35,306 nt of DNA from a virus. Taxonomy: Duplodnaviria > Heunggongvirae > Uroviricota > Caudoviricetes. Positions 1 to 35,306 of this stretch are shown piece after piece. Positions within the stretch are counted from its first letter, which is position 1. Every line of letters starts with the position of its first letter. The notes beneath the pieces are model-generated. The model was not told the origin of the DNA. It saw only the letters and a program-made list of their open reading frames with translations, and searched no databases. Location of the stretch: IMG/VR virus record IMGVR_UViG_2541046997_000001, positions 1 to 35,306 of that record; one strand, written 5' to 3'. The translations under genes were made by a program, and so were the position numbers.

Positions 1-30
1 TAAAACCGCACTTATTACTGCATATAGTTT

Positions 31-387
31 TTATCTCATTACTACTTTTTGTTGTAAATTTTCTAGCATACTGGTTAATTCTTGAACTGTTTTTTCTAAA
101 ACAGCAACACGGTCATCCACTTGTAGTTTTTCAAAGCAAACAGTAATTACATCAAAATTTTTATCTGTCTGATTCTCTAATATGATATTTTTTAATTTCA
201 TTTCAACCGTATATGAAATAGTTTTATTTTCATCTATAATTGAAAATTTATTTAAAACCTTATCTGCAAAATAATTTTTAATCGTTTCATATGTATACTT
301 ATCAAAAGTAAAGACACATGTATTCTCTTCTATATAACTAATATTTAATTCTAAATTTTCTTTTTCACCTATTTTTAAATACTGCAT
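31..387 (-). CDS. Hypothetical phage protein downstream of the receptor-binding gene, with a C-terminal coiled coil
   Basis: ORF 31..435. Start moved to the ATG at 387, which has GGAG 9 nt upstream. No recognisable motif. Confidence 0.6.
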   Translation of the reverse strand: MQYLKIGEKENLELNISYIEENTCVFTFDKYTYETIKNYFADKVLNKFSIIDENKTISYTVEMKLKNIILENQTDKNFDVITVCFEKLQVDDRVAVLEKTVQELTSMLENLQQKVVMR

Positions 388-407
388 AATCATAATCTCC
401 ATTTCTA

Positions 408-2924
408 TTAAGCTGTTCGTCTCCACATATAGCATGTGACGTATGGTTGCAAATTTGTTACTTGCGTATCGGCAGTTAAACCAGAAACCGTTGTGGCATG
501 ATTTACACGACTAGCTGGTATGTTAGTCTTTAAATTTCCATGACTAAAGGCGAAATCATACAATACACCGCTCTTATTAGTCGCATCATAACCAATAGAA
601 GTTGAATCATTGTCAACAGCACCAATATTGGCAACTAACGAACCTCTTGTATGATGATGAGAAACTGTTTTGCTACCGCCTGTTTTATTTGATGAATTGA
701 ACTCTGCTTGATTTGTATCTACACCAACCGGAACTCTTCCAGAACCCCATGATTGCCATGTGCCTCCAAATGTATCACCGGGATTACTGTTGCTAGTAGT
801 CATAACAATAGATCCAACTGGATGCATAAGCAAATACAAGCTTTTAACAGCATTGCTTAAAACTGTAAATGAATTATTTGAATTAAACCTTGACCCCCAC
901 GGTTTCCATGCTTTTGAGCCAACACTCTCAAAATACCTTTCAAATCCTCCACCAAAATATTCATAGATTATTTGTTTAGGATAATCATTACCGGTTCCAT
1001 ACTTTACTTCCATTGTAAATGCATAATTAGTCGGGCAATTTTTCAGTGTCTTAACTGTTGTATTCATTGGGCAGTAATAATTACCTATCGTCTTGTAATT
1101 ATTCAAATCCGCACCAGCCGGAATCTCTATTCCACCATCCGAAGCATCAAGAGAAGCACGTTTATCAATTTGCTCCATAACATATCTACCTTTAGACTTA
1201 ATATCTTTCTGTACTAACAGATTAGCTTTTGTGTCCTTCACGTTTCTTTCGTCAGGTGTTACCCCCATAAGAATATTACCGTTATCCATAATATTCATTG
1301 CAGATACACCTTGGTTTGCATTAGGAGTAATTATATAAGACGTCACTTCATCTGAAATCTTAAATTCAAAGGTATATGTTTTATTAATATCTAATGTTAA
1401 AAATTGTGGTTCATTGATAGTAATAACAAAATCTTCACCAGATTCAGATGTTGTGTAATTATTTAGTTGTGTATAAGTTTCTGGAAATGGTTTGCCAGAT
1501 TCAGCATATCTATATTCCAGATTTTGTATACTATTTTTATTTGCTCCTGCAATATTAATTTTTGAAATTAATGATGTAAGTTTTAAAGATGTTTCCGCTT
1601 CAAATCCATTCAAACGATCAATACTAGCAGAAATAGCTGGAGTGTGATATGGGTATACGACGAAAGTTTTAGAAACCACTGCACTTGCATTACCACGACT
1701 ATCTACAGCATCGATTCGAATGGTATATGTCCCCGCTGATTGTAAACTACCTATGTCCACATTTATATCGCTCAAAGAGTAATTCGATTTTTTGGATACT
1801 ACTGTATTACCCGAACTTACAACAATATTGTAATATTTCATTGTTGCGCTATTTTTGGCAACTGCTTTATTTGCACTTGTGATTGTAATTCTTAAATTTC
1901 CAAAAAGAGAAATCATATTTTGTGCATTCCCGACCATACTTACTGTTTTGGAATCTGTATTTTGAAAGGTAAAGTTAGAAAACGCAGGATTACTATTTGT
2001 TACTTTTGCAGTGCCTGAAACAGTATTTGTATATTCCTTTCCGTTCAAAGAAACTCCACATATAACTTTAATTTTTAATGAATTGGAGTTAGGGCACAAG
2101 GAATAAAGGGTAGAAGAGTAGCTTGATAAATTCCACGAATATGATGAAGCTTGGATATTGGATACAGTAGATATTTGTTGCCAATTCCCATCTATTTTCT
2201 GAGCGTAAAATCTCAAAAATGACTTATTATTTCCATAGTTAGAAAAGGAGAGAGATAAACTGCCACCAATATTCATACTTAATGATGAATTAGAAATTCG
2301 TGCAATTGATTTCGTAGTAAAAGAAATACTATTCGATGTAGTATATAATCCGGAATCGGCTCTTCTGACTTTGATTTTGATATTATAGTTTGTTCCTGGA
2401 GACAAACCAGATATGGAAAATGTGCTCCCTGATGCATTACTCCACGTTGATCCGTTGTTTAAAGAATATTGCAGCACGTCACATTTTGAATCTGCTGTCC
2501 AATAGAATGTTGCATTATTTACCGTTGTCGCTGTATTTTTAAAACTTGTAATATTAGCATATCGTGGAATTTTTGTTAATGTGGCACTTCCACTTGCGCC
2601 TAAATCAGACGGGGAGATACCCGTATAATAATAACCATCAAAACCTATGTGCTTACTACCATCTCCGTTATGTGCAACTGTAAATGTGTGGCTGCCAACA
2701 GTCCACCATTGATTTTGTGGGTGGTATGCCCAATCAAATGTAAAATATTTATTACCTGTACTTTGACCATCACAATTAATTCTCCAATATGCATTTCCTT
2801 GATAGTTATATCCGATCATAGCATAATCAGTTCTTCTGATTTGAAAAGTAACAGTCACATTAGAACTATTTGCAACAGAACCATTAGAAGTATGACTCTG
2901 TATAACTCTTGCCTCATAAGGCAT
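408..2924 (-). CDS. Minor tail / receptor-binding protein: siphovirus DUF859-like N-terminus, FN3 domain, knob-like repeat and gp10-like baseplate C-terminus
   Basis: 838-aa ORF with GGAGGTG RBS. Motifs: 'VAHNGDGSK..GSATLTKIPR', FN3-like 'ISGLSPGTNYNIKIKVR', 'ADLNNYKTIGNYYC', and 'HPVGSIVMTTSNSNPGDTFGGTW..NLQPYVTCYMWRRTA'. Confidence 0.8.
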   Translation of the reverse strand: MPYEARVIQSHTSNGSVANSSNVTVTFQIRRTDYAMIGYNYQGNAYWRINCDGQSTGNKYFTFDWAYHPQNQWWTVGSHTFTVAHNGDGSKHIGFDGYYYTGISPSDLGASGSATLTKIPRYANITSFKNTATTVNNATFYWTADSKCDVLQYSLNNGSTWSNASGSTFSISGLSPGTNYNIKIKVRRADSGLYTTSNSISFTTKSIARISNSSLSMNIGGSLSLSFSNYGNNKSFLRFYAQKIDGNWQQISTVSNIQASSYSWNLSSYSSTLYSLCPNSNSLKIKVICGVSLNGKEYTNTVSGTAKVTNSNPAFSNFTFQNTDSKTVSMVGNAQNMISLFGNLRITITSANKAVAKNSATMKYYNIVVSSGNTVVSKKSNYSLSDINVDIGSLQSAGTYTIRIDAVDSRGNASAVVSKTFVVYPYHTPAISASIDRLNGFEAETSLKLTSLISKINIAGANKNSIQNLEYRYAESGKPFPETYTQLNNYTTSESGEDFVITINEPQFLTLDINKTYTFEFKISDEVTSYIITPNANQGVSAMNIMDNGNILMGVTPDERNVKDTKANLLVQKDIKSKGRYVMEQIDKRASLDASDGGIEIPAGADLNNYKTIGNYYCPMNTTVKTLKNCPTNYAFTMEVKYGTGNDYPKQIIYEYFGGGFERYFESVGSKAWKPWGSRFNSNNSFTVLSNAVKSLYLLMHPVGSIVMTTSNSNPGDTFGGTWQSWGSGRVPVGVDTNQAEFNSSNKTGGSKTVSHHHTRGSLVANIGAVDNDSTSIGYDATNKSGVLYDFAFSHGNLKTNIPASRVNHATTVSGLTADTQVTNLQPYVTCYMWRRTA

Positions 2925-2995
2925 TAAATCACCTCCAAATTAAAAAAGAACTGATACGCTATCAGTCCATTTTCGTTTAATAATTATATTTAGTT

Positions 2996-4621
2996 TTAAG
3001 AATTTCCACCTGATTTAACAAATGCCAACCCTTTGACACCCATAGAAGAATAGTCAACGGGAACTATTTTCAAACTCATAAAATCACAACCTCGTTCCGC
3101 CATCAATCGTTTAGTGCGAACCATGTCTTCGTCCAAAGAAAACACTTTTACCCAGTCTTGTCCATTGTTGTAGTATCCACCAAACTCATTGCCTGTGATA
3201 ACTGTTTTATATCCCTTGTCTTCTAAACGAGTTACAGATAATCCATCTCCATTTATATTAATTGCCGTTTCTTGTTCTGGAATCCCTTCTCCTTTAACTC
3301 CAATAGAAGAGAATATGAACTTCCATCCATTCGCATCTTGAATTTCTTGTGATTGTTTTACCACATCGCCTTCAAGTTTTGTAACTGTTGATTTGATAGA
3401 CTCTAAAGCAACCTCTAAAGCAGACTGATTTGCTGAAATTTGATTTTCTATATCAGGTAGCATATTACCTACAATATCAGTAACGTCTTTTTCTGTATCA
3501 CTAACACGCAGCTCAACTTCATTTTGCTTTACTGCCATTTCAGAAATTTTACCTTCAGCATTAGCAACAGATGCCGATACTTTATTTATATCAATATCAA
3601 TTTTTGCGAGCTGCTCTGTAAGATAATCAGAGTCGTTTACATAATGTATCTTTCCGTTTGCAGATTCTTTATAAGTACCTTGCAATTTACTGTCATAGAG
3701 TGTATACCAAGACTGACCGTCTTCTGACACTTCTACTTTGCTATTAAAATATTTCTCCGATGAGTAATCATGCCAAATTTGTATGTAATCAATATCCTTA
3801 CGTATCTTTCCTAGATCTAACTGCAAATAATGATTGCCGGTAGAAGTGGTGGTGTATTGATTATCCGTTAATAAACCATCTGTATAATAGGAAGGATTTG
3901 TTATATCGACATCAGATGTAGGCATAATATTCAACGCAATATTATCTACACCTACGATTACTTTACATTCCATCCATTTGTTTTCTGAGTCTACATTATT
4001 CCCATCCAACCAGTCACGAATATACCGTACGGAATGTAGTGGCACATCTTTTTTCTTGTAAACGCCTAATTCTATTTCATCTACTTTTTGATTTATTTCT
4101 GAAAATTTTCCTTCTTGATTCTCAACCTTTGTGTTAATAGTATCGACAGTTAATGAAAGCTTTGATAATTCTCCCTGAAGATTTCCAACTGCCAAATCTA
4201 TTCGTTCTGCCGTTTGTTTTATTTCTGATTTTAATCCTATAATATCTTCTACATTATCTTCTGGGGCAGGAGTCCAGGATGTATCAACTGATCCTCTTGA
4301 TAAATAAGCTTCATAAAAATATGTAGTGCTATTTGTAGGAGGTGTAATATCTATTTTTGTATCTGACAAATCATTCACAGATATGGTTTTGATATATTTT
4401 GTCCATTGAGAACTGGAAGATACTGTTTGTACATCTCCGAATACAGTAAATTGAATATCACAAGGTGTATCTGTTCTATGCCAAATAACAAATATATATG
4501 TATCGCTTTCATTTATTAAGTTTGGCAATCTATAACTGTCAGTCGACTCAATTACAATTTTAAGAACAGAATCTTCAATACCATATGGATTTTTTAATTT
4601 TACTTCTTCAAAACTAGACAT
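2996..4621 (-). CDS. Minor tail protein with coiled coils and an F5/8 (discoidin)-like carbohydrate-binding domain
   Basis: 541-aa ORF with AGGAGG RBS. Contains 'WTPAPED', heptad repeats and 'YLQLDLGKIRKDIDYIQIWHDY..KVEVSEDGQSW'. Confidence 0.7.
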   Translation of the reverse strand: MSSFEEVKLKNPYGIEDSVLKIVIESTDSYRLPNLINESDTYIFVIWHRTDTPCDIQFTVFGDVQTVSSSSQWTKYIKTISVNDLSDTKIDITPPTNSTTYFYEAYLSRGSVDTSWTPAPEDNVEDIIGLKSEIKQTAERIDLAVGNLQGELSKLSLTVDTINTKVENQEGKFSEINQKVDEIELGVYKKKDVPLHSVRYIRDWLDGNNVDSENKWMECKVIVGVDNIALNIMPTSDVDITNPSYYTDGLLTDNQYTTTSTGNHYLQLDLGKIRKDIDYIQIWHDYSSEKYFNSKVEVSEDGQSWYTLYDSKLQGTYKESANGKIHYVNDSDYLTEQLAKIDIDINKVSASVANAEGKISEMAVKQNEVELRVSDTEKDVTDIVGNMLPDIENQISANQSALEVALESIKSTVTKLEGDVVKQSQEIQDANGWKFIFSSIGVKGEGIPEQETAININGDGLSVTRLEDKGYKTVITGNEFGGYYNNGQDWVKVFSLDEDMVRTKRLMAERGCDFMSLKIVPVDYSSMGVKGLAFVKSGGNS

Positions 4622-4634
4622 GTAACACCTCCTT

Positions 4635-5003
4635 TTATTTTAATTTTTGATTTCCTATATAAACAGCATTAACTTTTGTATTTCCGATGTAAATTTCAGA
4701 AATTAGATTTGTTCCAATATATACATTGCTTTGCACAGGAGAAGTAGATTCTGATTTCCATGCAGCATAAAGAGTGATGGAAGTGCTGCTTAAAATTATT
4801 TGATATTCTGGTGTATTATCTCTGGCTGTTGACCATCCTAAGAATTTATATCCATTTTTCTGTGGCTTAGTATATGGAATATAAACAGAACTATTGAGAT
4901 CTCCCGTTATATTTGAGGGAGCACCGGTTCCTCCGGTTGCATCAAAAGTAATTGTACATGTTGCAGCACGGCTAAATTTATTTTTCTTATTCAATACAAT
5001 CAC
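4635..5003 (-). CDS. Small protein with a Listeria-Bacteroides (InlB B) repeat
   Basis: 'TITFDATGGTGAP..PQKNGYKFLGWST..ITLYAAWK' matches the B-repeat consensus. Confidence 0.75.
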   Translation of the reverse strand: MIVLNKKNKFSRAATCTITFDATGGTGAPSNITGDLNSSVYIPYTKPQKNGYKFLGWSTARDNTPEYQIILSSTSITLYAAWKSESTSPVQSNVYIGTNLISEIYIGNTKVNAVYIGNQKLK

Positions 5004-5380
5004 CCCACAATAAAATAAACCGTGTTAGAATCTTTGTTTTCACGGTCGTATTCGTCTTTTGTCATCATTTTAAATTTAAAAGGAATATCTATTTTCGATG
5101 GATAATTAGAAGAGGCATCAGTCTTTTTGAGATATGTAGATTCTGCAACAGATGACTGAAGAAAGTTTTTGTTTGTTACATTTTGCTTAATAGCGTCGCT
5201 GATAGCAGTATTCATTTGTTGCTCTGTAGCTCCATTTTGTGTTCCACCACCTCCACTATCTTGTGGGATTAATTTAGAAACTTTAATTTGCCGCACAGTT
5301 TTATTTTTTATTAATACAACACTATCAGTATCACTTGCTAAAGTTACTTCATCAACATCTGTTAATTTTTTATTTGCCAT
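5000..5380 (-). CDS. Small tail-associated protein
   Basis: ORF within the tail operon. Start probably at MANKKLTD (5380), downstream of GAGGTG. The C-terminus 'MTKDEYDRENKDSNTVYFIVG' resembles upper-tail-fibre ends. Confidence 0.55.
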   Translation of the reverse strand: MANKKLTDVDEVTLASDTDSVVLIKNKTVRQIKVSKLIPQDSGGGGTQNGATEQQMNTAISDAIKQNVTNKNFLQSSVAESTYLKKTDASSNYPSKIDIPFKFKMMTKDEYDRENKDSNTVYFIVG

Positions 5381-5406
5381 TTTATTCACCTCACTAATAA
5401 TTGAAT

Positions 5407-7821
5407 CTATTTCCGTTTTTCATCTGTTAGAACATTTCCATTCTCATCGGAGATATAAATAATGTTATCTGTATTTACAAATCCATAAGATGCGTAAATT
5501 AATGTTTTCGAATTTCTAATTAAGTTTCTAACTCCAATATCTACTGAATCAGAAATAACAGTTACCGTGTGAATATCTAAAAGCTCTTTTTGAGTAGGGT
5601 CTTTGTATAAAGCACATTGAATTTTTTGCACCTTTCCAGAAGTAGGAGAGTAGTCTTTTGAAGACTCATTCACTTGAGAAATATATTGTGTTATATATGT
5701 ACTTCCATCAATAGATTCTGAAATTTTATAAATTCCTTTAAATGGCAACTGAGAAGAAGAACCGTTTCTATAATAAGATGAAAATGTCACTTTGGATGGA
5801 TTAAATGTCGTGTCTGAAATCTTTTTTATAATTGAATCTGAAGCCTGAAGAGTGTAAACAACCGCATCTTCACCAACTACATCTTTTCTTTTTGATAAAG
5901 CAAATCTTTTGGTAGATTTTTTGATCTCTGTTTTTCCATTAATTTCAACATTATATGTAGCCGTAATATCTACATATCCAGTGTCTGTACTCATATTCGA
6001 AACGCTATATGTATAGGTTTTAGAATTCCAAGAACCTGTAACTCCATTGGAGGTAGCTTTCTCAAATATACAAGATGATGTTACCGTTTCAGAACCGAAA
6101 ACTGCAGTAACAGTAGTTTCACATCCAGAATAATTACCGTTATCTCCATTTTTATCCGTAGGTATAGTATGATCATCATTTGTAAGAGAAATAGCAAAGG
6201 TTGAGTTCTTTTTAAGAGCTTCGTCTAAATCTGATTTTTTAGCATAATTTTCTTCTACAGTTTGCTGGAACCCTTCTGATGTTTGTTTAAACTCTGTAAA
6301 CTTTTCACTTAACTCTTGTACAGTAGACCCGTCTGCTTTTTTACTTAATGTTGTCTGTACATCTTGAACAGTTCCAGAAATGCCTTCTACACTGATGTTT
6401 AAATCAGAAACCTGATCACGAATTCCCTGAATTCTGTCCTTGTCATAATTATCAATTGCATCTGTAAGTTCAGTTTTAGAAACCTTGAGATCTATTTCTT
6501 TTTTTATGTTATCTACTTTTGCTCCTAATTCTGTTACAGTAGTAGTAATAACTGACATTCCTTCATTAATATCTTCTGGTGCAGGTTTCCAATCAGTTAC
6601 AACGGTTCCGCGTTCAATTTGTAGATTTTTAAATATATAATAGGTGTTTGGTTTTGAATTCATTCCATACAAATATAGAATTTGGGAAGATAAATCGTGA
6701 AGAACTTTTTTAGTTGTCGCTTGATAAACACATTTATTCCAAACATCCTTTTTAATTTCATTTTGTAATACGATATATTTATCACACATTTCTCCAGAGT
6801 TATCTTTATTTCTAAAATAAGCACCCATAACGGTATCTACGTTCGATTTGACTTCGAACGATATGGTGTATGTTTCGTTTGGCTTATACTTTGAAGGAAT
6901 GAATTTATTATATGAAATAAATGACCATCCTATCTGTTGCTCTGATCCTCTGATTAATTTTGCACAATTAATTTTATTGTCTACTATCGATTCAGAAGTA
7001 TAATCACCGGATTCCATTTCCCATCGCCAGTTTCTATCTCCTTGATTTGTCCCTTCAACTAAGTTTACGCCGCCAGTATTTATATTACTTCCGTCATTTA
7101 ATACAGTTACTGTTTGAAAATCTAATGATTTTGTAACACCTCCGCTTGCATATAAAGTACATTTAATAGATGATAAATCTTTTGATGATGGTATATATAC
7201 AGTTGAAGCTTCATCATTTTGAGAAATATATCTTGATTCGTATTGTATACCATTATTACTTTCTTCTATAATAAAGCGTCCATTGTATTTTGTTAGCGAC
7301 GCTGAATTTCCATCTTTATAAAAAGCAGAAAATGTAATTGAATTTGGATTAAAATCTTTTCCATTAGTTTTTTTTAAAATTAATGTAGACGCTTGCAATA
7401 TATAGATTCTTGCAGAACCAGTTGCTCCATCTTTTGTCTTTGACCACGTAAAAACTTTGACAATTTCTCTTTCTTTGATTGTAAATGTAAGTAGTATCTG
7501 ACCAGATACAGTTTGATCACTTCCTAAATTACTTCCTTTTGCAACGTTTAAAATTATACGACCATCTTTTTTATCGGTTGCATTTTCGTTTGATCCAAGC
7601 GTAATACCTGATGGCAATATTCCTACAGAAACACTACAAGGAGATTTTTCAAATCCAATATATCCTGCAAATGGAATCTCAATTAAAAAATTATCTATGA
7701 CTTTTCCGTCTGATGTACACGGTATATTCTGGTTTTCATTTGCAATAGAAATATTTAAAGATGGTTCACCCGGTTTGCCATCAGAAACACAGGTTATTGT
7801 AATTTGTCCATAAGCTTTCAT
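5407..7821 (-). CDS. Minor tail protein with internal repeats and a carbohydrate-binding-like module
   Basis: Start MKAYGQITI at 7821 after AGGAGG. Repeated 'YTLQASD..FNPSKVTFS..IxES.DG' blocks. 'GGVNLV..LQIERGTVVTDWKPAPED' is typical of Firmicutes siphophage tails. Confidence 0.75.
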   Translation of the reverse strand: MKAYGQITITCVSDGKPGEPSLNISIANENQNIPCTSDGKVIDNFLIEIPFAGYIGFEKSPCSVSVGILPSGITLGSNENATDKKDGRIILNVAKGSNLGSDQTVSGQILLTFTIKEREIVKVFTWSKTKDGATGSARIYILQASTLILKKTNGKDFNPNSITFSAFYKDGNSASLTKYNGRFIIEESNNGIQYESRYISQNDEASTVYIPSSKDLSSIKCTLYASGGVTKSLDFQTVTVLNDGSNINTGGVNLVEGTNQGDRNWRWEMESGDYTSESIVDNKINCAKLIRGSEQQIGWSFISYNKFIPSKYKPNETYTISFEVKSNVDTVMGAYFRNKDNSGEMCDKYIVLQNEIKKDVWNKCVYQATTKKVLHDLSSQILYLYGMNSKPNTYYIFKNLQIERGTVVTDWKPAPEDINEGMSVITTTVTELGAKVDNIKKEIDLKVSKTELTDAIDNYDKDRIQGIRDQVSDLNISVEGISGTVQDVQTTLSKKADGSTVQELSEKFTEFKQTSEGFQQTVEENYAKKSDLDEALKKNSTFAISLTNDDHTIPTDKNGDNGNYSGCETTVTAVFGSETVTSSCIFEKATSNGVTGSWNSKTYTYSVSNMSTDTGYVDITATYNVEINGKTEIKKSTKRFALSKRKDVVGEDAVVYTLQASDSIIKKISDTTFNPSKVTFSSYYRNGSSSQLPFKGIYKISESIDGSTYITQYISQVNESSKDYSPTSGKVQKIQCALYKDPTQKELLDIHTVTVISDSVDIGVRNLIRNSKTLIYASYGFVNTDNIIYISDENGNVLTDEKRK

Positions 7822-7877
7822 GGAAACCTCCTTTATAAAATAGGAGAGCAGCATTACACCTGCCCTCCATTAATATG

Positions 7878-10358
7878 TTAAATATTAATATCCGCTTCAC
7901 AATTAATTACTAAGTTTTTATTTACAATTTCCCTGTCTATAAAAATTACTTTTCCTTGTTTCCACGGAGCAGAAGTATCAAGTTCTACACCGTTAGATCT
8001 TCTATAATATTTATAAGTTCCTTTTGGTAGATCATCTCCGACAGCATCTTGCCAAATTGAACCATTATATTTCTTTAGGGTAACGGTTTTTGCAGCCTTA
8101 TCAATATGATAATAAAAATCTCCATTTTGTGCTGCTTTAGGGGCAGATGTAGAGAATACTGTCGTTTTAATTGGGTCAACTTCCTTTCCATTCAAATAAG
8201 CAAGCGCATATACTACTCCAAAAGAAGTTTCGTTAGTAAGCTGAGTTCCTACACTAGAAAGAACGACTAAATCAATAGGGTCATTTTTGTCTGTAACAGT
8301 CCAGTATGCTACGTACTGCTTTCCACCATAATTTGCGGTACATTTAAATGACGCTAATGATTCTACCATATCTGGAGTTACGGTTAATTTGTCCTTTGTT
8401 GCGCTTGGAATGTTTTGATAACTACCAGATGTAAATTTAGACCACTGATATGTGATACCATCTTTTACAATAGTAGAGCCGTCAGTGAGTTGTGTTTCAA
8501 GCACAACAGAATTTTTCCCGTTTATAATTACATCGCCCTGCGGTGCAAAGATTTGTAATAAAATAGAATTTGTTGCCTGAATACTCTTTGTCCACCCGAA
8601 TTTTCTTTCAATAGTAACGCCTTCGGATTTAAAACTTAAAGTGAAGTTGCCACTTAAATCAGATGCAGATCCAAGATTATTTCCTGCCGGAATATTAATT
8701 ACTAATAAACCATCTGCATTTACTGTACCAGCTGTATTAGTTCTTACTGTGACTCCTGATGGGAGACTGCCTGGAACACACGTTACGGCTACACGCTTAA
8801 TCCCTTTATATGCATAAAACGGAATATGAATTTCTTTTTGAACTTTAACAGTACCATTTGAATTACATGGGATAACTTCTGCATCATTGCTCATACCAAT
8901 GGAAATACCACCGTCACCATCATGTCCATTTTGACCATCACCGCCATCTCTAGTAATAACCACTGTTTGTGAATCCAATAATACTGTTGTTCCTCCAGAG
9001 GCATATAATTCACATTTAATGGCTCGAATTGATGTATTTGATGGTGTGTATGATTTACTAATCTCATCAACAGACGATGTGTATTTTACTGTTGCAAAAT
9101 TTAATCCATCATTGGATTCGTAAATCTTAAAACGTCCACTGTAAGTAGTAGATGTTGTTGCTGCTCCTATCTGTTTAGATGCAGAAAAAGTTACATTTGA
9201 TGGTGAAAAGGTATTTGTCTTGCTTAAATTCATAGACAGAGCTGACGCTTTTAGTGAATAGATTACAGCATCACTTCCGTCCATACCTGCCTTCTGTTTG
9301 ATAAGGGTAAATCTCTTCTTTAAAGTAGTGCTTAATTTTGTACAAGTGAATTCAACGTGACCAACATCAATATTGTTTTCCATTTTAGTTACTGTATATT
9401 TATGTCCTTCTAATTTACCAGTAACTCCTTCGCTAGGAACGGCGTCAATTGACCATTCAGAGGTCACATCCGTGCCTCCTTCAGAAACGCTAATTTCTGT
9501 TTCGGCTCCATTATAACCACCTTCGCCAATCACACCCTTAGAATTACATGGCAAAGTATGACTATCATTACTTAAAACAACGGCAACTGTACTATTACCT
9601 GCTGCACCATCTCTAATTTTGGTGATTGTATGTAAATCATAGACGGAAGAATCGTTCGTTACTAATTTAATAACAGCAACATCATTGTTAAATAAAATCG
9701 ACTCACTCGCTTTGACTTTAATAGTTGAGCCATTAATGCTTGGATTATTTGTTGTTGGCATAGCAACAAACTCTCCAGTAGCGCTTTTATATTGCCATTG
9801 CGTAACACTCACATTTGTTAATGATGCAGTTAATGAAATAGTGTCTGATCCAACAAGAGATTGACTTGTATTGTATAAAAATACTGATTCACCAAGAATA
9901 GAACAATATTTAGCCTCTGTTGCTTGTTTAGATAACGAGAATGACATTTGAGCCTGTGTTTCTAAAGTTGCGTTTGTATTTGGAACGGTATATTGAATAT
10001 TGGCAATATAAGTTAAAAGCCCACTTGAAATACTTCCTAAAAAATTTTGAGATACTTTTAATACTCCGTCTGAAACAATTTCTCCAGAGCCTAAATTTGC
10101 CGCCGGAGATGAACCTTCTTGTCGTTTCCAAGTCACTGTAAGACCTGTTTTCGGAAGCTGAAGTTGTTCATCGTTAAAATATATAATTGGTGTTAAAACC
10201 AAATTGTTTTTACTCCAATCTGGTGTATAAGTTGTTGTTTCGCTATTTGGATCTTCAATTACTGTCTGAGGCTGATTGCTTGTAAGATATACACTTAAAC
10301 GACCGACATCAGTGACATCCGTAATTGTGATAGATCCAAATACTTTTGCTTTTGCCAT
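7878..10358 (-). CDS. Minor tail / baseplate protein, sharing repeats with 5407..7821
   Basis: 826-aa ORF with AGGAGG RBS. Shares 'LSND.H.IP' and 'VIYSLKAS..FSPSNVTFS' repeats with the downstream gene. Confidence 0.75.
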   Translation of the reverse strand: MAKAKVFGSITITDVTDVGRLSVYLTSNQPQTVIEDPNSETTTYTPDWSKNNLVLTPIIYFNDEQLQLPKTGLTVTWKRQEGSSPAANLGSGEIVSDGVLKVSQNFLGSISSGLLTYIANIQYTVPNTNATLETQAQMSFSLSKQATEAKYCSILGESVFLYNTSQSLVGSDTISLTASLTNVSVTQWQYKSATGEFVAMPTTNNPSINGSTIKVKASESILFNNDVAVIKLVTNDSSVYDLHTITKIRDGAAGNSTVAVVLSNDSHTLPCNSKGVIGEGGYNGAETEISVSEGGTDVTSEWSIDAVPSEGVTGKLEGHKYTVTKMENNIDVGHVEFTCTKLSTTLKKRFTLIKQKAGMDGSDAVIYSLKASALSMNLSKTNTFSPSNVTFSASKQIGAATTSTTYSGRFKIYESNDGLNFATVKYTSSVDEISKSYTPSNTSIRAIKCELYASGGTTVLLDSQTVVITRDGGDGQNGHDGDGGISIGMSNDAEVIPCNSNGTVKVQKEIHIPFYAYKGIKRVAVTCVPGSLPSGVTVRTNTAGTVNADGLLVINIPAGNNLGSASDLSGNFTLSFKSEGVTIERKFGWTKSIQATNSILLQIFAPQGDVIINGKNSVVLETQLTDGSTIVKDGITYQWSKFTSGSYQNIPSATKDKLTVTPDMVESLASFKCTANYGGKQYVAYWTVTDKNDPIDLVVLSSVGTQLTNETSFGVVYALAYLNGKEVDPIKTTVFSTSAPKAAQNGDFYYHIDKAAKTVTLKKYNGSIWQDAVGDDLPKGTYKYYRRSNGVELDTSAPWKQGKVIFIDREIVNKNLVINCEADINI

Positions 10359-10373
10359 ATATATGTATCCTCC

Positions 10374-13300
10374 TTAAAATGTAGCTTCTGTAATAAGCTT
10401 TCCGTCATCATTAAAAAAGGAACAAGTAAAACTTGCTCCGCCCAGTACATCGTCTGATGTAATATGTAAATTTTTTATTCCATTTGTATGTGCTGCATTC
10501 CAATAGTGATCTCCATCAGAATCAGCTGATTGCCTTGTCCAAACAAAATGTGTTTCATCATACATATCTGTGATGTCACTTTGACCAAGATAAAGTGACG
10601 GTATGAGAGTAGTGTTGATCATCCCTGGTCTAAAAATGGTTCCGTTAGATGAAAAAATATTCATTGTATAAGGTGTAGAAGTTTTAATTCCATCAATTTG
10701 TGTTTGCATATCCGACATGCTATTTTCAATTGTTGTAAAAGATGCATTAATACCTTGTCCGTTTACAATTACATCTGATACATGTATCTTCCCATCCGCA
10801 TCCTGTTCTACTGCCTGAAATGATAATTTTTCTTTGGAAATAGTATTATTCGCAATCATATCGTTTTTAATAAGCCCATCACTAATCGCAGAATCTTTAA
10901 TTCCAGCAGAATCAATAAGAACTCCCTTTCCGGTTTCATCATATAAACAGAAAGTGAAATTATTATTTGTATCTCTACCTATTTGAATGCGTACTACACC
11001 ATTTTGATCTTTAAATTGCATTGTATTTCCTGCAATAGTCATTCCACCATCTTCAGATTCAATATTAAATTTATCTGCATTAATCGTTCCGGCTTTTAGC
11101 ATTGATACTGTGATTTGTGACGCAATCAACTGACGAATTACTGCTTCGTCAATAATTACATTATCTGCAGTCAATTTGATAATATGACCAAGTTCTGCGG
11201 ATACATTGCCTGCCAACAAGTCATCAATATTACCAACTTTGGCTTGAAGTTTTTTAAAATCTCCAGACTCCGCAACAATTTTTCCAACAGAAATTAATTC
11301 CGCCTGTAAATATTGGAAGAAACCATTTTCGGCATGAATATCAATACATTTAATCATTTCAGCTTCAAGAGTACCTGGTGTGATATAGTTGCCGCCTGTA
11401 CCCCCGATGATGCTTCCTCCGGATCCGTTTACAATATTTTGAACTTTATTATTAAAAGCAGAAGATTGAAGTAATTTATTTAAAATTTCATATATATTAT
11501 CATCTGATAGTTGAAGATTACCGGAAACATTATTTCGTGAACTCTCTCCGCCAAGATTAGAACTTGACCCAAGGATTTGCATAAAATCATCTCTATTTGA
11601 TGTAGATTTAATCATGTTTGAAAAAGAAAGAGAAAAATTATTATCAAAGAGAAAAGGATTATAGGAAATAGACATGACTCGTAATTTAACATAATAATCA
11701 TCTCTTAATCCAAGCCAAATGAAGCTTCCATAATCAAGAGTTTCTGCATGTAATTCCATACCGCTTGCGGAAATAAGATTGTCTAAAGATGTCGAATAAA
11801 TTGTTTGTGGAATGGAATATGTCTGTAATTCTTCAAGTGCCACACGACATAATTCACTTTGCGTTGTTACAATATCCGTCAACGAATCTTGATTGGTTGT
11901 GAAAATATTTTCATTTGTATAAGGGGTTTGCTTTGTGATGTGATATAGTTCTGACAGTTCTTCTTTTGAGAAGCCACCTAATGTGTCATCCGACCATGTT
12001 TCAAGTGACATTTTTTGTGATAATGCAGTCCTTTTTTTAGAAATTTCTTTTTGTTTTTCTTCTTCTTTTTTTACTTCATCTCTTCGTGCTTTGAGAGCGG
12101 CAGCACAGGAATCTTTGTTGTTCTCGTCCATTTGATAAGCATTTTTTTCATAAATATTATGTTTATCTTTGAATCCATCTTCTGTCAATGCAGGATATTT
12201 TTCGGGATCTTGTTTTGATAATTCCTGATAACGTTCCCATGTTAAATCGTAGTGACTTTTAGCGAGCAATTTAGCTTGGTCTTGATAGGATTTTAATTTT
12301 ATCTCCAACTCATTGATTCCATAGTATTTCCAATTTGTAAGATATTCTTCGATAAAATCTTTTTCACCTTCAGATGTCGGCAATTTTCTGTTGTCTATTT
12401 CTATTTGAATATTTGGGAGAATGGTATCAACGATTTGATGGTAGATATTTGCGTCCGGAGATGCATTAAGAGCATTTATATCAAAATTTCCTTCTTCATC
12501 AACGTAGAGTTTTTCATACCCTAATTTCTGTGCTTCATAGTCTTTTTTCAAAGTAAGCAATTCTGTATCCGAAAGTTTATCCCATTTATCTGGGTCGCAA
12601 TCACCAGTTGGTATACGAATGTACAATTCAGAAATTTTATCTTGTTGAATATTCCATTCTTTAGATAGAGCGGTATAATCAATTCGTGCCTGTACACAAA
12701 ATGTTTCCCATTTCTTGTATTTTTCAATTGTGGGATCACTTAAAAATTTATTATTCAACCAAAATTTATCTAATTTAAATAAATAATTGCTTCCACCATT
12801 ACATTGTTCAATCCCTAAATCATTTGCGCCAGAAACACGAATTTTCGTAAAGATATTTTCTTCATCTATTGTGACTTCATTTGAGTTTTCCACATTGCGA
12901 AATCCAATCGTGATGTTCGTATTTTTACCAAAATTTTCAACACGATAGAAATTAACAATAAGATTTTCATAATCAAATTCTACGATGCAATTAAAAAATT
13001 TCTCAAATTCTTGAGTGAGAAAACTGTACACATCTGAATAGTCAAGATCAAATTTTCCTATTTCATCTTTTAGATAAATAGATTTCGTAATAACTTCACC
13101 ATTTTCAATTGTCTTGTATTCTTTAGGAATATTATCGACATAACCAACTTTCCAACCGGGAACTTTTTCAACTAGAATATTAACTAAACTTAGCTGGTGA
13201 TTTTTTTCATTGTAAAACTTTATTTGCTCTTTTGCGAATTCAACGCCTTCGATTTCTTCTACGTTGCCGTCTACCAACATTTCAAGTGAGTCAGTTGTAC

Positions 13301-13679
13301 CGCAATTTACTTTCCAACCATCAAGAGGAATCTGTGCATATTCGCTTTGAACAGATTGAGCAGTGACTGTTTTGTATTCTTTTGTACCTGTTCCATGAGT
13401 TGTCGGGCTATCCATAATAAACCATCCAATTCCGGTTACATATAATTTCATAAATTTCGACAGCCAATTATATGCATTTGATTCTACAAGTTGTCCAGTA
13501 TAAGTTTCAACATACTGATTTACATCAAAAGATATTGTTGAAACATCATTACATTTTCCCTCGAAGTTCCCGGAAGAATAGTCGATACCATTTAGAGCAC
13601 ATAAAATGATTCTGCTAGGTGTAGCGAGATAAACAATAGTCTGTTCACGATTGCCATATGTATCATATTTAAATTGCAA
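10374..13679 (-). CDS. Tal-like tail hub / spike protein
   Basis: 1101-aa ORF with a TTG start and AAGGAG RBS, directly after Dit. N-terminal hub-like region; C-terminal 'GNTMQFKDQNGVVRIQIGRD' beta-rich region. Confidence 0.7.
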   Translation of the reverse strand: MQFKYDTYGNREQTIVYLATPSRIILCALNGIDYSSGNFEGKCNDVSTISFDVNQYVETYTGQLVESNAYNWLSKFMKLYVTGIGWFIMDSPTTHGTGTKEYKTVTAQSVQSEYAQIPLDGWKVNCGTTDSLEMLVDGNVEEIEGVEFAKEQIKFYNEKNHQLSLVNILVEKVPGWKVGYVDNIPKEYKTIENGEVITKSIYLKDEIGKFDLDYSDVYSFLTQEFEKFFNCIVEFDYENLIVNFYRVENFGKNTNITIGFRNVENSNEVTIDEENIFTKIRVSGANDLGIEQCNGGSNYLFKLDKFWLNNKFLSDPTIEKYKKWETFCVQARIDYTALSKEWNIQQDKISELYIRIPTGDCDPDKWDKLSDTELLTLKKDYEAQKLGYEKLYVDEEGNFDINALNASPDANIYHQIVDTILPNIQIEIDNRKLPTSEGEKDFIEEYLTNWKYYGINELEIKLKSYQDQAKLLAKSHYDLTWERYQELSKQDPEKYPALTEDGFKDKHNIYEKNAYQMDENNKDSCAAALKARRDEVKKEEEKQKEISKKRTALSQKMSLETWSDDTLGGFSKEELSELYHITKQTPYTNENIFTTNQDSLTDIVTTQSELCRVALEELQTYSIPQTIYSTSLDNLISASGMELHAETLDYGSFIWLGLRDDYYVKLRVMSISYNPFLFDNNFSLSFSNMIKSTSNRDDFMQILGSSSNLGGESSRNNVSGNLQLSDDNIYEILNKLLQSSAFNNKVQNIVNGSGGSIIGGTGGNYITPGTLEAEMIKCIDIHAENGFFQYLQAELISVGKIVAESGDFKKLQAKVGNIDDLLAGNVSAELGHIIKLTADNVIIDEAVIRQLIASQITVSMLKAGTINADKFNIESEDGGMTIAGNTMQFKDQNGVVRIQIGRDTNNNFTFCLYDETGKGVLIDSAGIKDSAISDGLIKNDMIANNTISKEKLSFQAVEQDADGKIHVSDVIVNGQGINASFTTIENSMSDMQTQIDGIKTSTPYTMNIFSSNGTIFRPGMINTTLIPSLYLGQSDITDMYDETHFVWTRQSADSDGDHYWNAAHTNGIKNLHITSDDVLGGASFTCSFFNDDGKLITEATF

Positions 13680-14753
13680 TTAAATCAATGCTCCTTTCCG
13701 TGATTCAAGATATGTAATATCCAATGTCATATTTCCATAAACTCGAAACGTATTATGTCCATGCAGCAATCGAATCCAATAAATATTGTCTTCATGTTCT
13801 ATACCTACTCGCTCAAATACAACTGGTCTATTTAATTCATCATATAATGAAAGATTTCCACAATCTAATTTCAAATCTAAATCACGCTGTACTTTACAAT
13901 AGAAAAATCCGCCTTGAAAAATATAATACTGACCATTTTCTATATAATAAGCACCATACTTATTTTTGACTCCAAAGGCATCTGTTAAATAGAATAAGAT
14001 TGCTGTATCATTGCATATAGACATAACCTGTTTGTCTTTCCCGTAAACATAGTCTAAAGAACAGCGATTATTTTTTGCATAATTTTCAATTTTTGTTTTT
14101 AATAATTCTAGGGTTAATTTATTAGAAGATTGAAGTGATATGTTTCCTGTTTCAAGAATTTTGCTATCAGATAGATTATGAAAATAGATTTGTTCTGTTG
14201 CGGCAGGGTGGATATTAATAATAGGGTAAACATATCCATATTTTTCACTACTTGTATTTTCTAACATAAAATTTTTGCTTCTTGTGATGATTTGCTGATC
14301 AGTTTTTTCAACAAAAGAAAATGGGGAATTACATTTAAATTCACATCTAAGACCATAACATATTCCCCAGTTTTCATATGGTGTAATAGAAGAGAAGTAG
14401 CCTTTCAATTTTACAGTTTCGTCCCCTTGTGTAGTCACTGTAATCCATGAATTTTTGTTAGAAGAACTGAGCCATGAAACTATGATTTCATATTCCTCTG
14501 GAGTGAATTCTAACTCTTCCTGCGAAGTATTTATTTCATAATTTTTTGTAATATGAATTTCAAATGTAAGCGTTTCTGTATATTTCATGCCGAACCCGGT
14601 AGTTTCATTTCGAAATGGATTAAGCTCACTTACTTCCATTTCCCTCTTGATGGAAGATGGGAGAGAAGTGTCATCATCAAAATTTACAGATGATAAATTC
14701 TGTTTTAATAACGAATTATCGTCATAAGAAAAATCTTTACATACTAAAATCAT
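13680..14753 (-). CDS. Distal tail protein (Dit)-like
   Basis: First structural gene after TMP. Start MILVCKDF at 14753 after GAGGTG. Dit-like motifs 'EFKCNSPFSF' and 'WIRLLHGHNTFRV'. Confidence 0.7.
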   Translation of the reverse strand: MILVCKDFSYDDNSLLKQNLSSVNFDDDTSLPSSIKREMEVSELNPFRNETTGFGMKYTETLTFEIHITKNYEINTSQEELEFTPEEYEIIVSWLSSSNKNSWITVTTQGDETVKLKGYFSSITPYENWGICYGLRCEFKCNSPFSFVEKTDQQIITRSKNFMLENTSSEKYGYVYPIINIHPAATEQIYFHNLSDSKILETGNISLQSSNKLTLELLKTKIENYAKNNRCSLDYVYGKDKQVMSICNDTAILFYLTDAFGVKNKYGAYYIENGQYYIFQGGFFYCKVQRDLDLKLDCGNLSLYDELNRPVVFERVGIEHEDNIYWIRLLHGHNTFRVYGNMTLDITYLESRKGALI

Positions 14754-14794
14754 TTTTTCTTTCACCTCAACTTTCTTTGGGTTTTTGGATATAA

Positions 14795-14826
14795 TAAAAG
14801 AGCCAAGGCACATGACCTCGACTCTA
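14795..14826 (-). terminator. Intrinsic terminator just upstream of the Dit gene
   Basis: Minus-strand RNA reads AGAGUCGAGG-ucaugug-CCUUGGCUCU-UUUAUU. Confidence 0.6.
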
Positions 14827-14851
14827 TTAATCTTATATTTTTAAATATAAA

Positions 14852-14880
14852 TTGACAAAATGTAGTTTAATTGATATATT
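14852..14880 (+). promoter_or_regulatory. SigA-type promoter of moron 1
   Basis: TTGACA-17 nt-TATATT with TG at the extended -10 position. Confidence 0.75.
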
Positions 14881-14990
14881 ATGAATTGGCATTATCTAAT
14901 ACGGTAAGGACGGTTGTCTTCCACCAGAGAGCACAAGCTCTGTTCTTATAGAAACCTGTTTAGGAATCTTATGGAAAGGAGGACTTTTAC

Positions 14991-15137
14991 ATGGATTTAG
15001 CATTACAAGATTTATACTATATAGTGGGAATTTTTAGTTTGTCTATAAATATATCATATACGGTATATAAATTTGTAAAAGATAAAAGACATGAAAAAAG
15101 TAACTGTCCTCAGCCTGAGAAACTGAACAGTTACTAA
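14991..15137 (+). CDS. Small membrane peptide (48 aa), type I toxin-like
   Basis: MDLALQDLYYIVGIFSLSINISYTVYKFVKDKRHEKSNCPQPEKLNSY; not in the ORF track. AGGAGG RBS. The 5' leader pairs with the 3' trailer, and an antisense terminator overlaps the 3' end. Confidence 0.65.
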   Translation: MDLALQDLYYIVGIFSLSINISYTVYKFVKDKRHEKSNCPQPEKLNSY

Positions 15138-15605
15138 TTTCGTGTAACACATAGATTTCAGGGCAACCGTCATTGCTAACGATAATGCCATTTTATGTAC
15201 ATAAAAGTACACTAATTACAATATATAGTATTAATCGTTTTCACGATTCTAAATTCTGTAACCGCCATGAGTAAGCGGCTATTTATGCGTTAATAAAATT
15301 TTCATTTATTAGCCTTAAATGTCCAATAAAAGGCTCAACCGTCTATAGGATTCTGTTCTTTCCAACTAAACAAATTATATGATTAATCATTAAATGATTT
15401 ACTTCTTTTACTTACGATTATATTAGATTATTTTCTAATTGTAAATACATAGGCACTAAAAAGATGAAATAAAAAGTTATATTTGTATAAAATGCTATTT
15501 CTTCTTTTTAATGTCTATTTTTTTTGTTATATATTTTATGCAAATTTATTTATGGTTATGCTGACAGCCAGATTCGAATCAATCATTCTCTGACTGTCAG
15601 TAGTA

Positions 15606-17007
15606 TTACAGTTTCTTATGCATTCCTAATCTATGTGCTTCCTGTGTAAAATATTTTGTTACCTCTTGAATAACTTTTTTAATGCCTGGATATGTATCTT
15701 TATCAATACTTCCTTCGACATTAATTAAGTTATCATAGTGCTGATTAATAGTAGTTCCTTTGCCAGTATCTTCTCTGACATTTCTTCGGAGAGATGCTTC
15801 CATAATCGCATTTTTATTTTCAGCAAGACTAAAGAGATTGTCTGTTAGCTTCTTAGGAACAATAGCATCACCATATTCAAATGTTGCATAATTGTCACTT
15901 CCACGCTTTATCCTAAGTTCTTTACCAACTTCATCAATTCTTGCAAGTTCAATTGCATTTGTGATTTTCTTCGTTCCTTTAGCATAACCACTAATCTGAT
16001 CTTGTCTTACCCAACCAAGGTCACTGTAAAATCCAGGAGTTGATTGAGTACCTAGATGGATAGGGTATGGACTGTTTGGATTCATATATGTGATATATAA
16101 TTCCTCACCAAGATGTTGATTTCCAACCGGGTTTGTTCCGTATGAGTCATTGAAATACATTCCACTATTGAATCTAACTTTATCACCGACTCTTGGAATA
16201 CCATCTCCTCCACCAGTATTATTTTGCTGAGGCGGTTGTGGTTTAGGTGGTTCTGGTTTCTTTGTGACTGTAACTCCGACTGATACGCTTAATCCACTTC
16301 CATCAGTAGTAGATGCTGTTACTTGAGCAGCTCCTGGTTTGATAGCACGGATTGTTCCGCCACTAACAGTAGCAACTCGTGTATTAGAAGATTTCCAAGA
16401 AAGCTTTTTATTTTTTGCATCAGTAGGTCGTATACTTGCAGTAATAGAAGTAGACTGACCTTCTTCTAACGATACTGACGATTTATTAAGTTTCAATTCG
16501 GCAACAGGTCGATTGGATGTATTCGGAGCCTGTCCAATAATTCCTTCGATTCTATCATTGTTACTTTGTGCTGATCCACTTTGGATAGCGCCAGTGTTTA
16601 CATTTGTAAAATCATTTGGTTTATAATTAGGGGCAGTAGTAATACTTCCGTGTACTTGATTTTGTGCACCTCCCGCTGTTCCAAGGTTTCCAATGTTAGA
16701 ATTAAAATCACCACTTGGTTTAAATCCTGTGCCGGCAATAATACTTTGAATTTTGTCATAGGCTTGCTGATAATTATTAACAACATTTCCCAACATCTGA
16801 GAAATAACTTGTTCTTGTTTTTCGGCATTGTATGTGACTTCATTTAAAGTATCTTCAAGCGACTGATTTAAGTCCTCAGAAAGTCCTTCATATCCGTCTT
16901 TTCTAACTTCATACTCATGATCTTTCTGTGTCTGTTGCAATTGATCCTGAGCCTCTGCTAATTGAGCTTCTAATCTCTTTTTCTCTGCTTTTGCTGCTTC
17001 ATTATTT
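15606..17007 (-). CDS. Tape measure protein, exon 4 (C-terminal), with an Ig-like (Big_2) domain, Pro-rich linker and SH3-like segment
   Basis: The frame stays open upstream of the ORF call to 17007. Splicing gives ...AALDGV|NNEAAKAEKKRLEAQ. Big_2 motif 'LKLNKSSVSLEEGQS..LSWKSSNTRVATV'. Confidence 0.85.
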
Positions 17008-17146
17008 CATTACCTTCACATAGTTCGCTACACTATGCAGTTCTTTTATGAACTTCTCTGGGATTTCCCCAGAAGTTGAGACTATACCTTCTATCTAATT
17101 CTCTCACACAAAAATAGAGCAGATAATATTACCATCCGCCCTACAT

Positions 17147-17695
17147 TTAATCTGTTAATTCTAATACATATAATTCGCATTTTTCATTATAAGAATCACC
17201 GACAGCCTTTTGTGTTTCGTCATTCGCTTTTTTAAATCCTAATGAATTATAGAATCGTATTCCTTGTTCATTGTCTGATTCTACAAATACAATTATGCCA
17301 TATATTGCAATAATCTTACTAACTTCTTTTATTTTAGGTATGATATAGTCATAAAATAAAACCTTACCTAAACCATTCCCTTGAAAATCAAAATCTACAG
17401 CAATTCTGGCAATTTCCACAACGGGTAGTGCCATATACTCATTTGTATATACATCAAACGTATGAATTGCATTGGCTTTGATTGTATAAAAGGCAAGTAT
17501 ACATGTTTTTTCATTATCCATTAAGATATATGTGTGACCTTGTTTCTCCTCGGAATAATCAAATGCATCATCTGATAAAAAAGTATTTAAAGGATTATCT
17601 GCGCCACAGCAAAAATCACCCACTAACATAAAGTGTTTTAATGATTCTTTATCTAAAAATTCCTCTTTATACTGTAAAAGTTCCGTATTACCCAT
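17147..17695 (-). CDS. GNAT-family acetyltransferase, putative toxin, inside intron C
   Basis: Motifs 'FCCG..PLNTFL' and 'LPVVEIARIAVDFDFQGNGLGKVL..GIRFYNSLGF'. The ATG at 17695 overlaps the end of the upstream small ORF. Confidence 0.85.
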   Translation of the reverse strand: MGNTELLQYKEEFLDKESLKHFMLVGDFCCGADNPLNTFLSDDAFDYSEEKQGHTYILMDNEKTCILAFYTIKANAIHTFDVYTNEYMALPVVEIARIAVDFDFQGNGLGKVLFYDYIIPKIKEVSKIIAIYGIIVFVESDNEQGIRFYNSLGFKKANDETQKAVGDSYNEKCELYVLELTD

Positions 17696-17891
17696 TACGT
17701 TTTCCTTTAAGTATTTCGGAAATTTTAGTATTAGTTTTTTTTCGTTGTTCATCTGTAAATGGCTTCAACTTACTACTTTTAAAATCTTGAATAATTTTTG
17801 TAGCAGCATCACCTTTTAATAATGGTACAACCGCCATTGAAACTGCCATATGCTTTGCCTCCTCTTTTGTATCAGGTCGATTATCGTTCAT
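17688..17891 (-). CDS. Small protein coupled to the GNAT, putative antitoxin
   Basis: 67 aa with GGAGG RBS; a second possible start at MAVSMAVV. Overlaps the GNAT start. Confidence 0.65.
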   Translation of the reverse strand: MNDNRPDTKEEAKHMAVSMAVVPLLKGDAATKIIQDFKSSKLKPFTDEQRKKTNTKISEILKGKRNG

Positions 17892-18336
17892 TTTATAATT
17901 CCTCCAATAAAAGAATTATAAAATATCTAACCTTATAAATAAGTCGAATCAAAATAGTTTCTATATTTATATTACAATATAATAAGAGAGTTTACAATAT
18001 TATGCAATACTAAAATTAATTTTTAAATTAGATAGTCTATATTTTTCGAGTTACCAATCGCTTGTAACCCTATGCCTACATATTATAATATATAGGACTT
18101 ACCAGTCGTTGAGCGTCTTCCATATCATAATTATATATGACTTAGGATGTTCGTTGCGTCTGGGTGACTTGCACACCCGGTTATCCCTAACCTATCTGTT
18201 TTTTATGGTTTCTATCCGTAGACTGTTGAGTTATAAACTCGCACCGCATTCACGTTTACCGTTTCCAGTTCCGTTGTAGCAAGATAGGGTTGTGGGGACT
18301 TTCCCGCTATTAAATAGAAGTCGCGCAAATAACTTC

Positions 18337-20132
18337 ACGCCATCTAAAGCAGCAATTTGTGCTTTTAACACATTAATGTCTTTTGTCTGTTTCTTAAGAT
18401 TACGAGAATAATCATCGTTCTTTTTTTTGATATCAAGCAGTTTGTCATACTTTTCGATTGATTTCTGAACCATATCATTTTCTGCTTCTAACTGCTTACG
18501 ATATAAGTCAACAATTTCATTCTTGTAATCTTCAACAACACCAACAGAATCCCTAATAGAATCTAGGAAATCCTTTTGTTGTTCTTTATATTCACTTGTT
18601 GAAATGTTTCCGTTCTTTAAATCTTCATCAAGTTTCTTTAATGCCTCATTGTAGTTTTTGATCTGCTGTTTTGCAGCATTCATACCTTGAGATATAAGTG
18701 CGAGATTAGTAATGCCTTCAATGGTTAATCCGCCACTTTGTCCAACAAATGCATCTGAATGAAGCATACTTCTAAAATCATCGGTTTCTGTGATCAAGTC
18801 TTTTAAGGCTTCTTGTCCTTCAAAGAATGGTTCCCATCTGACTTCCCAGATTTTATTTTTGAGTTCTTCAATATTTTCACTTGCATTGTAAATCTCATCG
18901 TCAAGTTTAGCAATTTCATCTGCAATTTCCTGATACCGCTTAGAACCAACATCATACAATCCTTGTTCTTTTACCAGTTCTTGTCTTTTGTTAAAGTTTG
19001 CCTGAATTAAAGCATTGGCATTGTCAAGTTGTTTCTTGAGATCAGCTTCACTGACTTTATCTCCTTTGGCTTCTGTGAGACTTGTTCCATTTTCTAATCT
19101 CTGTGCAGTACGATCAAGCATATCAATGGTATGTTGTAATCGTGTAAGCTTCAGATTTCGTAATTCGTCTTCAAGTTCCACTAAACCGATTTGTGCATCA
19201 ATAGCAGATTCTTTCAACTCATTAAGTTTTGCCTGTGCTTCATACCATTCCTTAGATCCTTGGGACATGTATCCTTGCGACATAAGTTTAGATATTTCTG
19301 CTTCGTAATCCTTAATTTGCTGTTGTGTACTTTCTGCCAATTCTTGCTGATTTTTAATTGACTCCTTAATAGAAGATTCCTGTTCTTTACCATAAGCAGA
19401 ATGACCAAGTTCTTCCCAAAGTTCACGCTGTTTCTCAAGATAGCCGTTGGCTGTATCTTGCTGATTATTCATCATTTCCCAATATTCTTCAACATTGTCA
19501 AGAGCCTGTTGAACTAATTCATCCTGTTTTTCAAGGAGTTCATCGTACTGGGAATTACAGTCTTCCAATTTATCATAGTAATCTTGATAAATTTGAATCA
19601 GTTTTTTCGTTTCTTCGTCATATCCAGAAATATCAAATGAGCCATTTTTGATTTGATTATAGATCAGTGGATCAAGTCCCATCTGAGATTCTAAACCTGT
19701 AAGATGATCACGATATTTATTGATAGCAGTTGCAGTATTAGAAAGATATTCTTGATTCTTTGCTAAAGCTTCGTACATCTTAATCTGTTTGTCTGGAAGT
19801 TTAGCAATACGTTCCATTTGACTCATCAGATGGTCAAACTGGCGTTCCATTGCCTTAAATACACGTTCAATCCAGTCAATCTGATCAGAAAGTGATTCGG
19901 ATAATTTTTCAGCCGCTTCGGATGTATCTGTTGCTGCTTTTGAAAGATTATCTGCAGCATTGTTTACAGAAGAAGAGGTGTTGTTATATGATCCTCCTCC
20001 TGACAAATTTCCACTACCAGTATTACCTGTTGTCCAGCTTCCAGAAGAAAATGCAGTTCCATTGGAAAGAGCATGTCCCCGACCTCCGCCAGATGTTACC
20101 TTTCCATTTGCAAATAATTCCGCTGTTTGTTT
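18337..20132 (-). CDS. Tape measure protein, exon 3
   Basis: Open frame from 20132 (KQTAELFANG...) through the helical 'DWIERVFKAMERQ' region to AALDG. Confidence 0.88.
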
Positions 20133-21594
20133 CGTTTTATTTTTTATAATTCGCTACATTATAAAGAGTATAAAAATACTCCTCACATTTTCATGTGAGA
20201 CTAGACTATATCTTTATGTAATTAGTTATTTTATTGTGTAAAATATGTATCAAGTATTTTGTCTATATATTTATAATTACGGTATGTAATTTCAATTAAT
20301 TTTATATCATTCTTAATACAATAATTTTTTTTGATTTTATCATGATTTTTTCGTATAATAAAATCTTCATATCCTCCAAAATATTTAATTGGACTAAAAT
20401 GTTGTAATCCTTGATATTCTATACAAATATTGTGATCTGGTAAATAAAAATCAAATGGAAGTGAAAGCTTGTCTTTACAATTATCAAAACGATGTTCTTG
20501 ATTGTAATTAATATTAAGTTTTGATAAATATTTTCGTATGTTATATTCTCCCAAACTTTCTTTTCTACTACATTTACGACAACATGCATTTTCATGTCTT
20601 GTAAATTGAAACAAGGAAGTAGTGTATGGTTTGTTACATTTTGGACACACAACTATTAGATTATTTACTTCCCATCCTTTGTATTCATTTTTATTTAATA
20701 ACTTACCGCCAAAAGCTGCAATTCGTTCTTCTACTTCATTTGGAGACAACATTAAATTTTTACTATTTTCTTCATTTTGACATTTTGAACATCCGTGTTG
20801 TGATACTAACGCATAAATTTTTGTTTCAAATACACCATGTTTCTTACATTCATATTTAACAATACTATCACTATTTTTAATTTCATCTTTTTGTGTTAAT
20901 AAGGTATATCCTTTTTTATTACAAAAATCTAATGCCCTAGTATATAATGAAAGTTGACGTTCTTTTAAGTTATATTCAGAAGTTTTTCTTTGTCTACATT
21001 TCTTGCAAGAATATTTATCGTATTTATATTTAAAATAATCTCTCCATTCAACTTTTACAATTTTCCCACAATAATCACATTTAACATTTACTTTTAAATG
21101 TGAGCCACTAGGTAAATCTTCTGGTTTTACAAACAAAGATTCTCTCATCTTTGTAAATACATATCCTTTTGAAATCAAATGTTTTTTATTTGAACAAGAC
21201 CATTTTGACTCTATTAATTGATTTTCTACTAATATTTTTTCACCTTCTTGTTTATATATTTTTTTTACACAATAAAAATCACGCAAAACTGCGTGATAAA
21301 AATAACTATAAATAATTTACATATTTACCTTTTCGGACTGCCAATAACTTGCACTCCTACTCCCTTATGGGATAGTCGTTGAACCTTATCCTGTTCGGAT
21401 CTTGGCTGCTGATTGCCCATTAAAAAAGAGCAGGGGATTTAACCTCGCTCTCATACAAATAATTTTTTCTGTTTTCACAACCTTCACGTTTGAGTATATT
21501 TCATCTCTACGTTGTGGTTTATTTGTCTTTAGGGTTTTCCAGCAATTAGATAAATTTTTTCATACATATCACTATGTAAGACCACTATAAATTT
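20133..21594 (-). ncRNA. Group I intron B (1462 nt, IA-like with P7.1/P7.2) in TMP
   Basis: P1 ACCAU/GUGGU with U.G. P element AAUUGCUGGAAA, Q element AAUCAGCAG, R element GUUCAACGACUA, S element AAGAUAUAGUC. P3 AUUUAUCU/AGGUAAAU. Terminal G at 20133. Splicing gives in-frame DIVFNH|KQTAELF. Confidence 0.95.
20231..21286 (-). CDS. Intron-encoded putative homing endonuclease: CxxC zinc repeats plus a Vsr/DUF559-like nuclease domain
   Basis: Lies in the P8 loop of intron B. Several CxxC pairs. C-terminal 'ESLGE..LPFDFYLPDHNICIEYQGLQHF..DKIKKNYC'. Start codon uncertain. Confidence 0.8.
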   Translation of the reverse strand: MRDFYCVKKIYKQEGEKILVENQLIESKWSCSNKKHLISKGYVFTKMRESLFVKPEDLPSGSHLKVNVKCDYCGKIVKVEWRDYFKYKYDKYSCKKCRQRKTSEYNLKERQLSLYTRALDFCNKKGYTLLTQKDEIKNSDSIVKYECKKHGVFETKIYALVSQHGCSKCQNEENSKNLMLSPNEVEERIAAFGGKLLNKNEYKGWEVNNLIVVCPKCNKPYTTSLFQFTRHENACCRKCSRKESLGEYNIRKYLSKLNINYNQEHRFDNCKDKLSLPFDFYLPDHNICIEYQGLQHFSPIKYFGGYEDFIIRKNHDKIKKNYCIKNDIKLIEITYRNYKYIDKILDTYFTQ

Positions 21595-24500
21595 ATGGTT
21601 GAAGACAATGTCGCCCTTCTTTAGTGGAACAAATTGTGCTCCGCCTTCGATTAAGTGCCAACGTCCATCTCTAACAATTAACTCATTTCCAAGCTCATTT
21701 ACAAGAGAAGTTTGATTTTTAGAAACGCCCCAGTCACCACTTGCGTTCGCGTTACCAGAGTAGTGATACAAATTAGTAGTCCCATTTGCGTTGGCGGTTC
21801 CATTTGCCCCGGCTCCATCTCCCTTGACATTGTTTGTAACAGAAGTAATATATACAGTTTTACTTTGCACAGAAGAGATAGCAGAAGCAAGAGCTGATAC
21901 ATCCCCCGTTCCAGATGTAGTGGCAGATACAGTTACAGATTTGCTTTGTACAGAATCAATAGCTGCTTTTAATGCTTTTACCAAATCCGTTCCAGTTACA
22001 TTTGCTTTTGCATCAACAGTTTTTCCTTCAAGCGTTCCTAACGAAGCCTTTAATGCTCCGATGAGTTCCAAACCTGTAACATTTGCCATTACAGATACAG
22101 ATTTCGCTTCATTACTCAATCCATTTATGGAAGATTTTATTCCGTCAAGTTCATCTTTTCCAGATACACTTATTGAAACCGCCAATTCTCTATCATCAAG
22201 AGAAGACAGCATGGTTTCTAAAGCAGTAATGTCATCTTTTCCGGCAACGTTCACAGTTATGGTTACATCTTTGTCCTGTATATCTTCAAGATGTAAGTCT
22301 TCTTTTGTTTCAAGCCCAACGGGTATTTTAATCTCGTCAGACATTAATTGAGATGCAATCTCATCAGGACTTAATCCTTCAATATTTAATTCTGCCTTAA
22401 TCTCTGGCGAAATATTTGCAAGCTCAGATTTTGCAGTTTCTACCTTGCTTAATGCTTCATCAAGTTTACTCGTATCGACATTAGGTGTAGATGCAACTAT
22501 ATCTGCATTTGTAACAGCATCATAATAATTCTGGAACAGTTGAACTGCATTTTGTAGTTCCGCACTTGCATTACTTGTATCAACACTTAAAACAGCAGGC
22601 TCATTTAACTCTGCACGTTTCTGAATCAAAGTAGAAAGAACTTGCTGTGCAGATTCTAATTGAGAAGCATCACAATTAATTGAACCATCAGAGTTATATA
22701 AAGAATTAATATACTCTTTTGTTTTTTCAATTTCATTATATATAGAAGAATCTGTCTTAGCATTTACATTAATATCAACTTTCCCACCAGTAGCTTCTTT
22801 AATTGCGTCTGCTGCTAGAGTAGCTTTGGCAATAGCTTCGTCTAAAGTACCTGTTTCTACTGACACAGATGAAGGATTTTCCAGAAGTTTTTTACGTTCT
22901 ATAGCTTCTTCAAGTAATGTATTTAGATTTTCGACTTCTGCACTATCAACACCAAATTTAGTTTCTGACTCATCACGCGCTTTCGTTAATTCTGCGATTC
23001 GAGCATCTAATCCTTCCGCATCTAGCTTAGAGGTATCTACATCTAAATCAATTTCCGGGAAATCAGATCCAGCTTCTTTTAACTGTTGAAGATTGGTTTT
23101 TGCTTTTTCAGCTTGAGCAGATAAGTCAGCTATTTTCTGAGCATAATTAGAATCGCCACTCGTATCTCCAACACGAATAGTATCATCATATTCGGTCATT
23201 GCGCGATATAATGTTTGAACAGCTTCCTTACTAATATTTAACCTTTTTGCAATTTCTTCATCTGCTCCAGTTTGAAATTCAAGAACACCATTTTCTAACT
23301 CTTTTACCCATCCCAATCCTTCATTATCAGAAAGAGTTTTCATATCTGTAACAAAATTGTCAAGACCTTGCTTGGTTCCGGTAAAGTATTTATCAATTAC
23401 AGGGAGAGACGATTCATATGCGGCAACAACTTCTTTCATGGAAGCAGTAGCTAAATCTTGGTTAGAATAGAATTGTGATATAGCTCTAAATTCCTCGGTG
23501 TTATATCGACCTTCTTTATAGAGTTCTTTACCACGCTCACGCATCGTTTCAGAAACTGTACGGAACATATCGCCTTCTTCACCATTAGATTGAGCAGACA
23601 TCCATTTTTGGTAAGCAGAGGTTGCACCATCATAGGCGGCTGATAATTGATTTACTGCTTCAAGCTGGCGACTTAATCCGTCTATAACAAGTTGAGAATT
23701 ATTATATTCAGAAGAACCTTTGTCATAATTATTCTGTTCTGCATATGCTTTATTCAACTGCTCTTGAAGTGATTGTTGTTTTTCTGCAAACTTCCCTTTT
23801 GTTATAGCTTCTTGTTGTGCTTGTAACTGGCGTAAAGCTTCTCTGTTTAGATGAACGCCATTTGCGGTTTTTTCAAATAACGTTGCAGGATCATAACCTT
23901 CCAAATCTTCATATGCGGAGGCTATTGCACCAATATCGCCTTCAAGTTCTCCTGTTTCTTCATTGAGAGAAACACCTAGCCCTTTGCCAGTATAACTATT
24001 TGCTAATACAGCATTTAAAGATTCTACAGAATTAATTTGTGATACAACATCTTTCTGAAAATCAGAAAAACTTTCTTCAAGTTTAGTTAGACCAGTATCT
24101 TGACTAGCAAGTGCTGAAATTTCTTCTCTGAGTGTTTCAACGCTGACACCTGCTTCATTACAGGCAGCAACTAATTCAGGAAACCCCTTGGTAATTTCAT
24201 CAACAGACAATTTGTCTCCACTTCTAAAAGCGTCTACTAATTTCTGTTGCGCTTGAGCAAAATCATTATTTTCCCAAATTTTAGATAATGCTTTAGCTGC
24301 TTTGGCTTGAGGATTTTCCCTGGTATAATCATCAATCACTTTTGTGATATCATTGAATTTCTTTAATTCTTTTGAAGACAATCCTTCTTTAGCAGCACCC
24401 GTTGTTTCATCCATGAAATTCTTTCTAAGATCTTGAAGAGTTTTCATGTTTTCGGAAACAGCGTCTTCATACATTTTCATATCTGACTTAAGAGTTTCTA

Positions 24501-25476
24501 TTTCTCCATCAATTTCAGATTTTCTCTTTTTATCTTTTTTTGAAGTTCCTAAGCCATCACGTTCTTTTAAAAGTTCTTCTCTTGTATCTTTTAACTCATT
24601 TAAAGCTTTAACTTCGTTTTGAGTAGCTGTTAGAATATCTGTTTTTTCATATCCAGTGTTTTCTACTCCTTGTGTAGCATTTGCACCTGCAGCCATTCGA
24701 TCAATCCAGTTATCAGACTCTAATAGTTTCTGTTGAGATGATTTTGTTGTTAAGTCATAAGTTTCTCTTTTGTTTAGAGAATCCATTGCAGAGCCGACAG
24801 CTTCTTTAGCTTCTTTATCTGCAATTTCTTTCTTTAAATCTCTCTGACGTTCTAGTTCAGCATTTTGTAATTTCAGTTGTGAAAGTTCAGATTGCTCTAC
24901 AAGATTTAAAGTTCCTTTAGATTCAAGTTCTGAAATTCTTGTAGATGTTGTTTCTATTTCAGAATTTAAAGATTTTACTTCTGCCATTGTAGAAGCGTAA
25001 GCTGATTGCGCTTCTTTTGCTTCCTCAACAGATCTCTTCATTTCAGTAGCTTTTAGGTACGCTAACAATGCCGCACCACCAATAACAGCACCACCAGCGA
25101 TGTAAGGACCTGCTTTCTTAAATACACTCAACAATCCTTTTCCGGCATTCTTGAATCCTTGCATAGCTTTCTGCCCGGTAGTCATTCCATCGCCAAGACC
25201 GTCTAGTGTTTTCTTAAGTTCACTTACACCTTCGGCTGCATCGCCAGCCCCTTCGAGAATATCACCAAGTTGATCTTTCCAGTGAGTGGCTTTTAATGCA
25301 TCTTTTGCAAAACTTTTTGAAACACCAGAATGTTTAAGAATCTTTTCAACTTCTTCTAAATCTTTTGCATTGTCTAAAACATTTTTAAACTTATCAAACT
25401 TTTTAAAATCCGTTATATCGGATAAACCATTAAACTCATCAAACAGATCGGAATATTCCCCTATTTCTTTTAATGA
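21595..25476 (-). CDS. Tape measure protein, exon 2
   Basis: The frame is open for 97 codons between the proposed splice site and the ATG at 25185 (SLKEIGEYSDLF...), with no ATG/GTG/TTG in that stretch. Helical TMP composition ending 'LVNELGNELIVRDG..KGDIVFNH'. Confidence 0.8.
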
Positions 25477-25481
25477 CTGTG

Positions 25482-25490
25482 TGGTATAAT
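25482..25490 (+). promoter_or_regulatory. Extended -10 promoter for the plus-strand cargo genes
   Basis: TGgTATAAT about 50 nt upstream of the ATG at 25539, which has an AAGGAG RBS. Confidence 0.65.
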
Positions 25491-25538
25491 ATAAAAAATG
25501 TTTCTATCATTTATTATATATTTAAGGAGATGAATTTA

Positions 25539-26021
25539 ATGGCATTATTATGTTGTCATGAATGTAAAAATAAAGTTTCTGATAAAGCTGAGACATGTCC
25601 TCATTGTGGATGTCCAATAGTTATTGATAAAAACAAAGAAAGAAAATATTCTAAAGTGAATGGGATTACTTATGATGTAACCGAACTTGTCGATTTGATT
25701 CTTAATCGTAAAACAATTGATGACGATAATGAAGTAAGTGATATTATAAGGAAGACAATGGATATTTCCCCAGTTAAGTTTACTTTACCTACGGTAGAAC
25801 TTGGGAGAGCGCCGGAAGAAATTAACTGTGAAACATTATCCGACTTCTCAAAAAGACAACGAGTCATCCAAGCATCAAAAATTCATTGTCCAAACTGTAG
25901 GTCAACAGATGTAAAACGCATATCTGCAACCGAGAGAGCAGCATCTGTTATTGGACTTGGGTTGCTTTCCAAGAAGATAAATAAAACATACAAGTGTAAT
26001 AAATGTAAGTATACTTGGTAG
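25539..26021 (+). CDS. Zinc-ribbon protein (N- and C-terminal CxxC pairs), intron A cargo
   Basis: 'MALLCCHECKNKVSDKAETCPHCGCP' and 'CPNCRSTDVKRIS..KTYKCNKCKYTW'. AAGGAG RBS. Confidence 0.8.
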   Translation: MALLCCHECKNKVSDKAETCPHCGCPIVIDKNKERKYSKVNGITYDVTELVDLILNRKTIDDDNEVSDIIRKTMDISPVKFTLPTVELGRAPEEINCETLSDFSKRQRVIQASKIHCPNCRSTDVKRISATERAASVIGLGLLSKKINKTYKCNKCKYTW

Positions 26022-26087
26022 TGGTATAGTATAAATACAATAACTGCAGAATTTTAGTTATAATAATGAAATGAGAGGTAAATATAA

Positions 26088-26618
26088 ATGTTAGTAGTAT
26101 GTCCTGAGTGCAAAAACGAGGTAAGCCAATATGCAGAATCGTGTCCAAACTGTGGATTCCCAATTATTAAATTTATGAAAGATAGCAATTTAACAGATAC
26201 CGAAAAAGTTGAAATTTGTCCTAAATGTGGCAGATTCAGCGAAGGAACACCGTATTATTTAAAATGTGATTATTGTGGAAGTACAATGGCACAAACTGAT
26301 TTAACAATGGACGAATGGATATCCGTATTGATGAAAAAGGATGCTTTTTCTTTTGTCGAAGATATGGCTAATAAATATGGTAATAATCAATTTTCAGAAG
26401 AAATGTTTAATACGCGTATGGGGCACAATCACTCAAACAGTCATACAAGTGAGCAGAAAAAAGAAGAAACTAACATCCCTAAATGTCCCACTTGTGGAAG
26501 TACAAAAATACGTAAAATTTCTGGAACTAAAAGAGCTGCTTCGATACTTGGGTTTGGTATCTTGAGTAATAACATTGGGAAAACATATGAATGTTTAAAT
26601 TGTAAATACAAATGGTAG
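26088..26618 (+). CDS. Zinc-ribbon protein, paralog of 25539..26021
   Basis: 'CPECKNEVSQYAESCPNCGFP' and 'PKCPTCGSTKIRKIS..KTYECLNCKYKW'. GAGG RBS. Confidence 0.85.
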   Translation: MLVVCPECKNEVSQYAESCPNCGFPIIKFMKDSNLTDTEKVEICPKCGRFSEGTPYYLKCDYCGSTMAQTDLTMDEWISVLMKKDAFSFVEDMANKYGNNQFSEEMFNTRMGHNHSNSHTSEQKKEETNIPKCPTCGSTKIRKISGTKRAASILGFGILSNNIGKTYECLNCKYKW

Positions 26619-26622
26619 TAGC

Positions 26623-27321
26623 ATGGTGGAGACAAAATTACGCTGGTTAGAATACTGTAAAGAAATTAAAAACATCCCGCCAATACAAGAGATAAAGCTT
26701 CTTGATAAAAATGATTCATCACACGCAAGATTTAAATCAATAGATTTGTATAATCAAAAATATATCTTATATGTTCAAAAGGAGATATATGAATATACGG
26801 AGGTTTCGACAAGATCTATATTATTTCATGAATTTACTCATCTTGCGGACTCAATAAAATATAGAGATAAAAAATATGAAGTATTCCTTAATATAATGGC
26901 TTCTTACTCAGAATATCATGCAGCATATATCGAAATGATTCAAATTATCAAAAGCTGCAATAGTAAATTAGTAAACAAGGAATCAGAGGTTATTTACAGA
27001 GCCGGCTGTCTTACTTTAGAATCCCTTATGTCTCAATCATACACAGCAGCGATAAAATGTTTTGAAAAAATTGATGGGTCTTTTGGATTACATGAGTTTT
27101 TTTATTATTTAGGATATAGAAAAGCTTTACAAAAATATAATTTGGAATTTGATTTTAATTTCTTGGATTTCAATCCGTTATATATGATTTATATTAAAAA
27201 TATTTCTGATTATGTGGAATCTAATGATATTCCCAAAATGGCTGATGAGCACTCAAAATTATTACACTCTATTGATATGGAGATAGAATCAAATAAAATT
27301 TTGAATCATTTTAATATTTAA
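26623..27321 (+). CDS. HExxH putative zinc metallopeptidase
   Basis: 'ILFHEFTHLAD' followed by 'SEYHA' as a candidate third ligand. Starts 4 nt after the upstream stop. Confidence 0.7.
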   Translation: MVETKLRWLEYCKEIKNIPPIQEIKLLDKNDSSHARFKSIDLYNQKYILYVQKEIYEYTEVSTRSILFHEFTHLADSIKYRDKKYEVFLNIMASYSEYHAAYIEMIQIIKSCNSKLVNKESEVIYRAGCLTLESLMSQSYTAAIKCFEKIDGSFGLHEFFYYLGYRKALQKYNLEFDFNFLDFNPLYMIYIKNISDYVESNDIPKMADEHSKLLHSIDMEIESNKILNHFNI

Positions 27322-27423
27322 AAACTGTTGTTTTCTTATGTTGCTACTTGGCTCTGCCAGACAAAGCTGCAGACATCAATGACAACGACAAAGATCAAGA
27401 GGAGGAGAAGAACAGCGGCTATC

Positions 27424-27594
27424 TTATAACTCCACATTGCCCAAAATTTTTTCTTTAAACTTTTTTATAATTGAATAACATTCAGATTGGTTTACATCAG
27501 TGCCGCAATATAGCGTGTTGATTAAACACTTTACAATATAATTTTCTTTTTCTTCACGCTGTAAATAATTATCAACGAAATTATTGTCAAACAT
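27424..27594 (-). CDS. Small hypothetical protein (56 aa)
   Basis: GAGGTG RBS before MFDNNFVDNY. Lies back-to-back with 27626..28060. Confidence 0.5.
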   Translation of the reverse strand: MFDNNFVDNYLQREEKENYIVKCLINTLYCGTDVNQSECYSIIKKFKEKILGNVEL

Positions 27595-27625
27595 ATTAAC
27601 ACCTCGATTCTGAAAGGAGATTACC

Positions 27626-28060
27626 ATGAAATTAAATCCAGATTGTATTAGAGATGTATTACTCTATTTAGAAGCTGAATTAGAAGTAGACTTGGAAAAA
27701 CAAAATTTTACAAGAATTAGTCTTAAACAGATAAAAGAACATTTTGAAAATATTTATTTTGAAGAAGATATTTGGTATACAGTGTACAATCTTCGTGAAA
27801 TGAGATATATTTCTGGAAACTTGGGTGACGCCGGAAGGAGATTAATGATGTTTTGTGAAATAGACAATATAACTCCATATGGACACCAGTTTTTAAATAC
27901 TATAAGACCAAAGTCTATTTGGGACGCAACAAAATCAGGAGCGTCTAAGATAGGTATAACTTCTCTATCTGCATTAAGCACAATAGCAATGGAAATAACA
28001 AAATCAGTTGTAACGAGAAAAGACGTTATAGATGAAATTGTATCTCTAATAAAATTTTAA
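27626..28060 (+). CDS. DUF2513-like protein
   Basis: 'MKLNPDCIRDVLLYLE..ITPYGHQFLNTIR..IWDATK' is the family pattern. AAGGAG RBS. Confidence 0.8.
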   Translation: MKLNPDCIRDVLLYLEAELEVDLEKQNFTRISLKQIKEHFENIYFEEDIWYTVYNLREMRYISGNLGDAGRRLMMFCEIDNITPYGHQFLNTIRPKSIWDATKSGASKIGITSLSALSTIAMEITKSVVTRKDVIDEIVSLIKF

Positions 28061-28142
28061 CAGCACAAGAAATAATAATATCATTAATACAAAAATCTCG
28101 TTTGAATATCTAATATTTTACCGAGTATTGTTTTCAAGCACA

Positions 28143-28172
28143 AAAATAGAGCAGTAGTAGTTACTGCTCTTG
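28143..28172. terminator. Hairpin terminator between the convergent DUF2513 and type III toxin genes
   Basis: AGAGCAGTA-gtagt-TACTGCTCT with a U-tract on the minus strand. Confidence 0.65.
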
Positions 28173-28655
28173 ATTTATATTTAATTCTTTGTGAAAATAT
28201 TTTAATGTAGACATTCCATACTTTCTTTTAAAATCCATTTTTGGCAAAGTAATTTCATTATTCATGTGCAATACATATTCATCTACATACTTAAGAGAAT
28301 CTTCAACTATTTTTGATATAAATCTTTTTGTCTTCATATATTCATCTCTATCAATCATTGCAGGTTCGGACGAAACAAAGTTATGATTTTTGATAATCAC
28401 TATTTTACTATAGTCAAGTCCTGAATTATGTTTATTTGATCGTTTTGTATTTTGAAATTTAAAAGCATATTTATGATGAATTTCACTTCTATATGGTATA
28501 CAAACGAAATAATCATAATGTGTCTGAATTAATAAACAATTATACCCTCTATTTTTCTTTTTTAACAATTCTGGATATTCTTTTGATGGATAATTATCAT
28601 AAAAGGCTTCTGTTAATTTCAATATCTGAAAATCAAAAATATTTTCTTCTTCCAT
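28161..28655 (-). CDS. tenpN: Type III toxin-antitoxin endoribonuclease toxin, TenpN-like
   Basis: 'RGYNCLLIQTHYDYFVCIPYRSEI..SGLDYSKIVII'. Preceded by a promoter, tandem repeats and a terminator, the canonical type III layout. Confidence 0.85.
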   Translation of the reverse strand: MEEENIFDFQILKLTEAFYDNYPSKEYPELLKKKNRGYNCLLIQTHYDYFVCIPYRSEIHHKYAFKFQNTKRSNKHNSGLDYSKIVIIKNHNFVSSEPAMIDRDEYMKTKRFISKIVEDSLKYVDEYVLHMNNEITLPKMDFKRKYGMSTLKYFHKELNINQEQ

Positions 28656-28669
28656 TATTTCTCCTTAGT

Positions 28670-28695
28670 AAAAAAGAGAGGAATACCCTCTCTTA
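28670..28695 (-). terminator. Terminator between the antitoxin repeats and the toxin gene
   Basis: AAGAGAGG-GUAUU-CCUCUCUU-UUUU. Confidence 0.85.
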
Positions 28696-28702
28696 ATATA
28701 CT

Positions 28703-28863
28703 TCATCACTCGGTTACATTTTATTTTATCGATGTGTCAGAACCGTCACACATCATCATCACTCGGTTACATTTTATTTTATCGATGTGTCAGAACCGTC
28801 ACGCATCATCATCACTCGGTTACATTTTATTTTACCGTCCTGTCAGAACCGTCACAGGACTCA
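28703..28863 (-). ncRNA. tenpI: Type III antitoxin RNA (TenpI-like): three tandem ~53-nt pseudoknot repeats
   Basis: Units start at 28703, 28756 and 28809. Stem GAUGUG/CACAUC (GUCCUG/CAGGAC in one unit). Loop CGGUU pairs the downstream AACCG. Confidence 0.88.
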
Positions 28864-28904
28864 TATGTGATGAATTGAGAAAACACTGTGGTCTTCTTAT
28901 TTAT

Positions 28905-28933
28905 ATTATATCCAACAATCGGAGAAAAGTCTA
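28905..28933 (-). promoter_or_regulatory. Promoter of the type III TA operon
   Basis: TAGACT-17 nt-TATAAT. Confidence 0.75.
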
Positions 28934-29000
28934 CTAAAAATATAGCTAATAAAACAAGATGAATTTATGCAAAATATACAAATAGAGCAGTGGTTAGTAT

Positions 29001-29165
29001 CTATCGTATAATTCCACAAATTTTCTTATCACCAGATAAAACATCTATTGACCAGTTTATAGGAATAATATCTTTTAACGCTTCTTCGGAAGAAACGATT
29101 TTTAATTTTCTTCCGGATAATTTAGAAAAATCTAATCGTCTTTTTTTCTTCTCAACCATATACAT
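29001..29165 (-). CDS. Small hypothetical protein (54 aa)
   Basis: MYMVEKKKRRLDFSKLSGRKLKIVSSEEALKDIIPINWS... AAGGGA RBS. Not in the ORF track. Confidence 0.55.
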   Translation of the reverse strand: MYMVEKKKRRLDFSKLSGRKLKIVSSEEALKDIIPINWSIDVLSGDKKICGIIR

Positions 29166-29185
29166 ATTTGTCCCTTCTATAAAAA

Positions 29186-29773
29186 TTAACTATACACAAT
29201 TTCAATTCTATCAAAGTCTTTCGTGTTTAACACAATAAGCTCTTTCGGATTATTAGAATTGTCGATTATAACATTTGCTTCCTCGTCCAATTTTTGATAC
29301 ATCGTTAACGCAATTATTGGTTCATCTTTGTTTGATTGACCATATTTATATAATCCAAGATATGACTTTCCGTCTTTTAAAAATACTCTTACCCATGTAT
29401 TATCTTTGAAAATATCCATCCAAAAATCGTCATTAGTTGTGCGGTAAATATGTAATTTTAACAAAAGATTATTGAATGCTGTTGAATGGCATAATTCACC
29501 TAAAATTACTCCTAATAACAAACCAATAATTGTGAGTAAAATAATACGCTGGTCTGGTAAAATAATGATCTTGGCTTTCTTCAAAATAAAATCAAATACA
29601 ATACCAAGAATATAGCTTGCAGCAACGCTTTTGATAATTAAATTGTTAAAATTTTTATGATCTACAAAAGATACCCAATAATAAGTGGATAAAAAAATAT
29701 ATCCAGGAATTACAAAAGATAATATGTATGGTATATTATCTATAAGATCAATTATCCAATTTATACTTATCAC
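29186..29773 (-). CDS. Membrane protein, DUF6338-like
   Basis: Three hydrophobic segments, with 'FVIPGYIF' and 'DDFW..WVRVFLKDGKSYLG'. Confidence 0.7.
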   Translation of the reverse strand: MISINWIIDLIDNIPYILSFVIPGYIFLSTYYWVSFVDHKNFNNLIIKSVAASYILGIVFDFILKKAKIIILPDQRIILLTIIGLLLGVILGELCHSTAFNNLLLKLHIYRTTNDDFWMDIFKDNTWVRVFLKDGKSYLGLYKYGQSNKDEPIIALTMYQKLDEEANVIIDNSNNPKELIVLNTKDFDRIEIVYS

Positions 29774-29919
29774 CTCTGATTTTCATTATTGTTTTGAGAT
29801 TCAGATTGTCTTACCGGAGGGGTAGTGTTTTCCGTTGTAGAATTCCTCTGATAACTTGAAATCTCAAAAACGGGATTATTTGTATTTTGGTTTCTTTTTG
29901 TTTCATCTTCTGTTCCCAT
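29770..29919 (-). CDS. Small hydrophilic peptide (49 aa) coupled to the membrane protein
   Basis: AAGGAG RBS. MGTEDETKRNQ...; the TGA overlaps the next GTG (GTGA). Confidence 0.6.
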   Translation of the reverse strand: MGTEDETKRNQNTNNPVFEISSYQRNSTTENTTPPVRQSESQNNNENQR

Positions 29920-29981
29920 ATTTATTCTCCTTTTCTAAACTTATATTTATTATAACTCGTACTAGAATAGAAGAGTAGTCG

Positions 29982-29993
29982 GAACATGTGTTT
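29982..29993. promoter_or_regulatory. LexA (Cheo-box)-like site upstream of the intron A cargo promoter
   Basis: GAAC-ATGT-GTTT, one mismatch to GAAC-N4-GTTC. Minus-strand TATAAT at 29949-29954. Confidence 0.5.
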
Positions 29994-30635
29994 TGTTTTT
30001 GTGTAAATTTTCTCATATCACTGGAACCAAACAGCATTAGAGATTTGCTGCTAGAAAATAATCCGAAGATTATATTGGTTACGGCACTCCAGATTTTGCC
30101 GGAAGTTTTAAAAGCATATATCTATGCCACACATGGTACTGACAGTCTATGTTAAGTCAGATTGCCAGTAACGTATTACTAAAACTTTTCTAAATCGCAA
30201 TACGCACTATGCCTTAAAAGAAGAATAGCATTTATGGCAGTTATTCTCTCCGAGGATGGGTATGTCTCTGGGGATACTATCTGTTAATGACCTTCATTAT
30301 ATACGCCAAAAGAATTAACTCAGATATTGTCCTGCTCGTTGTCCTTTATATTCTTACTTAGATGTCTTAACATTTTCATATTAATATTCATATAAGAACA
30401 AATCATTTATTTGGGTTTCCCTACCTACTGTTATGGGTATGATTTGCAAAATAAGATTTCAAGCATTTACTCCTCTATGGGTCAAAACCATAATAAATAT
30501 ATGGAACTCACCATGCTCCGCCACTTGATATTACAATGCCATAATATTGTAAATCTTATGTCGGCTAGACTCATATATAATATAGGAATATTTTACTTAT
30601 TTTATTATATATGTAACCCTGTGTTTTATAGGTTA

Positions 30636-32576
30636 ATCTAAGTTTTTAAAAAATGCAAAAGCTCCTCCCCCAATTGAAAGCACTCCAAGTGGTGATACTG
30701 CTTTTACCAATCCGTCAAATCCTTTAACTAACTGATTAATTAGTTGAACTGCGGATGTAATTTGTCCTGCATCTGCAAAGTTTGAAATAAATTGTTGCCA
30801 AGAGTTAGAAAGTTGATTTAAGCTTCCTTTCCAGTTATTTGCTGACTTTTCTGCTTCAATGGCTGCACTACCTGATCCTTCAGAATAATCTTTTAGCATT
30901 TTGTCATAATCTTGCTGACCTGAAAGAATGGATGCGAGAACATTGGCATGATGTTTTTGACCGATATTATTTAAAATATCTGCTTTTTCGGTCGATCCGT
31001 CTGGTAAAGCATTATATACATCAGACAATTCTTTTAGTAATTCGATAGGTGTTTTTAAATATTCTGAATCCCCTACCATTTTTGTCATTGAAATCCCAAC
31101 ATTATCTAAAGTGCTTACAACTTTATCGTTGGAAGTATTTGTTAAGTTGACAAATAAGGCTTTTAATGCGGTTCCAATTTCGTTCCCCGATTTTTTTGTT
31201 CTCGAGACAGCTGTGCCGACCAAAGCGGATAATTCGTTTACAGAAACACCTGTTTGCGCCGCCATAGAACCTGCCTGAGTCGTAGCTTCTGCAAGATCTG
31301 TCATTGAAACGCTGTTCCTGTTACTTATCATATTTTGTCCGTCAAGTACATCGTTCAATTTCTGAGCAGAGCCTGCATATTCGTAAGCAGCATTAGTAGC
31401 CAGTAGATAACTATTAGCCGTGTCAGCATTCATATCACCGGCAGCTTGTGCCAACACTGACACATTTGCCATATCAACTCCCTGCTGTCCATAAAATCCG
31501 CTTCGGCTCATTTCTGTAACACCTTGTAAATAATCGGTTACAGTTTTACCATAATTACTTGCATATCCATAAGCATCTTGCCTTAACTGTTTTAGAGAAG
31601 AAGATGATAAATCAGATGTTTTAGAAATTTCAGTAAGAATGTCATCAACTTGTTTAAGCCGTTCAATTGATTGTGATATTGAGTCAATACCTCTTTCAAT
31701 CACGCCGTATGTAGTTGCAAACTGTGCGATTTGCTTAAAACCCCTACCCAACTCATTGAGTACAGATCGACCGGTGACTCCTTCGGCTTCTGCACGAGCT
31801 TTGACAAGAGCGACTTGTTTATTTAAATCATTTAATTGCCATTTACTAGTCGCCTCTTGTTGTAATTTTGCTAGTTGTTGCAATTCCTGACGGTACGCTT
31901 TTGTAAGCTTTGTATTTTTTTCTACAAATGAAATAGTTTTTTGACTTGCAATCAGACCTTCATTATGTTTTAATAATCCGCTTTGTGAATTCGCTGCAAT
32001 CTTAGTTTCGTTATTACATTTTTCAATTGCTTTCTGAAGCCTATTGTAATCTTCAATAACGTCACTAATATTGCTGTTACTTTTTAAATTAAAACTATCA
32101 TCAAAATTACCTTTGAGTTTCTCTGACAGATTATTTACATTTTTTAAAGATGACTCTAAATTTTTAAATTCACTACCATCTAAGCTATATTCAAGATTTT
32201 TAATTTGCTTACCTAAATTAGAAACGTCCAAATCTAATTTGCTTGTTGATAATTTTCTTTGAATACTTTGTATAGTTTGTTCTGTTTGTTTGGCGGCATT
32301 TGCCTGTGCTTTACTTAAATCAAAGTCAAAACTAATTTTATTTTTCTTATTACTAACAGACGATTGAAAACTACTTGAAAATTTTCTTCCAGCTGACGAC
32401 CCGGATCGTTCAATGTCCTTTATTAAATTGGGAATGCTAGAAGCATTAAATTTCGCATCATCTATTCCAAGTTTAATGGTGTGTTCTTTTGCCGTTAATT
32501 TGTCCAGCTTCGCCTGTGCAGCATCTAGCGCAGAATCCTGAACTTTTGCAACGACATCAACTTCGTATTGACTCAT
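30636..32576 (-). CDS. Tape measure protein, exon 1 (TP901-family core)
   Basis: GAAAGGAG RBS. 'VDDILTEISKTSD..EMSRSG..GNEIGTALK..GSAAIEAEKSANNWKGSLNQLSNSW'. The TAA that ends the ORF is the first codon of predicted intron A. Confidence 0.92.
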
Positions 32577-32607
32577 GTTTTATAAATCACTCCTTTCATT
32601 TTTGAGC

Positions 32608-32635
32608 AAAATAAAAGCCCTCATGAAAGAGAGCA
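32608..32635 (-). terminator. Intrinsic terminator-like hairpin directly upstream of the TMP start
   Basis: GCUCUC-uuucau-GAGGGC-UUUUAUUUU. Confidence 0.55.
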
Positions 32636-32924
32636 TCAGTAGAAAACTGTATTTATTTTTTGGAAATGTTTGATATAATGTAAATGGGTATATGTCGATT
32701 GGATCCACCACAGCCAATCCGTTGTCACGGGTATGTATCTGGCAGTCTGTCTTAATAAGCTCCTGTGGGAGCATACGCGATATGTATGCAAAATGATATA
32801 AATAGTGCATATGCACTAGAAAGTCGAAGGTATTATCTTATGCTTGAGCAATCGGCATTCTATATGAGGGTCTCTCATGAAAACTTCCTTTCTGGCACAT
32901 TATTGTACAGAAGGGAGGTGAAAT

Positions 32925-33095
32925 GTGACACAGATTATAATTTTAAGTTTACTTATAATATTGACAATTCTTGCAATTATTTTATTGGTTGTAGTTAAGA
33001 TGTTATTTAGCCGTAATATAAAAACTACACAATGTAATTTCAAGATTCTCAATTGGATTAAATTTAATTTCTCTGTTTCATATTTTAATGAATAA
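32925..33095 (+). CDS. Small membrane protein (56 aa), moron 2
   Basis: GTG start, MTQIIILSLLIILTILAIILLVVVKMLFSRNIK... The GGGAGG RBS lies within a 12-bp hairpin. Not in the ORF track. Confidence 0.65.
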   Translation: MTQIIILSLLIILTILAIILLVVVKMLFSRNIKTTQCNFKILNWIKFNFSVSYFNE

Positions 33096-33152
33096 TTCTT
33101 ATATATAACTTCTTCTTAATTTGTGTGTATCATCCATTATTTATCATCGTCA

Positions 33153-33184
33153 TTTTACCCGGAGAGTAGTATCTCCGGGGTTTT
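33153..33184. terminator. Bidirectional terminator-like hairpin
   Basis: CCCGGAGA-gtagta-TCTCCGGG-GTTTT between convergent genes. Confidence 0.65.
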
Positions 33185-33189
33185 CTATA

Positions 33190-33591
33190 TCACTTTAAGA
33201 ATTTCGCCATATTTCTGTCCACAATTTCCGGAATTGCATTTCTTGTTGCCTCAAAATATCTATGGTTCCCCAATGTATGTCCGATTGCCCCCGTTTCTGT
33301 CGCCTCAATTACTTGTGCACCTGTATACGTTCCAGTATGATAAGAAATACTTTCTTCCATTTCTGCTTTAAATTTAAACAAATTCCCTCCACCAGAAACA
33401 GGAGTAGTATTAGGCGATTCTAACAACGTTCCTGTTCTCTCGTATTTTACAGGGTTTCCAATATCATAATATCCCATTACATTATCTTCTAATTTTACTT
33501 TGACTTCATCTCTTGCAGCATTCATTCCTGCACGAACATCTTTTTCCATCAATTTTTTAACTTCCAAAAAACTAGATACTTTTTTTGCCAT
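33190..33591 (-). CDS. Hypothetical phage protein upstream of TMP
   Basis: 133-aa ORF with AGGTG RBS and a 'P.KYERTG.LL' motif. Function not assigned. Confidence 0.65.
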   Translation of the reverse strand: MAKKVSSFLEVKKLMEKDVRAGMNAARDEVKVKLEDNVMGYYDIGNPVKYERTGTLLESPNTTPVSGGGNLFKFKAEMEESISYHTGTYTGAQVIEATETGAIGHTLGNHRYFEATRNAIPEIVDRNMAKFLK

Positions 33592-33602
33592 AAAACACCT
33601 AT

Positions 33603-34262
33603 TTAATTAGGAAGATTTTCACCAGTAGAATGAATTACCAATGCTCTCTCAAGCACCTGTCTGGCTTTATCATCTCCGACAATCTTAGAAAATTCTCGAA
33701 TCTGCTCATTCTTTACATCTAAAACTTCCTTGTCTTTTTCTTTTTTAAAGTCACTCTGCAAAAATGAGTTCACTAAATTATCTGCCGTAAGTCCTGATTC
33801 ATTAAACTTCTTCATAAACTCATTAATCTCATTTGGTTTTAATTGATCAAGAAAAGAAGTAATGCCAGTGGATAATGCATCTAAAAGATTTGAAAGTGAA
33901 TCTTTTTTATTAGATAAATCATTCAAATATTTTTGTTTCATAAATTCGACCTTGTCAATTACATTATCTTCGATATATGTAATAGTTGATAGATTTTCTT
34001 TTCCAAACACTTTGATTAAATCCATTACTTCATCATCTTCTGAAATAGAAGAGTAGATGTATTCGCCCTCATCAAATTCTAATCCTTCGAAGAAATATTT
34101 TACATATGCTTCCATAGTTGCGATTCCATAAAAGTATGGGGTATAATCATCAATATATCCGTCATCGTCAAAAGAAAAATAACTTGCCACAATATATTCA
34201 ATGGCATTAATTTTATCTGCAAAAGAAATGTTTTCTTTAATTTTCATATTTGTTTTTCTCAT
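33603..34262 (-). CDS. Hypothetical acidic protein, possible tail assembly chaperone
   Basis: 219 aa with AAGGAG RBS. The function is inferred from position only. Confidence 0.55.
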   Translation of the reverse strand: MRKTNMKIKENISFADKINAIEYIVASYFSFDDDGYIDDYTPYFYGIATMEAYVKYFFEGLEFDEGEYIYSSISEDDEVMDLIKVFGKENLSTITYIEDNVIDKVEFMKQKYLNDLSNKKDSLSNLLDALSTGITSFLDQLKPNEINEFMKKFNESGLTADNLVNSFLQSDFKKEKDKEVLDVKNEQIREFSKIVGDDKARQVLERALVIHSTGENLPN

Positions 34263-34299
34263 GTTTTTAAATCTCCTTTAAAATAAAATTATAAACTTT

Positions 34300-34344
34300 G
34301 AACAAATGTTCCGACTTCCAAAATCTTCCTGAAGGTGATACACT
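34300..34344 (+). promoter_or_regulatory. LexA (Cheo) box plus promoter of moron 3
   Basis: Perfect GAAC-AAAT-GTTC at 34300-34311, then TTCCAA-17 nt-TACACT with an extended TG. Confidence 0.6.
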
Positions 34345-34536
34345 ATATTCATGTAGGAAGCCGCGAGCGCAACCGCGGCTGTTGCGCTCCTACAAAAAAT
34401 AATCACCATGACCAGGTTATAATAGGTCAGAAAGTAAGGTGTATAACAATCAGAAGTTTTTACAATTCTGAGCGATCTGCTCATTCTGATTTCCCCATGA
34501 CAATAGATGATTCTTTCATCAGAGGGGAGGTAAAGA

Positions 34537-34731
34537 GTGCATTCAGATCGAAAAAACAAATTCCGGTTTTCAAAACTTGCAATTGTTTCTACATTTATAT
34601 CAGTGACAAGTATCGCTATTGTCTATCTGATATTATGCAACCATCCTAAATCACTTAATGCATTAGTTGATTTTAAAAATGGTTGTATTGAAGTGAGTTG
34701 TGATTTTGAAAGTCAGAAAAATACGAAGTGA
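34537..34731 (+). CDS. Small membrane protein (64 aa), moron 3
   Basis: GGGGAGG RBS, GTG start, one transmembrane segment and a long GC-richer leader. Confidence 0.6.
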   Translation: MHSDRKNKFRFSKLAIVSTFISVTSIAIVYLILCNHPKSLNALVDFKNGCIEVSCDFESQKNTK

Positions 34732-34914
34732 TAAGATTCGTATATTTTACATGGCAGTGCTTATCACGCTGCCAAAACTTATAGTATAGTGTTACTATTT
34801 TAGTCACTATATCTTTTAATTCTCTTTATGTTCTCAAATGAAAACGAAATTTTATTTTTACATCAAAAAAGAGCCGACATAAATCGACTCTTAAATACAT
34901 TTTTATTTCGTTCA

Positions 34915-35223
34915 TTATTCAGAAACAGTAGTAGTGTTTTCTTTTGCGGTTTCCCCAATAAGTAATTCTCTTATTTCATCCAAACTGTACTCTGATTCGG
35001 AAATTAATTCAGCTATTTCTCTTGTGCGAATAACTTTTTCTTGTTCTTTCTTCCATTCCTCATAAGCAATTTTATCACGTTCTAATTTTTTCAATTCTGC
35101 TTTTTTATCTTTAATTTGTATTTTTATAACATTTGCTTTTTGAGAAAGGACTTCGAGTTCCTCTTGCGCTTTTGTAATCGCTTCATCATAATTAATTTCG
35201 ACAATTTTTTTAGGTCTAGCCAT
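34915..35223 (-). CDS. Hypothetical coiled-coil protein
   Basis: 102 aa with AGGAGG RBS. Confidence 0.65.
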   Translation of the reverse strand: MARPKKIVEINYDEAITKAQEELEVLSQKANVIKIQIKDKKAELKKLERDKIAYEEWKKEQEKVIRTREIAELISESEYSLDEIRELLIGETAKENTTTVSE

Positions 35224-35306
35224 AATCTATTCCCTCCTATTTAATTTGATAATTTTACATTATCACAAAATAGAAGAGTAGTAAATAGAATATATTATTT
35301 TAATTA

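Follow-up and report, generated by a model that had tools for sequence, protein, structure and literature searches.

The stretch of DNA analyzed here (the window, 35,306 nt) carries a gene for a tape measure protein (TMP) that is divided into four exons, all on the minus strand. Exon 1 (30636 to 32576, 1941 nt) starts with an ATG preceded by a strong ribosome-binding site (RBS), GAAAGGAG, and encodes 647 amino acids (aa) with the C-terminal end FKNLD. It is followed by exon 2 (21595 to 25476, 3882 nt, 1294 codons), exon 3 (18337 to 20132, 1796 nt), and exon 4 (15606 to 17007, 1402 nt), the last with a Big_2 Ig-like domain. After conceptual splicing and translation, the exons gave 9021 nt and 3006 aa with zero internal stops. 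The junctions read FKNLD|SLKE (A), VFNH|KQTA (B), and ALDG-V-NNE (C), the valine codon of the last being split as GT|A. Introns A, B, and C measured 5159, 1462, and 1329 nt, a sum of 7950 nt or 46.8% of the locus; in all three, the preceding exon base was U and the last intron base was G. An initial annotation of this DNA had proposed a single frame of about 3006 aa with the same exon sum and junctions, and introns amounting to about 47% of the locus. Recalculating the exon sums and the translation reproduced these values exactly.

Uninterrupted TMP homologues of 2200 to 3200 aa span the junctions. Two of them (P0020 and P0019) aligned gap-free over junctions B and C, and a third (P0001) reads FVKNFK|ELAEIG over junction A, where the flanks are poorly conserved in protein and a convincing alignment was obtained only with this homologue. 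The collinearity by which the initial annotation had proposed to check the spliced product was therefore found. Its claim that one TMP is spliced from four exons also gained from the covariation of P1 and P10 (see below), so that a single 3006-aa protein is well supported by sequence comparison. Splicing itself was not seen: the contigs of six runs (X1, X2, X3, X4, X5, and X6), only one of which is on record as RNA, contained no exon 1-exon 2 join. A join lacking intron C in contig 17 of run X4 (16.7 kb, same length, six different letters) was read as an empty DNA allele rather than as a product of splicing. Another proposal, that standard gene callers would report four unrelated open reading frames (ORFs), did not hold because exon 1 alone is recognizable as a TMP (TIGR01760, 124.5 bits; PF10145; phrog_4211, E value of 9e-64).

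Intron B (20133 to 21594, minus strand) has a contiguous P7 (AC-GACU/UAGUCU) and matched the Rfam model RF00028 (53 bits, E value of 3.5e-11, above the cut-off). It carries a homing-endonuclease-like ORF of 351 aa (20231 to 21286, minus strand; phrog_559, 1.8e-51; phrog_9084, 2.8e-29) and was absent at the exact base in all four near-identical phages. Intron C (17008 to 18336, minus strand) has a canonical core with a P1 of 4 bp, a P10 of 7 bp, P4, and the same contiguous P7. Its match to RF00028 was weak (18.9 bits, under the cut-off), and it was absent at the exact base in two of the four near-identical phages. By these features, both B and C count as unremarkable, optional introns of group I. 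The cargo of intron C (17147 to 17891, minus strand) consists of a 67-aa ORF overlapping a GNAT acetyltransferase gene (17147 to 17752; PF00583, phrog_1758), a putative toxin-antitoxin-like layout for which PADLOC gave no hit, and a terminator-like hairpin lies at about 17143 to 17110 on the same strand.

Intron A core and its divided P7 helix

Intron A (25477 to 30635, minus strand) has its whole core within the first approximately 540 nt. The internal guide (30565 to 30574) shows compensatory changes in relatives. Its segment GUCUAG (30570 to 30565) pairs with the exon end UUAGAU as P1, with a U.G pair at the 5' splice site, and AUGA (30574 to 30571) pairs with the start of exon 2, UCAU, as P10. 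Seven exon/guide combinations accounted for P1 in 61 of the 63 distinct introns, the remaining two being mis-picks of the splice-site script. P10 had at least 4 bp in 47 of 53 introns and at least 8 bp in 28, reaching 8 to 10 bp in one clade, and all introns rejoined the exons in frame. The script behind these P1 and P10 counts mis-picks L065, L092, L094, L098, L135, L143, and part of L170. The start of exon 2, with which P10 covaries over thousands of bases, follows a G in every case. The covariation of both helices confirms the junction NLD|SLK.

The core helices P3, P4, P6, and P8 were read by eye, in canonical order, from alignments that show compensatory changes. According to these alignments, the 5' strand of P3 is GAGGA (30475 to 30471), and P4 is formed by UGCUUG (30465 to 30460) and CGAGCA (30338 to 30333), with a P5 extension between its strands. 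The region from 30270 to 30252 contains J6/7 and the 5' strand of P7 (CA-GA-GACAUAC, one A above the canonical form), followed by the 3' strand of P3, UCCUC, and J8/7 leads into the first part of the P7 3' strand (UAAGGCA-UAGU, 30206 to 30216). The 5' strand of P9.0, UGUGUGG (30127 to 30133), forms 7 bp with CCACACA, which directly precedes the terminal G (25477 to 25484); in eight introns of the window's clade, P9.0 has 5 to 7 bp. All of these elements are on the minus strand.

The consensus of the 3' strand of P7 in canonical group I introns is UAGUCN, as also seen in introns B and C here. In intron A, this strand is interrupted after UAGU by two hairpins with zero linker bases (30137 to 30205, minus strand): HA (30205 to 30171), with a base stem of 9 bp, and HB (30170 to 30137), with 8 bp. 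The last two P7 bases, CC (30135 to 30136), are thereby displaced by 69 nt and pair with G30266 and G30268. Before this dinucleotide was found, we had taken the C of the guanosine site to be missing, and had considered that P7 pairs with the 3' junction or that the core is permuted; all three ideas were then dropped. The split P7 had been missed in the initial annotation.

Several results argue for the displaced pairing. In 34 distinct cores, the guanosine-site pair was G-C in all 34, and the neighboring pair was A-U in 15, G-C in 11, and C-G in 8. The covariation score was 0.327, versus 0.157 when shuffled, and none of 500 shuffles scored as high; this covariation rests on two events rather than 34, since the three pair types correspond to two independent changes on the tree. 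When the dinucleotide was slid as a control, 9 to 42% of the positions were paired. A picker that made no use of the 5' strand chose the correct dinucleotide after HB in 40 of 41 cores, whereas offsets of 1 to 3 nt gave 0 to 2 of 41. The pairs of HA were kept at 99.7%, and three of the nine change on both sides. The four inner P7 pairs provide no test of the helix because they are invariant and partly contained in the search patterns. The two-hairpin insertion was present in all 41 cores (L154, a regex match without the hairpins, was dropped). Since the P7 3' strand is interrupted in every core, we did not file intron A under any described group I subgroup. We consider it likely, from comparative sequence data, that the split P7 defines a new structural class of group I ribozyme in which the guanosine-binding helix would be built across a four-way junction. 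Because the pairing is kept across relatives despite the interruption, intron A likely still splices. No such architecture was found in the literature searched. P7, which contains the guanosine site, is treated as the only group I helix that does not accept insertions; the available text of PMC3679873 describes them in P1, P2, P6, P8, and P9.

Intron A otherwise has the features of a group I intron, sharing with canonical members of RF00028 the U.G pair in P1, P3, P4, P6, J6/7, the guanosine-binding G-C pair (with a bulged neighbor), P8, J8/7, P10, and a terminal G, together with exons that join in frame. It differs from them in the discontinuous 3' strand of P7, in the extra A of the 5' strand, and in the lack of a model match. 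RF00028 matched neither intron A nor its compact form nor L347. The latter, an unsplit sister intron in a TMP-homologous gene, shares the P1 hairpin start, P3, and J8/7 with intron A, but its UAGU-CU is contiguous. As the unsplit sister was missed as well, the failure of intron A to match is not diagnostic. In the Rfam search of the window, nothing was found at the gathering score, and only intron B matched at the E-value level. Intron A does not resemble a group II intron; it starts with UAACC instead of GUGYG, ends with CAG instead of AY, and had no Rfam group II match. An 8-nt segment of the P5 region, ATCTAAGT, was considered as a group II-like exon-binding site and rejected because distant relatives do not conserve it, whereas the P1 guide covaries. 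Minimum-energy folding of the whole 611-nt region was no better than that of shuffled sequences (z of -0.98). A natural family that splits P7 with compensatory pairing would mean that a four-way junction can serve as the frame for a rebuilt active site, and it points to introns beyond scoring by current models.

Cargo and distribution of the intron A family

From the end of P7 to the terminal G, intron A has 4658 nt, mostly cargo, so that 4.7 kb of exchangeable sequence separates the core from the last base. On the sense (minus) strand are a 49-aa ORF, a DUF6338 protein gene (29186 to 29773), and a 54-aa ORF (together 29001 to 29919). Downstream of them, a 53-nt tandem repeat in 2.9 copies (28703 to 28856; TRF score of 273) resembles an antitoxin-RNA array; it is followed by a terminator-like hairpin (28694 to 28674) and a TenpIN-family type III toxin gene (28161 to 28655, 164 aa; NF047358, 162.8 bits with a cut-off of 90). 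This order of repeat array, terminator, and TenpN is the TenpIN layout, and its function is predicted from the sequence. The initial annotation had given each intron a different cargo type. All three do carry cargo, but the types are not all different, intron A having a type III toxin-antitoxin system and intron C the GNAT gene with its small upstream ORF.

Intron A also contains a bidirectional terminator-like hairpin (28148 to 28170). The genes on the plus strand (25473 to 28060) encode two zinc-ribbon proteins (25473 to 26021 and 26088 to 26618), a 232-aa protein, and a DUF2513 protein (27626 to 28060). A candidate promoter for the zinc-ribbon genes, TATAAT at 25486 to 25491 on the plus strand, was identified as a consensus match only; the TG motif of this extended -10 element consists of the same bases as the P9.0 3' strand and terminal G. 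Antisense TATAAT occurred at fixed distances in 31 of 33 distinct 3' ends (6.8 expected). PADLOC gave no convincing match among the 12 cargo proteins of the window, and the only matches in the ESM Atlas were zinc-ribbon clusters without names.

Within the family, introns range from 0.5 to 7.5 kb, and cargo-free forms of 522 to 523 nt exist (L014, L036, and L040); the 523-nt form is a ready construct for splicing tests and structure determination. The cargo comprises 171 ORFs in 67 clusters, including CptN, PemK-like, GmrSD, and TIR proteins; in 41 of 48 introns, zinc-ribbon genes form a cluster on the antisense strand. Near-identical phages carry different cargo. Intron A itself was kept in all four of them, and an exact empty allele was seen in no near relative. 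The ribozyme had no match among 50,697 GenBank phages; of the 151 genomes in a sample of one family, model R1 detected two, namely those of the seed and of the unsplit sister, a result that applies to this sample only.

Splicing models and comparison with known introns

We favor a model in which a single long late transcript probably loses all three introns by splicing in cis, the P7 of intron A re-forming as a four-way junction that keeps the guanosine-binding G-C pair. As sequence and covariation show, P1 and P10 set both splice sites, and the displaced P7 bases maintain their pairing over the 69 inserted bases. Since there are zero linker bases between the four helices, the P7 halves may stack together and HA and HB on each other. 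All that is needed at the 3' end is the terminal G together with either P10 (up to 8 to 10 bp in one clade) or the 7-bp P9.0 (in the window's clade). With the core in the first approximately 540 nt, the intervening sequence is thus free to vary, and accessory and defense-like genes with transcription of their own could have settled there. They may persist because an essential gene does not tolerate the stepwise loss of its ribozyme. In this way, a large temperate phage would store a fast-changing toxin-antitoxin and accessory island within an essential structural gene. The sense-strand terminators within the cargo imply that the late transcript reads through them. Among the points against this model are the additional A of the P7 5' strand and, from the accessible part of a report on IStron constructs (bioRxiv 10.1101/2023.11.20.567912), a decrease of splicing with cargo size, down to a barely detectable level at about 1.2 kb.

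Splicing in trans could account for the position of the whole core 5' of the cargo. An RNA with exon 1 and the ribozyme would end at a terminator or be cut in the cargo, and then dock through P10 and P9.0 on a separate RNA carrying the terminal G and exon 2. Sense terminator-like hairpins occurred in 41 of 45 cargo introns, versus 1 of 45 shuffled, and the precursor contains a TenpN-type RNase array; toxins of type III cleave their cognate repeat RNA. The long P10 or P9.0 also fits, these being the two helices on which engineered 5'-replacement ribozymes rely in the available text of PMC6155759. We nevertheless regard trans-splicing as improbable. A sense promoter for the partner RNA, sought near the intron 3' ends, was not found at a fixed place, TATAAT on that strand occurring at scattered positions in 13 of 33 distinct ends (7.0 expected), unlike on the antisense strand. 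Cargo-free cis forms exist, and intron C, with its core split by cargo, likewise contains a sense terminator, so that read-through is required there anyway. The combined proposal of a new split-P7 class whose 5' core naturally joins TMP exons in trans, on a separate or cleaved RNA, is improbable as well; if true, it would explain the tolerance of kilobases of two-stranded, terminator-containing defense cargo.

The stop codon immediately 3' of exon 1, the aberrant P7, and the lack of a spliced read in the contigs of the six runs would also fit a TMP made as two polypeptides, the 647-aa product and a separately started C-terminal part, with the structured RNA no longer splicing and having another role. 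Exon 2 does contain an ATG at 25185, and numerous database TMPs terminate at the intron A site. This ATG, however, is 97 codons into the exon and lacks a good RBS, the codons before it stay open, the guanosine-site pair is kept, and P10 covaries in frame with the distant exon-2 start. The truncated database entries are what would be expected from unspliced annotation, and thousands of TMPs are probably annotated as truncated. We therefore consider two polypeptides very improbable. The initial annotation had further suggested that the three splicing events act as a checkpoint or influence tail length. In favor of this, the gene is an essential late one with three introns, whose retention would give 647, 1962, or 2574 aa, and the putative antisense promoter, which overlaps the 3' splice site at 31 of the 33 ends, could in principle interfere. 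But introns B and C are missing from relatives with exons 88 to 98% identical, near-identical phages among them, and all of the shorter products lose the C terminus that uninterrupted homologues keep. A checkpoint or several tail lengths are thus unsupported, and we judge them highly improbable.

Several introns within one TMP gene are already known. Bacillus cereus-group prophages have the group I introns TMP-IVS1, IVS2, and IVS3a/b in this gene (Tourasse and Kolsto 2008, PMC2504315). As described in the portion of that paper available to us, they resemble the introns of the window in occurring several to a gene, in frame and with patchy presence, with a stop codon where the intron begins or close by and P1/P10 fitted to the site. 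Introns B and C are of the same type. Unlike intron A, the B. cereus-group introns belong to IA1/IA2 and carry at most a homing endonuclease, and neither multigene cargo nor an interrupted P7 is described in that portion.

Among other systems, CdiIStron and CboIStron are similar to intron A in having a 5' group I core, a 3' splice site placed far away behind protein genes, and AT-rich Bacillota hosts. The 3' end has a dual use in both cases, as a guide RNA in IStrons and as a candidate antisense promoter in intron A. According to the text available (bioRxiv 10.1101/2023.11.20.567912), IStrons combine an IA2 ribozyme with IS605/IS607 tnpA/tnpB in one fused element and transpose to many sites, whereas intron A occupies a single TMP site with varied cargo on both strands. 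No transposase or TnpB ORF was found in the intron A of the window; TnpB was 1 of 42 cargo representatives of its relatives. The giant ND5-717 intron of coral mitochondria, as far as the accessible text of PMC6545197 describes it, is also an obligatory group I intron; it reaches 19 kb and holds a large number of unrelated genes. The lariat-capping ribozyme GIR1 is likewise derived from group I with a rearranged catalytic core (available text of PMC3679873; see also PMC2219692). GIR1 catalyzes branching and has no splice sites (PMC3679873), whereas intron A keeps P1, P10, and the terminal G, and its rearrangement is the insertion in P7.

Organization of the tape measure gene

The window covers the initial 35 kb of a provirus record 164 kb long, and tail genes are located downstream of the tape measure protein (TMP) gene. 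On the minus strand, exon 1 (32576-30636) encodes a TP901-type tape measure domain, followed by open frames corresponding to exons 2 (25476-21595), 3 (20132-18337) and 4 (17007-15606). According to the joined-frame translation, the gaps between them are 5159 nt (intron A), 1462 nt (intron B) and 1329 nt (intron C). As claimed in the initial annotation, the four joined exons total 9021 nt and encode 3006 aa without a stop. The spliced 3006-aa TMP is real as a prediction, and its kind is already known; Bacillus prophage TMPs have three intron sites of IA1/IA2 type (PMC2504315).

The junctions were aligned with the 120 longer exon-1 homologues listed of the 371 found. The expected collinearity with uninterrupted TMPs held at junctions B (20/120 listed align across it) and C (25/120), mostly without gaps. 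Junction A lies in a poorly conserved region, and an alignment crosses it in 34 of the 120; the only convincing one among these 120 of 371 was that of the uninterrupted homologue P0001 (FVKNFK|ELAEIG).

Other variation was found around the gene. Two related loci (L003:8796-10000 and L006:8779-10000) have an exon-1 insertion with an endonuclease-like ORF at TMP residue 417/418, corresponding to window position about 31321-31326, and another (L015) has one at residue 545-550; the window carries neither. In near relatives, other sequence of similar length takes the place of the opening ~60 codons of exon 2 (25281-25460), suggesting that recombination tracts may run on from the cargo island into this exon. 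On either side of the gene lie long non-coding stretches (14814-15605 and 32577-33190), and in sequencing run X5, 833 other letters substitute part of 15368-15562, a second variable slot.

Intron A and its split P7

Intron A had no Rfam match. All four near relatives have kept it, at 4714-6746 nt, with swapped cargo behind a conserved stretch made up of the first ~660 nt. Its family was collected by pattern scans, in which 11 of 64 metagenome parts were covered. These gave at least 173 regex matches, at least 160 locus records past the core filter (many being the same contig twice) and at least 42 distinct cores; one of these 42 cores, L154, was dropped because its hairpins were missing, leaving 41. 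Five genomes with this intron family are labelled Lachnospiraceae (4) or Bacillota (1). Lengths ranged from 522 to 7530 nt among the matches listed (a value of 8152 was a mis-pick).

When a 5' site script was run on 159 listed records, no site was called in 29, and the remainder represented at least 63 distinct introns. All 63 listed introns sit after a TMP motif like KNLD, KNFD or KNFA. Their exon end/guide pairs were TTTGAT/GTCAAT (40), TTAGAT/GTCTAG (10), TTAGAT/GTCTAA (4) and TTTGCT/GGCTAA (4), plus three single types and two mis-picks, the guide changing along with the exon end. At the best in-frame G, P10 had at least 4 bp in 47/53 and at least 8 bp in 28/53 of the listed introns with a long downstream frame; the window's clade (8 introns) has a short P10 and a P9.0 of 5 to 7 bp. 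This co-variation, together with P10 at an in-frame G, indicates that the predicted junction NLD|SLK is correct. The same TMP region is followed at L005:11100-14950 by another group I-like RNA of more canonical form, and after it come cargo and an antisense zinc-ribbon gene; the site therefore seems to attract several intron types.

P7 bases are numbered as in the Tetrahymena intron. The P7 5' strand of the family is CA-XY-GACAUAC, where XY is GA, AC or CA. P8 is followed by UAA(G/U)G(U/C)A-UAGU, resembling J8/7 and P7 of introns B and C. C311 and N312 are missing right after UAGU, where a 9-bp hairpin begins immediately; a second hairpin adjoins it without a linker, and then comes CC, CU or CG. 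A picker using the pairing of hairpin B alone returned C and the base that forms a Watson-Crick pair with X in 40/41 cores, and control offsets of 1 to 3 nt gave the right dinucleotide in 0 to 2 of 41. L211 was the sole miss, and another picker gave CG there.

Covariation was examined in an alignment of 34 cores, the 41 less seven near-duplicates, with rows cut at the displaced dinucleotide (L211 by hand). The 264-311 pair was G-C in 34/34 cores, and the 262-312 pair was A-U in 15, G-C in 11 and C-G in 8, a covariation score reached by 0/500 shuffles. X, Y, 311 and 312 were outside the search patterns, except that GA was fixed in one scan; the inner four P7 pairs were invariant, partly selected by those patterns. 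On a tree built without the test bases, the three pair types require two changes, and we read the covariation as two independent compensatory events, no more. A sister intron (L347), found with the ribozyme model R1, has the same 5' hairpin, P3 and J8/7 and an unsplit P7 (AC-GACUAC and contiguous UAGU-CU). Downstream of it is a 1961-codon frame with 38% identity to the TMP; the tree placement of L347 is unsure.

The predicted split of the guanosine-binding helix in an obligatory cargo intron appears to be new and is well supported by covariation. Neither an insertion inside P7 nor multi-gene cargo introns in TMP genes were described in the searched titles and abstract openings, among which subscription papers were few. 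The available part of bioRxiv 10.64898/2026.10.21.760802 had nothing on a split P7 or TMP cargo introns, and that of PMC11878797, according to which phage introns outgrow the subgroup scheme, did not mention the tape measure. The novelty of the split P7 was judged from texts, and figures or supplements may bear relevant intron structures.

Two long-range pairings were also predicted in intron A, one between the P2 and P8 loops (30545-30536 with 30240-30231), co-varying by eye, and one between GGCGGAG and CUUCCG (30522-30516 with 30105-30099), whose strands are present or absent jointly in relatives. A small hairpin with the loop AUAGAAA (25499-25515), just 5' of the intron's 3' end, has a compensatory change in L004 and is missing from other clades. 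In runs X4 and X3, contigs agree with the cargo-side flank no further than 30112, beyond which they end or diverge, a hint that some relatives have a different ribozyme core ahead of this flank.

Cargo of the intron A family

The cargo in the window comprises DUF6338, a TenpIN pair, DUF2513, a 232-aa protein and two antisense zinc-ribbon genes. Across 48 family introns, 171 ORFs of at least 80 aa formed 67 clusters, and the antisense zinc-ribbon cluster was found in 41/48. Scanning of 42 cluster representatives matched, among others, CptN (2), PemK-like (2), DUF3800 (3), GmrSD, TIR, Bro-N/KilAC, Spo0A_C and one TnpB; no homing endonuclease was named among them at E 1e-5. Antisense promoters were scored as consensus matches, with an exact antisense TATAAT preceding the terminal G by fixed distances in 31/33 distinct ends (6.8 expected). 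In the AC clade, the first codon of exon 2 in reverse often supplies the -35 TTG of this match; in the window's clade, the P9.0 strand forms the TG motif of the match. Sense terminator-like hairpins were found in 41/45 cargo introns versus 1/45 after base shuffling, and in the window they occur in introns A and C.

Introns B and C and the probable route of splicing

Introns B and C are ordinary. Intron B matched RF00028 (53 bits), carries an endonuclease-like ORF and is missing at the exact base in 4/4 near-identical phages. Intron C has P1, a 7-bp P10, P4 and a contiguous P7, with an RF00028 score under the Rfam cut-off. It is missing in two of four relatives; the third has intron C but with a CptN-like gene as its cargo instead (a 62-bit match, under the cut-off), and the fourth has another endonuclease-bearing intron in its place.

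The most likely reading, which we consider probable, is cis splicing of all three introns from a late transcript. The split P7 would be re-formed through stacking at the linker-free four-way junction, and the cargo terminators would have to be read through; phage late operons use antitermination. Against cis splicing, no spliced contig was found in the six runs, compared as contigs only, and the near relatives included no allele that lacks A exactly. The splicing penalty that grows with cargo size in IStrons also counts against it for intron A (bioRxiv 2023.11.20.567912). Set beside cis splicing, trans-splicing seems unlikely, and a non-splicing relic with two polypeptides is slightly harder to credit. 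Least likely is a regulated checkpoint or length control; such a checkpoint, put forward in the initial annotation, proved unsupported.

Outside the window, at G000:C1:37279 (minus strand), a CAACGACUG motif resembles the P7 5' strand of introns B and C and is possibly part of another group I intron upstream; the RF00028 search did not list it. An intron resembling intron C (82%) is found elsewhere in the TMP at L006:16780-18054, with another ORF inside it.

Follow-up and report, generated by a model that had tools for sequence, protein, structure and literature searches.

A predicted group I intron with a split P7 helix and exchangeable cargo in a phage tape measure gene

Intron 1 is a 5159-nt insert (30635-25477, minus strand) that splits, in frame, the gene for the tape measure protein (TMP) within the window, the whole 35,306-nt stretch of tailed-phage DNA that was analysed. 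In the most probable reading, this insert is an active group I intron with an unusual build: it would splice itself and its cargo from the late tail transcript, and its 3' loop could hold swappable accessory, likely anti-phage genes. Intron 1 exhibits group I features at the sequence level, including the P1 helix with its U.G pair, the terminal G with P10, the P3, P4 and P6 helices, and a G264-C311 pair across an insertion, and is predicted to self-splice.

Tape measure gene and its introns

The TMP gene is organized as follows.

30636..32576, minus: TMP exon 1, 647 codons, PhageMin_Tail domain
25477..30635, minus: intron 1 (5159 nt), made up of a group I-type ribozyme arm, the cargo and a short 3' arm with the final G
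21595..25476, minus: TMP exon 2, 1294 codons; the first start codon is codon 98
20133..21594, minus: intron 2, a group I intron of ordinary type (RF00028 match at 53 bits)
18337..20132, minus: TMP exon 3
17008..18336, minus: intron 3, also group I; its P7 is contiguous
15606..17007, minus: TMP exon 4

A preliminary description of this DNA had proposed that exon 1 stops abruptly and that the TMP frame resumes in frame about 5 kb away. Indeed, exon 1 ends in FFKNLD followed by TAA at 30635, the frame returns at 25476 without ATG, GTG or TTG before codon 98, and the junction is in phase 0, such that removal of the three introns yields a single open frame of 3006 codons. The alignment with two intron-less homologues (P0002 and P0013) spans the junction and is gap-free there. 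Introns 2 and 3 had been overlooked in the preliminary description. Intron 2 contains an endonuclease-like ORF (21286-20231) and is missing from three relatives. Intron 3 carries a GNAT acetyltransferase gene and a small upstream ORF, which resemble a toxin-antitoxin pair.

Splice-site pairings and the split P7

The ribozyme elements of intron 1 were assigned as follows.

30565..30574, minus: internal guide sequence (IGS); 30570-30565 forms P1 with the exon 1 end, with U.G at the splice site, and 30574-30571 forms P10 with the exon 2 start
30252..30475, minus: core with P3, P4, P6 and the P7 5' strand
30475-30469 / 30257-30252, minus: P3, core helix
30465-30460 / 30338-30333, minus: P4, core helix
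30332-30330 / 30274-30272, minus: P6, core helix
30268-30261, minus: P7 5' strand, G264 at 30266
30206..30251, minus: P8, J8/7 and the P7 3' strand up to the insertion; U307-U310 at 30209-30206
30137..30205, minus: two-hairpin insertion of 69 nt that interrupts the P7 3' strand, predicted to form a four-way junction
30135..30136, minus: displaced C311 and C312, completing the guanosine-binding helix; C311 at 30136
30127..30133, minus: 5' strand of the extended P9.0
30114..30127, minus: local hairpin
25482..25490, plus: promoter-like site with an extended -10 box (TGnTATAAT) that points towards the zinc-ribbon genes and overlaps the intron 3' arm
25477..25484, minus: P9.0 3' strand (25484-25478) and terminal omega-G (25477)

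P1 with its U.G pair, P3, P4 and P6 were located where they had first been placed, as were the pairing of AUGA in the IGS with UCAU in the exon and the G that ends the intron. Among relatives, 96.6% of cells in P1, P3, P4 and P6 are paired, with two-sided changes in 7 of 21 pairs; P8 was taken from the predicted fold and stands outside this count. P3, P4 and P6 occur in the expected order with 98-100% of cells paired, and each covaries. The U.G pair of P1 is found in 21/21 cases and two other P1 pairs are altered on both sides, with the P1 partner selected by best pairing. At the opposite end, G precedes the exon 2 start in all 16 distinct IGS/exon-2 combinations, where the start was set by a protein motif drawn up after P10-guided calls had been seen. 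P10 is paired at 66/80, compared with 55.9 +/- 2.8 in shuffles (p 0.00035); it is weak (3/6) in three of the 16 combinations, and one locus (L071) lacks both P10 and P9.0 at the corresponding position. Exons 1 and 2 pair with the internal guide through P1 and P10, and these two helices, like the terminal G, follow changes in the exon sequences.

No helix of group I ribozymes is more conserved than P7, which standard models take as contiguous. In intron 1, the P7 3' strand is broken between U310 and C311 by two hairpins (69 nt here, 48-69 nt across the family), and C311-N312 is directly followed by the P9.0 strand. The G264-C311 pair is observed in the split register in 24/24 aligned sequences and in the usual contiguous register in 0/24. 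The neighboring pair 262-312 is GC in 16 sequences, CG in four, AU in three and unpaired in one (L040), a three-way covariation that may represent as few as two independent changes because the sequences are related. The insertion hairpins covary at 6/9 and 5/5 pairs, and two members found later (L115 and L117) follow the same split-P7 rule, with a different hairpin sequence in L117. All bases that the available text of PMC10020454 names for the four layers of the G-site are present. A window-wide Rfam scan (E up to 1) gave no match to intron 1, including RF00028, probably because its P7 is not contiguous; introns 2 and 3 match RF00028. A split P7 was not found in our literature searches. Two observations concern how P7 was recognized. 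The split P7 had been missed in the preliminary description, and a first reading of our own with a degenerate G-site (G264 facing G or A) was dropped once the displaced C311 was found.

How is the distant 3' arm connected to the core? The preliminary description had joined 30133-30117 to 25493-25478 as one long duplex. Both strands are located there, but they do not constitute a single 16-17 nt unit. The 7-bp segment 30133-30127 / 25484-25478 is retained as an extended P9.0, whereas the AU-rich half was rejected: its 3' strand is the antisense -10 box and its partner sits in the competing local hairpin, which shows a compensatory change among relatives. A TGnTATAAT-like site occurs in 16/22 distinct 3' ends, and its distance to the splice site shifts. 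The 7-bp P9.0 holds in one subfamily only, where at least 6/7 pairs form in seven of 10 distinct arm pairs, and the remaining 12 arm pairs outside that subfamily retain 1-5 of the seven pairs. Visual inspection of a few close relatives suggested one more possible long-range pairing, near 30058-30051 / 25508-25500.

Cargo genes and their exchange

Between the arms lie nine ORFs, five sense and four antisense, consistent with the roughly nine genes on both strands that had been counted.

29186..29919, minus: 49-aa ORF and 195-aa DUF6338 membrane-like protein
29001..29165, minus: 54-aa ORF, common to some relatives
28161..28861, minus: type III toxin-antitoxin; repeats, terminator-like hairpin and TenpN-family toxin
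28148..28170, both strands scored: terminator-like hairpin, found again in 5/5 related loci examined
27626..28060, plus (antisense): DUF2513 protein
27424..27594, minus: 56-aa ORF
26623..27321, plus (antisense): 232-aa peptidase-like protein with an HExxH motif (sequence and atlas lead only)
25539..26618, plus (antisense): two paralogous zinc-ribbon genes

The cargo includes a type III toxin-antitoxin system (TenpIN), as judged from three tandem 53-nt repeats (28703-28861), a terminator-like hairpin (28694-28674) and a toxin gene (28655-28161) whose product matches the TenpN family (NF047358, 162.8 bits, cut-off 90). Atlas searches of the cargo returned zinc-ribbon and peptidase-like labels, nothing more, and PADLOC gave no match to the window's own cargo at E < 0.001. 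As for a mobile homing intron, scans that covered the window cargo and 36 out of 61 cargo families detected no homing endonuclease; the other 25 families are short or had already been scanned.

Relatives of intron 1 share its arms and TMP site and differ in cargo, with intron lengths of 522-9021 nt over 31 loci. These loci contain 132 ORFs in 61 families, and four are cargo-free. Even near-identical phages differ in cargo, and in 24 of the 27 cargo-bearing loci the final ORF belongs to the zinc-ribbon family. Defence-type cargo comprises TenpN, CptN, DarT/DarG, KwaA-like and PemK-like proteins; the CptIN, DarTG and Kiwa-like genes are carried by relatives. A defence assignment covers a minority of the cargo only, because most families are unannotated. 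The preliminary description had viewed the intron as a landing pad for accessory or defence genes and had asked whether the arms covary while the cargo varies. Both points are borne out: the splice-site pairings covary with the exons, close relatives keep the arms and swap the cargo, and toxin-antitoxin and defence-like genes are among the cargo. Insertion at this site would presumably be splice-neutral.

The intron type is rare in the collections searched. Members were found in 2/151 genomes by model and in 4/401 by DNA, with the centre genome counted in both, and each of six genomes or records searched holds a single copy. INPHARED contained no annotated phage with the intron arm, with three weak Aeromonas matches set aside, and the nearest TMPs with annotation show 28-33% identity, many of them being SPbeta-like. 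Seven of 14 genome matches were dropped as chance matches, and three loci from one pattern scan were dropped as unrelated.

Splicing, alternatives and known systems

In the preferred reading, the two insertion hairpins would stack on each other in the four-way junction, allowing the P7 halves to stack as in ordinary introns, and P9.0 (7 bp here) and P10 would dock the 3' splice site over a distance of 4.6 kb. Read-through of the cargo terminators in late transcription may be frequent enough to supply a protein of which each virion needs few copies, and the cargo genes may be driven by their own promoters in the lysogen. Cargo would be exchanged via recombination between the conserved arms without a homing endonuclease.

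Does the cargo interrupt the precursor? Two terminator-like hairpins in the window cargo face the precursor on the sense strand, and the one at 28148..28170, which recurs in relatives, sits between the sense and antisense cargo blocks. These sites raise the alternative that the same ribozyme splices in trans: a cargo terminator would end the exon 1 transcript, another transcript would start within the cargo, and the two would assemble through P9.0 and P10. Trans splicing would fit the location of the entire catalytic core in the 5' arm, which leaves only P9.0, G and P10 to the 3' arm, and the tolerance of lengths up to 9 kb. A crude scan found 20 terminator-like sites in 64.2 kb of cargo vs three in 51.6 kb of exon 2, a hint only given that it missed both window sites. 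However, sense promoters upstream of the 3' arm are not above chance (35 sites vs 36.2 in shuffles), 7 + 4 bp is weak for joining two molecules, and the long P9.0 is missing from the 7.5- and 9.0-kb introns. Moreover, intron 3, an ordinary intron, also bears a terminator-like site, which points to general read-through. We consider trans splicing unlikely. The fuller proposal is similarly doubtful: a new structural group I subclass with its G-binding helix across a four-way junction, which would trans-splice an essential virion gene from two transcripts and thereby free a size-unlimited, swappable anti-phage island.

The spliced exon 1-exon 2 junction was found in 0/8 runs, which consist almost entirely of DNA-like contigs with patchy cover. 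In one run (X3), a long contig lacks intron 3 and retains intron 1, which we read as a DNA allele rather than splicing. The missing junction, together with the lack of an Rfam match, could suggest a relic ribozyme, with exons 1 and 2 translated as separate proteins, or the prophage defective, and the gap an intergenic hotspot. Among distant relatives, L038, L049, the L064 group and L065 have an in-frame ATG whose G coincides with the terminal G, and the L064 group shows a weak P10. Nevertheless, L026, L041 and L077 have no ATG at that position, and the exon 2 stretch, start-free over 97 codons here, is kept open in 5/5 relatives. Catalytic-core bases are invariant and helices covary across TMPs that are just 20-69% identical to that of the window. 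A relic is thus improbable. DNA-level removal before late transcription, as by a skin-like excision element, is very improbable: excision elements in sporulation genes are similarly large and multi-gene, but neither a recombinase (window cargo and 36 cargo families scanned) nor a long terminal direct repeat was found, conservation follows RNA pairing including G.U pairs, and the joint across the insert is absent from the DNA-type runs.

Self-splicing, as predicted for intron 1, would let extra genes, part of them likely anti-phage, sit inside an essential gene. A family that tolerates 48-69 nt between two G-site layers would offer a natural experiment on the construction of the active site, and a natural cargo-free version of 523 nt (L026 type) makes a splicing test simple. 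Rfam scans miss this intron class, and such TMP genes are therefore annotated as broken. The cargo is also a place to seek new anti-phage systems, as most of the 61 families are unnamed and the named ones include TenpIN, CptIN, DarTG and Kiwa-like systems.

Intron 1 shares P1 with U.G, P3, P4, P6, J8/7, P9.0, P10 and the terminal G with the canonical core (RF00028; PMC10020454), and A261, G264-C311, A265-U310, C266-G309 and A306 with the Tetrahymena G-site as given in the available text of PMC10020454. It departs from that core in the P7 insertion and its missing RF00028 match, and the family has an extra A in the P7 5' strand, which L117 lacks. Group I introns in TMP genes of Bacillus cereus-group prophages (TMP-IVS1, -IVS2 and -IVS3a/b; PMC2504315) likewise occur several per gene, in frame, with a stop codon at the opening and P1/P10 fitted to the site. 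Unlike intron 1, they are described as IA1/IA2 introns, with endonuclease genes, and the available text mentions no multi-gene cargo or split P7. Cargo-bearing TMP introns did not emerge from our literature searches.

The preliminary statement that phage group I introns carry at most a homing endonuclease was too strong: IStrons, some of them in a phage of Clostridium, carry transposase/TnpB genes (PMC4227781), and one coral intron holds most of the mitochondrial genome (PMC6545197), as far as the available texts describe. The IStrons CdISt1, BcISt1 and CbISt3/4 span 1.4-2.6 kb, carry one IS (transposase/TnpB) and move to many sites (PMC4227781, available text); in IStrons, an IS200/IS605 or IS607 element makes up the 3' end. 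Like these, intron 1 is a group I ribozyme from Firmicutes that has a distant 3' splice site and, at its 3' end, genes other than endonucleases; unlike them, it occupies one TMP site and carries unrelated, variable cargo of up to about 8.5 kb. No transposase is present in the window cargo, and TnpB lies inside only one of the 31 loci. P7.1 and P7.2, found in IStrons and named as an IA2 feature in the same text, are absent from intron 1, with just 3 nt between the P7 5' and P3 3' strands in 24/24 aligned sequences, which differs from the IA2 (td/sunY/IStron) type.

The coral mitochondrial ND5-717 intron (18-19 kb) contains many unrelated genes and shows that such a size is manageable by non-linear splicing, with removal by back-splicing; its cargo is a fixed mitochondrial gene set in P8 (PMC6545197; PMC3073962; available texts). 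The cargo of intron 1, unlike that of ND5-717, is variable and located beyond P7/P9.0. In this variability it resembles prophage defence hotspots and morons, in which variable accessory and toxin-antitoxin genes lie between conserved flanks. To our knowledge, the known hotspots sit between genes, whereas the cargo of intron 1 sits within an essential virion gene and is predicted to depend on RNA splicing.

An interrupted tape measure gene

The provirus record is 164 kb long, and the window is its initial 35 kb, with the tail genes on the minus strand. Related loci with a given organism belong mostly to Lachnospiraceae and other Bacillota, and long homologues of the tape measure protein (TMP) are named from Dorea and Lachnospiraceae. 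The TMP gene consists of four pieces separated by three inserts.

32576-30636, minus strand: TMP exon 1
30635-25477, minus strand: intron 1 (5159 nt)
25476-21595, minus strand: TMP exon 2
20133-21594: intron 2 (contains an endonuclease-like ORF)
20132-18337, minus strand: TMP exon 3
17008-18336: intron 3, an ordinary group I intron whose P8 region carries a GNAT acetyltransferase gene preceded by a small ORF
17007-15606, minus strand: TMP exon 4

Removal of all three inserts yields a single open frame of 3006 codons, and the pieces are matched in order by uninterrupted homologues, such as the proteins P0001, P0002 and P0021. The preliminary description of intron 1, with an abrupt end of exon 1, an in-frame resumption lacking a start codon and about nine intervening genes, was confirmed. 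A stop codon directly follows exon 1, the first possible start codon (ATG, GTG or TTG) of exon 2 is codon 98 (the stretch before it is open in 5/5 relatives examined), the insert contains nine ORFs, and no gap falls at the NLD|SLK junction when the intron-less homologues P0002 and P0013 are aligned across it (52% identical, 93 residues). Of 119 TMP homologues that reach the exon 1 end, 52 extend more than 300 residues beyond it and 66 end within 30 residues (nine distinct C-termini); judged on these protein ends, the insertion site seems to be interrupted often. Two related loci, L018 and L023, harbor one or two extra interruptions within exon 1 upstream of the intron, one with an ORF. Between the TMP gene and the next tail gene, ~800 nt (14800-15600) lack a long ORF.

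P7 is contiguous in the sequence of introns 2 and 3, which match RF00028 at 53 and 18.9 bits, respectively. Unlike these introns, intron 1 has no RF00028 match, and an Rfam scan across the window gave no match at E up to 1. Because intron 3 also carries its GNAT pair, two of the three window introns hold accessory genes. Intron 2 is precisely missing from the related loci L001, L003 and L004, and among the contigs compared, intron 3 also occurs in a shorter form and is missing from one allele.

Splice sites and a split P7

The exon 2 start was placed by a protein motif that was written after P10-guided calls had been seen. The base before exon 2 is G in 16/16 distinct guide/exon combinations. 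The internal guide sequence (30574-30565) pairs with the first five exon 2 bases (P10) in 66 of 80 cells, compared with 55.9 +/- 2.8 for shuffled exons (p 0.00035, a generous value, given related rows and a motif that postdates the P10-guided calls). P10 is weak (3/6) in the L064 group, L080/L095 and L071. In a 21-sequence alignment, 96.6% of the cells of P1, P3, P4 and P6 are paired, which drops to 35-44% when the partners are slid, and two-sided changes occur at 7/21 pairs. L071 (13600-13800) joins a window-type 5' arm to a different 3' end, where the homologous site offers neither P10 nor P9.0; ~30 nt upstream is a 7-nt match to P9.0, and the base after it is not G. This locus is possibly a recombinant or defective copy.

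How is P7 formed in intron 1? In the usual register, G or A lies opposite G264 (30266) in every sequence, and G264 is paired in 0/24. We initially read this mismatch as a broken guanosine site, a reading rejected once a displaced C was found past two hairpins. When the sequence after U310 (30206) was folded without reference to the P7 5' strand, two abutting hairpins (48-69 nt together) were obtained, and the two bases beyond them (30136-30135) are CC where 262 is G (16/17 distinct rows), CG where 262 is C (5/5; one off by one base in the fold) and CU where 262 is A (3/3). When 24 of these rows were aligned with MAFFT, with ends trimmed 12 nt past the predicted C (by hand for L092 and L040), the split register pairs G264 with C311 in 24/24 rows and 262 with 312 in 23/24, although the three-way covariation at 262-312 may reflect only two independent events because ancestry is shared. 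The hairpins covary at 6/9 pairs in one and 5/5 in the other. L115 and L117, found after the rule was set, both combine C262 with CG beyond the hairpins. In L117, the first hairpin differs and the extra A of the P7 5' strand is missing.

The Tetrahymena guanosine site is described (PMC10020454) with the layers A263-C262-G312, G-G264-C311, A261-A265-U310 and A306-C266-G309, with P9.0 adjacent, and the bases of all these layers are present here. The three joints contain no linker bases, so a four-way junction is the simplest model; in it, the two hairpins would stack on each other and the P7 halves would stack as usual. A further locus, L113 (675-794), gives a weak model match (35 bits) that is family-like around P3/J8/7 with a seemingly contiguous P7, and it may represent a sister lineage that lacks the P7 insertion.

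The 3' end, relatives and cargo

The preliminary description proposed a long duplex between 30133-30117 and 25493-25478, of which the 7-bp part (30133-30127/25484-25478) stands as an extended P9.0 of the window's subfamily. Its 5' strand begins two bases after C312, the exact P9.0 position. In this subfamily, 6-7 of the 7 positions are paired in 7/10 distinct arm pairs, and the pair adjoining the terminal G shows a U-A to A-U exchange; of the exceptions, L080 pairs if slipped by one base, L103 pairs partly and L071 does not. The remaining 12 arm pairs form 1-5 of the 7 pairs and include 7.5- and 9.0-kb introns, and thus a long P9.0 is not needed for long cargo. The AU-rich half was rejected as a duplex arm: on the plus strand it resembles an extended -10 box, which 16/22 distinct 3' ends possess, 5-17 nt away from the splice site, and its proposed partner belongs to a local hairpin that shows a compensatory change, so that an antisense promoter-like box and this hairpin explain it better.

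Searches for the sequence pattern in viral, genome and metagenome collections returned 91 locus entries, many of which duplicate a contig. Both intron ends were available for 31 loci, with L101 (no exon 2 motif) and loci without exon 2 sequence excluded; their introns span 522-9021 nt, and four are cargo-free. As anticipated, cargo varies while the arms are kept: four close phages retain both arms (5' arm 97-99%) and differ in cargo. The flanking TMP segments of relatives are just 20-69% identical to those of the window, which argues that the intron is old and fixed at one site. It is single-copy in each of six genomes or records searched. The cargo-free versions (522-523 nt; L026, L038, L041 and L049) follow an exon 1 that is very short (~120 residues in L026), and their tail-gene clusters look reduced; in L038 and L049, the terminal G belongs to an in-frame ATG.

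The 31 loci hold 132 cargo ORFs in 61 families. The window cargo comprises a TenpIN-type system, DUF6338, DUF2513, an HExxH protein and two zinc-ribbon genes (25539-26618). The zinc-ribbon family, with a conserved C-terminal hydrophobic stretch, supplies the last ORF, in antisense, in 24/27 cargo-bearing loci, most of which have one to four paralogous copies. Among the families scanned (36 in Pfam, 35 in NCBIfam and PADLOC), the majority had no match and none was a homing endonuclease. Named matches include CptN (above cut-off), DarT together with a DarG-like partner, a KwaA-like protein (under the NCBIfam cut-off), PemK-like, Spo0A C-terminal and antirepressor domains, and one TnpB. Kiwa-like and DarTG-like genes adjoin in the 9-kb version of L039 (2500-8900).

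Predicted splicing and comparison with known introns

The cargo's own promoters would drive its expression in the lysogen. During lytic growth, the first 500 nt of the intron in the late transcript would fold into the ribozyme, and P9.0 and P10 would dock the far intron end, after which the exons would be joined. No spliced junction was seen in the eight sequencing runs compared, almost all of them DNA-like contigs with patchy coverage. T4 sunY reportedly provides a precedent for a group I core with a remote 3' junction. Terminator-like hairpins lie on the precursor strand in numbers not above those of shuffles, and one recurs in 5/5 relatives; with such hairpins in its path, read-through or trans-splicing would be needed. 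We favor read-through past the cargo terminators over trans-splicing because a virion requires few copies of the TMP and a terminator-like site of this kind also occurs in ordinary intron 3.

A literature search with few subscription journals and no supplements returned neither a phage intron with variable cargo of several genes nor a P7 with an insertion inside it, which does not prove that none has been reported, and the accessible portions of PMC3984707, PMC11878797 and PMC6125680 offer no closer parallel. Prophage TMP genes are already known to harbor group I introns (PMC2504315), and non-endonuclease cargo occurs in IStrons (PMC4227781) and in the coral ND5-717 intron (PMC6545197, PMC3073962). 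Tests for an IA2 intron, an IStron and a homing intron were each negative for intron 1. At the sequence level, intron 1 has all testable defining features of a group I intron, and its splicing is predicted.

Follow-up and report, generated by a model that had tools for sequence, protein, structure and literature searches.

Group I introns have been described in the tape-measure genes of Bacillus cereus-group prophages, where TMP-IVS1, TMP-IVS2, and TMP-IVS3 interrupt the gene in frame, have an early stop codon, and, as described there, carry at most one homing endonuclease gene; one site can host different introns (PMC2504315). In the IStrons CdISt1 and BcISt1, the P9 region of a group I ribozyme holds a large DNA payload, an IS element that is hidden by splicing (PMC4227781). 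An opposite-strand gene with its own promoter inside a group I intron is known from I-DirII, and the "core creep" of open reading frames into intron helices gives structural bases a second role, the cases described being a eukaryotic promoter for Pol II and overlaps with coding sequence (PMC3073962). Extended -10 promoters of Gram-positive bacteria have the consensus TRTGNTATAAT, with transcription expected to start 6 to 8 nt downstream (PMC5036317).

Here we analyze the stretch of 35,306 nt (the window) at the start of a 164-kb virus record (G000) that is classed as a provirus. The minus strand of the window is a tail-gene cluster of a temperate gut phage in which the tape-measure gene is fragmented, and the hosts of related loci are mostly of the Lachnospiraceae type, judging from record titles. 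The element that interrupts the gene resembles the TMP-IVS introns in its location, in-frame position, and early stop codon, and different introns again occupy one site, but across these introns the cargo consists of 2 to 7 kb of variable genes on both strands. It shares with the IStrons a group I ribozyme and a large P9-region payload that splicing would hide, but its host gene and site do not vary, and neither a transposase nor TnpB, as components of the IS200/IS605 or IS607 type, was found in the window intron; a TnpB/Cas12f-like gene forms only one of 48 cargo families (in L192). As in I-DirII, an opposite-strand gene would have its own promoter, and as in core creep, structural bases would have a second role; of these cases, only this one would place a bacterial promoter over a 3' docking helix. 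The promoter sequence matches the Gram-positive consensus exactly, but lies at an intron end with its -35 region inside the exon of another gene. Our literature search, in which coverage of subscription papers was limited, found no description of tape-measure introns with several genes, nor of a promoter that overlaps P9.0.

With a probability of about 0.6, we read the stretch around position 25,477 as the 3' terminus of a group I intron that carries cargo, likely splices itself, and interrupts a prophage tape-measure gene. At this terminus, in that reading, the plus strand matches an extended -10 consensus and likely drives an antisense zinc-ribbon operon, and six bases of the minus strand form a predicted helix that docks the terminal G.

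A large group I-like intron in the tape-measure gene

The features of the locus are listed in Table 1. The reading frame of the tape-measure gene leaves exon 1 at 30636 and picks up at 25476 with SLKEIG, such that the exon join ...KNLD/SLKEIG is in frame and the predicted terminal G is G25477. Many database proteins terminate at the same KNLD end as exon 1, and the gene is uninterrupted in about 15 fetched loci, demonstrating that intron-less alleles exist. When the exon join was folded as a duplex with the intron start, the guide paired with both exon ends, as expected for a group I intron. The first ∼630 nt of the intron are 98 to 100% identical among close phages with differing cargo.

Table 1. 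Positions of features at the tape-measure intron and the basis of each assignment.
Feature	Position	Strand	Basis
Tape-measure protein exon 1, 647 codons, end ...FFKNLD	30636..32576	-	PF10145, E 1e-22; TIGR01760; homologous proteins
Tape-measure exon 2	21595..25476	-	Lower end approximate, set by eye from next intron
Group I-like intron, 5159 nt, cargo genes in 3' domain	25477..30635	-	In-frame join, guide pairing, terminal G; splicing predicted
Predicted internal guide: P10 with exon-2 start, P1 with exon-1 end, U.G pair	30565..30574	-	Duplex fold
Predicted ribozyme core: P, Q, R, S-like motifs, P3, P4, P6, P8, atypical P7	30203..30468	-	Alignment and pair counts
5' strand of predicted 6-bp P9.0-like docking helix	30128..30133	-	Two-strand fold; pairs kept in seven lineage members
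Predicted local hairpin taking would-be partner of -10 hexamer	30114..30127	-	5 pairs, paired to 100%, two-sided changes at 2 of them in 4 sequences
3' strand of docking helix, adjoins terminal G; promoter positions -19 to -14 on plus strand	25478..25483	-	Predicted fold
Predicted terminal (omega) G	25477..25477	-	G before exon 2 in 40/40 sister-lineage loci, with placement by peptide motif only
Predicted extended -10 promoter TRTGnTATAAT, without -35 box, start expected near 25497	25480..25490	+	Consensus match, enrichment in relatives
Zinc-ribbon gene 1, 160 aa, family usually in first place	25539..26021	+	Protein search
Zinc-ribbon gene 2, 176 aa, preceded by a weaker extended -10-like site of its own (5 of 6)	26088..26618	+	Protein search
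Two more antisense cargo genes: 232 aa without family; 144 aa DUF2513	26623..28060	+	Protein search
Terminator-like hairpin scoring on both strands, between converging cargo blocks	28148..28170	.	Predicted
Type III toxin-antitoxin: three 53-nt repeats (28703-28861), TenpIN-family toxin (28655-28161)	28161..28861	-	NF047358, E 5.5e-48
Sense cargo gene DUF6338	29186..29773	-	Protein search

The predicted ribozyme core contains motifs that we take to be the P, Q, R, and S elements of group I introns. Across seven aligned cores, P3, P4, and P6 are paired to 100%, 98%, and 100%, respectively, at mostly invariant positions, P9 is paired within the range of 98 to 100% and covaries, and P8, as drawn here, is paired to only 59%. 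The exception to a standard core is P7, in which the guanosine-site G, in the standard register, faces G or A and not C in 7/7 cores; the opposing bases also fit the covarying P9 helix. In a possible alternative, P9 and P9.1 interrupt the P7 strand, and a CC just before the docking arm supplies the rest of it, a model for which covariation was sought and none was seen. Since P7 is atypical, we infer splicing from the other features of the element, which we consider likely to be a self-splicing group I intron. No Rfam match was obtained in the window at E ≤ 1, although the same scan also missed two more canonical-looking introns of the same gene, and blastn of the ribozyme against an annotated phage collection returned no match.

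The tape-measure precursor strand must cross two terminator-like hairpins, at 28694-28674, between the repeats and the toxin gene of the toxin-antitoxin pair, and at 28170-28148 (minus strand), implying read-through or trans-splicing. Together with the missing canonical guanosine-site G-C pair of all seven cores, these minus-strand sites could be taken to mean that there is no canonical cis-splicing, and that the intron halves meet in trans or depend on antitermination or a helper, the short arm being an intermolecular docking signal. We regard this as highly unlikely: the terminal G is present in 40/40 independently placed loci, P3, P4, P6, and P9 are paired to 98 to 100%, P7 appears canonical by eye in other lineages at the same site, and no clear sense promoter was identified for a separate 3' transcript.

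Several further observations concern the intron and its gene. The canonical P7 G-C pair is absent across both the window's lineage (KNLD) and the KNFD lineage (window 30270-30203 and 30136-30135, minus strand; L012, L008, L010, L231, L236, and L245), and the terminal G is constant regardless. At the 5' splice site of L031 and L088, the U.G pair has apparently become C.A, with both sides changed. By eye, the hairpin loops at 30530-30520 and about 30240-30230 (minus strand) show complementarity over 7 to 8 bases in several relatives and might contact each other. Two further group I-looking introns lie in the same gene, at about 21594-20130 and about 18335-17008 (minus strand), one with an endonuclease gene (PHROG matches) and the other with a GNAT acetyltransferase gene and a small upstream open reading frame; both are missing from L001, L003, and the X3 contig. 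Contigs from eight sequencing runs, mostly probably of DNA, contained no spliced joint of the present intron. The joint of X3 at the third intron sits in a 16.7-kb contig and was taken as an intron-less DNA allele and not as a product of splicing. Exon 1 is broken further upstream in L029-L031, L037-L039, L088, L101-L107, L111, and L131, which suggests more introns in the same gene.

A predicted docking helix beside the terminal G

The preliminary description had a 17-nt arm of the minus strand pairing with the ribozyme core beside the terminal G. A shorter version of this pairing holds in the two-strand fold, in which 30133-30128 and 25483-25478 form a helix of 6 bp directly beside G25477, with 25478-25483 comprising the TGTG extension of the promoter plus two bases. 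The TATAAT hexamer is predicted to be unpaired, with a pairing probability not exceeding 0.1 at four positions, since the sequence that could pair with it is taken up by a local hairpin. On the basis of this fold and the two-sided changes in the partner hairpin, we dropped the 17-nt arm as the main model. A longer helix is only disfavored, since arm positions 9 to 11, beyond a constant C.A mismatch, are still formally pairable in 6/7 lineage members. Searches for helices, in the window as in its relatives, covered the 3' part of the ribozyme and the final 60 nt of the intron; in the window, the docking helix was the best long-range helix, with -10.4 kcal/mol as compared to -4.6 kcal/mol for the next. 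A third pairing, located about 24 to 29 nt away from the G, is weak at -2.7 kcal/mol, and an alternative partner at about 30036-30008, found in the first duplex scan, was rejected because it is not conserved in L006, L008, and L010.

A predicted extended -10 promoter on the plus strand

The preliminary description also noted a perfect TGnTATAAT ahead of the zinc-ribbon operon, and this was confirmed on the plus strand, the string quoted there beginning at 25478. The motif is composed of TRTG (25480-25483), the n position (G25484), and TATAAT (25485-25490). No -35 box was found: spacings of 16 to 18 nt give ATTTCT, TATTTC, or CTATTT, all within tape-measure exon 2. The Shine-Dalgarno sequence AAGGAG (25524-25529) is followed by an ATG at 25539, 42 nt past the expected start. 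The bare TGnTATAAT occurs four times in the window versus 4.4 expected, i.e., not above chance, and the 164-kb genome contains two copies of the full TRTGnTATAAT.

To place these features among relatives, 246 loci were fetched by protein and pattern searches, and both splice sites were placed in 93 of them, including repeats of one contig. Intron-less alleles, truncated contigs, chance pattern matches, most duplicates, and loci with an unplaceable 3' site (e.g., L047, L052, L056, L071, L090, L123, and L131) were left out. The splice sites were curated by hand because the automatic pick often put the wrong site first. For 53 placements a terminal G was required, so the terminal-G count is circular for these; the other 40 were placed by peptide motif, and G was present in 40/40. 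The tails fell into 39 clusters, comprising 36 of large introns and 3 of cargo-free introns, and because the clusters are related the counts below are of non-independent events. A scan with 14-mers gave 9 relevant loci among 51, all on contigs already in the set.

An antisense TGn followed by a hexamer matching at least 5/6 was present within the last 60 nt in 23/36 large-intron clusters and was perfect in 13. The controls gave a mean of 2.6 (maximum 6) for shuffled sequences, 2 for the sense strand, 2/36 for exon 2, and 0/3 for the cargo-free introns. Thus, the promoter is enriched at the intron end in a strand-specific manner, across unrelated tails, and far above chance. An antisense open reading frame starts within 170 nt of the intron end in 36/36 clusters under a relaxed rule for calling such frames, which bears out the proposed check that homologs should always have a plus-strand gene here. 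Taken together, the sequences indicate that the antisense promoter at the cargo-intron end is probably real and functional.

It could be argued that RNA pairing and A+T richness constrain this sequence, with the promoter match unused and the operon driven from elsewhere. The chance-level frequency of TGnTATAAT in the window is in line with that idea, to which we give hardly any credence: the hexamer is invariant even though it is predicted to be unpaired, and the enrichment is specific to one strand and extends across unrelated tails, with few sites in exon 2 (2/36). As a separate observation, a mere 24 nt or so separates the splice site from the start of the antisense gene at the 3' end of L206 and L236, which would put the promoter of this gene largely in exon 2.

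Overlap of the predicted promoter and helix within one lineage

Seven members of the window's lineage were compared. The pairs of the docking helix are kept in 6, 6, 6, 5, 6, 6, and 4 of 6 positions (L004 read one base shifted), and the outer pair swaps from U-A to A-U, one compensatory change that lies outside the promoter consensus. TGTG and TATAAT are fixed in 6/7 members with G, A, C, or T at the n position, and the first base of the hexamer faces a constant C.A mismatch in 6/6 promoter-bearing members; in L010 the TG is lost and the helix has 4/6 pairs. This pattern of variation fits a dual use of TGTG. TGTG coincides with the docking strand in this lineage, and these four bases are therefore probably under two constraints.

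That TGTG is kept for transcription alone, the predicted 6-bp helix being dispensable or coincidental, is an unlikely reading. It would suit the sister lineage, which has the same core and a constant terminal G with no comparable arm, the low complexity of the helix (a 6-bp TG/CA dinucleotide repeat found in about six related types), and the deviations of L010 and L058, but it sits poorly with a helix that abuts the terminal G and is the best long-range pairing in the window by the energies given above, and with the compensatory swap in the outer pair. In the reading that we prefer, in which both helix and promoter operate, four bases would couple the expression of prophage accessory genes to the splicing of an essential tail gene.

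Beyond this lineage the overlap is not general. The promoter matched in at least 4/6 hexamer positions in 25 clusters; the TG lay inside the best-supported long-range helix in 6 of these, all in the window's lineage (with that of L058 displaced), a weaker second copy of the arm overlapped the TG in 4, and in 15 the promoter was apart from the helix or none was found, the helix of L245 being weak at -3.8 kcal/mol. Where lineages have a separate promoter, their conserved arms are 17 to 46 nt from the terminal G. The sister KNFD lineage, with the same odd core, is without a comparable arm and keeps its antisense genes, with a promoter match in 7/11 clusters, mostly at +17/+18. The claim that cargo expression and splice-site recognition are locked together thus survives as a placement of TGTG in a predicted helix within this lineage and fails elsewhere. 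We conclude that the overlap of promoter and dock, well supported in this lineage alone, is a lineage-specific detail of a wider family of cargo introns.

The junction was also compared across changes in its surroundings. The last 20 nt of the intron are 95 to 100% identical in L001 and L002, versus 64 to 73% for gene 1 and early exon 2, and contigs from one study in which both flanks are replaced retain the 61-nt junction (25460-25520) apart from two differences. In L058 (14140-14260), the ribozyme is identical to that of the window, the tail and the start of exon 2 differ, and the nearest in-frame G, chosen by us, is about 18 nt away from the arm and promoter.

Antisense operon and other cargo genes

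In 31/36 clusters, the first antisense gene is a member of a single family, characterized by a C-terminal zinc ribbon, and members of this family in the cargo are antisense in 37/37 cases. Searches of the ESM Atlas matched the zinc-ribbon proteins to unnamed clusters only. An extended -10 of their own was found for 36/58 first genes as compared to 10/48 internal antisense genes and 11/80 sense genes. Because the genes in second position vary across loci and mostly have no extended -10, read-through from the end promoter is plausible.

This arrangement had been likened to an integron, in which the fixed promoter Pc lies ahead of a variable gene array. A fixed promoter before a variable array is indeed common to both, and the variable second genes, mostly without an extended -10, make a loose likeness plausible. 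Unlike in an integron, the first slot is here nearly fixed, gene 2 has a weaker site of its own, and a second block of cargo is transcribed from the opposite end. No tyrosine-recombinase integrase was present among 21 window proteins or 47 cargo family representatives, and neither attI nor an attC-like repeat was found, the 53-nt antitoxin array being the only recurring inter-gene repeat in the window intron. The analogy is accordingly loose, and the suggestion that any gene landing beside the arm gains a promoter does not agree with a first gene of the same family in 31/36 clusters and with the lack of an integrase or attC-like repeat.

A strong form of this idea would have splice recognition and cargo expression obligatorily locked across the introns, as an integron-Pc-like platform for any gene. 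It can draw on the 6 clusters with overlap and the 4 more in which a second, weaker arm copy covers the promoter, on the 46-aa open reading frame outside the zinc-ribbon family that lies directly behind the same promoter in L014, and on the low share of internal antisense genes with an extended -10. Nevertheless, we consider it distinctly improbable given that the best long-range helices do not include the TG in 15/25 promoter-bearing clusters, in which conserved arms are remote from the terminal G, that antisense genes and promoters mostly at +17/+18 are retained by the armless KNFD lineage, that one family dominates the first slot, and that scanning of the cargo revealed no integrase and the window intron showed, apart from the antitoxin array, no repeat recurring between genes.

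The cargo families across loci include ToxN/AbiQ, PemK-like, TIR, Mrr, GmrSD, RelA/SpoT, and antirepressor proteins. In the window, no cargo gene was identified as an endonuclease, and PADLOC gave no match for five cargo proteins and the DUF2513 protein. Just after the ribozyme, at 29993-29949 (minus strand), a LexA-box-like palindrome, together with a TATAAT, faces the sense cargo; L037, L083, and other loci have similar sites downstream of the ribozyme. With such sites facing the sense cargo, transcription of the cargo may proceed inward from the two intron ends.

Possible origin and use of the arrangement

Geometry is the likely driver of the arrangement. These introns retain an antisense transcription unit where the cargo loop meets the 3' end. 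We infer that an extended -10 is favored and pushed against the splice site because a -35 box would fall in the tape-measure coding sequence. In other lineages at the same site, the promoter and the arm are separate. The provirus status of the record points to the promoter probably providing expression by the host polymerase in the lysogen, when the late tail operon would be silent. Cargo turnover probably takes place by homologous recombination between fixed anchors, namely the ribozyme, the ends of the zinc-ribbon gene, and the junction, and not by an integrase.

A broader and more tentative account, which we put forward as a possibility with the balance against it, is that giant group I introns at one tape-measure site are splice-hidden accessory islands, with cargo, including toxin-antitoxin and defense-like genes, read inward from both ends, and that in this lineage the 3' junction is a single conserved module serving as splice dock, promoter, and recombination anchor, alongside a non-canonical guanosine-binding helix. 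Such a module would allow cargo to be swapped with no loss of tail assembly or expression. The wider interest lies in the carrier: multi-gene group I introns would be hotspots for accessory genes in temperate gut phages, they would explain the fragmented look of these tape-measure genes in databases, and their cargo would mark where to seek new defense genes. A possible exchange point was also noted at the border between ribozyme and cargo, where the otherwise unrelated ribozymes of L006, L018, L022, and L031 have a stretch of ∼20 nt in common.

Follow-up and report, generated by a model that had tools for sequence, protein, structure and literature searches.

We propose that the TenpIN toxin-antitoxin (TA) unit of this provirus is exchangeable cargo of a group I-type intron (intron A), and that the intron is removed in cis from a long late read-through transcript, a reading that we hold with somewhat more confidence than doubt. 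The DNA analysed (the window, 35.3 kb) is the start of a 164-kb provirus record with a completeness of 98%; the names of homologues suggest a host of Lachnospiraceae type. Coordinates are window positions and, unless stated otherwise, features lie on the minus strand, where the head and tail genes of the window form one block. The tape-measure protein (TMP) gene is split into four pieces on this strand, and translation after removal of introns A (30635-25477), B (21594-20133) and C (18336-17008) gives a single frame of 3,006 aa. Within an essential tail gene, a self-splicing intron seems to act as a hotspot for defence genes; the TenpIN cassette alone would be routine, and its intron setting is the point of interest.

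The TenpIN unit

An earlier note on this DNA had described a complete type III, TenpIN-like TA unit inside intron A on the pre-mRNA strand. We found every part that it had named on the minus strand, in the order promoter-like site, repeats, terminator and toxin gene. The putative promoter is a sigma-70-type site (TAGACT-17-TATAAT, 28933-28905) identified by consensus match only (10/12 matches), and such sites are as frequent as in shuffled sequence (38 versus 35.0); its position upstream of the cassette is kept in homologous TenpIN units. Three repeats follow at 53-nt spacing (28703-28861), each folding as an H-type pseudoknot with an A-rich loop. The reported swap of one stem (GAUGUG/CACAUC to GUCCUG/CAGGAC) with retention of the CGGUU/AACCG pseudoknot is borne out by repeat 1 (28809-28861; stem 1 GUCCUGU/ACAGGAC) and repeat 3 (28703-28755; GAUGUGU/ACACAUC), but the middle repeat (28756-28808) departs from the pattern, with one broken pair in stem 1 (GAUGCGU versus ACACAUC). 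Across 10 repeats from five loci, 118 of 120 cells are paired (98.3%) and 6 of 12 pairs are changed on both sides, counts that are inflated by the relatedness of the sequences compared. This level of covariation was matched by 0 of 500 shuffles; in the pseudoknot stem proper, just one of five pairs is compensatory. The number of repeats is three in the window, two in L052 and one in L054, where assembly collapse is possible, and contigs of run X7 carry the cassette in intron A with one repeat fewer.

Between tenpI and tenpN lies the intrinsic terminator that the note had reported (28670-28694; hairpin 28694-28674 followed by a U tract), and a bidirectional terminator (28148-28170; hairpin 28170-28148) stands where sense and antisense cargo meet. 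The folding z-scores of the two hairpins are -2.1 and -4.0, and the second is also present in relatives that lack tenpIN. All terminator hairpins described here are predictions. The tenpN gene (28655-28161) encodes a toxin of 164 aa that matches NF047358 (TenpIN toxin) at 162.8 bits, against a cut-off of 90, and that has a homologue annotated as a TenpIN family toxin. Its candidate active-site residues, P54-Y-R56-S57, align with P53-L-R55-S56 of TenpN, in which the Arg-Ser pair matters (available text of PMC13682666). For a structure model of the toxin (pLDDT 90.8), the best Foldseek row was AbiQ (E 5.9e-3, TM 0.54), with ToxN at TM 0.53-0.60 and zero rows at E <= 0.001. Pfam and PADLOC scans both passed over the toxin, and PDB sequence searches gave nothing useful.

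This TA unit is an ordinary member of the TenpIN family. As far as the available text of PMC13682666 and PMC12283969 describes them, TenpIN systems share with it the promoter, non-identical repeats, terminator and toxin, as well as the H-type pseudoknot, the longer stem 1, the A-rich loop and the R-S pair; these sources already report the family from tailed-phage genomes and describe its non-identical repeats. The unit differs from them in lying inside an intron of an essential phage gene, and the accessible main text of the TenpIN family survey mentions neither 'intron' nor 'tape measure'. By analogy with the family, the cassette would be transcribed in the lysogen from its own promoter, and TenpN would cut and bind the repeats and be held inhibited until phage attack, with defence or prophage stabilisation as the presumed outcome. 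The sequence GAUG is absent from the 605-nt core of intron A in the window and is found in other cores, and we attach no meaning to its absence.

Evidence for splicing of intron A

Intron A (25477-30635; 5,159 nt, boundaries predicted) was compared with related loci that protein and pattern scans had brought together. These relatives agree in their first 600 nt and last 10-60 nt and diverge in the middle. TMP exon 1 (30636-32576; TIGR01760, PF10145) encodes 647 aa, ends in N-L-D at the U of a U-G pair and is followed by a stop codon directly at the junction. Joined to exon 2 (21595-25476), it gives 1,941 aa without stops, which align across the junction with the TMPs of L101 and L104, two of the four uninterrupted TMPs compared. 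In P1, UUAGAU of the exon pairs with GUCUAG, ending in the U-G pair, and L025 and L152 carry compensatory changes. In all 9 tabulated lineages and in six further loci, the 3' splice site is a G and the exon behind it is in frame; the sites of the window's clade were set by motif and reading frame, and hence depend on the model. The anatomy of the whole intron comprises P1 with its U-G pair, the terminal G and a P10 formed by the first bases of exon 2, P10 being poor in the L057 group and in L041. From these features we infer that intron A is spliced. A blind duplex search across whole loci was also tried and set aside, false sites often being top-ranked in the window's clade.

Alternatively, exon 1 and the downstream part might yield separate tail polypeptides, with the intervening RNA a structured relic or a regulatory leader that is never spliced. 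This would fit the stop at the end of exon 1, and most of 40 related TMP genes stop nearby. It would also fit the seven runs compared, all of them contigs and the majority probably DNA: none contains the 30636-25476 joint, and neither a precursor nor a transcript end was seen, an absence that carries no weight because contigs lose rare forms. The single run recorded as RNA, likewise consisting of contigs, shows unspliced, DNA-like sequence. No close intron-less allele for intron A was found among the collected loci. Rfam searches (E <= 1 and E <= 10) returned nothing above gathering score for the core, which is weak evidence, since introns B and C were overlooked as well in one of these searches. 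However, phage group I introns usually start with a stop codon (available text of PMC2504315), and uninterrupted homologues run continuously across the site. Furthermore, no conserved start site lies at the head of exon 2, and the U-G pair of P1, the terminal G, P10 and the in-frame junction are kept despite differing exon 2 sequences. Together with the covariation of the core helices described below, this makes the absence of splicing highly improbable in our judgement.

The genome has one intron-A core. We found no core match in the INPHARED phage set, and a scan of genome contigs gave eight matches, none confirmed by the core profile, which we took as chance. The minimum free energy fold of the core alone was uninformative (z -1.4). 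The N-termini encoded by exon 2 are highly mosaic among lineages. Long intergenic stretches with small antisense ORFs and hairpins flank the TMP gene (34260-34890 and 32580-33190, both minus strand, and 14820-15600); they are possible type I TA loci or antitermination RNAs.

A ribozyme core with a predicted split P7

The predicted ribozyme is complete within the initial 540 nt of intron A, its core (P2-P9, 30100-30564) lying entirely in the 5' part of the intron. P3, P4 and P6 were identified by eye from alignments, with P/Q/R/S-like motifs in order, and a kissing interaction is predicted between L2 and L8 (AUGGC, 30542-30538, with GCCAU, 30238-30234). When P8 and P9 were tested, 13 of 27 core pairs had changed on both sides, a number equalled by 0 of 500 shuffles; by helix, compensatory pairs amount to 9/12 in P8 and 3/9 in P9.

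In the canonical P7, six pairs run without a break, and the pocket pair G264-C311 adjoins C262-G312 (available text of PMC10020454). We found no contiguous six-pair P7 in intron A, where the 3' strand is broken after UAGU, and we classed the intron as a variant working like a group I intron and not as a canonical member. The 5' strand of P7 is G[A]GAC[A]UA (30260-30268). Its predicted 3' strand (30135-30209) begins with UAGU (30209-30206), continues through two inserted hairpins (30205-30171 and 30170-30137) and ends with CC (30136-30135), which would close the guanosine pocket. The dinucleotide after the hairpins (CC, CU or CG) complements the 5' strand in 12 of 12 sequences, a count in which its position was taken by eye from the hairpin end and in which the automatic fold had misplaced the hairpins in 2 of the 12. 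The rule was derived from the window's clade and L082 and only then checked on L152, L192, L208, L248 and L283. The base next to the pocket varies together with the initial base of the 5' strand (G-C in five, A-U in five and C-G in two), and at least two double changes are needed on the P7 tree; the covariation amounts to two events only, and the lower four pairs are invariant. The bulged base of P7 is C when the pair is A-U and A otherwise, the same rule that holds in canonical group I introns. A full-length MAFFT alignment misplaced the CC site and a column scan did not recover it, unrelated columns giving 10/12 complementary. One relative, L103, has an apparently contiguous P7, as judged by eye.

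We consider it quite probable that intron A has a split P7 helix, and this predicted helix is the new element among its features. No discontinuous P7 was found described in open-access PMC and bioRxiv text. If true, the split would be a new way of building the most conserved helix of group I ribozymes. The same observations can be read as a degenerate ribozyme with a broken guanosine pocket, in which case the prophage would be defective or reliant on a helper RNA or protein. Immediately behind UAGU, where the partner of the pocket G would be expected, no sequence has a C. Eight of the 12 sequences have no candidate contiguous 3' strand for P7, the other four have a chance-like match only, in a hairpin loop or far downstream, and L041 docks poorly. 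Nevertheless, the partner after the two hairpins tracks the 5' strand throughout, the family is widespread with its core conserved during cargo turnover, and the provirus record is nearly complete. Hence, we regard degeneracy as very unlikely.

At the end of the core, AAAACUUCCG (30100-30109) is conserved in the window's clade only. It has two possible CGGAG partners, on the 3' side of P2 or at the start of P8, and could be a folding switch.

Recognition of the distant 3' splice site

The earlier note had taken the 3' piece of the intron to be an arm of ~17 nt, with a duplex that might hold two RNAs together. The piece that we identified has only 8 nt, CCACACA plus the terminal G (25484-25477), and the only long duplex found at the far end involves coding sequence of exon 2: 30592-30582 is predicted to pair with 25464-25452. 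Because this 3' partner lies in coding exon 2, the predicted duplex is an extended P10-type pairing. The 5' partner belongs to the L1 region (30565-30635), which comprises a hairpin (30635-30614), a P1-extension stem (30613-30572) and the internal guide GUCUAG (30570-30565); the docking arm, 30592-30582, lies in the loop and 3' side of the P1-extension stem, and this stem covaries. CCACACA is the 3' strand of P9.0 and forms 7 bp with UGUGUGG (30127-30133). P9.0 has A-U instead of U-A in L057, a compensatory change, and is weak in L028 and L025.

In the window, the duplex between arm and exon 2 is stronger than those of all 1,293 other windows tested. Across the window's clade it is modest (-8.6 to -19 kcal/mol) and an allele's own exon is not always the best match; for L024, 98 of 1,428 other windows did better. 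The sister clade shows no conservation ahead of the terminal G; its duplex, with energies of -27 to -33 kcal/mol, reaches up to 22 bp, begins at the exact splice site and shows compensatory change in L152. Across the intron family, P9.0 and a long P10 thus seem to substitute for each other. L041 has a core 99% like that of the window, joined to the exon 2 of another lineage with a poor duplex and no P9.0 (4090-4160 after the 5' site); it may be a chimera, a dead allele or a case of tolerance. The modest duplexes of the window's clade, the poor docking of L041 and the silence of Rfam on the core weigh against our preferred reading.

We suggest the following mechanism. The ribozyme would fold wholly from the first 540 nt and P1 would fix the 5' site, with the guanosine pocket closed by the CC located after the hairpins inserted in the 3' strand of P7. 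After 4.6 kb, the L1 arm would capture exon 2, and P10, P9.0 and the terminal G would dock the 3' site. Docking of this kind uses nothing of the cargo, and the cargo would therefore be freely exchangeable. If the precursor were nicked within the cargo with exon 2 already docked, splicing would go on.

Exchangeable cargo of intron A

The TenpIN unit is one of many cargoes found between the kept ends of intron A, whose length among alleles is 2.2-6.7 kb, with a multi-gene island of 1.6-6 kb. We counted 36 distinct alleles, leaving out five duplicates, seven with a later-found 3' site and loci short of flanking DNA (nine with longer flanks and 17 with 300-nt flanks). A sense-strand RNase toxin is encoded in 17 of the 36 (TenpN 1, CptN 3, CptN-like 1 and PemK-like 12), so that about half of the alleles place an RNase toxin on the pre-mRNA strand; TnpB is found in two of the 36. 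In the window, the cargo also includes a DUF6338 protein gene (29186-29773, profile match) and a block on the plus strand, antisense to TMP (25473-28060), with genes for a DUF2513 protein (27626-28060), an unknown protein (26623-27321) and zinc-ribbon proteins (26088-26618 and 25473-26021). Zinc-ribbon genes are the commonest cargo, with 31 of 36 alleles in one cluster. A TG-n-TATAAT promoter element (25485-25490, plus strand) lies at the 3' splice site, upstream of the zinc-ribbon genes.

In nearly all lineages, an antisense element of this kind lies across the 3' splice site, and it is the predicted driver of the zinc-ribbon genes. Elsewhere, seven loci (L118, L120, L150, L020, L021, L138 and L025) carry other defence-like cargo: a TIR-domain protein, a GmrSD N-terminal domain, DUF3800, a GNAT-like toxin-antitoxin pair and TnpB.

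Cis or trans splicing

The earlier note had framed the question as trans-splicing versus read-through past the terminators, and that framing holds up. Its view that the TenpIN unit hints at trans-splicing finds no support here. A terminator-like hairpin with a U tract lies on the same strand in 36 of 36 alleles whatever the cargo, typically where sense and antisense cargo converge; in shuffles of four alleles, such a terminator occurred in 5-30%. Terminator-like hairpins also precede seven late genes, TMP included, and a TenpIN unit 77% identical to that of the window sits in the L8 loop of a conventionally built intron C in the same gene of L058. Toxin left free would act on the exons too and not on the intron alone.

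Positions 1-57,000 of the genome contain 20 minus-strand hairpins, seven of which stand 23-60 nt ahead of a late gene; that before TMP (32617-32634) is 40 nt ahead of the start codon. Gaps of this size leave little room for promoters. In each of the seven relatives checked, one or more hairpins upstream of the intron lie no farther than 60 nt from a gene start. Read-through is therefore likely to be needed in the late region even without the intron, as judged from the sequence, and the late-operon hairpins suggest a processive antitermination system in these large Firmicutes phages. Processive antitermination across many terminators is known in Gram-positive mobile elements (available text of PMC8191782). 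During lytic growth, such a system would carry the polymerase past the late-gene hairpins and both terminators of intron A. About a dozen terminator-like hairpins lie between late genes of the minus strand in the same 1-57,000 stretch (G000).

Several points count against removal in cis. IStron splicing falls steeply with cargo of ~1.2 kb (available text of bioRxiv 2023.11.20.567912), which makes 4.6 kb demanding, and head-on antisense transcription adds to the difficulty. Moreover, we found no antiterminator: a NusG family scan of the genome gave no match (0/1; controls positive 10/14), and none of 51 proteins scanned (39 of these from 137 ORFs outside the window) matched an antiterminator family. 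The phage has two sigma-like genes, at 95825 and 125754, and promoters of these factors could overlie the late-gene hairpins, which would weaken the case for read-through; a late-promoter motif search found none.

If splicing were instead mainly in trans, the 5' RNA would end at a cargo terminator or where TenpN or a host RNase had cleaved it, and the G and exon 2 would come from a second RNA, captured by the L1 arm, P10 and P9.0. The core is complete in the 5' piece, and only 8 nt (in the sister clade, only the G) would be needed from the 3' piece. The sister-clade duplex, with its start at the splice site and its compensatory change in L152, would suit such a capture, and every allele has a same-strand terminator and 17 an RNase toxin. 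There are also precedents in the available text of two papers: engineered ribozymes find a 3' site in trans through strengthened P10 and P9.0 (PMC6155759), and in one trans-spliced group I intron of mitochondria the break lies between P9.1 and the 3' end (PMC3873408). However, none of the 43 alleles for which enough DNA was available carries a rearrangement of the kind usual in known trans introns. A sense promoter near the 3' site did not exceed chance in any of 16 lineages (0/16 at p < 0.05 versus shuffles; p 0.09-0.9), the antisense TATAAT being the top-scoring site there in 15 of 16, and read-through seems to be required upstream anyway. Finally, the short intron of L103 also has an arm duplex, predicted by eye, so that such a duplex is not the sign of a split intron. 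On balance, we think that splicing mainly in trans is possible but rather doubtful. Cis and trans splicing could also both be in use together.

A more specific form of the idea is that the split-helix group I ribozyme is a natural guide-directed 3'-splice-site machine, with exon 1 and the ribozyme freed as one RNA by cargo terminators or cargo RNase toxins, and a separate exon-2 RNA captured by the long antisense arm. We put this forward tentatively, as unlikely on present evidence. If true, natural trans-splicing of a group I intron would extend beyond organelles, and the phage would store RNA-cutting defence genes in an essential mRNA at no cost. The long-arm clade is a natural counterpart of the ribozymes engineered for trans-splicing at a 3' site, for which it could offer a better starting scaffold. 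Our preferred reading nonetheless is removal of intron A in cis with the TenpIN unit as exchangeable cargo.

Relationship to known introns

TMP group I introns, ribozymes at the front of introns with distant 3' sites, and TenpIN units in phages are already in print. TMP-IVS1-3 of Bacillus cereus group prophages (available text of PMC2504315) resemble intron A in their gene, in the early stop codon, in the presence of several group I introns per gene and in the occurrence of different introns at one site. They carry a homing endonuclease gene or none, whereas intron A carries a swappable multi-gene island, with cargo promoters and terminators on both strands, long-arm docking and a predicted split P7. 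IStrons (available text of PMC4227781 and bioRxiv 2023.11.20.567912) likewise have the ribozyme in front and a distant 3' site. In Firmicutes, they are spliced in cis with genes downstream of P9.2 (PMC4227781), which sets a precedent for cis splicing with such a layout. IStrons are described as IA2 introns of 0.5-2.6 kb that occupy many genomic sites, have a terminal stem and are joined to a transposon of the IS200/605 or IS607 type; in contrast, intron A has no transposase in the window's cargo and no P7.1/P7.2, and it stays at one site.

Among mitochondrial trans introns, the break after P9.1 in Prasinoderma Pr.rnl.2 would match intron A, but the natural trans introns covered by the available text of PMC3873408 come from organelles, and their pieces often lie at a distance from each other or on opposite strands, whereas all 43 alleles are collinear. 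The 3'-site capture of the engineered P10/P9.0 trans ribozymes (PMC6155759, available text) would match the anatomy of intron A. In open-access PMC and bioRxiv text, we did not find introns with multi-gene cargo described in tape-measure genes.

Introns B, C and other interruptions of TMP genes

Intron B (20133-21594) contains an HNH-type endonuclease gene and is exactly absent from L001, L003 and L004, its junction being identical to the intron-less allele in these 3 of 3 relatives. It has two same-strand terminator-like hairpins (21451 and 21296). Intron C (17008-18336) has a conventional group I layout, and contigs of run X3 hold an allele without it. Its L8 contains a small gene paired with a GNAT acetyltransferase gene, likely a type II TA pair, and a same-strand terminator. 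The P8 stem around this cargo has another sequence in L006 and in L058, whose cargo is also different (a TenpIN unit in L058).

Among the 40 related TMP genes (set L068-L105, from about position 10700 onward), four are uninterrupted and most have an interruption at nearly the same place. The interrupting group I types are unrelated to each other (L071/L085/L097/L098, the L072 group, L073, L081 and L103); they are front-loaded with cargo behind, and the L1 arm matches exon 2 in most of those checked. An extra insertion in TMP exon 1, at window position 31326, is present in L003 (8797-9999) and L006 (8780-9999) and is likely another group I intron.
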